A stretch of 63,981 bases of DNA, filler included, from Licmophora abbreviata (Eukaryota), in NCBI GenBank assembly GCA_900291995.1. It is 16 parts of 16 records of this genome, joined end to end, with 100 filler letters (N's around TTAATTAATTAA, not from the genome) between each part and the next. Parts side by side here need not be neighbours in the genome. Positions count along the whole stretch, not along the records: positions 21,426 to 23,834 come from OLMU01001523.1; positions 23,935 to 35,963 come from OLMU01001524.1; 14 more parts are not named here. One strand, written 5' to 3'. The position numbers and the translations under genes were made by a program. The notes under the pieces are model-generated. The model had not been told where the DNA came from and ran no database searches. It was given only the letters and a program-made list of their open reading frames with translations. Shown one piece after another: positions 1-63,981 of this stretch. Within the stretch, counting starts at the first letter, position 1. Each line of letters opens with the position of its first letter.

Positions 1-1718
1 GTTATTCGGTCGGAATCATTGCCGAGCAACTCCTCCTCCTCCTCCTCGATCAGTTCGTCCGATTCACTGAGCGGAGGCCATGGTGGTTCTTTTCGTTCGT
101 CCTCTTTGGAAATCATGATTGCCCACGCCGGCAACTTCTGTCCACACATGGCCTCCGGTGTAATTAGAACTCCTGTATCATCGACTTGTTTCCAATTTTC
201 CAAACACGGCAGTTCGATCTGTCCATTTCCAGCACGAAACAGTTGGTCCCGAATGACACGCATGGCATCCACCGACCATGCCGCCAAGGCCGGATTGTCG
301 GTCTGAATCGTCCCACCATCAGTGTTGCGCACCACCACGGATGCATGACCATAGTACAGGGGAGCATTGGGATTTTCCGGGAGACGCGTCGAAGAAGATG
401 TAATCGCTCGACGCCAATCCGACTCTCCAGGAGGCTTGACTTGATCCATATCATACGTAGACATTCGCCGTCGTCCAATATTGGCTTCTGGTGAAAGTGT
501 CAATGTGTTGCTCGATTCCTTGTTCTCCTCTTTGACTTCCATGGCCCCATCAAAGCCCGACACTGCCACCCACTGTCCTCCCTGTCCCAGTACACCCCAC
601 TGCGCCACTCCTTGTTGCCACCCAGCACGCCACAAGTGCTGCTGAAGTTCTCCAATGGCCGCACAACGTCTTGCTAATACTGCCTGAATCTGGGACACCT
701 TTTGACCCACAATCTTGTGATTGTAGCCCGTTTCGGAAAACCAGACTTGCAAGAGAGAGCAGAGAGTAGAAGATTAGAATTACAAGTTAGAATTCGATCT
801 CGTCTCACGTGGAATCGCCACCACCACTACTACTACTACTACTCGTACTTCCTTTCCAATCCATCCTTTTTTCAACTCACCCCACGGTCCCGCTTCGAGC
901 CACGACAACAAGGGCCGTTCCCATCGAATCGTCCAGTATCGCAAGGAATCATGCAGTTCCACCGCCTCGTCCAATTGCAAGTCTCGCAGTGCTCGCAACG
1001 ACCCTTCTGCCAGTTGCGACGCAGTCTCGGATCTAGCAGGAGAAGATGATGATTGTGGAAGTATGGGTTCTACGTCCTGCATCCATGCAGAATCACCCAT
1101 GCTGACAAGAGAGTCTTCGCCAATACTTTCTTGCCGTGACAGTGTTGCAGGATGGAGACTACTACTTCCACCTTGTTCTTCCGGTACAAGTGTCAGTAAG
1201 GATCGTACTGCATTGAGGGATTGAGGGTGTCGTCCTCGTACACTGCTACTGTATGGATTCTTGAGCATCCACGCAAGATGATCGGTGGGGTACTGCTTTT
1301 GTGAGGAAGAGGATGAAAAGGGGCGGTGTATAGTGCTGGTGGTCGAGTCCGCAGTCGCGTGTTTGTCTGTAGTGCCAGGTATACTGCTGGGTGCATGTGG
1401 TAACGAAGAAGCAGAACTACTAGTAGTAGCAGTACCAGCAGTAGTAGTATCACTCGAAGCTGCACTGCTTGCATACAAGACATTGGAGACCAAACCTGCC
1501 ATTGTCGCGTAGGTCGTATCGGCAGCCGACTGAACGGACGTCGTCGCGTACGACCAGTAGGAGGAGTCTTGGTCTGGATCATTACTTTGCGACGCAAGAG
1601 ACATGGGTGGTACGGAGGATGAATCCGTTGCAGTACGCGATGGAGTAGTAGGAGAACTGGCGCCATAGGCCCAGTCCATGCCCTTGGCGGTGACTTCCGA
1701 CAGGCGTGTGGCGACCAT
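1..1718 (-). CDS. Conserved diatom protein, possibly NCA2 (nuclear control of ATPase)-like; 3' end outside the window; exons 1718-881 and 745-<1
   Basis: ORF 780..1718 ends at a GT donor (GPW G|gtgag, 880). The AG acceptor at 746 restores an open frame (VWFSETGYNHK...DNPALAAWSVDAMRVIRDQLFRAGNG...LPAWA) to the window edge. NCA2 resemblance is from memory only. Confidence 0.55.
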
Positions 1719-2310
1719 GGTGACAAATGAATCGAGTCTCTTTCGCTTTTCACGTTTCAGTCAAACCAGCAGCAGCAGTACAACTCTCAGATCGTCCCAA
1801 TCAGTCACCAGGCACGTAGGATAGATTCTTTGCACAAGAAGAGCAGCAGAGACGGACCGAGGCATGCGTCTTGTCATGGTCGATTTGATGTCGCGACGAT
1901 GAGAGGTGAATGCCACACGAGCTCTTCTTACGAGCTCCATTTGTGCTCTGTTTGAAACGCCGTTGGCACTTCAGGATGCACACGAAACAACGCGATTCTT
2001 CACAAAACGAGACACCGGGACGCTTCCTTCGAAAAAGGAAGAAGCCTGTTACCGACGGAGAGCAACATGAGAATCATATGTGCTACTACTTACTACCGGC
2101 GCCTTCAACGCCAATGAAATGGCTCAAAATGGGAAACATCAACCCATCGCTTTGACGCCCGCGTGAGAGTGAAAGGTGCGCGTTCACGTAGGGATTGTAC
2201 GGGAGTCTACGCAAAGATCTAAATTAGGACGGACGACTGAAGGACGCGAAATGTGGCTGATGGGAGAAGAGAAACAAAGTTAAGAAGTTTGTTGGCCGCC
2301 ATCTACTGTC

Positions 2311-4283
2311 GTGGTTCAGTGGTTCAATAGAGTATCGCAGCGTGCTCCTACAAGCACAATGATGACTCCTACTCTAGAATACGTTCGCCAACGAAGAAGA
2401 AGAAGAAGAAGCAGAAGAAGAAGGAAAGTCTCTCTGTGGCCCACACAGCTGCTAGTCTTGCTCTTGCTTCTGTCGGTTCCTTTGTTCTCTTCAAAAGCAG
2501 CAGCTGAAGCGACACGCCTTGGCATAGTAACGGCTCCAAAGAATCACCATGCTCCTCCAAAAGTCTTTCAGGAACGCATTCAACGATCGATGCAGAGGAC
2601 CCAACAGCTGCAGAACAGAAATCTGTCAATTTTGAGAAAAATTCATCGTGAGATTCTGCAACAAACACATCAGCAACCAAGCAAACGAACACGTCGACAA
2701 AGTGCATCCCGCAGACGACAGTTACAACAACAAGAGCCATGCTCCTTGTGTGAAAACTACACGATCTACTCAGACTTGGTTCCAGTCTATCCTCCAGGTT
2801 TGGATCAAGCCAACGCTACATGCAGAGACTTGGATGTCTTCCTCAAGGACAGCACTAGTACTTCCAGTGAAGAGTGCATCGCCCTCCGAACAGCATTCGT
2901 GTATGCCTGTTGCGACGGTCCACCGCGGCACGAACGCGAACGCATCCTGCGTGCTGATTTATTGTCCGACTACGATTCTGCCATTCCGCCCTCCAACAGT
3001 ACCACTCCCACGTGGCCGATCGATGTTCACGTGCACTTGGAGTTCTTCTTCATTACGGAACTGAATGTCCAAGAAAGTACCAATGAAATTTTCGTCTGGA
3101 TCACCATGTGGTGGGAAGATGCCAGACTGCAATGGAATGTGAATGAGAATGCTGTGACTCGGACGTCCTTTCGTGCCTCGTTGGATATCGAACGTACCGA
3201 AATCTGGGTGCCCGATTTGGACTTGTACAATCAAGAGAATGGCGTACAGAAGATGCCCGAAGCCATGGCAGAAGTCTATAGTGATGGGACAGTCTTGTGG
3301 AGACGCAACGGGCCCTTGAAGGCACTGTGTTTGTTTTCGGGCTTGAAACGAATGCCCTTTGATACACTGGGCTGTCGGTATATCATTGGTACTTGGACGA
3401 GGTACGGCGCCATCAATGTGGTTCTAGCCGATGAGACGGGATTTGGCATTGGCAACTTTCAAGCCAAATATGCGGAATATCGCATCGTACCAGACCTCAT
3501 CAAGTCGGGATACTTACTCTTGGAGGAACAAGATGAAGACGGTGAACTGCAGTCGTTGGGTATCGCGACGGGAGTGTATTACAACTTTTATTTTGAGCGA
3601 TCGCAACGGTTCTACGTGATTGGCATTGTTATTCCAGCGATTCTATTTACCGTGTTGAGTTTTGGCATGTTCTTGTTGGATTTGAGAGTCGGAGAGCGAC
3701 TGTCCTACGGTATGGCACTGCTATTGGTGCTGGCGGCACATCAGATTGTCACTGCGAGCTACTTGCCCGTGACGGAAGAACGATTGTGGGCTGTGGTGTT
3801 GATCAACGCGTCGTTCTACTGGGTTGTGTTTGGACTGCTGGAAAGTGTGCTTGTGGGGTACTTGTTTTTTGTGGGAGAACATCATGAGGAAGAGCGTGCT
3901 CAGATGGAAGGTCATCGTCGATATGGAAATCTGACCTTGATGCACAACAACGAACCGCCCACCGACGTCGTCGACGGAGAGTTGCACGGTGTTGCCGAAG
4001 ACATAGTAGTGTCGACGACGCGGAAGACGTTATTGCTGAACATCCAGTGAGTATAAGTCGACGTGGTCGCTCGTTCCGACAGTCCATGCGATCGATCTAC
4101 ACGCTCAAACAAAACATGATGGTTCGTAAGCGCGACTTGAACTCGAACCGAAAGCTCATCCGTTCCATTGACAAGTGGTGCTTTCGAATCGTCCCGACGA
4201 CCTATTTGCTCTTTCTGATTATCTTGTTTGCGACGTTACCTGCATGGGAGGAGACCGGGGAAGACGTATGGGGAGATCTTTGA
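2311..4283 (+). CDS. Pentameric ligand-gated (Cys-loop) ion channel subunit; 1-bp frameshift near 4010 before the M4 helix; start codon uncertain (first ATGs ~2359)
   Basis: WEDARLQWN, IWVPDLDLYN, Cys-loop CLFSGLKRMPFDTLGC, M1 FYVIGIVIPAILF, GERLSYGMALLL (M2), M3. M4 (IDKWCFRIVPTTYLLFLIILF) is in the shifted frame 4047..4283. Confidence 0.9.
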
Positions 4284-5194
4284 ATGATGTTGGACGCAAT
4301 TGCAATGCAGTTCCGCCTTTGCCCGCAAAATGAGCCTCCGGACATCTTTTCTTCTAGAATGACTACGGACGAAATGAGAAATACCGAGAGTCGGCGACTT
4401 GAGGGCAAAGCTACATACCTGAACGACACAAAGCTCCCATTGTACAAGCTGTCCAGTACTGTACTGCATGCGGAGCAATGCCGTTGTAGGCTGTAGGATC
4501 GCCGTGACATGGCAGCCCCAAGAGTCCATGTGAGATGCATACGGAGGCACATTTGATACTTTGTCCTCATGCGATGTGAGAGTCGTTTGCAACGGGAGTC
4601 TTGGCCCGGACATGTTCCTACTGATGAGGATACGACTGATGCCTGTGCTATGGTTTTTGGCGGGCGAGCAGAAGTGAAATCATATGGTTGAGCTTCATTG
4701 TACCTCCCAGATGTATGGGTTTGAGGGTTGCGAAGGTTCCCAAGCTCGCTTACGAGCTACATATCAAGCCCTGACCGCACCCTTCGAAGCCACCCATAGG
4801 TAGTTCCGGTATTAATTGTCGTAGGGCTGATCCGTACAGCTATATGAGATATGTATTCGACGTGAATACTATTTTGTGTACGTCGAATCGAGACGTAGGG
4901 TCGGAGATGGTACGAGAGACCTACCATTAGTTTGAGGGGACTGAAGGAGGCGCATGGAGTGAGTCGCGCAGCCCTACCTCGAATAAAAGATAGCCTACAA
5001 TTTTCTTGTTGACGATTGTTCGTACCTGGCACCGTATAGAGAGCGTCTACGGACACCTTTATGAGTACAGATAAGAAGAATGATGTGTACAACTATTTTC
5101 CAGATAGTGCAACAGCCACGGTGAGACTGTCCAACTCAGGAACCAGTACCGGTACGACATTTGTGTACGCTCGGTGGTGGCGGATGCTTTGTTT

Positions 5195-5294
5195 NNNNNN
5201 NNNNNNNNNNNNNNNNNNNNNNNNNNNNNNNNNNNNNNTTAATTAATTAANNNNNNNNNNNNNNNNNNNNNNNNNNNNNNNNNNNNNNNNNNNN
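5195..5294. other. Artificial scaffold linker 44N+TTAATTAATTAA+44N (also at 7542, 10237, 13373, 16450, 21326, 23835, 35964, 37464, 45375, 53798, 55802, 56957, 59444, 62754)
   Basis: Identical 100-bp structure 15 times; the 12-mer puts stops in all six frames. Confidence 0.98.
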
Positions 5295-7145
5295 ACTTGA
5301 CACTTGCGCCCAAGTTTCATTCAACGCTCGGAATACTCGCACGTGTCCCGAAAAACTTCCATTGTCGTCGTTGCGTCTCGAACCCACAGCAACGACACTT
5401 CCGTCGGACGACAGGGAGATCGAGAAACCAAACCAATCACCACTATTCTCCCCGACAATAGTCTGGCCCAGCTGAGCCCAACTCGATCCACTTCGCTGGA
5501 ACACTCGCGCGTGCCCAGAACCAATTCCATTGTTGTCGTTGTATACTGCACCGGCGGCAAGGACAATGCCGTCGGACGACAAGGAGACCGACTGACCAAA
5601 CCCATCACCAGCATTCTCCCCGGCAAGAGTCTGGCCCAACTGGACCCAGCTCGATGCATTCCGCTCAAATACTCGCACGTGTCCGGAATTTGTTCCATTG
5701 TCGTCGTTGAATATTGCACCCGCAGCAAGGATACTGCCGTCCGACGACAAGGAGACCGACTCACCAAACAAATCACCAGCATTCTGCCCATTAAGAGTCT
5801 GGCCCAACTGGACCCAAGTCGAGCCATTCCGCTCGAACACTCGCACGTGACCGCTGTTAAATCCATTGTCGTCATTCCGCCTTCCGCCTGCGGCAAGGGT
5901 ATTGCCGTCGGATGACAGTGAGATTGAGATACCAAACTCATCACCAGCCCTCTCCCCGACAAGAGTCTGGCCCAACTGCACCCAACTCGATCCGTTCCAC
6001 TGAAACACTCGCACGTGCCCAGAGTTACTTCCACTGTCGTCGTTTTCAGGTGCACCCGCCGCAATGATACTGCCGTCGGACGACATGGCGACCGATGCAC
6101 CAAATAAGTCGCCAGTATTCTCCCCGCGAAGAGTCTGGCCCAGCTGAGCCCAGCCCATTCCATTCCCCTGGTACACTCGCACGTGTCCAGAATCGAAGCC
6201 ATTGTCGTCGTTCCATGTTGCTCCCCCGACGAAGATAGTGCCGTCGGACGAAATGGCAGTGGCCCACCCGTACCCATCATCATCGCCGGTTCCAAAAATG
6301 TCCTGCCCGAGCTGTGACCACACGAGTGGTGCGTTGCTGGGTGCTGCTGATGGCGATATAGTTGGATCGTTCTTGGTGTCGTCACCTGACACTGCTGGCT
6401 CTGAAGTTGAAGAGTCAGACGAGCCACGGCCCGTAAGCGCGATAACCGCGCCCACACCGCCTCCCACGAACAACAACAGCACCCCCATCGCAATCAGCAC
6501 CCCATTCCGCTTTGAGAAGACGGCGGAAGAGCCTCTCTCGGGAGGATCTACGACCTCGGCAATTTGAGCTTGCGTAGCGTCGACGAGTTGCGCAGACAGC
6601 ATGGGAGGCGACGGAGGTACTGGTGCGACAGTGTCGTGCGAATGATCTTGATTCGTCACTGTATAGTCGGCCAGTGTGTTTTCTTCATCCGTAGCATTGA
6701 CAGGACCGACGGGATGCGCCCCTACCCGTATCGCAGCAGCAGCTTTAGGAGACGCTGATGCTGGATTGCCAGAGTACTTGGGCGGGGATACTTGTTCCGC
6801 CGCTGTTTCGGACAGAGCGTGTGGAATGGGCGGAGCCAGGCTGAGTTTCCCCGATTTCGTGTTGATCTTGTTGTTGTTTCGGCTGCGGCCTGTCTCAAAG
6901 TCACCTTTCTCTTCGTAATCCTCTCCACGACCCAAGCCAGCAGCAGCTTTGCGACGGGGGGCAGCACTCGGCTTAGAGGCGTCGTCCGTATCTTCGAGTC
7001 GTCGAAGACTGCTGCGCTTGGCCCGGGTTTTCGTAGTAGGATTAGCAGCAGCGGCCACGAGATGTTTCGTATCTTCTTCGTCGAAATCGCGCTTGAGCTC
7101 GCCCTTCTTCTTGGCTGGCATCTTCTTGTCGTTGTTTCCACTCAT
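5295..7145 (-). CDS. Type II membrane FG-GAP-like beta-propeller repeat protein, copy 1 (3' end in gap)
   Basis: Charged cytosolic N-terminus, TM (GVLIAMGVLLLFVGGGVGAVIAL), PS/PT linker, then ~6 repeats of ~57 aa (WxQLGQTLxGExxGDxFGxSVSLSSDGxxxAxGAxxNDDNGxxSGHVRVF). Confidence 0.85.
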
Positions 7146-8768
7146 GATAGGTAATGAGAGTGGAAGAGAGAGGGCACAAAGAAGAGCGGGACGAGCGAGG
7201 AATGTTCGATTGTGAAAGTGGAAGTGAACCACTTGGATCCGACCAATTTGGAATTTTTTGGGAACCAACCAAGAGTAAAATCTACGCGGCACGTCGACAA
7301 ACGACAGGCCTCGAGAAAGTCAACCGAGATCAGGCGGGCTCTCCGCCGGTCATCTTTACTTAACGTTGAATGTGCTGCGACAATGACCGGGATAGATGTT
7401 TGAATCAATCCAATCGCCAACGGGTGATCTGTGAGTTTTGTTGGGCTTGTTTGTTGCGCTCATTCTTCATGAGAATTGGAAAACAGCCCGTCCACTTGAT
7501 AGCTTTTAATCTGTCCCACCTCTCTATGGGCAGTCGGTGATNNNNNNNNNNNNNNNNNNNNNNNNNNNNNNNNNNNNNNNNNNNNTTAATTAATTAANNN
7601 NNNNNNNNNNNNNNNNNNNNNNNNNNNNNNNNNNNNNNNNNGGCTCTGCCGACCTGCTTGGGTTAGCGGAGAGGCATTCACCAGCGCTAGTAAAGCCTAG
7701 TTTCTCCAACAGTCCAAGACTAGGATACATTAGCTCATGCGACCTGGCACGCTCACCTGAGTGCCGTCGCATGGTCGTCTGCTCGCCTGACCGTCGGGGC
7801 GAACGAGAAAAGCGGTGCCAACCGCAGCAGATGGATTGGAAGTACGAGTACAATATGTACCAGGGCATTTATATTTATGAGTTGAAGCCAGTCGATCCAT
7901 TAAACTAAAAGAGTCTTCAGCTCTGAACGGATTCAATAGAAGCGTGCAAAGTGAGATGGCAACCATTACCGAGGGGTCAAGTGACCCGGGACCGGAGGTT
8001 ACTTCAAATGAAAGATCGGAGATATGTGATACCGGTACCGGCAGGTGTCTAAAATAGACCCCTGGGTCCGTGCTGGTACCAGGTGCAGATGAGAAGAGTA
8101 GTCAAGTAGACTACGAGTTCCAGGTACGATATATTTGTGTCGGTGGTGAAGGTCGCATTCCTCTTCAAGTTATTATTATCTTTCGCCGGTACCGGTAGCT
8201 GGTGAGTGCAGGATTGACTGGAAAGAGCGCATTCATAGCTAGTTAGTACGAGAGTAGAGAAGCCATACTACGCGACGCGCCTGTCCTGTCATGGAGGACT
8301 CGGCGTCGTTAAAGTTCGTATGAACAGCTTGCGAGTAGACGAATAAGCAAATCTTTGAGTTCTTTATTTAGAGAAGCCATACTAGCTAGCTTAGTAGCTA
8401 TTCGCTGCTTTGGCTGCTTCCCGATGATGTACCTCCTGTACAACCGATAGTGTATCGCAAAAACTTCAGTACTGTTGTGTTCAAGCAATCTGCCATCAAA
8501 GATTTCTAAGGACTCTTTGGCTACCCTGGTATCGCCTCTCACTCGGTGGCAGCCAACGCAGCAAGCCCCTCAACGCGCATATGTTCAATGTAGTAAAGAA
8601 CATGCAAGTTACGATTCGATGTACAAACGCAGTAGTATGAAACTACTTTGTAGATCGATGATTCACTACGGCGAGTCATAAACGGAGGTACCAGTGCGGC
8701 ATTTGCGTACGCTCGGTGGTGGCGGTGGCGGGTGCTTTGGTTTGCTCCCGTGGTGCTACCAACTCGAC

Positions 8769-10236
8769 CTACGGTCGCTGCAACTGGTACACACTAACAT
8801 ATCCGGGCGGGTCTCCAGATTTCAAAAATTGATCCGCACCCCCTGCCACGGTCGTTCCATCTGCCGACAGGGCCACCGAAATACCAAAGCGATCCTGCTC
8901 ACCCTTGCCAGGAATCGCACCTGCCACTTGCGTCCATGTGCCATTCAACATCTGAAACACTTGCACGTGTCCATAATTAGCTCCATTGTCGCCGTTGCGT
9001 CTCGAACCCACGGCAAGGATACTGCCGTCGGATGACAAGGAGATCGATTCACGAAAGTAATCAAAAGCCCTCTCCCCGACAAGAGTCTGGCCCAGCTGCA
9101 ACCAACTCGATCCATCGTACTCGAACACGCGGACGTGTCCGGAAGAAGCTCCATGGTCATCGTTCCAGCTTGCACCCACGGCAAGGATCCTAACGTCGGG
9201 CGACAAAGAGACCGACTCACCAAACCTATCGCCTGCATTCTCCCCGACAAGAGTCTGGCCCAGCTGCACCCAACTCGATCCATCATGCCGGAACACTCGC
9301 ACGTGCCCAGATCTAACTCCATTGCCGTCACTGGATGACGCACCCACAGCCAGGATGCTGCCGTCGGACGACAAGGAGACCGAACGGCCAAATTCATCAC
9401 CAGCATTCTTGCCAACAACAGTCTGGCCAAACTGCACCCAACTCGATCCACTCCACTGGAACACTCGCACGTGTCCGGAATGAGTTCCATTGTCGTCGTT
9501 CCAGCTTGCGCCTACGGCAATGATTCCGCCGTCTTTTGACAAGGAGACCGAAACACCAAATTCATCACCAGCATTCTCCCCAACAATAGTCTGGCCCAAT
9601 TGCACCCAACTCGTTCCATTCTGCTCAAATACTCCCACGTGTCCGGACGAACTTCCATTGTCGTCGTTGCCATATGCGCCCACGGCAACGATACTGCCGT
9701 CGGATGACAAGGAGACCGACCCACCAAACAGATCACCAGCAGTCTCCCCAACAATGGTCTGGCCCAACTGGGCCCAACTCAATCCATTCCGCTGGAACAC
9801 CCGCACGTGTCCAGAACCTAACCCATTATCGTCGTTCCAGTATGCACCCACTGCAAGGATACTACCGTCGGACGAAATGGCAATAGAATACCCGAAGGAA
9901 TCATCATTGCCGGTTCCGACAATGTCTTGGCCGAGCTGCGACCACACACCCAGTACAGGTGAGGTGCTGGGTGCTACTGATGGTACGAGAGTCGGACTAT
10001 CAGTTGAAATGGGCGCTGGAGTGGGATTCTTTGTTGTCACAGGCGCTGCGGGCGAGAGAGTTGGATTGATAGTTGTTGAAACTGGTGGTGGCGCTACATC
10101 GCTAACGGAGACCGGCGCCAGAGTCACCGCTCCCTGTTCTGCAGTGGACTTGTTCGAGGAGCCGTTGCCCGTCAGCGCGACAGCTCCACCCACGATGGCT
10201 CCCACAAGCAACACCAAACCTATCACAGAGAGGAGG
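8769..10236 (-). CDS. Type II membrane FG-GAP-like beta-propeller repeat protein, copy 2 (5' end in gap)
   Basis: TM, PT-rich stalk, seven repeats of the same consensus as copy 1, stop at 8769. Confidence 0.85.
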
Positions 10237-10614
10237 NNNNNNNNNNNNNNNNNNNNNNNNNNNNNNNNNNNNNNNNNNNNTTAATTAATTAANNNNNNNN
10301 NNNNNNNNNNNNNNNNNNNNNNNNNNNNNNNNNNNNCGCGGCACGTCGACAAACGACATCTTGCGCAGAAGAGCGGATGGATTCGAAATATCAAATGTAC
10401 TCAAAAATAGATGCCAGCCATCATCAGCCGGTCCACTCGGATTTGAAGCTGTGACGTCTTTTTGGTATATCCGTGTGTGAGGAATAGATGGGTGAGGTCC
10501 AACAAAAGAAGACAAACATCATCAGCAGCCTTGGCTCATGGCAGTCAAGACTGTTGCAGTACTCTCTTGTAACGCGACTGCTGCAGCAGACTAGCAATCA
10601 GTGCAGTGACTACT

Positions 10615-11735
10615 CTACAATCCCTCGACGTCTTTTGCCGTGACAGAAACGGCGTGGATACTTCCGTCTTGTTCTTCAAAAATCACGTCCAAGGACCACG
10701 ATGTCGCTCCGACGTCCTCGACACCCTCGGGCAAGGGTGGATCGGTATCCGTGGTTTCCAGTACATGACGACGACGACGACGACGACTCTCGAATTCTCC
10801 TTTCGCGTGCTGAAGGATGGATCTGTACGACGCTTCACTGAATTTCTTTATGGTGGTACGAGGAGGAGGAGTACGACGTTTGTAAGGCACGTCCTTGTCA
10901 TTGGTCTTCTGATCATGCGGCTTGCCCAGTCGTCGTGCATTCGGACACGACCAGCCGCAGTCTCCCAGGTCATAGGCTTTCGTAAAGAGATCGACATGTT
11001 GATTGTCGTAATCTACGTTGTACCCCATGTCTTGCAAGGAGGCGACTGTGATTCTCGAAAGCGGCTGGTGCTCTCCACTGAGATTTCCCGTCATGAGCTC
11101 GTGAATGAAACATTCTGTGAAAGGACGCACGCAACCGTCAAGAAAAGAGGCGGGTGAGCAAGACGTAACGAAAGTGCAGATGCCAAGCGCCTAGCTGCTA
11201 CAGTCACATTCTCTTGCACGTACCCTCGTCCCAATGAGAATGAGCGGTGACACTGCGCCCATCGAGCTCCACCGGTAGAGTCCGATGACAAGCAAGTGCA
11301 TTCCATTCAAGGTCCGCATGCGTACCGCTCTTGCACACACCCCACCCACCTTTGTAAACACTATTGCGTGTCCAGAGGTCTTCCGAAGCCGAGGATATGA
11401 AAGCCTTCGTGCAGAACGACACGTTCAAACGTCTTGCCTCCTCGTGGTGCCTTTCGTATGCGCTCTAGATCGGCAGAGTCGCATCGCATCGCTCCTGCAA
11501 GGGCCTGGACGAAGGGTTTACCAGTGTTTGGGTTTATGCGATTCGTAGTAGTGCGGGTCTGCCTCAAGCCGGCGGTACCCAGAATGCCCGATGCACCATC
11601 AATCTCGTCTACACGGACAGCCATGTACACATCATCAATGACTATTGCGGGTGATGATGATGATGATGATGTTGTTGTACCTTGTTCTTGTGGATTTGTT
11701 GAACGACTTTGGCACGAATGAATAGGTCGTGCTTG
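10615..11735 (-). pseudogene. Leishmanolysin/M8-like zinc metallopeptidase; 5'-truncated and frameshifted (~11381); intron 11115-11223
   Basis: IDDVYMAV..IDGASGILGTAG, VVLHEGFHILGFG (HEXXH), then after a +1 shift DLW...LPVELDG...AHSHWDE|ECFIHELMTG...LSRITVASLQDMGY. No room for a signal peptide before the next gene. Confidence 0.7.
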
Positions 11736-11989
11736 TTAAGAAGCAAGCTGTGTCTGACAATCGCTACAACTGAATGAATCTCTGAGAGAGCATGGGCCAA
11801 CTACTACTTCGAAGTAGTAGTAGACAAGGTCAATCACCGCATTGCACGATAGGACAAGACCCTGGCACGGGTAGTAGTCATCGTCTCTCTCTAGTAGTAC
11901 AATTAACATAGATTCTCACCCATCCCACTGGCATAATTGACCCCCACCAGTGAGTCGAGTCATCCCCGTCACACGCAACCATGATCAGC

Positions 11990-13180
11990 TCAACACACAG
12001 AGAAGAGCGGTGTAATATGAAGTCCCACCAGGACCGAGACCACTACACCACTCCGGATAGAGACACCACCCGAAGTGTTCGGCGGAGTAGATGGAGGGTT
12101 CATGGGCGCCTCAGTAGGCTCCAGAGTTGGCGGACCCACAGGCGCCAAAGAGGGACCAGCACTGGGCATGCCCGAGGGCGCAACCGAAGGTGCCAACGAG
12201 GCAATGCATTCGCCCGCACAGTTCCGGATGGCACATTGCAATCCTGGATCAATAAGGTTGGAACAGTCGTAGGACACGCTCATTTCAACCACGCAAATGT
12301 CACACGCGTTGCAGCTTTCGGAAGTGGCCTCCACAATGTCACACGAATCGCACTGGAGGGGTGACGTGATAGTGGTTGGACATCCCTCAAAGACCGTGGT
12401 AAGACCTGGGCGAGGGGTGTTGTCGATGGCGCACTCCAAGGTTCCGTCACTTTGTTCCACGCAACCGCCACCCGTACCCTCATTGATACATTCATTAGCA
12501 CAGTTCACGGCAGCACATGCATCCTGCGAGAAGTCCCCACAGTCGAATGCGAATGTGACAGCCGACCCGTCCGGACAGACTGTACAAGAAGTACAAGCCG
12601 GAGTCGTCTCGGTAATGTCGCTCGGCGCGTCTGCGGAATAGATAGCGCAGGTTGTGCATCCAGAGATCTCCAGAGTCCCCTCGGGACAGGAAAAAATGGA
12701 AACAAGGCCCGCAACGGGACGGTCGTCGCCGATACATAGGATACCGCCGTTCGGGTTGGGTTGACACTGAATGCTCTGAAGGCGACGTCGCTCCTCGTCG
12801 ACATCGCCGTCCTTGAAGTGATAATTGACGCCTACTAGATTGTCCTGGGATACTTGCTTCTCGTCCCTATTCTTGGGGATGGCAGATAGAAAAGAGTCGA
12901 ACATGCCCGGATCCGTCTTGGCGATCGCCTGGAAACTCGCGGGAAGGGCGACATCAGCGGCAAACATGGTGAGACTACTAGCGTGATGGTTTCGATTGCT
13001 ACTTCTGGTGGCATCCGCTTTCTCGTTGTCGTCTTGGGCCCGCCAACTACGACTGGTATGCTCGTTCTTGGTCGTTGGAACAGAGCTACCTGCTGCAGTC
13101 GTAGTCCCAGAAGTACTGGCACCAACGAGCGCAGAGGTAATCGCGACGACAACGAGGAGGCGATTCATCATTCGCATCAT
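11990..13180 (-). CDS. Secreted Cys-rich repeat protein A (2 x 12-Cys domain, RRLQ site, GPI-like tail)
   Basis: Signal peptide RLLVVVAITSALVGA; prodomain MFAADVALPASF..DPGMFD; ERRRLQ; two domains; PS stalk; SGG + hydrophobic C-terminus. Confidence 0.85.
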   Translation of the reverse strand: MMRMMNRLLVVVAITSALVGASTSGTTTAAGSSVPTTKNEHTSRSWRAQDDNEKADATRSSNRNHHASSLTMFAADVALPASFQAIAKTDPGMFDSFLSAIPKNRDEKQVSQDNLVGVNYHFKDGDVDEERRRLQSIQCQPNPNGGILCIGDDRPVAGLVSIFSCPEGTLEISGCTTCAIYSADAPSDITETTPACTSCTVCPDGSAVTFAFDCGDFSQDACAAVNCANECINEGTGGGCVEQSDGTLECAIDNTPRPGLTTVFEGCPTTITSPLQCDSCDIVEATSESCNACDICVVEMSVSYDCSNLIDPGLQCAIRNCAGECIASLAPSVAPSGMPSAGPSLAPVGPPTLEPTEAPMNPPSTPPNTSGGVSIRSGVVVSVLVGLHITPLFSVC

Positions 13181-13472
13181 ATGCTGTGGCTGTCGTCTGA
13201 GAAATTCTTTACGAACTCGACTCAATTTTCTCCCCGTCTCATTAGGGAAGGTTGTCAGCCCCAAGGGATGACAACACGAGAGAGGAAGAAGAAGGGGTGG
13301 GTGTGAGTATGATAGGCCTCTTTCATAATAGCAACGACACGACGCATCATGGAGCAAGGTTCACGTCTACGCNNNNNNNNNNNNNNNNNNNNNNNNNNNN
13401 NNNNNNNNNNNNNNNNTTAATTAATTAANNNNNNNNNNNNNNNNNNNNNNNNNNNNNNNNNNNNNNNNNNNN

Positions 13473-14386
13473 TCCAGATTGGCGCAGTCGTATGCCACAT
13501 TCATTTCAGCGGCGCAAATGTCGCAGCTGTTGCATCGAGGTGAGTTGTCGGTAATCTCTGTGTTCGTGCTCGTGGAGGCCTCGGCAATGTCACAGGCACC
13601 GCACTCGGCAGGGGATGTGACAGTGGGTGGGCATTCCCCAAAGATGATACTGAGACCTGGGCGGGGGGAGTCTTCTAGGATGCACTCCAAGTTTCCATCG
13701 GGCTGGGGTGTGCACTCGGCGCTCTGAGCTTCGTTGATACATTCACCGGCGCAGTTTACGGATGCACACGTATCGTCCGAAAAGTTTCCACAGTCGAAGG
13801 CAAATGCGGTCACCGATCCCTCGGGACAAACAGAGCAAGATCTGCAGGTAGGTGTCGTGTCTGAAATCTCGGTGGGGTCGTCGGCTGCAAAGACGAGACA
13901 GCTTTCGTTGCACTCAGCGAGGTCCTGCGCGCCAGCTGGACAGACAAAGATAGAGATGAATCCTTCCACAGGACGACCATCGCCGATGCAAATGAGACCC
14001 CCATCATCGTCGGCCTCGCACAATATTTCCTGGAGATGACGGCGGTCCTCGTTGTCCTCCTGAGAAAAGGCGTCGTTTGCGTCATTGGTGAGGCTTTCGT
14101 CCTTTTTGAGTACTGCCGCACCGAGCGAGTCGAGCATTCCGGGATCCTTCTTGATGGCTCTCTTGAAGCTCGCAGGAAGGACGACATCGGCGGTGAACAT
14201 GAGACTTGGGTCGTGTTTCTTGGTAAACTTGGACCCAGTGTTTGCTTTGACGGGATTGCGCCTGTTTTGGTAGGTTTGGAGAATGTGCTCCATGGAACGA
14301 CCGCTTTGCCTCATTCGGAGCGCAGAAATGTCCACGGCCGAAGCCGTAGCCACGAGAGCGACAAAAGCAGCGATAGAGAGGCGCAT
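13473..14386 (-). CDS. Secreted Cys-rich repeat protein B (at least 2 domains; 3' end in gap)
   Basis: MRLSIAAFVALVATASA; MFTADVVLPASF..DPGMLD; RRHLQ; domains collinear with gene A. Confidence 0.85.
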
Positions 14387-15290
14387 GGTGGTGAGGGCTG
14401 TCGTCGTTCTCTGCGGAGCTTGGAAGGTCTGCTGAACCTGTGTGAGAGTGTTGCGAGAGTGATGTTGCGGGCGGAGTGGAAAAGGAGATGGCCACCCATC
14501 CAAAATCTAAGGGGACATCTGCAACGGTAAAACCTGCCAACGGATAGATTTATTCGATCTTGCCTACTGCAACATGGAAGGATGGCGGTCTCTCTTGATA
14601 TGACAGATATATGTGTTGAATATATTCATTTATGCCTGCCGGCGCAGAGTATTCAACAATGTGTATCATACAACTTGTATGATACTGGTGTATCAGTGCG
14701 CGACGCGCGTGGAGTGGGCGAGATCTGAGAGAGCAAGCCAGGAAATTTCCCCTCTAGCTAATAGAGCTAACTTTATCTTGACCGAAGCACGGAGCGATGG
14801 ACTAGTCTAGAAAACGTAACTCGACAGGGAGAAGAGGGCGATGAAGAGTTGAACTGAGATAGAGCAGCGAGGAGGGATGTTCAGACGAGTTTCTTAGGAC
14901 AGGAGAACGCAGGCAGCAGTTTGTCTGGCAAATAGTATCACAATAGCTCTAGTAGTGCAGGAGAGAAGAAGTGCGTCTCCTGACAACAGTCATTCGCGTG
15001 TCCTAATGCCTTTACTTTCTCACCAAAAGCACTATGAGCGATGGACATGAAGTGCTGGTTGCATTTCAATAAGACTGCCGCTATTCGCGTACCTGGTAGC
15101 TGTGTGGTCAAAAAAAAACCTCCTCCAAAATGTGAGTGGCGTAGAATTCATGTAGCATTCAGTATGCTACGTCACAGCTCAAGTCATCCAGCTACTTGAC
15201 GCGAGACCCAACGGTCCACACTCCAAGTTATTGGCCATGGCGCCGTTGAGAGAGTCGATCAAAACAACAACAGAGAATCGCGCTCCAATC

Positions 15291-15983
15291 ATGTCCTCCG
15301 TGTTGACTCTTCCTGTCGCAGTACTAGTGCTTCTGTCACTGCTCATTGTCGGTGGTTCTGCCGCTTCCGAACAGCTTCGCCGTCATCCTGAATCCAACAA
15401 GCCAAACACGTTTCGAAACGATGGCGCCATTTCCTTTCAGCATGAGCAAACTACCGCCATCACGGCATCTCGCCTCTCCTTGTTTACTGCTGACGTCGTA
15501 CTTCCCTCTAGTATCCACCAGAACAAATCACGCCGATACCTTTCGAATCGACAACCAGAACTTCGTTGCTTCGTCCAACAAGACGAGACACTAGCCTGTG
15601 CCTTTGAAGACACGCCACGACCGGGCCTTACCATGGTGTTCTTTCAGTGTCCACCGTCTTCCGATACCTTGTTGGAGTGTGACACCTGTCGTGTGTATGA
15701 AGCGACGACGGTCGAGCAGCTGAGCAGTGCTTCTGCTTCTCTACCAACGTGCACATCGTGTGACATTTGTGTCGAAAAGTCCAGTGTGGCGTACGACTGC
15801 AGCAATCAGGATCCGGAGGAGAGGTGTTCGAAGGTTGATTGTAATGCGAATTGCTTGAATGAGGATGAATTGGTGGATGTAGGGGATTTTGAACCTGTTG
15901 GTGAGAGTGGTGCGGGGCGAAATGCCATGGTCACGAGGAGTCTTGTCGTGCTGGCGGGAGTTGTGTTAGCGATGGCGGTGTAG
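15291..15983 (+). CDS. Secreted Cys-rich protein C (single 12-Cys domain, GPI-like tail)
   Basis: Signal peptide, LFTADVVLPSSI, RRYL, one domain (C..QQDETLAC..EDTPRPGL..FFQCP...YDCSN...C.KVDC..NC), ESGA + hydrophobic tail. Confidence 0.8.
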   Translation: MSSVLTLPVAVLVLLSLLIVGGSAASEQLRRHPESNKPNTFRNDGAISFQHEQTTAITASRLSLFTADVVLPSSIHQNKSRRYLSNRQPELRCFVQQDETLACAFEDTPRPGLTMVFFQCPPSSDTLLECDTCRVYEATTVEQLSSASASLPTCTSCDICVEKSSVAYDCSNQDPEERCSKVDCNANCLNEDELVDVGDFEPVGESGAGRNAMVTRSLVVLAGVVLAMAV

Positions 15984-16210
15984 GACACCTCGAGCGAGCG
16001 AAATTCAAGCAAGACAGTGTTGCCTTGAGAGTGTTCATGATTTGAGTGAACACTGAAAAGGGACTCGTTTACAAGAGAGTGAACACGTACTGAAAACTTT
16101 GTATTTGCATATTGTAGTAGAAGACTGCTTGTTATAAACCGAGAACCCAGTCTCTTTCTTATAAATCATGTGACAGCAGTGGATGCATGACTACTTACTA
16201 CGAAACGTCC

Positions 16211-18212
16211 CTAGCACCACATTACCAACGCTGCCACAGCCATGAGGATGCTCACTGGAAACAGTCTCTCTCCAGCAATACTCCCAGCACCACTCGTACC
16301 ACCGCCAAACGGTGCACCCCCATCGCCACTGGTGCACTGATTGTTGCAGTCCTGTATCGCACAACTGTCGTTTGGTTTCACATTGGCACAATCAAATCCA
16401 ATCAACGAGTTTTCCCGACACACCGTACAGCCATTGCAACGCACACTGTNNNNNNNNNNNNNNNNNNNNNNNNNNNNNNNNNNNNNNNNNNNNTTAATTA
16501 ATTAANNNNNNNNNNNNNNNNNNNNNNNNNNNNNNNNNNNNNNNNNNNNACACTGTCATCGCTAATGAGCGTCAAGTCGTCTTCTTCAATAATCCCACAC
16601 GTGGCGCAGTCAAAGAGAGTACTTCCGAGCGTGGTCGGGCAATCGAAAAAGACAATAATGAGTCCGGGTCTGGAAAATTTTCGAGGGCACAGGCTGTAGT
16701 GTCGCCGTTGGGGAAGCACGTCACCTCGCCCGGCTCTGCCTGCGTGGGCTGTGTTGGAGGAGATCCGGCCGGTGCTGCTGCTACCGGCATGGGCGTGGGG
16801 TTTGGTCCTCCACCACCACCACCACCAACGCATCCTCCCGCACAATTCTGCACCGCACATGCCACTCCTGGATCCAAATTGGCACAGTTGAATGCCACCG
16901 TGTCGCCACACAGTGCACACGACGAACACTGCGGATCGGTATTGTCAATCTCCGTCGTCTCGTCCTCTTCGACCACAGTACACGAGTTGCAATCCAAAAG
17001 TGTACTTCCCGAAAAAGTAGGACAATTCAAAAAGACAAGAATCAATCCATCGCGAGGAAAGTCTTCGACTGTACATGCCACACTGCCATTGTCTTGAGGA
17101 AAGCACCGGGCGATGGCATCGCCTCCAGCAGGCGCCGGCGGTGGCGTTGTACTACCCCCACCCGTGGTGGTGCCAATACAATTTCCCTCACAATCCTGTT
17201 CTGCACAGTTTTCAGTCGTGTCAATATTACTGCAATCAAAGGAAATACTCTGTTGAGTGGTGCAGAGTTCACATGCAGTGCAGAGCGGATCGGTGGGATC
17301 GACGAGCTGTGCGGAAACTTCCTCGACGATGCGGCATCCGCCGCAATCAAAGACGGTGGCGCCGACGCGATTTGGACAACCGAAAAAGATTAGAATCAAA
17401 CCGGGGCGGGGAAAGTCGTCCAAGACGCAAGCCAAGGAGCCGTCGGTTTGTTGAAAGCATTCGAGCTGTTGAAGGTTTCTGTGCCCGAGTTCGGCTGGTG
17501 AAGACTCTTGTTGATTCGAGGCACTATAGACAGTTCCAAGAGCCGATGAATCGGCTGTTCCAATGAGTTCGATCGGTGGCATGACAACGTCAGTAGTAAA
17601 GTCCTGCATACTACTACTACTGCTAGTAGTAGTAGAAGTGGCAGTAGTACTTGTCTCTTCCGCGACGACCCCGCCCTGATGACCGCCCGCCAACTGATCC
17701 AGCATGCCTGGATTCTTCAACACCATCTTTTGAAAATTCATGGGTGCCACCACGTCCATGAAGAATTCAGGTTCCAGTGGGGTGTCGTCCTTGTTGTTGT
17801 TGTTGTTGTTGTTGGAAGAAGATGAAGTTTTGGAGTCTTCGTTCGTCGTACCGGTAGCGATGGTCTTGGCGAGCGTCCTTCGATTGCTGTCGTCGGCATC
17901 ATCACTCGTTTCCTCCTGCACAGCGATAACGTTGGCCAGTCCCTGTTGAATCTTTTGTAGATCCGTGGCCGTCAAATTGTGCGTACTGGCTGATGAGACT
18001 TGCAACTGGGACGGAAGGTGGCTTTGATAGGCTGTGGATTGCACGCTTCGTTCTCCTTGCAGTGCCGATGCAAGATGAGAGTTCGTGCGGTCGTTGTGTA
18101 CGACTTGCAGTTGGAGCTGATTCAGTTTCGCCGTGAGTTCCACAGCAGACGCAGTGAGGCTGAAACAACAACATAGAGACAGTGTGCAAGATAAAAAGAG
18201 AGAGGACTTCAT
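16211..18212 (-). CDS. Secreted Cys-rich repeat protein D (3 domains); spans linker 16450-16549; 1-bp frameshift ~16672
   Basis: MKSSLFLSC signal; FFMDVVAPMNF..NPGMLD; HRNLQ. Domain 3 continues in the shifted frame (RPGLIIVFFDCP) and across the gap through a 7-bp contig overlap (ACACTGT) into ORF 16211..16444, which ends in a hydrophobic tail. Confidence 0.8.
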
Positions 18213-18754
18213 TGTCGTTGTGCTGTGTGAAAATATAGTGATGGTAAATCTAAAAAGTACACTGTAAATGGGATCCAAACACTAACAACACAGCAGCCAG
18301 TCTTGATCTTGCTTGGTCTGACGACTGGCCTAAGCCAGGTTCGTCATTCGTCAACGATGTTCGGGCACTATCCCCGACTGTACGAGTTTGATACTCTCTA
18401 AGTGTAGTGTCAGACATTTATCGTGATGACGCTGGAGAGTGTCGGTCATTCCTTTTGATACGACTGATCTTCGAAAACGTCATTGTGTAAAACTGTATTA
18501 TGTACTACGCATGTAGGAATGTACGTGTGGGTGGGTAAGAAGGCGTTGGGGCGCAAAACAGAGCTCGAGCACAGTCCGTCGTCATGAGTGCAACAACAAT
18601 GGTAAAGTTGGACTCGACTCGTAGAAGAACTTGTCTAGCTCCTTAGCTACCGATACTGTACCAATACACCAACAATTCAAACAAACCATAACTCTCTCTT
18701 TATAAAACTATATTGTAAACAGCACTCGTTTTCCGCATCTCCCTGAAGACACTA

Positions 18755-20038
18755 CTAACAGAGCACCCCACCCATCATCATCATCATCATTGTCAGTCCA
18801 ACAACCCAAACAGCACTCGTCAACAGCGACCACAGAGACCTTGACACTCCACCACTGGTAGGAGAAGGACCACTTTCCGTATCACTGGGCATAGCACTAC
18901 TCACTCTCGTAGGAGCCAACGATGCCGTCGGTGGACTCGTCATAGTCGGCATGGCCGACGGCATGTCCATTCCCACCAAACACTCCCTCCCACACGTCGT
19001 AATGGCACACTCATCGTCCACTCCCACCAAGTTCGTACAATCCGTCGCGACAGTATCCACCTCCGCACAAATCCCACACGCACTACACGACGGCGTATTG
19101 ACCGGATCAATGTTGGTAGGACTCGCTTCGTCATAGACCCGACATCCTCCACAATCTTGCAATGTCGCATTGCTCGTATCCGGACACTCCACGAGAATCA
19201 ACGTGAATCCCTCACGCGGCGTGTCCGTCACAAAGCACGCGAGACTCCCATTCCTCTGCCTCACACACACAAAGTCCAGCGGCGCCACGGAAGGCGCCAT
19301 GGAGGGCGACTCGCTCGGCAGGGGCGGAGGTCCCACGCACTGCATGTCGCAGTCCACGACTGTGCACTCGCCCTCGGCGATATTGTTGCACTCGTAGGAA
19401 ATCGTCTGCTGTTGTTGACAAATCGTACACGAATCGCAAATGGGATCGACCTCTAGATCCAATTCTGTACTGTTGGATTGCTGCACGACCGTGCAGGTGG
19501 AGCAGTCGAGGATGCTGGCGTCGGCGTTGCGGGCGCAGTTGCGAAAGACGGTAGTGAAGCCGTCGACGGGCATTTGGTCCCACAAGCACGTCTGTGTGTC
19601 GGCATTGTTGTTGTTGGGAGTACACGTCAAAGTAGATAAGAGGGGTTGCAAGTGGCGATGATTGTTGTGAATAGAAGAAGTGTGAAGGAAACGATCCAAG
19701 TCAAGAATTAAGGGAGGTGTAGACGAGTACTCGTCGTCGTGGGTAGTCTTGACATCCATGACTTCTTGATCCTGGACAACAGGAGTGTTCCCCTCTTGTT
19801 CATTTTCGGGAGACAAGACGAGTGCGTCGGAGAGTCGACGAAACGCGGTGATTCTTGCATTCTCCTCGCTGCTACTAGTACTACTAGTAGTAGTGGTAGG
19901 TACGATGCGATCCTGAAGTTTCAAATTGCGAAAGTCTTGCAGCAGCGGAGTCGATGAAGCTGATGTGGAAGTAGTACAAGAGGATACTACTACGACGACG
20001 ACGACAAGTAGAATCAGGAGGGACTGCTGCTTCATCAT
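18755..20038 (-). CDS. Secreted Cys-rich repeat protein E (2 domains, GPI-like tail)
   Basis: Signal peptide, HRHLQ, two 12-Cys domains (DTPREGFTLILVECP...), PS stalk, SGG + hydrophobic end. Confidence 0.8.
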   Translation of the reverse strand: MMKQQSLLILLVVVVVVVSSCTTSTSASSTPLLQDFRNLKLQDRIVPTTTTSSTSSSEENARITAFRRLSDALVLSPENEQEGNTPVVQDQEVMDVKTTHDDEYSSTPPLILDLDRFLHTSSIHNNHRHLQPLLSTLTCTPNNNNADTQTCLWDQMPVDGFTTVFRNCARNADASILDCSTCTVVQQSNSTELDLEVDPICDSCTICQQQQTISYECNNIAEGECTVVDCDMQCVGPPPLPSESPSMAPSVAPLDFVCVRQRNGSLACFVTDTPREGFTLILVECPDTSNATLQDCGGCRVYDEASPTNIDPVNTPSCSACGICAEVDTVATDCTNLVGVDDECAITTCGRECLVGMDMPSAMPTMTSPPTASLAPTRVSSAMPSDTESGPSPTSGGVSRSLWSLLTSAVWVVGLTMMMMMMGGVLC

Positions 20039-20730
20039 CAGGGTGGTGGTGGAATGCAACAAGCAAGAGGAAGGGAGCTACTGTTGTTGTTGTTGTTGTT
20101 GTTACAGTTGTTGTTGTGTATTTTTCTCATGGCGCGCGTTGAGTGAGATGGATGCGTTCGGAATTTCATATCATACTTGTCCAAAACTCATCCTTTTTGG
20201 ATAGCAAAAATGTCAGATTTTGGAAGAATCTAGAGGGCACCCACACTGACGACGACGGCTCCGGTCTGCTCTATGGTGGTGTGTTATACTACTAGTATGA
20301 CATAGACTACGCGCCTTCGGGAGCTAGCAATTCGTTATCGACAAGGGCAACCAAACAAGCTACGTATGTAGGATATCATCCATGTATCACTTTCTGCTCA
20401 AGGCAAGAACCAAGAAGCAAGCTCTAGAGTGTACACTTCTTCTTCTTCTTCTTCTTGAATGCCGACAGATTTCCAGCAATCGACTCCTTTGCAGCCTGGA
20501 TGATTTCCTTGCATCCTCTATGAAATGGACGACTTGTATCGCGTGATTCCTCTCGACACACACATTCGTGTGTGTGCACCTCGCTTGGAATGAATCAATC
20601 GAGTATCTCCAATAGTAGCGCGGCAGGTAGGATCTATCAAACAGCGTTGTTTGGAGACGTCTCGTTGGTCACCTCATACATTAATTTGAAGGCTTTTCCT
20701 ATCACTCCATTCATTCATTCATCCATTCAT

Positions 20731-20946
20731 TCACTCGTCATAATTGTTGTAAATGTAATAACACAGATAGAATGCTCCCCCCAGAAAGGCAAGCACAAAG
20801 ACTAGTATACAGCAGTCGAGTGCTTGACAGAGACAACAGTGGAGTGAGTAGTGAGGACGATTCACATCCGTGTCTCGTTTCATCAGCGTATGAGTCCCAG
20901 TCCCGTGATGGTATTCGTAATCGACGGGGTCGAGATAGGAAGACAT
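20731..20946 (-). CDS. Possible 71-aa small membrane protein
   Basis: ATG in a CACCATG context; Cys cluster (HCCLCQALDCC) followed by one TM (ILVFVLAFLGGAFYLCYYI). Confidence 0.35.
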   Translation of the reverse strand: MSSYLDPVDYEYHHGTGTHTLMKRDTDVNRPHYSLHCCLCQALDCCILVFVLAFLGGAFYLCYYIYNNYDE

Positions 20947-21425
20947 GGTGTGTTGATGATTGAAGCAGAGTTTATACTTTTTTTCTTGTGAGACACCGCC
21001 GTCTCCAAGATGAGATTTGGAGAGTTTCTCGCTGTTTCTGCGTCGTCGTCCGTGGAAGCAAGCAAGTAAAAAACGAGTCGCGTGGCTGTTGCGTAAGTCT
21101 ACTGTTGGGATCGTGTTGTCGTAAATATGGTGAAATGAGTGAATGCGTGTCTTGCTTTCAGTATTGTCACAGCATCATCAACACTCATCATCATCGCATG
21201 ATATGCTCTGCTGGTGGTCGTCATTCTTCCCCTTTTTTCAACGTTTCGAACTTTTTTGTGCAATCTTACCACCAAACCATCGCCATTTTGCCGCTTTACG
21301 GAAACCAGCCCAAACCACACTCATCNNNNNNNNNNNNNNNNNNNNNNNNNNNNNNNNNNNNNNNNNNNNTTAATTAATTAANNNNNNNNNNNNNNNNNNN
21401 NNNNNNNNNNNNNNNNNNNNNNNNN

Positions 21426-21459
<34 letters not shown>
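21426..21459. repeat. (GT)n microsatellite at a contig end
   Basis: Direct reading. Confidence 0.95.
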
Positions 21460-21460
<1 letters not shown>

Positions 21461-21968
21461 GCTGTATATATGTCTGATTTGCAGTCAGCTACGAGTCTTG
21501 TTCTCTTGTGCGCGTCGAAGCAAGCAATCGAGGCAGCAAGCAAAAAAGACTCACTCGAGCGGTGTGGCTGTGTTGTTAGGAAGTCTACGAGTAGGAGGAT
21601 GCGGGTCTTGTATTCCATTCACGACACTCCATCACGCCGATGAGTGCGGAGGATGGATGATTTTAGTGTGTTAGAGTTTCGAACATTTTTCTGTACAAAA
21701 TTTGTGTTCTTACAAAATCTGAAAGTTCCTTCGAATTCCAAACACCAAACTTGCCGCCGACACGAGAGAGGGAAGCAATGCGGCACTGTATGATATCGTA
21801 TCGTACCAGCACAGCACGACCACAACCACTGCGCATGATACAACGCATCGACGGAGGAAGGCATTCACTACACTTTGTGTGGACTCGACTCACTCTACTT
21901 GATGCATTTTTGAAATCAGTGGATCGAAAAAGCTCCACTCGATACTAGAAAGAGACTAGTCTCCTCGC

Positions 21969-24900
21969 ATGCCGACACCCTCCACTCGACGACAACAAAC
22001 AAGACTCTCTCCTCTCCTTTCGAGGAGTACAGTCCGTACTACTACTACTTCTCTTGTCGTCGTCGTCGTCGCGAGTACCATGTCGCTCTTCCTCCGACGT
22101 GGTCTTGTTTCCGCATCCTTTGCGCATCAAGTCGTCCTGCGGTCCACAACAAGAAGAAGCAGTTCTTGTTGCAGTAGTAGTAGTAGTAGTAGAAGAAGTA
22201 GAAGAAGTAGAAGAAGTAGTAGAAGTAGCCGACCGCTTTCTCATGAGTATCCTCGATTCAGTACGAGCACACTCCTCGCATCGACAGATATCACCACTGC
22301 TACTACAGATATCACCACTACTACTCCCACTACTCCCACCACCACTACTACTTCCAACAAGAACCCCTCCTTCCAAGTCACTTCTCCCTACCAACCCGCA
22401 GGCGACCAACCCCAGGCCATTCAACAAGTCCTCCACCAACTCCAACACCACCGCGACAAGTACACCATCCTCCAAGGCATTACTGGAACCGGCAAGACCT
22501 TTGTATTATCTCACGTCATTGCCCAACACCGTCAACCCACTCTAGTCCTCTGTCACAACAAAACTCTTGCCGCCCAGCTGGCGCGGGAATTACGCAACTT
22601 TTTGCAAACCAACCGCGTCGAACTCTTTGTATCCTATTACGATCACTTTACGCCCGAATCCTTTATTGAAACGACCAATACCTACATTGCCAAGAAATCG
22701 AGTATCAATGATGAAATTGATGCACTGCGCCATTGTGCGACACGGGCCTTGTTGCAACAGTCCGATGTGGTCGTTGTGGCCTCAGTCTCTTGTATCTACG
22801 GACTGGGACTGCCCAAAGACTATTTGCAAGCGAGCACCAGATTGACAGTGGGGGAGACTATTGTGAATCATGCGACTCCTACTGATGCTGCTTTGACAGC
22901 TCTGGTGCAACAGTTGGAACACGACATGTTGTATACGAAACCAGAAAAACAAGACAATGACGACTTGGCGAGAGGCAATTATCGCCTGCACGAGAGTAGT
23001 GATGGAGAGGTGGTGATCTTGTCCTTGTGGCCACCCCACGAACGATTTCCTCTGCGCATGGAATTGCAGCACGACAACAACAACAACAGTCTCCACATTG
23101 CATCGATTCAACAAGCTACAGCACAGGGGACACTGGTCTCTCATGAGTCACTTCAGATCTTTCCTGCCAAACATCATGTCATGGCGGAAGATCGGGTGGA
23201 GGATGCGTGTAGGAGGATTGAAGAAGAATTGAAGGAACGACATGGGCAACTCCAAAGCATGGGCAAGCTGGTGGAAGCGCAGCGACTGCAACAGCGGGTC
23301 TTGAATGACTTGTTGTTGTTGCGAGAAACGGGCTATTGTTCGGGAGTGGAGAATTACTCGCGGCACTTGGCGGGGCGGGAAGAGGGTGTGCCGCCGGATA
23401 CATTGTTGGAATATATGAAGTTGGCATCCGAGGATTGGTTGCTGGTGGTGGATGAGTCGCATGTGACCTTGCCGCAACTCAAAGCCATGTATGGGGGTGA
23501 TCGAGCGAGGAAGCAACGATTGATCAAGCATGGGTATAGATTGCCGTCGGCATTAGACAATCGACCGTTGCGAGAGGATGAGTTTTGGGACCAAGTGTCG
23601 CAGACTATATTGGTGTCGGCCACGCCGTCCAAGTATGAGTTGGAATGGGCGGAACGAAAGCCTGTGCCCATGATGATACGACCGACCTTTGTGTGTGATC
23701 CGCCGATTCATGTGAGGCCTCCGAAGGGGCAGTTGGAAGACTTGTTGGGGGAGATTCGAACGAGAGCGAAGCGGCAGGAGAGGACCTTGGCGGTGGCATT
23801 GACCAAACGGGATGCGGAAGACTTGGCATCCTATNNNNNNNNNNNNNNNNNNNNNNNNNNNNNNNNNNNNNNNNNNNNTTAATTAATTAANNNNNNNNNN
23901 NNNNNNNNNNNNNNNNNNNNNNNNNNNNNNNNNNCCTATCTGTTGGAACAGGACGTCAAGGCGACGTACATTCATTCGGGATTGACGACGCACGAACGGT
24001 CCGATGCGCTCAAGTCGCTGCAGAGGGGTGATATCGACTGCTTGGTGGGAGTCAATTTACTACGAGAGGGGCTGGACTTGCCGCAAGTCTCGCTCGTGGC
24101 GATTTTGAATGCCGACTCGGAGGGCTTTCTTCGGTCCGAGACGGCGTTGCTTCAAAGCGTCGGTCGGGCTGCACGAAACAACAATGGCGCGGCAGTCTTT
24201 TATGCGGAGCGCATTACGGGGAGTATGCAGCGATGCATGGACAGTACCAAGGAACGGCGGGAGCGGCAGCTTGCGTACAATAAAGAGTTTGGCTGCACGG
24301 CAGTGTCGACCAAGGGGTCCACAATGATGAGTATATTCGATCTACTGAAGGATCAGATTCAGGAAGAGCAGTCCATTGAAATGGTGGATTCGAGGGGGAA
24401 TAGTCTCAATCAGAAATCGAAAGCGGAACGAGATACGATCGAGACGGTCACTGTTACGCTTCCGTCCAGTAACGAATCGAGCGCTGCGGTTGTGAGTGAT
24501 CATCTTCCAAGTAAACCCGGCGTATACTTCTGGAAGGATGACCAGGGAAAGATTTTGTATATCGGCAAGGCGAAGAAGCTGCGAAGTCGCGTCAAATCCT
24601 ACCTGACTCCAGGTGCAAAACACAGTTCGCGGATACGAACCATGCTTGGAAAGGCTACGACGGTCGACTTTATGCTCACGCCGAGTGACAGAGATGCGTT
24701 AGTTCTCGAGTCGAACCTGATCAAACACCACCAACCGCCGTACAATGTTCTGTTGAAGGACGACGAGCAGTATCCGTACATTTGTGCAACTCTAGGAGAT
24801 GAGTATCCACGATTCCACGCGGTTCCGCGGAGGCAAATGGGCGAACGAGCGGCAAAGTACAAGTACTATGGCCCGTACCCGCACTGGAACGAATGCAATC

Positions 24901-26225
24901 AGATTCTGCAGAGGATTGAAGAAAAGTATGATTTACGCGCGGGATCGTTCGCTTCTCGCCACGGTGATAGGACGAAAGCGTCTTACAAGGAACTCTTCAG
25001 CAGGGTAATGACGGAAGTTTTTGAATCTGATTCGGGTTCTCTCCCCAAGATGCGATCGGACTACGAGGAAGCGAACCTCCTCTTTGACAATGCTTACAAC
25101 AAGTGTCGGGACGTCATCGCGGTGGGACGGACTTCTGGCGATGAAACGTCGGCAGTCGTGCAGGTCATTCAGCTGCGAAATGGTCTAGTAGCAGGTCGAT
25201 TTTCTTATGCGTGTCAGCTCCCAGCTGGCTTGTCGTCCGAGGAAGATCAAGCGACGGCGATTCAGGCTGTTTTAGAGCGACGGCACTATCCGTCTGGTGA
25301 GACGGCGCCTAGCGATCGATTTAGTTTCTTTCCCGACGAGATTCTGGTTCAATATCCTTTGACGAACACGAGAGGATTCAAATCTGCTCTTCGTTCTCTG
25401 CGAAAAAGCGTCGAACCCGAACGGAAAGACACAGTCACCATTCGTGCGCCCTCAAAAAGAGGCGCCCGGAAGGAGACTGACCAGAGGGCGATGAACTTTG
25501 CGATTGAAAATGCAGATCAGGTGGCACTGGAAATGTCGTTCGAGAGTCAAGGTGTGGCGAAAACTTCGGTTGATGGAACTGCATTGGCTGAACTCAAGTC
25601 GATGCTTGCCCTCGATGAAAATCCCAGTCGCATTGAATGCTACGATATCAGCCATATGCAGGGTGAAGCAGCGGTTGGATCGAGAGTCGTCTTTATCGAC
25701 GGAAAACCCGCCAAGCATCTTTATCGAAGGTTCAATATTAAGACAGTTGAGGGTGTCGACGATTACGCGTCGATTGAGGAGGTTTTGGAGAGACGCTTCC
25801 GGCGGCTCTCTAGTGACGAAGTTCCTGATCTTGTGGTGATCGATGGTGGGATTGGACAGCTTGGTGCGGCTGTGAAGGGCATGTCCAGAGTCGGTGTCGT
25901 CCCGATGCTCCCACAACGCCAAATGCAGAACGGAACCGACGCAGGGGAGATCGTACAGGAGGAATTCATCATGAATGAAGGGACTACCTACGGTAATGAC
26001 ACTCTCGTTGGCGCTCGTCAGCGCGTCCAATCAGCCTCTGTGCCAGTGGTTGCCTTAGCCAAAGAGAATGAAGATTTATATCTGCACGGTGTCACTGGTC
26101 CTATCAATGATACGCCAGACTCGCCGGCTCTGTTGCTGCTCCGTGCCTTGCGCGATGAATCTCATCGCTTTGCACTGAACTCACATCGGCGCCGTAGATC
26201 GGCTCGCAACGGTCTACGAACTTGA
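21969..26225 (+). CDS. uvrBC: UvrB-UvrC fusion excinuclease with N-terminal targeting extension (~1383 aa once linker 23835-23934 is removed)
   Basis: UvrB motifs: PAGDQPQAI, GITGTGKT, HNKTLAAQL, VSYYD, GVENYSRH, DESH, RLPSALDNRPL, SATP, NLLREGLDLP, GRAARN. UvrC motifs in the same ORF: PGVY..LYIGKAK.LRSRV.SY, LESNLIK..PPYNVLLKDD, IECYDISH, PDLVVIDGG.GQL, RDESHRFA. Contig ends overlap (CCTAT), giving in-frame LASY-LLEQ. Confidence 0.93.
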
Positions 26226-26304
26226 TGTCATGTAAAAGCCAAATTAAGAATGAACAAACCTCTCTATCTAGTATGATATCATGCAAGATTACGTAGACTG
26301 CGAA

Positions 26305-29300
26305 TTACACACACAGCATCTCGTCGTGTTCAACTCGGTCAAGAGCAGACTGAGCGTTCTTTCTCAGCGGATGCTCCTCGGGAACCCCCGACCGCTTGTA
26401 GATTTCAATGGCTTTCTTTATCGACTCCTGGGCTTCGGTGAACTGGCACTTCTTTAATTGCAAGCCGCCGAGGCCGACATAAATTTCTCCTGTGGACGGA
26501 TGAGTCGCTCCTACAGTCTCTTTCGCCATGGGCAAAGATTCTTCATAGTACTTTGCCGCATCCTTTGAGCGGCCGAGCTCCGTCAGACATCCACCGATGC
26601 TCGAAAGGGCCATTGCAACATCGATGTGCCGCTCGCCTAGTGCCTCCTTTCGCATCTCAAGAACCCGCTCACACAAATGAAGCGCTTTCTTGTGCTTTCC
26701 CATCTTGCCTTGAACAATGCCAATTCTGTGTAGCGTCGATACCTGGACCGGATGGTCTTGACCAAGGAATTCTTCGCCCATCTGAAACGACTCCTTATAG
26801 AAGTTCATCGCGCTTGTCAAGTCGGACTTCCACTCGTACGCTCTACCGATGGAAAAGAGAGTCAGTGCCATATCTGGATGTTTCCTCCCATAGACCCATC
26901 GCTGTGTCTCAAGAATAGATGAAAAACCTTCAATTGCCTCGTCAAACTCGCACCGGCTCACGAGAACACTGCCGAGGGCCAAGCGAGTACGGAGTGCTGA
27001 TGGATCTTGATCTCCTGTCAACTTCTCTTGAATATCAAAACATTCTTCAAGAGATTTGACAGCAGCATCATAGTCAGCAAGCTCGATCTGGACAAATCCA
27101 ATGCGCTGAAGGCATTCGGCGACAGCCAGGCTGTTGTTGCCGAGGTTTTCTCGTAGGACCAAGAGTGCATCTTGAAATAGACCGAGCGACTTCTTGAACA
27201 TAGATAGGTGATAGTCAACAGTTCCAGTCATCACACGAGCTTTTGCCAGTTGCACATTGTCACAACCAAGCTCGGTCTGGATGTTCAGAGATTGATCGTA
27301 GTAGTCTATAGCTTCCAAATACACCCCTGCCTTGCAGCTCAGAGTGCCAAGACTTGTCAACGTAGAAGCTAGCTCCTCCTGGATATCGTCCGTGGTTCCG
27401 CTCTTCATCAATTGCACCTTCTCCTCAAGAAAAGAAATGGACATTCTGTAGTCCCCTCGCTCCTCGTGGGCTCGAGCGATCACGTCAAGCATACCTGTTT
27501 CAATAAACGTGTGGTAGTCATCGCAATTCGATCGAATTGTCGCCAGGGAGTTTCGTTCTTGGTAGTACACCTCTCCAATACGAATCAGTGTCTCAATAAC
27601 AGCTGGGTGACTGAGATCATCCCCTAGACAATTGTTCAAAACCTGAAGCGCCTCCTGATGACACTGCATGGCGACATCAAACTGTTGCCTCGCTGCATGC
27701 ACACGCCCGATCTTGTTCAGAGTATTTGCAATCTCCGGGTGAGAATCACCATACCATGACTTCTCGATCCATTGTGCGTCAAGATAGTAGGAAAGAGCTG
27801 ACCGAAAGTGCTTCTGTTCACAGTAGGTATCAGCCAAGACATGCAAAGTTCGGGCAATTTCTGGTCGATCAGCTAGTGATTTCCGGATACGAAGCGCCTC
27901 GAGGAGACTTTGAACTGCCAAGTCGAGTTCTCGAACCTGTCTATGTGCCAAGGCAAGCTGTGTCAATGCTTCTGCAACTTCAGGGCTCTTGGGGCTAAAA
28001 TTCTTTTTTTGCTCCGTCAACGTTGCCTGAAGAGACTTGATATTCGAACGCGTACGAGGGGAAACACTATAGCGCCGAGAAGAGATTGAGGTGCCTCTGG
28101 ATTGATTCTTCAGAATTTTCCGCTTCCTTGTGACTTTGCTGCGATGCCCATCCCCCTTCGAGTTACTGCTCGGCGAGTCGCGTGACAAGTTCAAGATCGA
28201 CTGTGGCAACAGATGACTGGCTTCCTTTTCATGTTCGTTCTCGGAAATGCGGCTCTCATCATCAGATAGATCCTCGAATGGGTCTGAATCTTCCTCGGTT
28301 GAGTCTACGGAGTCCCATTCGGACGTTCGCGATTTCACGACGTCATGAACGGACTCGGCGGACAGAAACTGTTCCGCAGCACCAAGCACGGCCTCATACG
28401 TCGTTTCCCACCAAAACTTGTCAGTCTGGCCCATTTTGAACTCGTTTGAGTTGTAAGTGAGTTGGGAAACAGAATCGTCGCCGGATGGCGAGGACTGAGT
28501 GGAGATAAATGTGATGGGACCAGGAGTGGATGACGTAGAGCCACTGGACGCTCGCATCGGCAGGGCGTCTTGCTCCGAGGCGAACAGATGCGGACGAGTG
28601 TCACTGTTCGGCACATGCTCACCCTCTTCTGGCATACTTTCTAGCTGTGACTTGGCTCGACGACGTCGAAATCGCCCTGACAGAGCCTTCGCAAGCCTCT
28701 GTCGAGGCGAGTGCTTGGTCACAGGCCGCTCCGATTCCATACTCTTCCGTGGGGTATGGGGAGAGATAGTTTGAGCTGGAGAGATTATTTGCTTCTCCAA
28801 GTTTATCGCCGTCTTTCCCACAGACATCGATCGCCTACTTGCAGTGCTACTTGGTGAGCTCTCTTTCACTTGTTTCTCTGAGCTGGGGACACTCTCATCC
28901 GGCATGTCGTCGACTAGCTGCGTCTCCACCGCGCCATTCGTGTGCTCTGCATCGTCGTGCTCTGATGGCTCCACAGCTGGAGAAGCTACTGAGACTACAA
29001 AATTGTCTCGGGCGACTGGCAACGAATCAAAATCTGCTTGAAACCCAACTGTATCAGTGACTCTGTGCGTTTCAAATTCCGCTTCGTTCGCAGGACGCGA
29101 CACCGTATCGCCATCTGATTCGCTAGCCGACTCGTAGTCCGTCATATCGGGATCACCATTACTCTCGTAACCTGAGAAATCCGACGCCCATTTGGTCATC
29201 TTTGGAAAGTCATCATCGCTTTCTTCTCCCTCTTCATCTTCACACGAACCATCCTCGCTTCCAGCAGACTTGAACTCATCCGATATGTCTCCGACCTCGG

Positions 29301-31791
29301 GAGTCTGCATGCGCTCCAAAGAGGCTTCGATGCCTTGATCGAACATGTCAAGAATAGAAACATCTCTGCGGTCTGCCAGTCGCAGTCTCGCTAACCTTGG
29401 CGATCTTGAAGTCGATTTTGACGTCGATCCAGCGCTGGACCGTGACGGCAGAGATCTGGGTGACAAATTTGATTCGAATGATGGCAAGAACAGATTATCC
29501 GTTTCACCAGGAGAGGTCCACGCCGAGCCTCCTCCAGAGCTATGGGAGAACGGACTTCCAAGCTCCGACACATCCACCACTGCTTGCCTCGAGTCGATCG
29601 AAAGCACTGTCGTCTTGAGCCCGCTGCGCGACGGACTGGACGCTGATGGCTTTGATGGACTCGTGTAGGGATTAAACTCTACAGGATTCGTGGGTGAATG
29701 CGAGGCGCTGCCAAAATCATTGAAGTCTCCAAAGGAATGCTTTGGTTTGGACAGATGGCTCGATTCGCTGAGAACCGATGACACTGTCTCTACCGCAACT
29801 TCGTGACGATCAGATTCCCCACTGCGCGAAGCTGCTGAGCTGATAACGACTTGTTCTTCGGATATCTTTGTCTCTTCCGCAACTGACGATGATCGATTGA
29901 CGTTCTCATAGACTCGAACAATCACCCTGGACGACGACATATCCGTTGCCTCACTCGCCGCAGGAAGTAGGGATTCCCCCAATAAACCACTCACAGTAGA
30001 CGACGATGGATTCACAGTCACAGCATCAACCAACTCTCTTGTGCTTTTGTCCAACAAGACTTGCACAGGATCATTTTCGGCAAAACCAGTAGAAGTGCCA
30101 GTAGGGTTCAGTAATTGCGACGATTTCAGCAGGCATTCTCGCGCTTCCGCAAATCGCTTCTGGTCCATGTAGGCTCGTCCCAATCCATGGTGGACATTGG
30201 CGAGTTCCATGCGGTGAGAACTAGTCAATTCCTCATCGTCTTGTTCCTCGGTGTTGGTGTGGAGTGACAATGCCGCCTCGAATTCTACAATCGCCTCATC
30301 GACGGCTTGCTGCTCTGCCAATAGTATCATTCCAATTCGCGAGTGCACTTCGGTCAGTTTCCAACAAACAACATCGCTCTCTTCATCATTCGTTTGTTCT
30401 TGTTCCTGATAGATTCGTTTCGCTTCTCGATACAAATCTAGAGCCCCAAAAGCATTGTTCTGTCGCTCCAACACGACCGCCACATCCATCAATGCATGCG
30501 CCACTTGAGTATGAGATTCCCCCAGTTCCTCCGATTGCGCATGCAGAACAGTTTCAAAACACGACAAGGCCTCGTCGAGTTGACTGGCATCATCATGATA
30601 CAAGTAAAACTTTCCCATACATTGAAGGACTTCCAGTACTTGTGGATGATCGTGGGGATGGAGTTGCAACCGTAATTCAAGAGCCTCTTGAAGTGATTGT
30701 TGTATATCTGCTGCGGAGGAAGGGACCTCTGCTTGTACTGTATCATGCTCATGGTTGGTTGCAGATGGTGGTACTGTACTTGTTGAAGTATTTGATCGAT
30801 CCATCTGTAGCGTACTGTAAGTCAAACACGCATCCGCCAGTCGCGCCCGTAGTGTCGTCATGCCGTCGTCATTCTGCTCTTCCCTCTCTACTAAAAAGAC
30901 TCTCCTCAGCGTATTCATAAGAGCCAACAATGCTGATATCGCCTGCTCTTCTTCTCCTCTCTCCACATGCAAGTGGACCAAACTCCTGAGGGAAAAACTA
31001 AAGAGCAACATGTTCTGTTCAGATGACAATGATGTCTGGAAGGGCAGTGATGGTGAATATATAGAGTCGGCAGTTGTTGTCGCAGCAGTAGACTCCTCTT
31101 CTTGTTGTAACAATAACAGTATTCCCACGGCTTGTTCGTGGCATTCCAAGGCCGACAATGAATCGTGCAAGTGATCATGATGAATCAAGGCGGCCAGTTG
31201 CAGTGTCTCGACGTAGTCTGGAATCACGACCAAATCAGGCTCTGCAGTACTAGTACTAGTAGTACTTGTTGTATTCAAGTAGTCTCGATACTTGTCACAG
31301 GCTCGTGTCAAGCAGTAGAGGGCATCTTGGTAGTCCCCACATTGCTGGTGCAAGACACCCATCTTGTGTAGGATGGAGGCAGCCTTGAGAGCGTCGCAGG
31401 CGTTTGAATTTTGTGCCAGTGCCGTTTCGTAGGATTGTATGGTTGCTGCTGCGGAGTGTCGCTGTTGATTTTGAAGATGAGAATTGTTGCTGTTGTTGAT
31501 TGAGGCGATCAATTTGGATTCCAATACAGTAGAAGTAGAAGGAGAAGAAGAAGCAGTCGTAGTCATGGTAGTACTCCCGGTGATGATATGCTGCTGGTTT
31601 TGCTGCTGGCGATGATTCTGTGACAGAGTTACACCAGCAGAAGTTTCCTCCTCGGCTGCAGAGACGTCGCTGTCGCTGCTGCTATCCGTGTAAGCACTAC
31701 TAGTTCTGGGCAAGCCGCCTTCCATCATGCTGGCCACTGCCAACGAAAGAGGTCGACTGGTCGTGGTAGAAGCCGAGAGAGGAGCCAACAT
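26305..31791 (-). CDS. Large TPR protein (kinesin-light-chain/nephrocystin-3-like repeats) with disordered middle
   Basis: N- and C-terminal blocks of 42-aa TPRs (e.g. HPEIANTLNKIGRVH...A...HQEAL); S/E/D-rich centre. Confidence 0.85.
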   Translation of the reverse strand: MLAPLSASTTTSRPLSLAVASMMEGGLPRTSSAYTDSSSDSDVSAAEEETSAGVTLSQNHRQQQNQQHIITGSTTMTTTASSSPSTSTVLESKLIASINNSNNSHLQNQQRHSAAATIQSYETALAQNSNACDALKAASILHKMGVLHQQCGDYQDALYCLTRACDKYRDYLNTTSTTSTSTAEPDLVVIPDYVETLQLAALIHHDHLHDSLSALECHEQAVGILLLLQQEEESTAATTTADSIYSPSLPFQTSLSSEQNMLLFSFSLRSLVHLHVERGEEEQAISALLALMNTLRRVFLVEREEQNDDGMTTLRARLADACLTYSTLQMDRSNTSTSTVPPSATNHEHDTVQAEVPSSAADIQQSLQEALELRLQLHPHDHPQVLEVLQCMGKFYLYHDDASQLDEALSCFETVLHAQSEELGESHTQVAHALMDVAVVLERQNNAFGALDLYREAKRIYQEQEQTNDEESDVVCWKLTEVHSRIGMILLAEQQAVDEAIVEFEAALSLHTNTEEQDDEELTSSHRMELANVHHGLGRAYMDQKRFAEARECLLKSSQLLNPTGTSTGFAENDPVQVLLDKSTRELVDAVTVNPSSSTVSGLLGESLLPAASEATDMSSSRVIVRVYENVNRSSSVAEETKISEEQVVISSAASRSGESDRHEVAVETVSSVLSESSHLSKPKHSFGDFNDFGSASHSPTNPVEFNPYTSPSKPSASSPSRSGLKTTVLSIDSRQAVVDVSELGSPFSHSSGGGSAWTSPGETDNLFLPSFESNLSPRSLPSRSSAGSTSKSTSRSPRLARLRLADRRDVSILDMFDQGIEASLERMQTPEVGDISDEFKSAGSEDGSCEDEEGEESDDDFPKMTKWASDFSGYESNGDPDMTDYESASESDGDTVSRPANEAEFETHRVTDTVGFQADFDSLPVARDNFVVSVASPAVEPSEHDDAEHTNGAVETQLVDDMPDESVPSSEKQVKESSPSSTASRRSMSVGKTAINLEKQIISPAQTISPHTPRKSMESERPVTKHSPRQRLAKALSGRFRRRRAKSQLESMPEEGEHVPNSDTRPHLFASEQDALPMRASSGSTSSTPGPITFISTQSSPSGDDSVSQLTYNSNEFKMGQTDKFWWETTYEAVLGAAEQFLSAESVHDVVKSRTSEWDSVDSTEEDSDPFEDLSDDESRISENEHEKEASHLLPQSILNLSRDSPSSNSKGDGHRSKVTRKRKILKNQSRGTSISSRRYSVSPRTRSNIKSLQATLTEQKKNFSPKSPEVAEALTQLALAHRQVRELDLAVQSLLEALRIRKSLADRPEIARTLHVLADTYCEQKHFRSALSYYLDAQWIEKSWYGDSHPEIANTLNKIGRVHAARQQFDVAMQCHQEALQVLNNCLGDDLSHPAVIETLIRIGEVYYQERNSLATIRSNCDDYHTFIETGMLDVIARAHEERGDYRMSISFLEEKVQLMKSGTTDDIQEELASTLTSLGTLSCKAGVYLEAIDYYDQSLNIQTELGCDNVQLAKARVMTGTVDYHLSMFKKSLGLFQDALLVLRENLGNNSLAVAECLQRIGFVQIELADYDAAVKSLEECFDIQEKLTGDQDPSALRTRLALGSVLVSRCEFDEAIEGFSSILETQRWVYGRKHPDMALTLFSIGRAYEWKSDLTSAMNFYKESFQMGEEFLGQDHPVQVSTLHRIGIVQGKMGKHKKALHLCERVLEMRKEALGERHIDVAMALSSIGGCLTELGRSKDAAKYYEESLPMAKETVGATHPSTGEIYVGLGGLQLKKCQFTEAQESIKKAIEIYKRSGVPEEHPLRKNAQSALDRVEHDEMLCV

Positions 31792-33194
31792 GCTTGTTTC
31801 AATTCTCAATTTGGAGTCAAATTTATATATTTGCGAGGCCGCTGACAAGGCTGTGTCTGTTGACTTTCTCTTTCCACACTACCCCCGTTGTCTCTGTGTT
31901 TAGTCTACTGAGAGCTGTTCTTCCCCAGTTTCTCTCTATCTCTCTGTGTGTCACACATACAGTCTCTCTCTATCTCTCTGGAAGAAAAGCGTTGTAACAA
32001 GAGATACTCCAATCGCCACCACGCCGTGTGAATGTTATGCGTTCCAGTCGGGCGGTCGCGTACCGGCACGGATGGTCCGGAGCAAAGCTACATTAGACAG
32101 TATATTTCCATGTATACCTTTTATGTCTTGGTCTAATCATTCAATATTATTAATGTTTTAAGTATTTATTAAAGCGCCATGTTCGCCGAATAGGAATGCT
32201 CATTATACAAATACATAGATAGGTGAGAAAAATTTGGAATGGGGTTCTCATGTGATGTCAGGCGCGTGACGAGGTCTTGTGTTGGCGCGCTTTTTGACTT
32301 CTTCGACCTGATAGAATACTCAAACATGGCGTCGACAAAGCAAACCATCCTCGCTCCTCTCCAGAGCATGATGATGACTGAGAATCAATCTCCTGAGAAT
32401 CAATCTCCTCAGTCTTCGACGTCTTCGTTATAATCACGACAAGCTTTGTTCTACAGAGAGAGAAGAAAAAGTGTCGTGGAGAGAAGAAAAAGGATCGCTG
32501 AATGTTTCGAATCGATTTGACTTATTCAAGTCGAACACTTACTTCTGACGGCGCACGAGACTAGTCAGCGTCTAGTAGTTTCGAGCGAACATCAACAAGC
32601 TGTCCGAGCGCCATCCTGAGACAGATGAGGGTTTTGCATCATGCGAACATTGCTACTACCATAATCTGTTACTGTAGTGGCACCGTGATGATGTGTGTAT
32701 GTATGAGAGTGACAACGAGCGAGTGACAACAGACGCCGCGCGGACTTCACTGTACTTCTACAAGAGCGTCACATTTGGGACACAGAGTCTTGTTTCCTGT
32801 TCGGACAACTTGCAATCTCGGCCTTGGGCATGAAGACACTATACAAGGATACTTACGAAGTCTGTCTTCAGTGCACTCTCTCGACTTCAGAGTCGCGGAG
32901 CGTCCGTTGAGAATCAATATTTCGGAGATGCCTCGTCTTCATTCAAATCCATACCGTCCGTTGAGAATGCATTTTTGGGAGGTGCGCCGTGAGCATTGAG
33001 GATTCGTGGAACACTGGTCATCAAAAGAAACATTGAATGGATTGAGGTGCTCAATAGATGTTGCACCTCTTTATAAGAACAAACCGCTCACAATTTTGAG
33101 AAAGCTGCGTTTTCGCTTCCTGTTCTTCCTTCTATCGTGTCTTCGCTGTTAACAGATTCCAGTTGCCACCATTGCAACCATCATTGAAGTGAGG

Positions 33195-35337
33195 ATGATC
33201 TTCCACAAGACCTACTCCCTCGCTCTCTTGGGCCTTTTGCTTCTTGGTCCACACAAAGATGTAAGCTTCGTCTCGTCGGTGGAACTCAAGTTGAGGGCTG
33301 GTCCCTCCTTGGATGCGTCCGGCGTCGTCGAGCCCAGCATTGACGCAACGCCCCCGAAAGACAACAAGTGCGACGGCGATGAGTATATGGCGCCTATCGT
33401 CATTGAGTCGTCTCTTTTGCTCGACTTTGCGGGCTTTCAAGGACTCGTCATTCCGGCCGAAGTCAATGTCCTCGAACGTCAGTTCACTGAAACCTTCGAG
33501 AATCTAACAAGTGTGCTCTGTGATCCTCTTGGGGCCTCCTTTACCATTGAGCAACTCATCTTTTTGAGTGGACATGATGATACTGAAACTTTTCAAGAAC
33601 GTCGCGCTCTCACTGATAGTGGTGATGGTGGTGGGGGTGGTGGAAGTATGCCGACGTTCACCTATCCGGCGCGAGTCCAGGCCAAGTGCACCGGAAAGGG
33701 TTGTCCCACAAACAACATGCTCTTTCGCGAGGATGGTGGAAGCTTCAGGGCTCTCAAAGAAGGAGAAGAACATGGATCATCGATCAGAGATCCTGCGAAG
33801 GATGCGGTCTCTGAAGTTCCCTTGGACGGAGCCAAGCGTCGCGATCTTACCGGAACTAGTTGCGGTGCGTGCAAGGCTCCGACCATCAACCAGTTCGCGC
33901 AGGCCTACAACGCCGACATTCAAGACCTCTACGACGGAAATGTGATCGGCAACGTCCAGGGCTTCGAAGGCATCATACCCCTGACTGCAATCGAGTGCAG
34001 TGGTGAGGAATCTGAATTCGAAGACTTCGTAGACATTGACTTCTTCGGTGACCCGGACCTTCTTGGTCCCAGCGACATTGACATTTTGGGAAGTCAGATC
34101 GTTCAAGATTATAACTTTTTGGCTGTGAATTTGTGCGACCCCTTCTTCCGTCGATTGGTGGCTGCGGACGTCATCGACAATGATGACGATGGTGGCGGAA
34201 GGGGTCTGCGACAAAGCCGGAACCTGCAGAGGCGCTTCAGGCGTCGCTTTCGTCTTCGAGGCCGCTGTCGTGGTTGTAGGAGGAGGAGGCGAAGTCGTGT
34301 GTTTGATGACGCGGTTCGGCGCCTAGGTACTCGGTCTGTTGACCCTGATTCTTCCCCGCATCGTTCTCTCCAGTCGATTCCCGAAGCGTTCGTATGCGTG
34401 TGTGATCCCGCAGTTGCCAATGATCCAGCCGCGCGGAGGGCTCCTACGGCGAGCGAGTTCACTGCCCTGTACGCAGAAAGCGTGGAAGCACTAGACATTG
34501 ACGGTGCGGATACGGTGCTAGAGACTGAGGTGGTCCCAACGGCTGAGCTCCCGCCTACTGTAGCTCCAAGCGCTGTGGCTCCCACGCCGCAGCCCACCTT
34601 GAGGCCTACGCCTCAGCCAATTCCCGTCACCCCTCCCTGCGGTGGTTCATGTGACGACGGTGATCTCTGTACAATGAACAGGTGTGATACAGGCACGGAC
34701 ACTTGCATCACAGAGCCCGTCGTCTGTGGCACCGATGAAGCCTGCGACTCCTTTACGGGTCTCTGTCAGAACATTCAAAATATTGTCCCTTGTGTGGCCG
34801 TCATTGATGAGTGGAATAATCGCAACTATACCAGTGAGTGGGCCAGCTTCCGGGCTCGATACCCTCAACGTCCCTTTTGCCTGCTAGTCCCAAATAGCTT
34901 TATCCAGACACTGTAAGTACATCCATCGATAGGACAGTGTATGTCCGCATGAATGGATACACTCACACCATGCTGTCGCGTTGTCTTATTATGTCTTTCC
35001 TCGGGGCAGCCCTGCTGGTTTTGATCTTGATACGCTCAACAATCCGGACGGCGTGGACCGCACGCTTGCGTCTAATGTCAACCGCGACAACGGCAATGTT
35101 AATTTTGCGTCGAACTGGTTCGATATCTGTAACCTTGGGGCGTTGTCGCCTTCTTCGGTCGGCTTTGTTGGTCTTTTCATCGACACGTCGGGTAGTATGA
35201 GGTTGAGCACGGTCCGGGCCTCATACGAACAGTTTTTGTCGAACTTGACGGATGCCGGCTTGGGCTTCCAGCAGGTCTTCAACAGTGTCGAACGTTGGAT
35301 CGATCCTTTCCTCACAACCTTGGCCCCTCCGACGTAG
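33195..35337 (+). CDS. Secreted multi-RXL protein with two related Cys domains, Pro stalk, Dictyostelium-type Cys repeat and vWA-like C-terminus; intron 34913-35009
   Basis: Signal peptide; repeated LCDP...CxGC...APT..F...Y unit; CDDGDLCTMNRCD; splice CT|gtaag...cag|C joins to the exon with VGLFIDTSGSM. Confidence 0.75.
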
Positions 35338-36506
35338 TTGGAGTACTGTGTGTTATCTCTTATGTCCCCTCTGCATCGCTAGCACCAAGAACACGACAGC
35401 TTTGTGTAAAATCATAGTTTACATTACCTAGTGAACTTAGCATGTCAATCAAACGCACCACGGCGCAAAAGCGTACCGGTAGTCCTATACTAGTAGCGCG
35501 TAAAAGAGTGGTCAGGCGTCACATACGCCGACTATCTGGCGGAAGGCAGTCCTCTTGGACGTCGAATGAATCTTCTTACCACAGACACGTAAACGTCGTT
35601 GAGGATGCGGTTGATGTCAATGAAATCGGCAGTCAGATCCTCCTACTGTTACTATTATTGTTACACTACATCTACTTGTCTGTGGGGATTCTTCATGGAT
35701 CATCGCCCCCTGCGAGGTTTGATGTGAGATAAAAACGTCGAATAGACTACGTAAATCGAAACATCCCCCAAGCAACGACAAGGGGCAGCGCGACCATGGC
35801 CACAGCCGAAAGACATCCTCGTGCCCTCATCGTGGTCGTCTTTGGTCTGTTCGCTTCCTTCCATGGCGCACACCTGAAGCTCTGTGGTGTCTGATGAATA
35901 CCGAGCTCCCTCCCTACGCCCGAATCGCCAGCAGCGACGAGCCACAGCAGCCATCCCCCGACANNNNNNNNNNNNNNNNNNNNNNNNNNNNNNNNNNNNN
36001 NNNNNNNTTAATTAATTAANNNNNNNNNNNNNNNNNNNNNNNNNNNNNNNNNNNNNNNNNNNNACCCATGAATGGATACGGTCGCCACTGACGGCTGTGG
36101 TCACGTCAAGGATGCTCTGATATCGTCCGACGATAAGAGACCGAACCGTCAAACACATCGCCTGTATCATACTCCCGCCGACGCGGCTCTTGCTAGACGG
36201 ATGCCAAGTCAACTCCTTATCATGCATCCAGTACTAGCTCTGCAGTCGGCTTGCGGAAACTAAACGTCGCACTACAGATTTTTTGAAGTGTGACTGGGTA
36301 TGCGTGCAACCTCGAAATAACTAGGAAAAAGCGTACCCGGTATGATAAATAACATCTACTCGGAGTACAGGTTTATAGGAGCCTTTTTCACACCGCGGGA
36401 CGGAGGACAATATAAATACTCGCGTAGAACAAGTCCTCATCAACGGGCAACTCCTCATGAGAATCCAAGATAGGCTTCTCCCTCCCATCAACACTGGTGA
36501 ATCTTT

Positions 36507-37463
36507 TTACGGTGCACTAGGGGCTTTTTCCTTGAGCTCCGCAAACTTTCTTTTCACCCAGTCAGTGCTCGATTCCGCATCATCGAAGTCCTGAACATGA
36601 CCGAGGTCAAACAAGGCTACTCGTCGCGACGCTGGGTGCCATCCAACGTGTCGCCAACTGACATCCATGTGTCGCTTTCCTTTCTCGGCGAAATGACAAA
36701 GTGCATCCCAGAGAGCACCTTCTTCCTTTTCGGTGTAACGGGCTCGATCAGACTGCCTAACGGGCCAGAAATAAGGTATGATCAAACAATGCTGCCCAAC
36801 AGAAGCCGTCGTGACGAAAGATTGTCCAAACAGATCTCCATAGACGGCATTCCAGTTTTCCAGTTCCGCCTTCGCGAAAGCTTTCGACTGAGTAGGAATT
36901 GCAGTATTGAAAAACTTGACAACGCAGACTCCAGGCCCACTCTGAGGAATGGCCAAACATGCCGAGCCATGTGATCCGCATCCAAGCGGACGGATCAGAT
37001 AGAGGCCGTTCACCTCATCATTTGTCAAGGCGTTCAAGTGGAAATCAATGGTTCCCACCGTCAGATTGTGAAAGGAAGGCCCAAGGCGTCCGGTCGAGTC
37101 CAGCGGCGATCCTCGGTGGCACTGTATCTTTCGTGCGAGAATTTCTTTTCTCGAGTAGAGCTGAGAGGAGCTGTCCAGATCCTTGGCAGACTCGTATATG
37201 AGCAAGATAGCAGTGGCAATAAGTCGGATCATATCAAACCCTGCGTCTGCTCCAACGATAGTCTCAGAAGCGTAAAGGACTCGAGGCTCTTCGCAGCGCT
37301 CTTCTGTAACACCGCTTCCCTCGTCGAGCTCGCGTTTTTCACTACCCGAAATGATGGTAGATCCGCGCATGACATTCTCTGGGTGAAACACTGGTTGCGC
37401 ACGTGAGATTGCATCGGAAGACGTATCGTTTTTGCTACGTGCACTCCGTTCCAATTCTACTAA
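36507..37463 (-). CDS. Protein-kinase-like fold protein (DUF5898/crinkler-type C-terminus); 5' end in gap
   Basis: LGCGSHGSACLA, VCVVKFF, AELENW, HMDVSWRHVG, LFDLG. Confidence 0.6.
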   Translation of the reverse strand, partial: LVELERSARSKNDTSSDAISRAQPVFHPENVMRGSTIISGSEKRELDEGSGVTEERCEEPRVLYASETIVGADAGFDMIRLIATAILLIYESAKDLDSSSQLYSRKEILARKIQCHRGSPLDSTGRLGPSFHNLTVGTIDFHLNALTNDEVNGLYLIRPLGCGSHGSACLAIPQSGPGVCVVKFFNTAIPTQSKAFAKAELENWNAVYGDLFGQSFVTTASVGQHCLIIPYFWPVRQSDRARYTEKEEGALWDALCHFAEKGKRHMDVSWRHVGWHPASRRVALFDLGHVQDFDDAESSTDWVKRKFAELKEKAPSAP

Positions 37464-37893
37464 NNNNNNNNNNNNNNNNNNNNNNNNNNNNNNNNNNNNN
37501 NNNNNNNTTAATTAATTAANNNNNNNNNNNNNNNNNNNNNNNNNNNNNNNNNNNNNNNNNNNNTGTGACTCCTGAGGAGCACTACCCCGAGAGAGAATGC
37601 ATGGTGAGATTAGGGTCGATGATAGGTGAATGTGAAATGCTTTGCTTCGGTCGTTGCGTTGGTCCAACGATGATGATGTGACGAGATTATGAGATGAATT
37701 ATGAATTCGCGAGTGATCGAGTCTTGGAGGCAGTCGAGTCACGAGTTTTTGTGATGATGTGGACTGACTCATCGACTGTGACCTGTGACTCAGGTATCAT
37801 TTGCATTGACGTTGTGACCATGAAAGTACTCGACCACCGCACCACAATGCACAATATCTTCACAAACGCACTGAGAAGATCTCGAAGAAGACA

Positions 37894-38677
37894 ATGATGA
37901 AGCTTGCTATCCTCGCCGCCACGCTCAGCACCGCCAGCGCCTTTGCGCCCTCCCAATCCTTCTCCTCGTCGAAGACGGTCCTTCGCGCCGAAGAGATCAC
38001 AGCCGTCGAGGAAGAAGTCGCGGAAGTCGCCCCTCCTGTGGCCTCCATCAACGGCTGGGTTCCCGATGCCACCAAGCCCTGCTATGGATTGCCGGGAGCC
38101 TCTGCCCCCTTCGGCTTCTTCGATCCCCTCGGCTTCTCCAACGACAAGGAACTTGTCGGAGTCAAGCGCCTCCGTGAAGCGGAGGTGATGCACTCTCGTG
38201 TTTCCATGATGGCCGTGGTCGGCTATCTCATTGGAGAAAACACACCTACTATCGCCTATGGCTTTGACATTCCTCACACCATTGCCAACAACCAGATTCC
38301 CGAAATCCCTGGCACGGTGATGTTCCCCTTCTTCCTTGCCATCAACATTGCCGAAGCTCTTCGTGCCAGCAAGGGCTGGGTCGAGCCAGGTTTGGGACCC
38401 CTCTTTACTCTTCGCGAGAAATACTACCCCGGTGACCTTGGATTCGATCCGCTGGGCTTGAAGCCCACCGATGCCGCAGGTTTCGCCAATATGCAAACCA
38501 AGGAGTTGAACAACGGAAGGCTAGCGAGTAAGTTCTGTCGAGTTGTAAACGCCACGTCATTTGCCCTCTTCATTTCTCACACCAATCCCCTTCTCGTCTA
38601 CAGTGATTGCCGCCGCTGGATTCTGTGTTCAGGAGCAAGTCAATGGCGAGGGAATCCTTCAGAACCTCGGCTTCTAA
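37894..38677 (+). CDS. Lhcx: Fucoxanthin chlorophyll a/c-binding protein, Lhcx/LI818-like; intron 38528-38603
   Basis: ASAFAP presequence; FFDPLG, REAEVMHSRVSM, GWVEP, PGDLGFDPLGLKP, KELNNGRLA|MIAAAGF..QE.VNGEGILQNL. Confidence 0.93.
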
Positions 38678-39292
38678 ACAAAAGGTAGACTAGATGCGTT
38701 TTGTTAGTCGATACTACCGATAAGCATCTACATCCAACTCACTCGAACCACACTAGTATTCAGCATGTAGTCGGAAAATTTTTTCGTTGCAGACTGTTTG
38801 CTAGTCGTCCTACTTTTTAGCGTAGCAGTCAATGAAACCTGACGAGATGAGTCTCCAAGCGCCTCCATCCAACTTTCTTAGTTGTTTCGGCTTGTATGAC
38901 ATACGAAGTACGTACGAATACGAGTCGCGCTTGGCCAGGCAGTCACGAGTCGAGTCGAGTCGAGTCGTCAAACGATCTTTGAGGGACGGACGGACGTCGC
39001 GAGCTCTGCACCTCCCATTTGCGTTCGTTTTTTCCAGCCTGTGATTGACACCAGCGTGATGGATTTTGGATTTTATGGATCTTGGCGATCCGACAAACGT
39101 CAGTGGCGAGTTGGAGGAGGACGAGTAATGACTCTATGCTGTTGGCGTTCCAAACCCCAACAAAAGAGTACGATTGCAAAGAGATAGGTAACTTGAAAGA
39201 CACACAAAGTAGTTGGAAGTTATTTCACTAACACAAGTGTAGCTAGAGCCCGGTAAGAGGAAGGACAAGCGGAGTCGCTTCGACCCTCCAAT

Positions 39293-40138
39293 TTAAGCTT
39301 CACTAATCCAAGCTTCACAGGGGAACTCGACGGTGGCAAGGTTGACGATTCGGACGACGTTTCCGGCTCCTGGGGCTTCCATGACGACGTAGAGCGGATT
39401 AGCCTGTCCGTTGTTGGTGAAGACCTCGAAGGTCTGCTTGATGTTGTTGGGACCGTTTAGGAGTTCGACCCGTGCGTTGAGTTGACGTCCGTCAGTGTTC
39501 AACATGACTTGGACTTGTTGGACGGAAGATGGGAAGGGCGTGGTGTAGACGGCTCCTCCTTGGACGCGTACAGGGGGGCTCATTTCAGGTATCTGTTTGG
39601 TCATGTCGGAGAGAGGGGGCTTGGCGTAGGCGCAGGCGGCGTTCATGGGGAACTCATAGGAGTTGGTGTTACGAACGGCGAGTGCGTTCTCTCGGTTGCG
39701 AGTGCCAATGAGCGTTTGGACCGGGCGCTCCCTTCCGTCCTCGCTGTACACCTTCAGCTTGAAGGGAGTCCAGTCAGGCCCGATCCACAACTGGACGTCA
39801 GCGTTGAGGGGACGTCCCTCGGTCTCCAACAGACAAGTGACGGACTCGATACTGGTGTCGCGAAAGGTCCATGTACGGAGAGTGCTACCCTCGACCCTAA
39901 TAACGGACTCGGGATCATCCCATCCAACACGCTGCATGCCTCCACCAGCACCGTACGTGGGATCACTGGAGTAGGGCGAGGGGCCGCTGAGGGCTCCTGG
40001 AGCCGTACTGCTACCGGGCATGGGCGGTGTCGACTGGAGCGCAGAGGATCGCTGGACCTTGGGCGTCGGAATGACAAAGGCAGAGGACCCCCACACGAGG
40101 GTCTGGAGAACACTGAGCGCTGCGAGTTTGCCGTACAT
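39293..40138 (-). CDS. Plastid-targeted diatom protein of unknown function with an internally duplicated domain
   Basis: SSA-FV cleavage motif; two copies of V(E/Q)G...L.T(E/D)GR.LNA.V.L..GP...V.N....EFP..A. Confidence 0.8.
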   Translation of the reverse strand: MYGKLAALSVLQTLVWGSSAFVIPTPKVQRSSALQSTPPMPGSSTAPGALSGPSPYSSDPTYGAGGGMQRVGWDDPESVIRVEGSTLRTWTFRDTSIESVTCLLETEGRPLNADVQLWIGPDWTPFKLKVYSEDGRERPVQTLIGTRNRENALAVRNTNSYEFPMNAACAYAKPPLSDMTKQIPEMSPPVRVQGGAVYTTPFPSSVQQVQVMLNTDGRQLNARVELLNGPNNIKQTFEVFTNNGQANPLYVVMEAPGAGNVVRIVNLATVEFPCEAWISEA

Positions 40139-40759
40139 CTTGGTTGTTGCTGTCTCAAAGAGAGTAATTGTGGGCTGGAAAGATCTAACGCGTGCGTATC
40201 TTTCAGGTGTGATTGTGTGGTCGGTGGAGGTGAACTGCTGAAGCTTTTTTGCAATTTTGAGTTCGGATCCTATTCTTCCGATCGTCACTCTGACAGGCGC
40301 TACAAGTTTAGTTATGTTCATCACGTTCTCGAATAAGTATACTGCAACTCCGGACTTTCCAACGTCATGGATGCGTACAAACTGCAACGGCCGACGTCAT
40401 TCATGCGTCCTTGTGACTTTTGTTATTTATGAAATCATGCTGTTTCCTATGTCGACTTGAAGTTGCAACGTGTCTTTGGCGATTGTCCGACTGAAACTCG
40501 AGCTTTCGGTGTTCGCTTCTCGTTTCCTCTTCGGAAGGAGCGAAGGCCGGGCGAGCCGTTCGGATACGGGTGAGGCGCCGGACAGACTACACTGAAAACC
40601 CGGACGTAGCGCAAATGGGGTCATTGCCGGTTTTTCAAACGCGAGTGTGAGAGCGGGACACAATGAGCGCTCGACCATGATGGCGGCGTCAACGGAGGCC
40701 AGCTTTCTACCTAGTAGACTAGACTGCATACGGCAGTACCGGTAGTGAAGTAAGAGGAG

Positions 40760-42307
40760 ATGACCGTCAGCGAGGATTCTCAGAATAGCCGGCAACGACG
40801 ACGGGGTGTGGTCGTTGTGCCAGCTATCGTCGTACTCTGCGTGCTGGTGCTGTTTCTACTAGTCGTAGTCTCTCTCGACGAACAAGTCATTTCGTTGCGG
40901 AGCGTCGGAAGCTACTATACTACTACTACCGATAAAGGTGTCTCGAACGTCAAGAATGAGACGAAACGGAGTGACGATGAAAATATTGACGACACGACGG
41001 CATCGGTCGTGGTGGTGGGCGACGGCACGGAGGACTCTGTGGCACCGTCCTTTTCACCGTCTGCACAAGCTATTGGCGATGATGGGAATGGCACGATCAT
41101 CAACGATTCCAGTGAGACACTACTCAACAACGAGACAAACGCGACGATGGACACGTTGACCGGAGTCGGATACTATGATATGAACAACGCCACCAACGAC
41201 CACAACGCTACCAGCACCGCAGTTCCTCCTCCTGTTGCCAACAATGCCACTCTCCTCGTCGCCCTGGGCGGAGAACTTGGAAATCATCTTCAAATCTTTG
41301 CCATGGCCCGGGTTGTCCAATTGCTGGCATTCGAATTGCATAATATTTCATCTTCCTTTGTCTTGCACCATCAAAATGCCGGCAAGTGGAAACAGGCAGC
41401 CCAAAACATACAAAAGTGCTTTCCGCGGTTTCGACCCTACAATTTTGAAGCTGCCAACAATAAGGACTTTGAAGAAGTACTCAAAGGGGCGCAGACCGAG
41501 TGGTTGGGGACGGAAAATGCTTCCGCTCTTGTGATTCCGCACGAGTCGGAAAAGGAAATTCTACTCGACAGTGTGCAGTACTGGAAGACGTTGCTGGATG
41601 GTCATCACGATGAGACTCCCCCGGGAGTGAACCTGACCAAGCCCTCGCCCGTGTCTATGCCCTTTCTATACGTACAAGGCTACATTCCCCTCAGTTTGGT
41701 AGACGAGTACCTTGACGAGATTCGAGACTTGTTCGACTTTGACTTTGACGCGTGCTGCAGACTACGGCCGGATCCGGACGAAACTGTCCTGCACATTCGT
41801 AATTTCATAAAGGAAATGCCTCGAGCTGCAATGCGACTGGGATTTGAAGAATTGAGTCCCAACAAAACAGCGTACGAGCTATTGGGGCACTTGCAAGAGG
41901 GTGACAAGGTGGCAGTCTTGACGCGGTTTTCCGCCAACGATGTGGCTGCCCATACCGAGGCGATGCAGGAGCGGGGACTGCAAGTGAGAGTCATTTCGGG
42001 ACAGTCTGACGTGCAGGACTTTTGTTTTCTCTTGGAAACGCAAAAGGAATTGGTGGGAGTGTACCAGTCGACCTTTTCACGATGGGCGGCCTACCTGGGG
42101 CGTAATATTACAAAGGCACGCCTGTACTTTATCAATAGTCCTTCGCGAAGGGGCAGATTCGGGGACGACGGCTGGTACGAAGAGGTTAACTGGACGAACC
42201 CAATATTGAAACATAGAGTGTCATTGGAGCGGTACCAGTCCGAAGCGCAAGATGCTCAAGATAGGGATCCAAAGGTCGCGCGGTGGCTGCGGCGGTGGCT
42301 ATTATGA
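40760..42307 (+). CDS. Type II membrane glycosyltransferase, GT11 (alpha-1,2-fucosyltransferase)-like
   Basis: N-terminal TM, glycosylated stem, GELGNHL, VLHIR, DFCFL, STFSRWAAYLG. Confidence 0.65.
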   Translation: MTVSEDSQNSRQRRRGVVVVPAIVVLCVLVLFLLVVVSLDEQVISLRSVGSYYTTTTDKGVSNVKNETKRSDDENIDDTTASVVVVGDGTEDSVAPSFSPSAQAIGDDGNGTIINDSSETLLNNETNATMDTLTGVGYYDMNNATNDHNATSTAVPPPVANNATLLVALGGELGNHLQIFAMARVVQLLAFELHNISSSFVLHHQNAGKWKQAAQNIQKCFPRFRPYNFEAANNKDFEEVLKGAQTEWLGTENASALVIPHESEKEILLDSVQYWKTLLDGHHDETPPGVNLTKPSPVSMPFLYVQGYIPLSLVDEYLDEIRDLFDFDFDACCRLRPDPDETVLHIRNFIKEMPRAAMRLGFEELSPNKTAYELLGHLQEGDKVAVLTRFSANDVAAHTEAMQERGLQVRVISGQSDVQDFCFLLETQKELVGVYQSTFSRWAAYLGRNITKARLYFINSPSRRGRFGDDGWYEEVNWTNPILKHRVSLERYQSEAQDAQDRDPKVARWLRRWLL

Positions 42308-42528
42308 CAGAAATGATTGACACGACAACCCACGTGTCAGATATGAACGATGTCTATGATAATGTACACTATTCGCTATCAGCTCGTAGACGTAGGCCGC
42401 CCTTTAGGGGCCGCAAGTACAAGAGGTTCCTACCTCGCATACAGGTAGGGTAGTCTCTGTTCTATAATACGCGTTGAACCACATCAGCTCGTAGACGACA
42501 ATCGAATATAGGCCGCTATGAATCGATT

Positions 42529-45201
42529 CTACGATGTCGCTTCCCCTATTGGAGCTTTTGTAGACTCAAAATACTCTAGGAGCATCGGTCCAATCTGCTT
42601 TCGACTTGGTTTCACGTTCCGTTGGTCATAGAATCGCATGTTCAGGCCGCCTCGGCGACGCATCGTCTTTGCCTCCTCCAATTCCAACGAGCCCTGGGGA
42701 TGATTTGTGCGAAGCAGGAAAGCCGCGATATCAGCCAAAGGGACTCCTTTGGTTCCGCAAATAGCAAACTGTCGGTAAAGGCGACCACTGTTGTCCTGAT
42801 AGGCGAACATGATGCCAAGGAGCTTGATGCGAACATCATCCATGTACTGAAGAACGCCTGAGACAAGATCAGAGTTCTTGGCAAAGTCTTCCATTGGCAT
42901 CAAGACGGTCGAAACTCCGAAGATGTGAGTTTTGGCGTAGGGGAATTCCTTGTAGTCCAAACGCAGAGCGTCTCGTATAGATAGGGACCGCCAGAACCTC
43001 GAGTCATATTTGGCATCCTGCAGGAGCGTGAACACCAACGTTGGGTCGGGTAATGGCGAGGAAGAGCATATTTGCAGGGCGTCTCGCGATGGAAGACGCA
43101 GTCCCTGCCAGTCGCTGTGATGCAGCAAATCGGCCACGGCGTTTTGGTCACGCTGCGTAACTTTTCCAACCTGCTGCGACAGATTTACCGAGTCCAACAA
43201 GATGACACCCAAAAGCAGCAATCCAACCGACGCCGGATACGGCATTGGCCAGTCTCGTCGCAACCGTTCCGCAACAAGAGTGCATGCACTGGCTACTAAC
43301 GCTTGGTCGTCTGCGAATGCGATAGTTCGGGAGTTACCCGAACACGTGTCAAGATAGTCTGCTTCATCTTCATGGTGGTCGACAATTTCAATAATGGTCC
43401 AGTTCTTATCTTGCAAGCTGTCTGATACGACGTTGTGATCCACCAATGTCACTTGAGCGCCATAGGAATTGCTCTCGATGACTGCGTTGTCGACAAACAA
43501 CAAATCTCTCTTCGGATGTTCAATGCCTGCCAGCTGCAACAACAAAGTGACTTCTGGCCGCTGTGTCTCGAGATCTACTTCCGGAATGGCCACAATCGGT
43601 GTCTTCTCTTGTTGCTCCTGTACGGACTCAATAAAGGCGAGTGCTATTGCGCTCACAATAGTGTCAGCATCCCCCGCTTCATTGCCAATGACAAGCTGAC
43701 GTGTGGGTTTTCTTTTGCGTTCTTGAAGAAAGTCTAGAAGAGACGGGATCTGAGTAGTACTGCTGCGCCGCCGGCAGCCGTTCTGTGTATGAGCTTTCCC
43801 ATGCTCCGCAGCAGAAACGGCGTCCTCTTGTATTCGTCCCATTGCCAGACTCGGTTCCACTTCCATGGCACTCTCCAGAAAGTCCAGTACACGTGCAAAG
43901 TTAGCATCTTCTACCCACACTTTGAACTCTGTCCATCCGTTCTCAATTTGCAGCGCCAAGCGCTCTTGCTCCAAATGATACTCGTCATTCTCCGAATAGA
44001 TGCTGTACGACGTCCAGTCATCGTTGATATCCCCCAACAACTTGCGCCCTTTCTTCAAGATATTGATTGCGGAAGACGTCTCTGCCCAGTTTGTCGGAAA
44101 CATGACTTGTAAGAACAAATCATACTCATCCGTGATGCTTCGTAGCTGCTTTCGAAGATTATGGTATATGCCATGCACTTTCTCATTCATAACGTTCTGG
44201 TAGGTGAGCGAGACAGTGAGATAATGTCTAGCATTTTGCATCTGTTTCACACCAAGTTTCTGTAAACTAGGAGTCACTGGATCTGCTCCAGCAGGAATAC
44301 CGCCCGTTACACCTTCCCAAAAGAGGTGAGACTCCTTGTGATAATACTGAAATGCCGTAGGCGCCCGCAAGTAGCTTGGAATGTCGGGATGACGATGTCG
44401 AAAGTCTTCAAACTCAGACTTCCATTGCAAGGCACTATTTCGTCTTCGTTCCATTTGTTCTTGTGAGTATCGTACATGTGCATTGTGCAAGTCTTGGAAC
44501 TCACCAACGGATCGATAGAGTCCAGCGGTATAGTGCCGAAGCGAGTGCCACAAGTCGTCGTCATCATCGTGCGAATTGTTATTGTTCTTGGAGGCATTTG
44601 GATAGCAGGTACTAAAGACATCCATCAGATCTCTTGTTTTCAGTATGATTTTGCGAGCCTTGTAGACACTGCTAGGTTGCATGTCGGGCGTCAAAACAAT
44701 CTTGAACTGTGACAACATGAGATCGTACCAGGCCGGTACCATGGCTTGTGCGAGATGCATGAAGGTGGTGTTGATGTTGCTGTCAGAAACGGTCGGGCCA
44801 AGGACAAAGTCGGAGAGACCCATAGTACGTGCAAGAGCGCCGCTTCTCGTTGATAAAGTCATCCCTTGTGATTTAAGCGACAAAGGTGACATGATGACCA
44901 GCAAGAGCAGCACCCCCGAAAGCATCAACAAACTGCGAGAGGCTGCCCGCCAGTGACTCCTCAAAGACGTGTCAAATATTCTCACGGTTGGATTCTCATC
45001 ATATTCAATAGGTTGTAGTATCGCAGAGCTTCGTCCACGGACAGGCGTAACCGAGTCATAGTGACGATGGAAACAAGACAGCGGTGAATCTTCTGCTGTT
45101 TTTGCTACTCCTCCTTCAGGGTTGAGCAGACTCGTGGTTTCGGACACTGTCTCGTTACTATTTTCTTGGTCCAATGACGCTTCCGTGCTTTCCGAGTTCA
45201 T
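42529..45201 (-). CDS. Membrane-anchored CHAD domain + PPX1/Prune-type DHH exopolyphosphatase fusion
   Basis: TM at aa ~90-109. CHAD-like helices YKARKIILKTRDLMDVF, VGEFQDL, HNLRKQLRSI, LLGDIND. DHH motifs GNEAGDADT, LVDHN, IVDHHED, SACTLVAE, GVILLDS, LRLDYKEF, SRKQI. Confidence 0.85.
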   Translation of the reverse strand: MNSESTEASLDQENSNETVSETTSLLNPEGGVAKTAEDSPLSCFHRHYDSVTPVRGRSSAILQPIEYDENPTVRIFDTSLRSHWRAASRSLLMLSGVLLLLVIMSPLSLKSQGMTLSTRSGALARTMGLSDFVLGPTVSDSNINTTFMHLAQAMVPAWYDLMLSQFKIVLTPDMQPSSVYKARKIILKTRDLMDVFSTCYPNASKNNNNSHDDDDDLWHSLRHYTAGLYRSVGEFQDLHNAHVRYSQEQMERRRNSALQWKSEFEDFRHRHPDIPSYLRAPTAFQYYHKESHLFWEGVTGGIPAGADPVTPSLQKLGVKQMQNARHYLTVSLTYQNVMNEKVHGIYHNLRKQLRSITDEYDLFLQVMFPTNWAETSSAINILKKGRKLLGDINDDWTSYSIYSENDEYHLEQERLALQIENGWTEFKVWVEDANFARVLDFLESAMEVEPSLAMGRIQEDAVSAAEHGKAHTQNGCRRRSSTTQIPSLLDFLQERKRKPTRQLVIGNEAGDADTIVSAIALAFIESVQEQQEKTPIVAIPEVDLETQRPEVTLLLQLAGIEHPKRDLLFVDNAVIESNSYGAQVTLVDHNVVSDSLQDKNWTIIEIVDHHEDEADYLDTCSGNSRTIAFADDQALVASACTLVAERLRRDWPMPYPASVGLLLLGVILLDSVNLSQQVGKVTQRDQNAVADLLHHSDWQGLRLPSRDALQICSSSPLPDPTLVFTLLQDAKYDSRFWRSLSIRDALRLDYKEFPYAKTHIFGVSTVLMPMEDFAKNSDLVSGVLQYMDDVRIKLLGIMFAYQDNSGRLYRQFAICGTKGVPLADIAAFLLRTNHPQGSLELEEAKTMRRRGGLNMRFYDQRNVKPSRKQIGPMLLEYFESTKAPIGEATS

Positions 45202-45530
45202 TTGTACTGATCTCTACTTGACCCTTTCGGGATCCAGTCGACATGAAGCAAAGAGAAACGCACTGAAATCGCAAAATCGTCAACGGAACCATCGTCTTTG
45301 TGATAGTTGTGGTTGTGACTTGGCGAGGTGCGTGAAAACTAACTCCCAAGCGCTCGACGTGAGCGAGCGCAATTNNNNNNNNNNNNNNNNNNNNNNNNNN
45401 NNNNNNNNNNNNNNNNNNTTAATTAATTAANNNNNNNNNNNNNNNNNNNNNNNNNNNNNNNNNNNNNNNNNNNNCAATCCTATTTACATGCCGTTCCCAT
45501 CGGAAAGCTTCTCTCCCCCCTACCAATCAC

Positions 45531-47087
45531 TCACTTAGTCACAGACTGCATGGAACTGACATCGGCTTGTGGGGGCGGTGATGTGCAATCCTTGTCGAAA
45601 CGGGGATAGTCTTCGTTCTCGATCCATGCTTTGAGAAAAGCGTAGCTGGCTTCGGGCTTGTACGTGGGAACAAGATGACCAGCGCCGCGGATACTGAGAT
45701 AGTCAAAGGATCCTTCGTATCTAGTCACGTATCCGCCCATTCGCCGACAACTATCAATCGTCCAGGGCCTCCACGACTCCGCCTCCGTCAGCCCCAGAGT
45801 GGAAGTCCAGTCCTGTGCTGCAAATGATGTAATGGCTGGATCAGTGTCACCGTTGTAAATAAGGACTCGAACATCGCCATACGTTCCAGCCGCCAAGTCC
45901 TTGTAAAAGTCCCTCAAATCCGGCTCGGTGGGAGTGTAGTTGAAGTCCACCGCATTGTCGACACTAAAGAACTCCGCACCAGGAGGAATATGAAGGGCTT
46001 CCAAAACAGACGTCAGAGTCATGTATTCTTCCATGACGGGTCCACCCCCACAGGCGTAATCGTTGAGTGCTCCGTCGCTCAGCGTGTCGCCACTATTTTG
46101 AAGTAGTAATCCGTTTCGATAAGTACAATCGTCATAGAGAGAATACTCATAAAACCCACCGACCTCGTCCAAGATGCCGTGAATCGCCGCTAGACATGCC
46201 GGAGAAATGTCTCTAGTCTGCTCGTCGTGTCGTGTCATGGCCTCGTGCTCGGCATCGCATGTTTTTAGCACGTCATGAAAGGACGAAAGCGGCATTTGAC
46301 CGTGTCCCGCCAAAAACAGCAGCCCAAAGTAGTAATTCTTCCAGCTGGCATCGCCCAATCCCAAGTCTCCACCACACACGTCGGTATGAGTACCAAGACA
46401 GCCATCGCCAACTGCAAAGCCCTTCAAGTCGAGATCATTTGACGGGTCTTGTAGGATACGTCGCGCCAGGGTCGGGATATAGATCCCTGCATAGCTCTCT
46501 CCAGTGAGATACAGGGGTTTGGATTTGAAGTGTGAGAACTTGTCGTAAAAGGCGTGGAGCGCAAAGAATGTATTTTGCGATGCGAGTTCGTCAGTCCAGG
46601 CCAAGCACGAGTCTCCCTTGCCATCCAAATCGTCGTTGCAATAGGAGAATCCGACGGGGGCGGGAGCGTCAAAGACAAGAATGCTTCCTAACTTCGTCCA
46701 GGCATGTGAATTGTATATTGGAGTGGGAATACCAGTCTCGGCGTAGTCTTGAGTTTGCAGAGAAAGATCGGAAAACAGGAGTGGCCCGAGTTCGGTGAGG
46801 AGCCCAAAGAGCGAGGAGGCACCAGGACCGCCGTTCGACCAGTAGATGAGGGGAGTGTCTTTGCTGTCTCCTTCGGCCTCCACCAAGACGTAATGGGTGT
46901 GAATTTTCATTCCATTGAGCTCATAATCGAGGTAGCCGCTGTACCAGGGTGTTGGAAGGAGGTGTGGGTATCCAGGAAGATATTTCACCCGATCTGGGTT
47001 CTCTTTCTGTGCCTTCGAGAAGCCGAAAGTCGAAAATATGACTAGGAAAGCCGAAAGAAACGAATAGCGCCGGGAAAGGAACATCAT
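45531..47087 (-). CDS. Serine carboxypeptidase (S10)
   Basis: YSGYL, NGGPGASS, PVGFSY, GESYAGIYIP, YNGDTD, GAGHLVP; signal peptide. Confidence 0.95.
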   Translation of the reverse strand: MMFLSRRYSFLSAFLVIFSTFGFSKAQKENPDRVKYLPGYPHLLPTPWYSGYLDYELNGMKIHTHYVLVEAEGDSKDTPLIYWSNGGPGASSLFGLLTELGPLLFSDLSLQTQDYAETGIPTPIYNSHAWTKLGSILVFDAPAPVGFSYCNDDLDGKGDSCLAWTDELASQNTFFALHAFYDKFSHFKSKPLYLTGESYAGIYIPTLARRILQDPSNDLDLKGFAVGDGCLGTHTDVCGGDLGLGDASWKNYYFGLLFLAGHGQMPLSSFHDVLKTCDAEHEAMTRHDEQTRDISPACLAAIHGILDEVGGFYEYSLYDDCTYRNGLLLQNSGDTLSDGALNDYACGGGPVMEEYMTLTSVLEALHIPPGAEFFSVDNAVDFNYTPTEPDLRDFYKDLAAGTYGDVRVLIYNGDTDPAITSFAAQDWTSTLGLTEAESWRPWTIDSCRRMGGYVTRYEGSFDYLSIRGAGHLVPTYKPEASYAFLKAWIENEDYPRFDKDCTSPPPQADVSSMQSVTK

Positions 47088-47449
47088 TGTAGATTATGAT
47101 TAGAAGAACCAAACGTCGAGCGAAGACTCTCGGCCATGGTTTGTGCCGTTCATTTTCAGTCCAACGGATGATGGCGGGATTCCTGCGATCCGGCTGTGAA
47201 GATATCGAAGCTCGTACCTCGCACCGAATGTCGATTTGGAATCCGGAACTTGGGAATGAAAATGTGCAAGAGACGTTTTCAGTTTGTTCACGCGATTTGT
47301 TTCATCATTCAAAAACGTTTTCGCGAACGCGACAACTTTGAAACTCCACGGCGGTTGCAGTTCTGACCTTTTCTGGGTTGTCAACTCCTACGACATTGAA
47401 TCTCATTCCGCAGCGCGGCTCGTGGATTCTTCAATTACTTTTGTTTCCC

Positions 47450-48301
47450 ATGCTCAGCTTTCGATCCCCAGACAAGAGAAGCAAGCTCAAGTTTCCTTCT
47501 TTGTCTACTCCGAGGCGGGAAGTCTTCAGTCCCAGGAACGATCTGCAGCTCTCTGGGGCTTCGGAGAGAACCATGCGCTCTCCTTTCTCTCGAGCTGGTC
47601 GTCACTCCAAGCTTTCGAGCAGTGTCAAGAAGATTCTCGACAACCTCTCAGGTAGCTTCAAGTCTTCTCACGCCGCCTCTTCCATGCATCTGGTCGTAGA
47701 CACGAGACTCCGAGAGCTCGGATACGATCCGTTGCTTTTCGACAGTCCCGCGAAACTCAAGATGTACCTCGGTCAAGACGAGCCGGCCGGTGATGGTCAT
47801 GATCTTCTTTGCAAGTACCCCAGGCATCAACCTTCTCGCGACGATGATGTCACCGATGACAATAGTTCAACTCGTGCCTTGGGATTCTCGTCCTCATTGG
47901 AAAAGTATCGTGGTATCGTTGATCCTACGAAGCACTTTGACAATGAGTCCGACAGCATGCCTTCTGACTTTGATTCGCTTTCCGCTAGCGGCTCACTGAC
48001 TGTTGAAAACTTCTCATACGTGCACGCCACAGGTTCTGTCGAGTCTGACAAGGCCGTGATTTATCCGAAGCATTACCGTCGTCCAATGGATGACTCCGAA
48101 GACGGATCAAACGCGTCGTCCATCGACAGAAGTGGCTGGAAACGCTACGACGAGGTGCTGGACTGGATTATCGACACAGATTTGGACAAGATGAAAGGGG
48201 TTCCTGATCACAAGGATGACCAGGTCGAGAATCTTCCCGAAAATTTTCCCAAGAAGGATGTTGATAAGAGTCTACCCACGGACCATGATGATTCTTGTTG
48301 A
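47450..48301 (+). CDS. Hypothetical low-complexity protein
   Basis: Open 283-codon frame, S/D-rich, no recognised domain. Confidence 0.55.
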   Translation: MLSFRSPDKRSKLKFPSLSTPRREVFSPRNDLQLSGASERTMRSPFSRAGRHSKLSSSVKKILDNLSGSFKSSHAASSMHLVVDTRLRELGYDPLLFDSPAKLKMYLGQDEPAGDGHDLLCKYPRHQPSRDDDVTDDNSSTRALGFSSSLEKYRGIVDPTKHFDNESDSMPSDFDSLSASGSLTVENFSYVHATGSVESDKAVIYPKHYRRPMDDSEDGSNASSIDRSGWKRYDEVLDWIIDTDLDKMKGVPDHKDDQVENLPENFPKKDVDKSLPTDHDDSC

Positions 48302-48496
48302 GCGCGGCAGCGGGTTCGAGACGGATGCGACAAGGATGATCAGCGGAGAGAAAGAAATAGCCCTAATGTGGCCCACGAGTGATTGATAAGATCGTTGAGT
48401 ACCGGTTACCCTTTAGCTTAAAATTCGTTGATTGCAGGGGCGGCCAACCGTTCCCCTCTACTGGCTAGTGTGTCCTACCGGTAGTGCATACCAACA

Positions 48497-49231
48497 CTAG
48501 TGCCCCAAATTGGCACCTGGATCTGTCGCAACACATACTATTCCCGCAACTACCAATGCAACCCCCAACCAGCCTCGAGGAGTCATGCGTTCCTTTAGCA
48601 GTGAGGCACCCAAGATGGACCCAAAGACGACAGACCCACCAATCATGACGGGGATCGATTGAGAAGCGGGAACCCCAATGGATGAGACGTAGAACGATAC
48701 GAGCTCCGCCGCACCTACCGCGAGCCCCGCAAAGATAGACCATAGTAGACCCTTTGAGTCGAAGTTGAGTTTGGTAGTACGAGATGAGACTCCCAGCGAC
48801 ACAGATCCCAACAATACAGCGACAAGCTGCAAGACGAAGCCTCCAAGGATGGGATGAATGGAAGAGGATGAGAGTTTGATGCCTATCGAATACAGCGCCA
48901 TGAGTATGGCGGAAGACAAGGCGGGGCCAATCCAGTGAAGGAGTGTCGGAGGGACAGACTGAGCACCGCCTCGGGTGACCAGAAAGCGAGCTGTAGTGCT
49001 TGCAGTAGGGATGGATCGTTGGGAATAGTGATGATGGATCGGATCCGTGTGGTACTGTGGCGGTAGTCGCGGGGAGTTCAACCGCCGCTGCCGTGCAAAA
49101 GAGCCTTTGAAGGGACCCTGCCACAGTCGCTTGGTGCGTTTCGGCACTACTAAGGCACAATTCTGTCCATATTGGCTTGAGAAGGCCTGTACGGGAAGAA
49201 AGAGCGGCAGAAAGACAAGCAGTTTCATCAT
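48497..49231 (-). CDS. EamA/DMT-family half transporter with bipartite plastid-type presequence
   Basis: Signal peptide ending VQA-F, R/S-rich transit region, 5 TMs, ASQSIPV and LLKERMT..WLG. Confidence 0.75.
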   Translation of the reverse strand: MMKLLVFLPLFLPVQAFSSQYGQNCALVVPKRTKRLWQGPFKGSFARQRRLNSPRLPPQYHTDPIHHHYSQRSIPTASTTARFLVTRGGAQSVPPTLLHWIGPALSSAILMALYSIGIKLSSSSIHPILGGFVLQLVAVLLGSVSLGVSSRTTKLNFDSKGLLWSIFAGLAVGAAELVSFYVSSIGVPASQSIPVMIGGSVVFGSILGASLLKERMTPRGWLGVALVVAGIVCVATDPGANLGH

Positions 49232-49768
49232 GGTCGTTGTGATGTGAACGAGGGTGTCAGCCTGAAAAAAGGCACAAGGCCGCTCACATCACAGCGCGCC
49301 AAAACTTGCGAGGTCTCGGTCTGATGAGACGAGCTCACATTGTTTTCAAAAGTTTAGTGATGATGCGATGATGCCGATTTGGCTCGCTTCGAAGTTGTTT
49401 CCCTTACTCCTTGTCAACGATGCCGTGATGTCGGCCTCGTGTGCTGCTTCGTCTGTAATCGAGCCATACGCCGCTGGGGATATCCTTCCTTTTCTCCTTC
49501 CTCCGCTGGAGTGCGTTGTCGAATGAATGCCTCTTCCGAGGAGATTGTCGTTCGTTTTGCCTGTTGAAAAGCAATGTCCCAATGCTATCATACCCAATGC
49601 TGTTGACACTTCCTTCACGCTGATAGGGTGCGGGTTCATGAGTGCGAGCTCTGAGCTGCGGTATCTTTGTCCACTCTATTTCGCGCGCCTTTTTTTTGGA
49701 GGCACACCGGTTTTTTGGTTTTTTGCAATCATCAGCGACCCCCAAACCTGTTCATACTTACTGGGAGC

Positions 49769-51547
49769 ATGTCGATACAACGTCGACGACGACTTGGCTC
49801 CTCTTCGTCCGACACTGCTATGTCGTCCTGTCGTCCCCCGCCCGGAACCACCTATTTGACGATCGGGCAGGATCTATTCAGCATTCAACAGTACATTCAA
49901 GAACAGTACAATGCCAGTCTTCATCACTCAACTAGTATTCCTAGTAGTCCTCCTCCCACTATGGCAGACTTTGCTCCCGCGGCAGTCATGGCCTACACGG
50001 ACATTCATCAACTGCGGGGCCTTGACACGCCTGCTGACTATGGATCCGGCGTTGAGTATGTCGATGGACTCTTTGATTCTCTCTTTGTGAATCAAGGAGT
50101 AGGACTGCAGGTGAGTCTACCACAGTGCAACAGAAGTGTTCGATCTTTACAATGTTCTCTGTCTTTCGTCGCATGACTGATTGGCGTGCCATCATTTACG
50201 CATTCGACTTTCTCTCCTTAGCTCGCACTGTGGCTCAATGGCACCTCGGGATGTCGACAGATCCAGGAAGGCTTCTTGGATGACAGAATCAAGGCTCTCT
50301 TTTCCTATTTGGAGACCTGTCGAGCTGCCAAGGTCTTTCTGCGAGTGGGCTATGGTGCGTGCGGAGCCACGACCAGAGCAGTGTCTTTGCTTTCTTCCGA
50401 CGGAGTGATGCGTACCGAGAATCCTTCTTTCGACTCATCATTATCATCATTGGCACTTTTTCATTTTTACCAGAATTCGACAATCCATCCTTTGGCTATT
50501 CCAGTCATCCTTCCTCCTTTGTACAAGCCTTTCGTAAGATTGTAAATGACTGTACGACTGCATCTTCATGGGACTGTCGTGACAAGGTCAAGTTTGTCTG
50601 GCACTCGTGGGGTGCTTCGAGCGATATTGATTTATCTGTCTTTTATCCTGGCAATGATGCAGTGGATTGGGTGGGAGTGTCCATATTTCAACAAGTGTAT
50701 CCGTGGGCGTCGTCCAGTAGTGGAGGAGGTCGTCTGCAGGAGGTGGAAGCTGTATTGGACTTTGCCGTAGAGCACGACAAGGTGCGAATGCCATGAATCA
50801 AGGACACTTGCTCGTGTGAACACAGCCTTTGCCGTTACTCATCGAGTTGGTTGCTCAATCTCATCGCACCAGCCAATCATGATTGCCGAATCGACTCCCT
50901 TTGGTGGTATCGACATGGAAACTGCCAATCTCACTTGGAACAAGCCTTCTCGGACCGATCCCTGGCAACGATGGTTTCAACCTGTTCTGAACTTGATTGA
51001 CCGGTATGATATTGGAATGTGGTCCTACATTAATTGCGATTGGGACTCGCAGCCGATGTGGCGTGGTATAGGATTTGGGGAAACGAGACTCTCTTCCGAT
51101 GAATACGTCATGGAGCAGTGGCGAGCGCAAGTGTTGCATGGCTTGAACCGGCCATTTCTTCAATCAGGGACTCTCGTGGATTGCTCCTCCACGAATGTGC
51201 CCCTCTTGCCTCGGCTCTCAAAATCACCTTTTGTCGACCTGGAAAGCAACGTCACTCTTACTAAGGCTTATCAAGAGCAAACTGTGCTAGGACTTGTGCG
51301 ACAGCACGAGGTGGGACCTTTTGCCTATACCGCAATAGGTCTGATTGTATTGATGGTGGGTGTATTTGCTGCGTTGGGCTCCGTGGTGCTACGGAGATAC
51401 AGGAGCAGTAGTCCGCCGGCGAAATCTCTCACTTCATGCGGTGAATACGGAGCGCTATCGAACCCCAAAGGCTCTAACGAGATGGCCACTGAAGAGGAAC
51501 CGGGTAGCAGACTACCGCAAGGCGAAAATATGAACATATCATTATAG
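49769..51547 (+). CDS. GH26-like glycoside hydrolase with C-terminal TM; introns 50111-50221, 50355-50473, 50782-50872; start uncertain
   Basis: Spliced product has TIGQDL, FLRVGY|EFDN, FVWHSW, FYPGNDAVDWVGVS, K|PIMIAESTP, WSYIN. Confidence 0.8.
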
Positions 51548-51623
51548 ATTTATGTTAATAAACGACCACAAGGTCAATCCCTTTCCTTGAATACTCTTGC
51601 GAATTGATCTCCTCATTTTCAAC

Positions 51624-53483
51624 TCACTCTCCACAGAAAGCCATGCCCGTAATCTTGAATGTCGAGCCCCCAATAAGCCGAAAGTCGAGCTGGAGTGAGC
51701 TACCACGCTGGTAGATTTTTGGTAGCTTGAACTTGTGGGGGAGAATCACCGATGTTTCTACCTCGTGCATTCCAGAAATCTCAAACGTAGACGGCTCCGC
51801 TTCCGGTTGGGCGGCATCTCGGACAATCATGCTAAGGCGACTGTCTTCCCACTTTTCGCCATACGATACCATAGACAGTATGTTGATCACTCCCACATCT
51901 GCGGTTACATTCGACAGTCGCATACTAAAAGCCGCGTTGGAACGTTGCGCCACCCAGCCATGCTTTCCCTTGTAGCTCTTTCCTTCGGCCCTCCAATCTT
52001 TGCTCTGCAGGAGCAGGGGGTTCAGTTTTTCTTGAATAGCGTCTGCTGTTGGACAGTCGGATAGTCGATTGGCAACCCAGGTAAAGGCACAGTGGAGCGA
52101 TGCAGTCGAGTTTGATCCTTCCGCAGCCTGGCACTTTGAGTTTCGATTTTTAGTCTCCGTGATCCACAAATTTGGAATATCCTCAGTTTTCAGGTCCAAC
52201 GTCAGAGGAGGGCGCGGTCCCTTGGGGATTCTTGGCAATGCGAATTTCTCAGTGGAGTCTTCCGGCTGCTTTCCATCGTCTGCTGCACATGTGTCCATTG
52301 CTAGAGTCAACATATTGTAGGCCACGGTCCATGCCATTGTGGTATGAAAAGCCATGCCGGGGTGTGCTTCGCCTCCAACATAATGCTTTCGTGGCCTCCA
52401 TTCCCACTTTCCCTTGACGTTGCCATCGTGCCAGCTTGCATAGACAAAGTCGGAAAAGGAGCGATGGTAATCGATCAACCATGCATTCGGGTGATACCAT
52501 TCGACAAGAGTGTATAAATCTTGGTGAAAGGACAGCCACTCGGTCAGATTGCCCGGCCACAAATTGAAGTCGTCCACTACCATCAAGAGCGGCTTTGTCG
52601 TACAAGATTGACGTTTTTGTACCTGCCGTAGCAGCGACTGCATCTTGTCAATCACGTCTTGTTGAGAAGACGCGTCCCCTGACACAATCGCCAAGGCATC
52701 GTTGGTGGCGAACGCTGAGACAATCACGTCGGGTCCCCCGTTTTCTAGTATGTCCTGTGGCCAGAGGTCGTACTCCACAACAGTGGCACCAACATCACTC
52801 GTGGTGGCGGCCATTGCCAAGTTCGTAACATTCACCATCTCAAAGCCAACAAGAGCGTTCACGATGGATTCAAGCCTGGACGGCCATGCGCAGTCGACCT
52901 GGCGTTGCAGAATGCCACCACTCGTAGGGAGCCCAATGGGATTCTCTTGACAGCCATGCCCTGCTGTAAGGGAGCCGCCCAGTACTACCACTTGGAGTGG
53001 GCGTGTAGTCGCCTGAGGATTCTTCCATCGTTCGTGAAGAATGGCTTGAATGGACTGAAGCAAATCCCGCGATGGAAAGGTACTGGGCTGTACCGAGCGC
53101 AAAAGTCTCCGCGACGACGCCTGCGACAAGAGATATCGCATCCAACGCCGGTACTCGGCCCACTGGTCCTTATTGTCTTCGACTTCTGTTCTTCGGAGCG
53201 TAGCGTTAAGGATGTCTGCTTCGTACAGATTCCAAACGGAAGACGGCGAGAGGAAATGCGACAAGTCATTCTGCGTGGTGGCACGTGTCGAGATGGATTC
53301 GTGAAGACAGGAACACAGCGATGGGCATGGCTTGTTCGGCACAGTGAAATGTGCAAGATAAGGGTCTAAAGAACTGGCTATGGAGTTCGAAGCTTGGTAA
53401 AAGAAAAGCCAGTGCAGCAAGGTAATGTACGGGACGACAAGCAGTGCTGCCACCGCAATCCAAGGCCACACTCGTCGACTCAT
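51624..53483 (-). CDS. Type II membrane SGNH/GDSL-like hydrolase
   Basis: TM, VLGGSLTAGHGC, VTNLA, FATND, HP block. Confidence 0.7.
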   Translation of the reverse strand: MSRRVWPWIAVAALLVVPYITLLHWLFFYQASNSIASSLDPYLAHFTVPNKPCPSLCSCLHESISTRATTQNDLSHFLSPSSVWNLYEADILNATLRRTEVEDNKDQWAEYRRWMRYLLSQASSRRLLRSVQPSTFPSRDLLQSIQAILHERWKNPQATTRPLQVVVLGGSLTAGHGCQENPIGLPTSGGILQRQVDCAWPSRLESIVNALVGFEMVNVTNLAMAATTSDVGATVVEYDLWPQDILENGGPDVIVSAFATNDALAIVSGDASSQQDVIDKMQSLLRQVQKRQSCTTKPLLMVVDDFNLWPGNLTEWLSFHQDLYTLVEWYHPNAWLIDYHRSFSDFVYASWHDGNVKGKWEWRPRKHYVGGEAHPGMAFHTTMAWTVAYNMLTLAMDTCAADDGKQPEDSTEKFALPRIPKGPRPPLTLDLKTEDIPNLWITETKNRNSKCQAAEGSNSTASLHCAFTWVANRLSDCPTADAIQEKLNPLLLQSKDWRAEGKSYKGKHGWVAQRSNAAFSMRLSNVTADVGVINILSMVSYGEKWEDSRLSMIVRDAAQPEAEPSTFEISGMHEVETSVILPHKFKLPKIYQRGSSLQLDFRLIGGSTFKITGMAFCGE

Positions 53484-53897
53484 TTTAGGTCGTTGATGGA
53501 GGTTCCTTTTCGCTCGAACGGATCTCTCTCGATAAATTCACATAGAAGGAGTGAAGTGGACCTTCGGGGAGCGTTACCAGTCCTTGCAGACGGCACAAAA
53601 GCACAATGACTAGACCATATGCCATCGTCATCAAACTTGAAACTATTTCACGGACGGGCCAACGGACGCGTGAACCTCTAAGTCGTGACTGGAAGGGAAG
53701 CGTGACTGGACTAACTCAAGCCATTCATGAGAGAGACGAGACTCGGATACGACTACTCGTACTCGTATGATAGAAGGATGAAGCCCAAAGCGTTGAANNN
53801 NNNNNNNNNNNNNNNNNNNNNNNNNNNNNNNNNNNNNNNNNTTAATTAATTAANNNNNNNNNNNNNNNNNNNNNNNNNNNNNNNNNNNNNNNNNNNN

Positions 53898-55163
53898 GGA
53901 CGGCCTAGGCCGATTCGTCAGATCAGCCAGCGTCTGCTTGTACTCTTCCGTCTGGTTTTGGTAAGTTTCCTGTAAAGCCTTATTGTAGGCATCTTCAAGA
54001 ACTTTGTACTGTGGCAAGAGCCTTGTCAATGTGTTCCATGCCGTGTCATCCCGCTGTGATCCCTCGAAAATACTGCGATCCTGGAGAGACTGACAATCGG
54101 TCGGTGTTTTGCACAGGAAACGCGACTGAATCTCTTCAAGGCTTTTGGTATAGTAGTGATGTAGTGCAACTGGTGCTTCCGTGGCATTTTCAACGCAACA
54201 GAGATGCTCGATCTTGCCGCTTCCAAAGTGCCGACGTGCATATTTCTCTCGTCTGGTTGTCCTGCCAGTGTGTATCATCATTTTCTCTAGATCCTGTAGT
54301 CGAATCACCATCTTGGTGGCCTTATTGAACCCCGGTACCCGATATTGAAAGCGTTGTAGCACAGGAAAGTCAAGAAACTTGGCGTGTTGGCCGGTACCGA
54401 ACATTATCCAGTTGATTTGTATGGCTCCATCTGGCACGTGCTCTTTCAAAAAGTCCACCACACTTGGGTTCGGATGCTGACAATCTTTTGGTGCAGCTCC
54501 ACAAGGCTGATCGTACAGCACCATGAACTCGTCCACGTCAAAGAATGCCACCCAATAGGGCGGGTTGGCTTGCTGTTTCAACATTGCTCCGCAGTCCCCA
54601 TTTTGATTCATGTGCCAGTGAGGATGCTTTCGTTCCGCCTCTGTCGTCAGATTCCTTAACATGGTCGCTGTATGGTTCGGTGTGCTGTACACATGCACTC
54701 GATTGGAACGCGTACCATTCCAGCTGCTTAGCGTACTCTGAGGGGAGTTGTCCGAGATGTAGATGTCAGAAAATCCCAATGCCAAGTGATAGTCTAACCA
54801 CTCGCTCACGTATCGGTGCTCACTGTTGATGGAAGTGCACAGTGCGACACGATGTTTCTCGTCGTAGTCAACCGATGGAAACTCGATTGGATCGAGAAGC
54901 GTTCGATAGCTTGGCTCATGGGAAGGCACTGGCACACTCCAAGATGACAGCTCTAGGTGATTCATTCGCTCCAGGAAAGGCCGAAAGGTCGTTCGCAACA
55001 CGATCGTTTGGAAACAGAACACGAAAAGACAAAACAAAGCCAACATGAGCTGACCGGGCTTCATTTTTTTCGAAGGGAGGGACGATTGCTTTGGCGACAT
55101 GTTGGTATCTCTGCGACAAGTAGACAATGGCGGTGGGCGACCAGAGTCCACGAAGAGTGTCAT
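53898..55163 (-). CDS. GT92/DUF23-like glycosyltransferase (3' end in gap)
   Basis: TM; EWLDYHLALGF.DIYISDN, WVAFFDVDEF, INWIMFG, LHHYYTKS.EE. Confidence 0.8.
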
Positions 55164-55357
55164 TCAAGCGAAGAGATCGGTGATGACTGTGACTGATGAG
55201 TGCGTCGAAGGGCATATTGGTTTTGAATCGTGTTCTCTGACGTTCTGAGTCGTCGTTTATCTTACTCGTGACCTGACTGCCAACGATCGGCACAACCAAC
55301 ACAAACATTTCAAGTGCATGGCTAACACTAGTCTACAGCACTACACCCACAACGAAA

Positions 55358-56592
55358 TCATGGCTTCAATCCAAAGCCTTTCACTTCCATCGGGGCATTG
55401 ATCCCCTTGAGCGAGAGCTGCTCGACGCGTGTGTGGACGAAGCGACCGTCATCAAGAAGTTTTTCGAATGCCTCGCTGGCGGCAGGCTCTTCCAGCACTG
55501 AAGCACTCACCAGACACTCCGATGCGTGTGCTTTTCCTTCGATTCTCGCTGCTGTGTTCACCACGGAGCCAAAATAGTCGTTGATGCCGTTGAGAGGGAC
55601 CATAAGAGCAGAGACTCCGTGGATTCCCACCCGAATCTGAAGCGGTGTTCCATCGGGAAGCTTGCACTTGTTGTTGAGCTCGTCCAGGGCTTCTGCGACA
55701 GCGGTGATGGCAGCATCCCCGGTAGTAAACGCGGCCATGACAGCGTCTCCGACTGTCTTGACCAGCCGCGCAGATGTGGCGAACATCGACGAAAAGAATC
55801 CNNNNNNNNNNNNNNNNNNNNNNNNNNNNNNNNNNNNNNNNNNNNTTAATTAATTAANNNNNNNNNNNNNNNNNNNNNNNNNNNNNNNNNNNNNNNNNNN
55901 NTCCGACTGTCTTGACCAGCCGCGCAGATGTGGCGAACATCGCGAAAAGAATCCGGAAATGGTTTTGCACGGCACCGAGCGCTTATTACATCACCGCAAG
56001 CTTCGTACAGTGCCGTGCTACCCACCACGTCCGTAAAGACGAGGATGACTCGTTTGATGGTCAATAGAGATGATTCGTTCACAACCTGAGGGCGAAATAA
56101 ACGCTGGAAGGATGGATGGTGAATGTACTGAGTTCCCGAAGCGTATGGAATGCGTTCTTCCTCGTCCACGCGTAGGAGAGCCTCCAGTCCAATGTCCTTC
56201 CAAATGAGGAAAAAGGTCGCTGTGCCGGTGTCACAAAGAACATCAAGCCGCACACGACCATGAGGAAGTGTCAAGACCTTTGTTGGGTTTCCCAGGTAAG
56301 ATCGTTCCCATTCAGAAACTCGAAGCAATTGGTACAATGGTTCGGTCCCCTCGGGAGACGTGCCTTCGACGATCAACTCGAGTTGGAACTTGGAGAACGG
56401 ACAGTAAAGCAAATAATGTCCTTGTTCCAGAGCAGGAGCGTTCGGGTCTTTGCCCCCAAATTCGTAACCGTAGCCAGAACGATTCAGGGTCGGATACGAC
56501 GCTCCAGAAAAGACGAGGTATGGAACCTTGCTCATGGCATATATAAAGGGGCAATCCCCGACTGTGACGGGGAAGTAGAGGACGTGCGATCA
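55358..56592 (-). pseudogene. Class III adenylate/guanylate cyclase, C-terminal part; +1 frameshift ~55984; spans linker; no 5' part
   Basis: VFTDVVGSTALYE, LVKTVGDAVMA, IRVGIH, DYFGSVVNTAARIEG. About 54 bp is duplicated on both sides of the gap. In-frame TGA at ~56593. Confidence 0.7.
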
Positions 56593-56930
56593 TGCATCAA
56601 GATGCCGCGGCCCACTGTTTCGACGTGCAAGAACGAACCATCTTGAGCAAGACAGACAACATGGCTACCATGTACTGGACCAGAAAAGGATCTGCCACGA
56701 CGACAGCCATCCACTCATGCAAGACTCCTCTGCATCCTGTCATATCACCCTCGATACCACCAATACCTCCCCCGGCACGACTACATCCCGGGCCCTTCAA
56801 ACCAGATGAGCGACGATGCATTGCGGCTCCAACACCTGTCTAAACGCGATTTCCTTGCCATTTCAATTCTCATTGCCCACAGAAAACATCTTGGCAACTC
56901 TGGACACCGACCAAGCAGCTGAGCTCTGCA
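56590..56930 (+). mobile_element. Degenerate DIRS/Ngaro-like retrotransposon RNase H fragment
   Basis: Frameshifted translation HQDAAAHCFDVQERTILSKTDNMATMYWTRKGSATTT / LLCILSYHPRYHQYLPRHDYIPGPSNQMSDDALRL / FNSHCPQKTSWQLWTP fits the TDN...KGS...YIPG..N..AD..SR RNase H pattern. Confidence 0.65.
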
Positions 56931-57056
56931 CCGATTACTTTGCTCGATCCGGTGTTNNNNNNNNNNNNNNNNNNNNNNNNNNNNNNNNNNNNNNNNNNNN
57001 TTAATTAATTAANNNNNNNNNNNNNNNNNNNNNNNNNNNNNNNNNNNNNNNNNNNN

Positions 57057-57920
57057 GAAGATACGAAAGCTTCCAGACGATGGCGACTTTCGATAGTCTT
57101 GGATAATGCTTCCCACCGCCCTTGTCAGATCCGACAACCACAGAAAGCTTCTTGCCGTCTCACCATGTGTCATCTTGAGGACCCCTGTAGAGTAAGCGCT
57201 CCTGAAAAGCGCTGGAACGGCCAAATCAACTCGCTGGCCCGGTGAAACTCCGATGACCGTTCCGAATCGGAGGGCCACAATATCGGGCCCTTGAGCGTCT
57301 TGTTTCGAGAACTCGGCGAGTGCTTTCTCCCTCTGGTACATTGCCATACTGTACACATCCAAGAGCTCTTCGTGAATAGGCCCAGTCTCATTGTGAGGAA
57401 CGAAGCCACTTCCTTCGGTGACGGCTGACGTCGAAGCAGCAATAAGTTGTTGGCCAGCCTCCATATTTCTTGCCAGGTGAAGTACGCTTTCGATCATTTC
57501 CAGCCTGACTTCTTGGTCACTCAGTGTCTCGCAAGCCCTTCTCTGCGTGCACCCACCAAGAAAAATGACATGCTTGAATTTTCTTAGATCTTTACGAGTC
57601 GCTTTTTGGCTGGAAAGACGATGAATGCTCATTCCTGAAAGTCTCGGATCTCGATCGTATCCCACAACTTCGTAACCCTGGCTTTCAAGGTCTTTCATTA
57701 GTTGCGAGCCAATATTGCCACCGGCACCGAAAATGGCAACTCCGCTTCGTGTGATAGCTTGCACATTACCAGTCCCTGGTCGCAGGTAATAATTGTATTT
57801 GCTAGCGTATTCAATGGATTGTAAATGAAGAAAAGTACTCAACATCAAGGGGACGGCAAGCCCTATACAAATCCATCGTGTCCGAAACAAGACATGACCA
57901 ATGAGACGACTTCGGCTCAT
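57057..57920 (-). CDS. Membrane-anchored NAD-dependent epimerase/dehydratase (extended SDR); 3' end in gap
   Basis: N-terminal TM, FGAGGNIGS, ASTSAV, LRFGTVIG.SP, RSFLWLSDL. Confidence 0.8.
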
Positions 57921-58361
57921 TTTCAGTCAAGCAGATGGGGACAAAGGCTATCGTCGAAGTAGCTGTGTGGAAAAGAGTGAAAGGTGAACAGAAGAGATGT
58001 ACCCGTGTTTACACAGGCAACACCACACCACCTCAATTTGGAATGCGTGACTTTGGAATGCGTGACCACGACCTTCGTTTCACGTGTGTCTTTTCGAAAC
58101 CTCATACAAGATGCTCGGTAATCCTGCCATAAATGAGGCTTCTCAGAGTGAGACATATCGTGTTATCGGTCAGTCCAGAGTGTCTCACAACGAGTGCATT
58201 GATGAATCACGAGCGAGCGAGAGAGCGAAAGGTGGCGCGAAGACGATGTAAAAAAACAAGAGGACAGAAGACAAGACCGACACGTCGAGATCGAGATGTC
58301 ACATCATGTTGAATGTCCCGCAGAGCCTCGCCGCTGCTCTCCTTGAAACACCATCACTACG

Positions 58362-58934
58362 ATGAGCGATCTGGAGACGTCAGATTCGTTCTCTTCCCAT
58401 GATCAGCCTTCTCTTCCCAGCAGAAGAAAGGCTCGAGGGCAAAAATTGACTGCAGCAGCGAAGCGTGCCGGTGCAACGGTCAAGAAGATCAACCGAAGAA
58501 TCAATCCGGCAGCATGGATCCATCAGCTCGAGAACGACCAGGGTTTGGCTGATCATCTTGATCAGATCAACACTGACAATACGGAGGATAACGAGAGAAG
58601 AGACATGAGGCGTGCAGCAGAAGAGGCGTGCTTTTCCGCGATTCAAACTCATTTAGGACATTTTCTAGAAACCAATCCGCATTCCACGTACGAGCAATGG
58701 ATCGAAGAGCTTCACCCCGAGAACGTTACGGTCAAGAGCGGACAAAAGTTCATCGACCACCGTTTTTACGTCAAGGACAGCGATCATCGAACTCTCTGGA
58801 ACAAGCACATTGTGGATACATCGACGGGAACAGCGACCCGACCATTCGTTCCTTCTATGAGCATTGTCGACAATGATGGGGACTTGATAGGCACGTCTGG
58901 TGTCGCCGTTCCAGATGTGAAGAATTGGTCTTGA
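58362..58934 (+). CDS. Hypothetical protein
   Basis: 190-aa ORF with a globular-looking core (TYEQWIEELHPEN...IDHRFYVKDSDHR.LWN). Confidence 0.65.
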   Translation: MSDLETSDSFSSHDQPSLPSRRKARGQKLTAAAKRAGATVKKINRRINPAAWIHQLENDQGLADHLDQINTDNTEDNERRDMRRAAEEACFSAIQTHLGHFLETNPHSTYEQWIEELHPENVTVKSGQKFIDHRFYVKDSDHRTLWNKHIVDTSTGTATRPFVPSMSIVDNDGDLIGTSGVAVPDVKNWS

Positions 58935-59543
58935 CCACGCGCACATAACTCGAGCCGAGTCATCTCGTGACAGATGAAGGGTAACAGCGCCAGGAAATCG
59001 AAAGTTCTCGTGTGTCAATCGGCACGCACCTACCTGACTTGGCCTCCTGAGTAGTATCGATCCACCTGACTGGGCCTCCTCAGTGGCAACGATCGATTTC
59101 CGAAACTGAGATCGTTTCATCGAAGTTTGGATCAGAGTGAACCAGGTTACCCTCCTAGTTTAGTTTTTCTCATGTTTACCTAGGAGTTGCCCGGTCAACT
59201 GGCTACTTTTCCGTTAAAATATGAGTAGCTAAGAATGCTCGGTTGTACTGGTCACGTGTAAACTGGAACTCTCAGTTGGCAGTCCAGTGACCCGGTCACT
59301 GAGCTCACAAAAGTTGGGATGAACAGCGAAACACTACTCACCTGAGTCGAGTCACAATCGGGAGTACGACGCTCATGTCGTCCTGCAGAGCTCCCGGGCT
59401 TGCAGCTCCGGAGATCCACAGCTAGTCGTCATCGAAGGATTGCNNNNNNNNNNNNNNNNNNNNNNNNNNNNNNNNNNNNNNNNNNNNTTAATTAATTAAN
59501 NNNNNNNNNNNNNNNNNNNNNNNNNNNNNNNNNNNNNNNNNNN

Positions 59544-61478
59544 ACTGTAGTCGTCCAGCGAGTTGAAGAAGCCTTGAAGATACGAGTCGCTTGGCAGAAC
59601 CTCCTTGAAGTTGAACGCTTCCTCGAGCTGCGAAGCTGAGTATGCAAGTCCTCCAAACAGAGCAGCAAACACAAGTAGGACACCGGCTTTCACCCAAGGG
59701 CGAAGCAACTTATCAGCATACCAGCTCATAATCCTGTCAGCAACAGGTTGCTTGGGCTCTTCTTCAAAGTCGTTGGCCTCATCTACACGAGGATCCGCTT
59801 TCGAAAAGCAGACAATACAGTCACGACGCTTGTCCTTGACACGCTGCTCGTCGATGACGATGAGGGCGACAAAGAGGGTAATCTGAAAGATAAAGTCAAA
59901 GATGAGTGTCGGGATGGCATACTGACAAAGCCAATAGACAGCAGGGATGGAGCTGATAGTGCCGAGGGCAAACGCCGTTACTGAGGTCAACGTGGTGACA
60001 AAAACGCTGACCCCCACTTCGTCTAATGCCTCCTCAATTCTTGCGACGGCGTCCTTCTTGAAGTCAGTCCTTGCGTAGGCACCTGAAATAATGAAAGCAT
60101 CATCTGCATTGACAAAGAGCACGTTCAGAAACCGTGTGAGCTAGGTGCCACCGATTGCATTACATGTATTAAACAAGCCGCTGCATACGTACCAAGGCCA
60201 ATGCCAAAGATAATGAATGGCAAGATTTGCGTCATGGAGGTGAAGGGAACGCCGACAATGAACATGAGGCCGAAGCCTGACATGAGACTCAGGAGGACCG
60301 ACACGACAGCCCCGAACCCCAACAGACTCTGGGAGTAGACCCAGTCGCGCTTCCAGAAGACAATGCATGTAAAGATTGACATGCTGTGAAAGTGGTGTTG
60401 ATGGCGGAGTGTCAGTGGTGGACATCTAAGAAAACAAGAAACAGCACACACTTGTACTCACATTACAAAAACAGCAGGCACTAGTGGAATATCCGCCTCG
60501 ATTGCCCTTGTAAACTCGTCTTCAAAACTACGGTCAGCTGTCACCTCAAGACGAAAGAGGTTGCCGTCTTCCTTCTTCCAGTTGTCTCGAAGGTCCAAGG
60601 TGGCATCAAGAGCTTCGCCTTCAAAGGCTTTGGCAGGATCATCTTCCTTGGGAAGCTCAATACGGACAGAGAGTGACTGACCAAACGATAGAATGCCATT
60701 GCTATCAAACTCGGGATTTCCAATAACGGCCTTGTGATCAACCTTTCTGCCATCCGGGTAGGTCTTGGCTGACATGGCGACGACAGCTTCTTGGTCGGAC
60801 GAGATCTGCGACTCGAAGATCTCGATTGAATTGTTCCAGAAGTTGGTCACAGCAAACAGCGGGCAGGTTGAACCGCTTCCGTAGAGGGCACACAGATCAT
60901 CATAGCCAGGAGCACCTTGGTAGGCATCAATCGCCTTAAAGGCGCGGCGAACAGACTCCTGTCCCAAGACGTCCGTGCCATCAGAGTGAACGAGGAGGAT
61001 GCTTGTCCTTGGCTGGGTGGGAAATCCGCTCTCATCGTCAATCCATTTGCCATGCTGGACAGGCCGACTGTTTTCGGGAGTCCAGAGAGTATCCTCGTCG
61101 ACGTCCACATCGAAGTTGGTGAAGAGTCCAGCAACCATGAGGAGGACCGAGAATAACAGGACGACAACGATCCAGCTCTTGGGGTGAGTTGCAGCATTGT
61201 GGCCGGTGAAAAGGATGGACTTTTTGATGGGCTTGCGGATCGTAAGAAGGAGATTGGTCCATTTCTGTGACCAAGTAGGAATGGTATCGTCTGAGCAGAA
61301 TCGGATCCAGAAAGAGAAAGTTAGGTCATTGGCATGACGCACGACCGTTTTGACAGCAGGGGACTACTGACTACCTCGGCTTACCGATGATGCTGCTTGG
61401 AGGTTCAGTCGTCGGAGGATCAGTCTTCGAGTCAAGCTGAACGTCCTCGAGCGCTTCACGCTCGTTACGAGTTGACAT
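59544..61478 (-). CDS. Patched/NPC1-family sterol-sensing-domain transporter, 5' half; introns 61291-61384, 60384-60461, 60104-60192
   Basis: LWTP, RSFEDEF.RAI..DIPL, QILPFIIFGIGL|DDAFII, GVSVFVTTLTS..AF.LG..S.IPAV; all three splices keep the frame. Confidence 0.9.
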
Positions 61479-61811
61479 GTTTGTGCTGTAGATTGCTTGA
61501 GCAGAGTCTGGGAGATGAAATTGTGAGCACAAGTGCCGAATTGATTCAAGTCGCGCCAACCCGAGTCGAGATTTCTGTGGAACAAAAAAGTCAAAAAGTC
61601 ACGAGTTTTTCGACTTGACGATTTCTCAGGATCGTCAGAACTTGATCAGCAGAGTTCTTGAAGTGTGACAAACGTCACATAGGGAAGGACAAACGTACTT
61701 AGACACTCGGTACTCATGAAGGGGTCCAATCTCATAACCCATTGCGAGAGAGATGACAGAGCAACACAGCAACACAGCAACACAACCGACATTCCACTCG
61801 AGGATCCAGTG

Positions 61812-62753
61812 ATGGCGACCCTGATGTCTCTCTCCACCTCGCTTCGCCGGAACGCGGTAGCCTGTCTCCGCACGCGTAGGTCAAGCGCGGTAGCACGTTC
61901 ATTGCAGGAGGAATCAATGTTTTTGCCGACGCGTCACTCGCGACACGCTCCTCCGCCTACATGCTTGGATGCTTCACATCTCACGGCACTGACACAAGAA
62001 GTCTTGGAGTCGGGGCCTGGATCGCTCTTCACTTACGATCGTTCCCACGACGAAGACGCTTGGGCTGTTCAAGAGGTAGATGCAACGGTTCAGAAAGTGG
62101 AATATCTCGTACGAGGACATGCTGCCAGAATTCCTCGAACTCTCGCGAATCAGTTGTACGCCGCCGAGACTGACGAAGATGCTGCGGAGCATCTCACCGA
62201 CATGGACAGTCTCATGAAACGTATTCAGAAAGAAGGCGAAGACTACGTGAAGCTTCGAAAGGAGATGACGGCGCAGCTGATACCGGTAGATACCGACTCA
62301 AACTCGCCAGACGAGAGAGACGAATTTGACTTTGAAGATGACATGGAAGAAGCCGAATTTATTGACGAAAGCGAGCAGTCAACTAGTGACATGCTCGGCC
62401 AAAAAGTCGGGGCTCCACCTGGTCTGACCGTATCCATGGTGGATACATATTTGGATGCTATGGCTGTCGCTCCGACAGGATCTTGTCCTCCTAGCGAACT
62501 TTCGGATCTCCTCTACAAGACGGTCGCTCGATACCAAATGGACGGAGGGCAAGAATTCAACACCAACGTTCATACGACTCCTACCATACTTACATTCAAC
62601 GCCATCCTTCGCGCACTCTCCACCAACCTGGATCTGAAAAGTGACGAGAAAACACGGGATTCCGCATTGCAATTAGGAATTGGAATGTACGACAGCATGC
62701 GTCATATTGTGAATCGCAACAGCGCGACGTACACGTACTTGCTCAAACTGATT
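61812..62753 (+). CDS. Organelle-targeted PPR-like protein (3' end in gap)
   Basis: Basic presequence; PTILTFNAILRAL, RNSATYTYLLKLI. Confidence 0.6.
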
Positions 62754-63216
62754 NNNNNNNNNNNNNNNNNNNNNNNNNNNNNNNNNNNNNNNNNNNNTTA
62801 ATTAATTAANNNNNNNNNNNNNNNNNNNNNNNNNNNNNNNNNNNNNNNNNNNNGAGCAACGAGACGTTTCACTGTGTGGATGGCAATCGTATGTCCTGGT
62901 AGAGGTGTCTGCCAAGTCGCAGTGTCTTTTTACATTCCGCCGGCTCGTCGTTCTGGCACACGATCGCGACTAGCAAACGTTTGTTACAGCGAGACGCGAA
63001 GATGGGTTGATTGTAAGACACGAAGGCTAGGACATTGAATATGATTGGCGAGCGAACATCTGCCAAGAACGAGAGATGACATTACACCGTAATGCATAAT
63101 TGTATATTGCGGTAGCTTATCGATCTCTATTTCTCTACTCATGCACTCGAGCAAGCGCCCAGTCTCCTTTCGAGCTCATTTCTACTTCTTGTTGCTACAA
63201 GACTCTCTAGTTATAC

Positions 63217-63720
63217 TTATTTCGTGTGGACCTTGTTGTAAAAGAGCTGCATGAACTCTTCTTCGTCCACCATTGCATCCTCGCGATCCACGCGCAGCTC
63301 CTGCTGCACAATTTCCCATGCATCTTCCTCTGTCAAGGGATTTTCCGCCTTGATCTTCTTGAGGGCATCCACTGCCACTCTGGCCGAGATCTTGCCGTCA
63401 TCAGGCTCGTGGGCCACATCGATGACTTGCGTGAGGAAGTCCGTTGGGAGGCCTTGGTTGAAACTGTGGATGCAACAGGCAATATTGAATGTGGACGAGA
63501 CTGTACTGTTAGAGACCTAAGATAATATCGAACTACGTCGCTACACACATTCTCAGCTCACGTACTTGTTTCGACTGTACTCGTGAAGAATCTCGACGAG
63601 CTTATTCACAGCAGGCGGACGGAACATTGCGGGGGCGCGCAAGGAACGAACAGCCGTGTGCAGCACTAGCGGAGCACGGCGAGCCAACAGGAGAGAAGCC
63701 TGGCGTCTGGCGACAAACAT
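63217..63720 (-). CDS. Small, probably mitochondrial, EF-hand-like diatom protein; intron 63464-63565
   Basis: R/A/L-rich presequence; splice gives EYSRNN-FNQGLPTDF...DDGKIS..LKKIKAENPLTEED...VDEEEFMQL. Confidence 0.6.
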
Positions 63721-63981
63721 GGTCAAGAGGAAAGGTGCCGAGAGACAACGAGGGTCGATTGAAAATGCAGTTTGTGAGCATTCCCATTCGCTATAGGGCT
63801 GACAGTTGACAACTTGTGTTGACGCCTCGCTTCGTTTTCGCGCCAAACTTGAGAACCCCAACAGAGTGCGCCCGCCGAGCTAGAGCTCGTGGATTGACCG
63901 CCCGGCGCGCGCACGCCCGGCGCGCTTTCCCTAGAAAAAATTGAGGCGTGTTTTGTCATGTTGGGAAGATCGAAAGACGCG

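Follow-up and report, generated by a model that had tools for sequence, protein, structure and literature searches.

To our knowledge, UvrABC excision repair has been treated as a prokaryotic pathway, and the locus described here raises the question of whether a eukaryote, the diatom Licmophora abbreviata, encodes a bacterial-type UvrB and UvrC as one polypeptide and, if so, where in the cell such an enzyme would act and how much of the bacterial mechanism it would retain. The locus was studied within a window, the whole stretch of DNA that was analysed (63,981 nucleotides, filler included).

Results

Two open reading frames span a contig spacer but are one gene

The locus consists of a pair of open reading frames on the plus strand, ORF1 (21969-23834) and ORF2 (23937-26222), which had been called as 21969..23882 and 23943..26225. 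They are divided by a 100-base spacer (N44, TTAATTAATTAA, N44), one of 15 such spacers which make the window a chain of 16 contigs. The sequence CCTAT flanks the spacer on both sides (23830-23834 and 23935-23939), and when the two copies are collapsed ORF1 and ORF2 share a frame, reading ...ASY/LLEQ... across the join. Three independent rulers indicated that zero residues are lost at this point: the NCBIfam UvrB model NF003673 was matched at profile positions 2-462 in ORF1 and 462-617 in ORF2, an HMM of length 662 which we built from 74 bacterial UvrB sequences at positions 3-463 and 463-615, and the UvrB structure PDB 2fdc_A at residues 4-464 and 464-612. Because the UvrB profile and the solved structure break off in ORF1 and resume at that very residue in ORF2, the two ORFs are one gene, as had been proposed from the 5-bp CCTAT overlap.

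The UvrB-to-UvrC junction is located within a single gap-free contig (23935-35963) which additionally encodes an 1847-aa TPR gene; this gene is convergent, on the minus strand, and ends at 26305, 80 bases past the stop codon. The N-terminal part of UvrB is carried by a 2.4-kb contig between spacers (21426-23834). The original prediction had placed the UvrB C-terminus, the linker, the GIY-YIG domain and an RNase H-like nuclease in one gap-free ORF, and a domain scan located all of these in ORF2, together with a second RNase H-like domain (Table 1).

Table 1. Coordinates of the features of the UvrB-UvrC locus, in positions of the window.
Feature	Position	Strand	Basis or remark
N-terminal extension (ORF1 1-133)	21969..22367	+	UvrB homology begins at residue 134
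UvrB core, first part (ORF1 134-622; domains 1a, 2, 1b, start of 3)	22368..23834	+	NF003673, 2fdc_A
Spacer N44-TTAATTAATTAA-N44	23835..23934	.	Non-biological; the two contigs overlap by the 5 flanking bases CCTAT
UvrB core, second part (ORF2 1-123; rest of helicase domain 3, PF12344 helix)	23937..24305	+	Pfam, PDB UvrB chains from residue 464 onward
Linker (ORF2 124-187, about 64 aa) between UvrB and UvrC moieties	24306..24497	+	AlphaFold2; no family match
UvrC GIY-YIG nuclease (3' incision)	24498..24773	+	PF01541 E 1.6e-8; PDB 1yd6_A/1ycz_A
Beta-sheet motif and shortened helical region	24774..25106	+	Site of the Cys-rich (FeS) motif and UVR/UvrB-binding hairpin in bacterial UvrC
UvrC inactive RNase H-like platform (PF22920)	25107..25520	+	E 6.9e-7, residues 391-528
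UvrC RNase H-like endonuclease (5' incision)	25578..26207	+	PF08459 E 1.9e-45; aligned to 8b0q_A, 2nrt_A
Stop codon	26223..26225	+	

The fusion is found in other diatoms and arose once

The same fused architecture was observed in more than 70 proteins from many diatoms, from Triparma (Bolidophyceae) and from a few deeper lineages. The earlier guess of similar fusions in other algae was borne out in public protein sets, where the fusion relatives are auto-named "excinuclease ABC subunit B"; searches of the open-access literature gave no published description of UvrB-UvrC fusions. Relatives include proteins of Cylindrotheca closterium (1.29 Mb contig), Thalassiosira profunda (3.63 Mb) and Nitzschia inconspicua (4.35 Mb), as well as Pseudo-nitzschia multistriata, Nitzschia Nitz4, Amphora and two Triparma species. 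The gene itself has a GC3 of 0.55-0.56 and a codon-frequency correlation with other window genes of 0.82. A diatom pyrenoid-shell marker gene is present in the window but on a different contig, so that the eukaryotic setting which had been assumed rests mainly on the diatom homologues, with their Mb-scale contigs, and on the shared composition; together these support a genuine diatom nuclear gene. The fused form was not found among 80 of 464 confirmed bacterial loci, and in the two bacterial loci viewed in detail uvrA adjoins a normal uvrC. No RNA runs with the stretch were found, the alignable matches being only metagenome contigs of 151-362 bases. A transcriptome-derived peptide, P0234, begins with a Met in the UvrB tail, and a shorter UvrC-only product is thus possible in some species.

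Separate phylogenies of the two halves, as the original prediction had suggested, each recovered one fusion clade: the fusion rows form one side of a branch in both the UvrB tree (21 rows, SH-aLRT 100) and the UvrC tree (16 rows, support 96), which indicates that the fusion arose once. In the UvrB tree, for which the cyanobacteria were picked as best matches, other phyla were thinly sampled and the search was a quick one only, a branch with support 99 parts the fusion and the cyanobacteria from the 38 other bacteria. With a profile of the deep fusions, 22 of the 23 organism-named bacterial matches were cyanobacteria and the 23rd fell inside the cyanobacterial clade. By sequence, then, the UvrB half groups with cyanobacteria; no bacterial sister was resolved in the UvrC tree for the UvrC half.

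The N-terminal extension resembles a plastid presequence

Met1 is at 21969, with a TAG in frame 9 nt upstream; an alternative start, Met38 at 22080, would give an extension of 96 aa and not 133 aa, and aligns to the position at which the closest homologue, P0154, starts. An N-extension of about 130 aa with a hydrophobic stretch, VSASFA and an S/T/R-rich segment had been described, and this description held: a hydrophobic stretch is followed by ...GLVSAS/FAHQ... (VSAS/FAHQ, residues 47-54; F51 codon at 22119) and then by an S/R/T-rich segment resembling a transit peptide. Presequences of the "ASAFAP" type have a hydrophobic signal peptide which ends small-x-small, F/W/Y/L at +1, and then a hydroxylated, basic, acid-poor region. 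The motif [AVSTGC]x[ASGC]/[FW] was found in 33 of 43 family N-termini, compared with a shuffled mean of 15.2 (SD 2.9, maximum 24, 500 shuffles). A stricter rule which added a hydrophobic core gave 26 of 44 against 10.0 (maximum 16, 200 shuffles) and does not pick the VSAS/F site in the window. Across the family the 40 residues past the site contain 15% S, 12% R and 4% D+E. Judged by these motif rules of our own, a match of the family N-termini to the diatom "ASA/F" bipartite plastid signal is supported. The putative signal peptides are short (12-19 aa) and in many members have Arg in or beside the hydrophobic core, which is atypical, and several members, among them the window protein, P0001 and P0155, carry one Met upstream and another immediately ahead of the hydrophobic stretch.

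The UvrB half retains its ATPase core and diverges at the beta-hairpin and the UvrA-binding patch

The UvrB half is a superfamily-2 ATPase core, collinear across domains 1a, 2, 1b and 3, with Walker A (GITGTGKT, 22476-22499), VDES(H) (from 23448 onward) and motif VI; the beta-hairpin is at 22629-22709 and domain 2 at about 22815-23183. NF003673 matched ORF1 and ORF2 with E values of 4.4e-166 and 1.1e-51 respectively, 2fdc_A matched ORF1 at 1.1e-134, and the UvrB part of ORF2 was matched by Helicase_C (E 2.2e-14) and PF12344 (E 8.9e-13). The separate halves score 554 and 176 bits, below the whole-protein cut-off of 743 bits because the spacer splits the gene and domain 4 is missing.

Most bacterial near-invariant columns are kept in domain 1a (27/32 and 8/10), domain 1b (47/54) and domain 3 (53/77), compared with only 6 of 16 in the beta-hairpin (kept meaning at least 80% of 21 fusion rows). 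In the window hairpin Y92, Y93 and Y108 are kept, and Y95 is replaced by H, Y96 by F and Y101 by F; the substitutions are family-wide consensus residues, and aromatic positions remain aromatic or take the consensus. The conserved aromatic residues of the hairpin are those for damage verification, a role covered in part by PMC3458569. Given the altered hairpin, damage verification may differ from that of bacterial UvrB.

The second site is the UvrA-binding surface, which an excerpt of PMC3458569 assigns to UvrB domain 2 including Arg183. In this patch 4 of 8 columns are kept, with R183, R194, G197 and R213 lost: R183 is Arg in 48/49 bacteria and in 4/21 fusion rows (K in the window), R194 in 48/49 and 2/21, and R213 in 46/49 and 9/21. 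Pfam UvrB_inter matched 12 of 39 family members, with no match in the window ORFs at E<=1. The bacterial UvrA-binding residues are not conserved across the fusion family; domain 2 has a conserved motif specific to the family, with W in 19 of 21 rows and PP in all 21.

The UvrC half retains both nuclease sites

The linker has AlphaFold2 pLDDT values below 50 at residues 124-137 and 144-183, contains one short helix and is predicted to be mostly disordered. Beyond it, the Pfam GIY-YIG match covers ORF2 residues 194-270 (nt 24516 onward). Two family alignments, of 43 and 39 rows, both show Y197, Y208, R218, Y222, E258 and N270 as invariant, and K211 is invariant in the 39-row alignment and at least 90% conserved in the 43-row one; the Tyr, Arg, Glu and Asn residues correspond to the catalytic residues of GIY-YIG nucleases. 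TIGR00194 (UvrC) scored 327.2 bits against a cut-off of 285.45. In the shortened region which follows, helices are modelled at 317-381, and residues 351-376 (about 26) span about 95 bacterial UvrC profile positions. The DDH triad of the endonuclease, D570, D636 and H743 (codons at 25644, 25842 and 26163), aligns with D391, D459 and H535 of 8b0q_A (numbering from an excerpt of PMC10085695) and is invariant or at least 90% conserved in the family alignments. The same domain contains an inserted loop, of low confidence in the model, at residues 658-699 (25908-26033). On sequence, the ATPase motifs, the hairpin scaffold and the GIY-YIG and DDH active sites are intact.

The docking and DNA-binding modules are missing

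At a Pfam threshold of E<=1, UVR (PF02151) and HhH matched neither the window ORFs nor any of five deep fusions and one Triparma protein, while both were matched in 2/2 bacterial UvrC used as a positive control. The four core domains were matched in 39/39 family members, and neither UVR nor HhH was among the 25 Pfam families listed for these members (the last listed family having 3 members). For UvrB domain 4 (UVR), the profile match stops at 615 of 662 and PF02151 was not found. When a bacterial UvrC HMM was used the window matched positions 10-155 and then 250-489; a skip from about 157 to about 247 and a chain end near 548 of 609 were common to 25/25 rows, with small variation. At the place expected for the UvrC UVR hairpin the model has one short helix. 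The Cys-rich (FeS) motif, searched for as CX6-14CX3H/QX3CX3C after GIY-YIG (consensus from an excerpt of PMC10085695), was found in 0 of 77 fusions and is absent in the window; 25 of 36 bacterial UvrC carry it. The window protein ends 19 residues past the catalytic His, with (HhH)2 absent, and the 2nrt_A alignment ends at chain residue 163 of 220; the median C-terminal tail is 17 aa in fusions and 76.5 aa in bacteria.

The UVR motifs, Cys-rich region and HhH which could not be seen at first are therefore absent from the window and from all fusion relatives examined. The original prediction had also held that covalent fusion replaced the docking module. The loss of both UVR, the Cys-rich region and (HhH)2 is the pattern expected in that case and was seen in window and relatives, while the replacement itself stays conjectural. 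Without the FeS motif and (HhH)2, incision could be impaired or altered.

Discussion

The explanation we favour, and consider fairly probable, is that the locus is a diatom nuclear gene for a single-chain bacterial-type UvrB-UvrC excision nuclease which would enter the plastid and perhaps the mitochondrion as well. The UvrB module would load onto damaged organelle DNA and verify the lesion, and the flexible tether of about 64 residues would then bring up the two nuclease domains, GIY-YIG to cut on the 3' side and RNase H-like to cut on the 5' side. Covalent linkage would substitute for the lost UVR-UVR coiled coil and may raise the local concentration enough for (HhH)2 to be dispensable.

Each half has the same domain order as its bacterial counterpart (Bacillus caldotenax UvrB, 2fdc; Thermotoga and Deinococcus UvrC, 1ycz, 2nrt and 8b0q), and Walker A, DESH, motif VI, the hairpin scaffold, the GIY-YIG residues, the inactive platform and the DDH endonuclease are common to both. 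Unlike the bacterial proteins, the fusion is one polypeptide with a tether predicted to be disordered, lacks UvrB domain 4, the UvrC UVR hairpin, the Cys-rich FeS motif, (HhH)2 and conserved UvrA-binding residues, and is nuclear-encoded in a eukaryote with a putative N-terminal import signal. An engineered parallel in excerpts of PMC10085695 is Deinococcus radiodurans UvrC minus (HhH)2, which remained capable of dual incision, retaining the 3' cut and being partly impaired in the 5' one, the 3' cut requiring UvrB-UvrC contact. Both this construct and the diatom protein keep both nuclease domains, but in the latter the Cys-rich and UvrB-binding motifs are missing too, and a tether to UvrB takes the place of docking. 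Cho is likewise a UvrC-family GIY-YIG nuclease but is without the C-terminal endonuclease which the diatom protein keeps, and the NCBIfam Cho model gave 51 bits against a cut-off of 367.

A bolder version of this explanation, which we regard as possible though rather unlikely, is that the fusion is a self-contained, UvrA-independent nuclease which detects a lesion in plastid DNA, verifies it and cuts on either side of it. On this view it has shed every module used for hand-over between the bacterial subunits, namely the two UVR motifs, the patch that binds UvrA, the FeS motif and (HhH)2. E. coli UvrBC complexes act without UvrA according to an excerpt of PMC5814901, and a UvrB-UvrC unit as the damage-finding and cutting entity fits a fusion which perhaps does not need UvrA; those complexes are however non-covalent and UVR-dependent, with UvrA present.

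Somewhat less probable again is that the same enzyme acts in the mitochondrion, alone or alongside the plastid, the weak, Arg-bearing signals and two starts giving ambiguous or alternative targeting. An excerpt of PMC5462543 describes dual plastid and mitochondrion targeting, alternative starts included, as an ancestral and widespread trait of ochrophytes, and the short signal peptides and the second Met noted above would suit it. The roughly twofold enrichment over shuffles of F/W at +1 after a small residue argues for the plastid, as does a UvrB half which is nearest to cyanobacteria and not to alphaproteobacteria.

We consider it improbable that the protein is a neofunctionalised helicase-nuclease which acts outside nucleotide excision repair, for example on stalled forks, R-loops or recombination intermediates of organelle DNA, without lesion-dependent dual incision. 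Such a role could account for a divergence centred on the hairpin and the UvrA-binding patch and for the loss of the FeS, UVR and (HhH)2 motifs, and the family motif in domain 2 hints at a new contact. Against it, the nuclease active sites and ATPase motifs are invariant or nearly so in at least 39 members, the hairpin changes are to aromatic or family consensus residues with no decay, and domains 1a, 1b and 3 retain most of their columns. An artefact, with the sequence either derived from contaminating bacteria or wrongly scaffolded from separate uvrB and uvrC contigs, is very improbable indeed, for although the UvrB N-terminal part lies on a short spacer-bounded contig in a chain of 16, the UvrB-UvrC junction is inside gap-free sequence beside the TPR gene, the spacer join is residue-exact, the fusion recurs on Mb-scale diatom contigs and not in the bacterial loci covered, and the composition is like that of the neighbouring genes.

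In a census of GIY-YIG nucleases from 2006, no eukaryote was listed as having UvrC (PMC1564403). Flowering plants, according to excerpts of a review (PMC6981420), encode no UvrA, UvrB or UvrC homologues, and excision repair is seemingly absent from plant organelles. The plant "uvrB/C" gene AT2G03390, nuclear and for a plastid protein, is discussed in an excerpt of PMC4824065 as a hint of plastid excision repair, but its product has only a short UVR motif and a YccV domain, while the diatom protein comprises the whole enzymes precisely without UVR.

The fusion hints at a persistence of bacterial-style excision repair within an organelle of an alga. If this is true, the plastid genomes of diatoms, which are UV-exposed major marine primary producers, would have a repair route that is missing in land plants. 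The family would also be a natural experiment in which UVR-UVR docking was exchanged for a tether and the FeS motif, (HhH)2 and UvrA-contact residues were then dispensed with, so that the roles of the lost modules become directly testable using one recombinant protein. Should the UvrA-independent reading be true, prokaryotic-type nucleotide excision repair would have its minimal natural form in the fusion, which would be direct evidence of such repair in a eukaryotic organelle.

Continuity of the UvrB-UvrC gene

The ORF listing of the window contains two plus-strand reading frames, ORF1 with the N-terminal part of UvrB and ORF2 with the UvrB tail and the UvrC part (see table). Between them lies the sequence ...GCATCCTAT, 44 N, TTAATTAATTAA, 44 N, CCTATCTGTTGGAA..., that is, one of 15 identical 100-base spacers (N44-TTAATTAATTAA-N44, the linker being a six-frame stop) in window 1-63981, which is therefore a chain of 16 joined contigs. 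The original prediction that both frames are one gene with a CCTAT overlap was upheld: once the duplicated CCTAT is collapsed they are in frame (...DAEDLASY-LLEQDVKATYIH...), and three rulers run continuously across the join. The NCBIfam UvrB model NF003673 is matched at profile positions 2-462 in ORF1 and 462-617 in ORF2, our own HMM of 74 bacterial UvrB ORFs at positions 3-463 and 463-615 of 662, and Bacillus caldotenax UvrB (PDB 2fdc_A) at residues 4-464 and 464-612. These independent rulers agree that zero residues are lost at the join. As had also been anticipated, the fusion does not depend on it, since the C-terminal part of UvrB, the linker and the entire UvrC part lie within the gap-free contig 23935-35963.

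The 2.4-kb contig with the 5' half of the gene opens, directly after a spacer, with a (GT)n microsatellite, which is the likely reason for the assembly break near 21426. Like this gene, other ORFs or features of the window that end at a spacer may be continued on the following contig.

No RNA run containing the gene was found among the sequencing runs listed, the best of which matched 0.20 of the sampled words. Thirteen short metagenome contig pieces (151-554 bases, 4 runs) matched 23935-26225 at at least 99%; none spans the UvrB tail to GIY-YIG, and they are uninformative on transcripts or on the join. The transcriptome-derived peptide P0234, a relative, has a Met start inside the UvrB tail and extends over the linker and UvrC; a contig truncated at its 5' end or a shorter product may explain it.

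Domain organization and active sites

The domain scan proposed earlier recovered the UvrB helicase, the GIY-YIG domain and the RNase H-like nuclease with Pfam, and the positions are collected in the table. ORF2 scored 327 bits with the UvrC model TIGR00194 (cut-off 285). Membership of the UvrC part in Cho was rejected, the NCBIfam Cho model giving only 51 bits where its cut-off is 367.

Features of the UvrB-UvrC gene and of the remaining window
Feature	ORF residues	Window position	Strand	Evidence or content
(GT)n microsatellite		21426-21460
ORF1		21969-23882	+	ORF listing
N-extension	ORF1 1-133		+	no family match
UvrB domains 1a, 2, 1b, start of 3	ORF1 134-622		+	GITGTGKT (Walker A), beta-hairpin, VDESH
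Motif L-W-P-P-x-E-x-F-P (domain 2)	ORF1 ~340-360	~22990-23050		family alignment
ORF2		23943-26225	+	ORF listing
Rest of UvrB helicase	ORF2 1-123		+	Helicase_C, PF12344
GIY-YIG	ORF2 194-270		+	Pfam
Inactive UvrC RNase H-like domain	ORF2 391-528		+	Pfam
UvrC RNase H endonuclease domain	ORF2 555-657 and a second stretch		+	Pfam
Endonuclease insertion	ORF2 658-699	25908-26033		variable sequence
TPR gene		26305-31848	-	1847 aa
Ion-channel ligand-binding domain		2311-4050	+	PF02931, E 2.3e-24
FG-GAP repeat protein		5247-7292	-	PF14312
FG-GAP repeat protein		8769-10226	-	PF14312
Pyrenoid shell protein		39293-40387	-	PF25192, E 3e-81

An AlphaFold2 model of ORF2 built on a 39-row alignment had a mean pLDDT of 79.6 and a pTM of 0.50. 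The linker, put at about 60 aa beforehand, measures ~64 residues between the UvrB and UvrC parts, and because pLDDT falls below 50 at ORF2 residues 124-137 and 144-183 this stretch is predicted to be a flexible tether between the two enzymes. The ~40-residue insertion in the endonuclease domain also has a pLDDT below 50, with low confidence over residues 665-697; many diatom members have it, while P0003 (a relative) and bacteria are without it.

The GIY-YIG residues Y197, Y208, R218, Y222, E258 and N270 of ORF2 are invariant in both the 43-row and the 39-row family alignments, and K211 is invariant in the latter and reaches at least 90% in the former. ORF2 residues D570, D636 and H743 align with the DDH triad D391, D459 and H535 of Deinococcus UvrC (8b0q_A); in the two alignments each is either invariant or the same in at least 90% of rows. 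The UvrC part retains its catalytic residues.

Loss of docking and DNA-binding modules

The reported absence of UVR, the Cys-rich region and HhH was borne out by the following comparisons. At E<=1, no Pfam match to UVR (PF02151) or the HhH families was obtained in the window ORFs, in one Triparma protein or in five deep fusions (the deep lineages of the family, beyond diatoms and Triparma, are P0015, P0018, P0022, P0025/P0261 and P0031); both were matched in 2/2 bacterial UvrC used as a control. The four core domains were matched in all 39 family members, and neither UVR nor HhH was among the 25 families listed for them, the last-listed of which matched 3 members. The window protein matched positions 10-155, 250-489 and 482-546 of an HMM made from 36 bacterial UvrC (609 positions); in the other 24 fusion rows the first block ends at ~154-161 (one at 210) and the second begins at 196-371, and in all fusion rows the match ends at 544-553. 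The Cys-rich consensus CX6-14CX3H/QX3CX3C, taken from the available text of PMC10085695, was found as a regular expression in 0/77 fusion proteins versus 25/36 bacterial UvrC. Finally, beyond the catalytic His helix 61 fusions have a median of 17 aa left, versus 76.5 aa in the 36 bacterial UvrC; in the window protein 19 aa remain. The family as a whole has therefore lost the terminal DNA-binding domain, the FeS motif and both UVR docking halves. Compared with bacterial UvrB and UvrC, each half matches in its core and not in its accessory parts.

Conservation within the UvrB part was examined at columns where 49 bacterial UvrB agree to at least 90%, which were counted as kept when retained in at least 80% of 21 fusion rows. 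By this measure 27/32 and 8/10 columns were kept in domain 1a, 47/54 in domain 1b, 53/77 in domain 3, 6/16 in the beta-hairpin and 4/8 in domain 2, where the columns lost were R183, R194, G197 and R213. Arginine was retained at R183 in 4, at R194 in 2 and at R213 in 9 of the 21 fusion rows; the window protein is conservative at these positions (K, R, R). Pfam UvrB_inter was matched in 12/39 members. These domain 2 losses argue that the classical UvrA contact is not under selection in the fusion family; they are not proof that UvrA is absent. Domain 2 also carries the fusion-specific motif L-W-P-P-x-E-x-F-P (W in 19/21 rows, PP in 21/21), at which bacteria are variable; it may be the site of a new contact, within the molecule or with a partner.

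Distribution of the family and genomic setting

A profile-free, exhaustive search over 1.84 billion representatives returned 24,333 matches, headed by proteins as long as 1401 aa whose match to ORF2 runs from their middle to their end. With a word-indexed search, at least 120 relatives at 41-73% identity were found, of which the long ones mostly have the fused Pfam set. They include Nitzschia sp. Nitz4, Cylindrotheca closterium (contig of 1.29 Mb), two Bacillariaceae MAGs, Thalassiosira profunda (3.63 Mb), Amphora coffeaeformis, an MMETSP peptide from an organism whose name begins 'Pseud', Triparma verrucosa and Triparma laevis; Nitzschia inconspicua (4.35 Mb) and Pseudo-nitzschia multistriata were added by a second search. 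Some relatives, P0265 (1774 aa) and P0262/P0263/P0266/P0268 (1450-1490 aa), have far longer N-terminal regions or internal insertions, the UvrB profile matching P0265 in three pieces; such differences may reflect faulty gene models or genuine elaboration.

Features of the window itself also speak for a diatom setting. The gene resembles its surroundings in composition, with a GC3 of 0.55-0.56, eight other window genes spanning 0.45-0.64, and a codon-frequency correlation with them of 0.82. It has a non-coding leader of 540 bases that includes the (GT)n run, and its stop lies 80 bases from that of the convergent TPR gene, whose product has many TPR_12/TPR_10 repeats, an NPHP3-like TPR region and a long low-complexity N-terminal half. 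The clearest taxonomic marker of the window is the ORF for a diatom pyrenoid shell protein, on another contig. Elsewhere the window encodes a Cys-loop receptor-like protein, here in a diatom, and two FG-GAP ORFs on adjoining contigs, which may be paralogues or a single gene split by spacers.

No fused bacterial form was seen among 80 loci retained from at least 464 confirmed bacterial loci (at least 600 stretches), which had ordinary uvrB only; this result applies to the loci sampled and not to bacteria at large. A metagenome scan with P0025 as query matched bacterial UvrC alone (27-30% identity), and an Atlas search matched bacterial UvrB clusters alone, at 0.84. Two bacterial loci that matched the UvrC part, L037 and L074, have a 946-953-aa ORF, presumably uvrA by its size, immediately upstream of a 603-609-aa uvrC. 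In both (L074 153-4797, L037 155-4773; Thermoanaerobacteraceae and Coprothermobacterota MAGs) the presumed uvrA and the start of uvrC share a few dozen bases.

Origin of the two halves

Separate phylogenies of the halves, as had been suggested, placed the fusion rows in one clade each. In the UvrB tree (70 rows, IQ-TREE LG+C20, quick search, SH-aLRT only, unrooted) the 21 fusion rows lie on one side of a branch with a support of 100, 11 cyanobacterial rows, selected as best matches, group together (98), and 38 other bacteria from 18 named phyla group together (99); fusion and cyanobacteria thus stand apart from all other bacteria sampled. The fusion stem is long (0.64), and the clade lies beside, not within, the sampled cyanobacteria. 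A profile of the five deep fusions had cyanobacterial UvrB as its best bacterial matches; 22 of its 23 organism-named bacterial rows were cyanobacteria, including Gloeomargarita, and the 23rd, labelled as an Actinomycetota MAG, is nested in the cyanobacterial clade of the UvrB tree. Taken together, the UvrB tree and the profile matches point to a cyanobacterial affinity of the UvrB half.

In the UvrC tree (52 rows, quick search) the 16 fusion rows form one clade with a support of 96, and the bacterial sister of that clade was not resolved. A word-indexed search with the UvrC region of P0025 gave matches from mixed phyla. The best bacterial UvrC match, P0029, adjoins an Atlas cluster in which Cyanobacteriota is the commonest phylum, and we treat a cyanobacterial origin of the UvrC half through this neighbourhood as a lead only. 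Both trees share the coarse groups of diatoms with Triparma, P0025 with P0261 and P0022 with P0015, an agreement that fits one ancient fusion which would then have evolved as a unit.

N-terminal targeting

The predicted N-extension of ~130 aa with a hydrophobic stretch and VSASFA is present, measuring 133 aa with the site ...MSLFLRRGLVSAS/FAHQ (the slash marks the site). Twenty-odd full-length relatives share a short hydrophobic start ending in small-x-small and followed by F or W, for example MTIALLLHRVSS/F, MLFFMWLLLLSSRRCVA/F, MTTACLCWVSSRATA/F and MFVFVTIRLARA/W. The targeting call was made from our own pattern counts. The pattern [AVSTGC]x[ASGC]/[FW] occurred within the first 70 residues of 33/43 N-extensions, which include a few 5'-truncated models unable to score, versus a mean of 15.2 in 500 shuffles (SD 2.9, maximum 24), and a stricter rule requiring in addition a hydrophobic heptad gave 26/44 versus 10.0 (maximum 16 in 200 shuffles); the enrichment is qualitative because related sequences are non-independent. 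In the window protein the stricter rule selects a different site. The 40 residues past the site contain 15% Ser, 12% Arg and 4% Asp+Glu. We take the N-terminal pattern of the family to be the diatom bipartite plastid signal.

A rival reading, which we keep, is that the enzyme is dually targeted to plastid and mitochondrion. The signal peptides are short and Arg is frequent in them, and several members, the window protein included, have a second Met just upstream of the hydrophobic stretch. In the window this is Met38, whose place in the alignment coincides with the first residue of the closest homologue; 9 nt before Met1 there is a TAG. The rival is kept because there is ochrophyte precedent, the available text of PMC5462543 describing dual plastid/mitochondrion targeting with alternative starts among the routes.

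Precedents and proposed mechanism

In the portion of the 2006 GIY-YIG census available, UvrC is counted in 310 bacteria, 8 archaea and 0 eukaryotes and a UvrB fusion is not listed; the available part of a plant-organelle review states that flowering plants encode no homologues of UvrA, UvrB or UvrC. The plant 'uvrB/C' gene, as described in the text available, is merely a UVR motif with a YccV domain, whereas the diatom fusion has the UvrB and UvrC cores and is without UVR. The words 'excinuclease', 'uvr' and 'excision' are absent from the main text of Dorrell 2017, whose external supplementary tables could list the protein. As had been suggested, similar fusions exist in other algae, where auto-annotated sequences are public under the label 'excinuclease ABC subunit B'. 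Searches of the open-access full-text literature turned up no account of a UvrB-UvrC fusion from diatoms or algae.

With plastid targeting as the preferred reading, the fusion protein would be imported into the plastid, where its UvrB module would bind and then verify damage and the tether would let the GIY-YIG domain cut 3' and the DDH domain cut 5'. This scheme fits the available text of PMC10085695, in which 3' incision requires the UvrB-UvrC interaction and UvrC deprived of (HhH)2 still makes the 3' cut but is partly impaired in the 5' cut. A permanent tether would supply the recruitment done by UVR motifs in bacteria and could offset weaker DNA binding. Judged from its sequence, the fusion would have a UvrB-plus-UvrC-like function in a distinct, fused and trimmed variant that is real and conserved.
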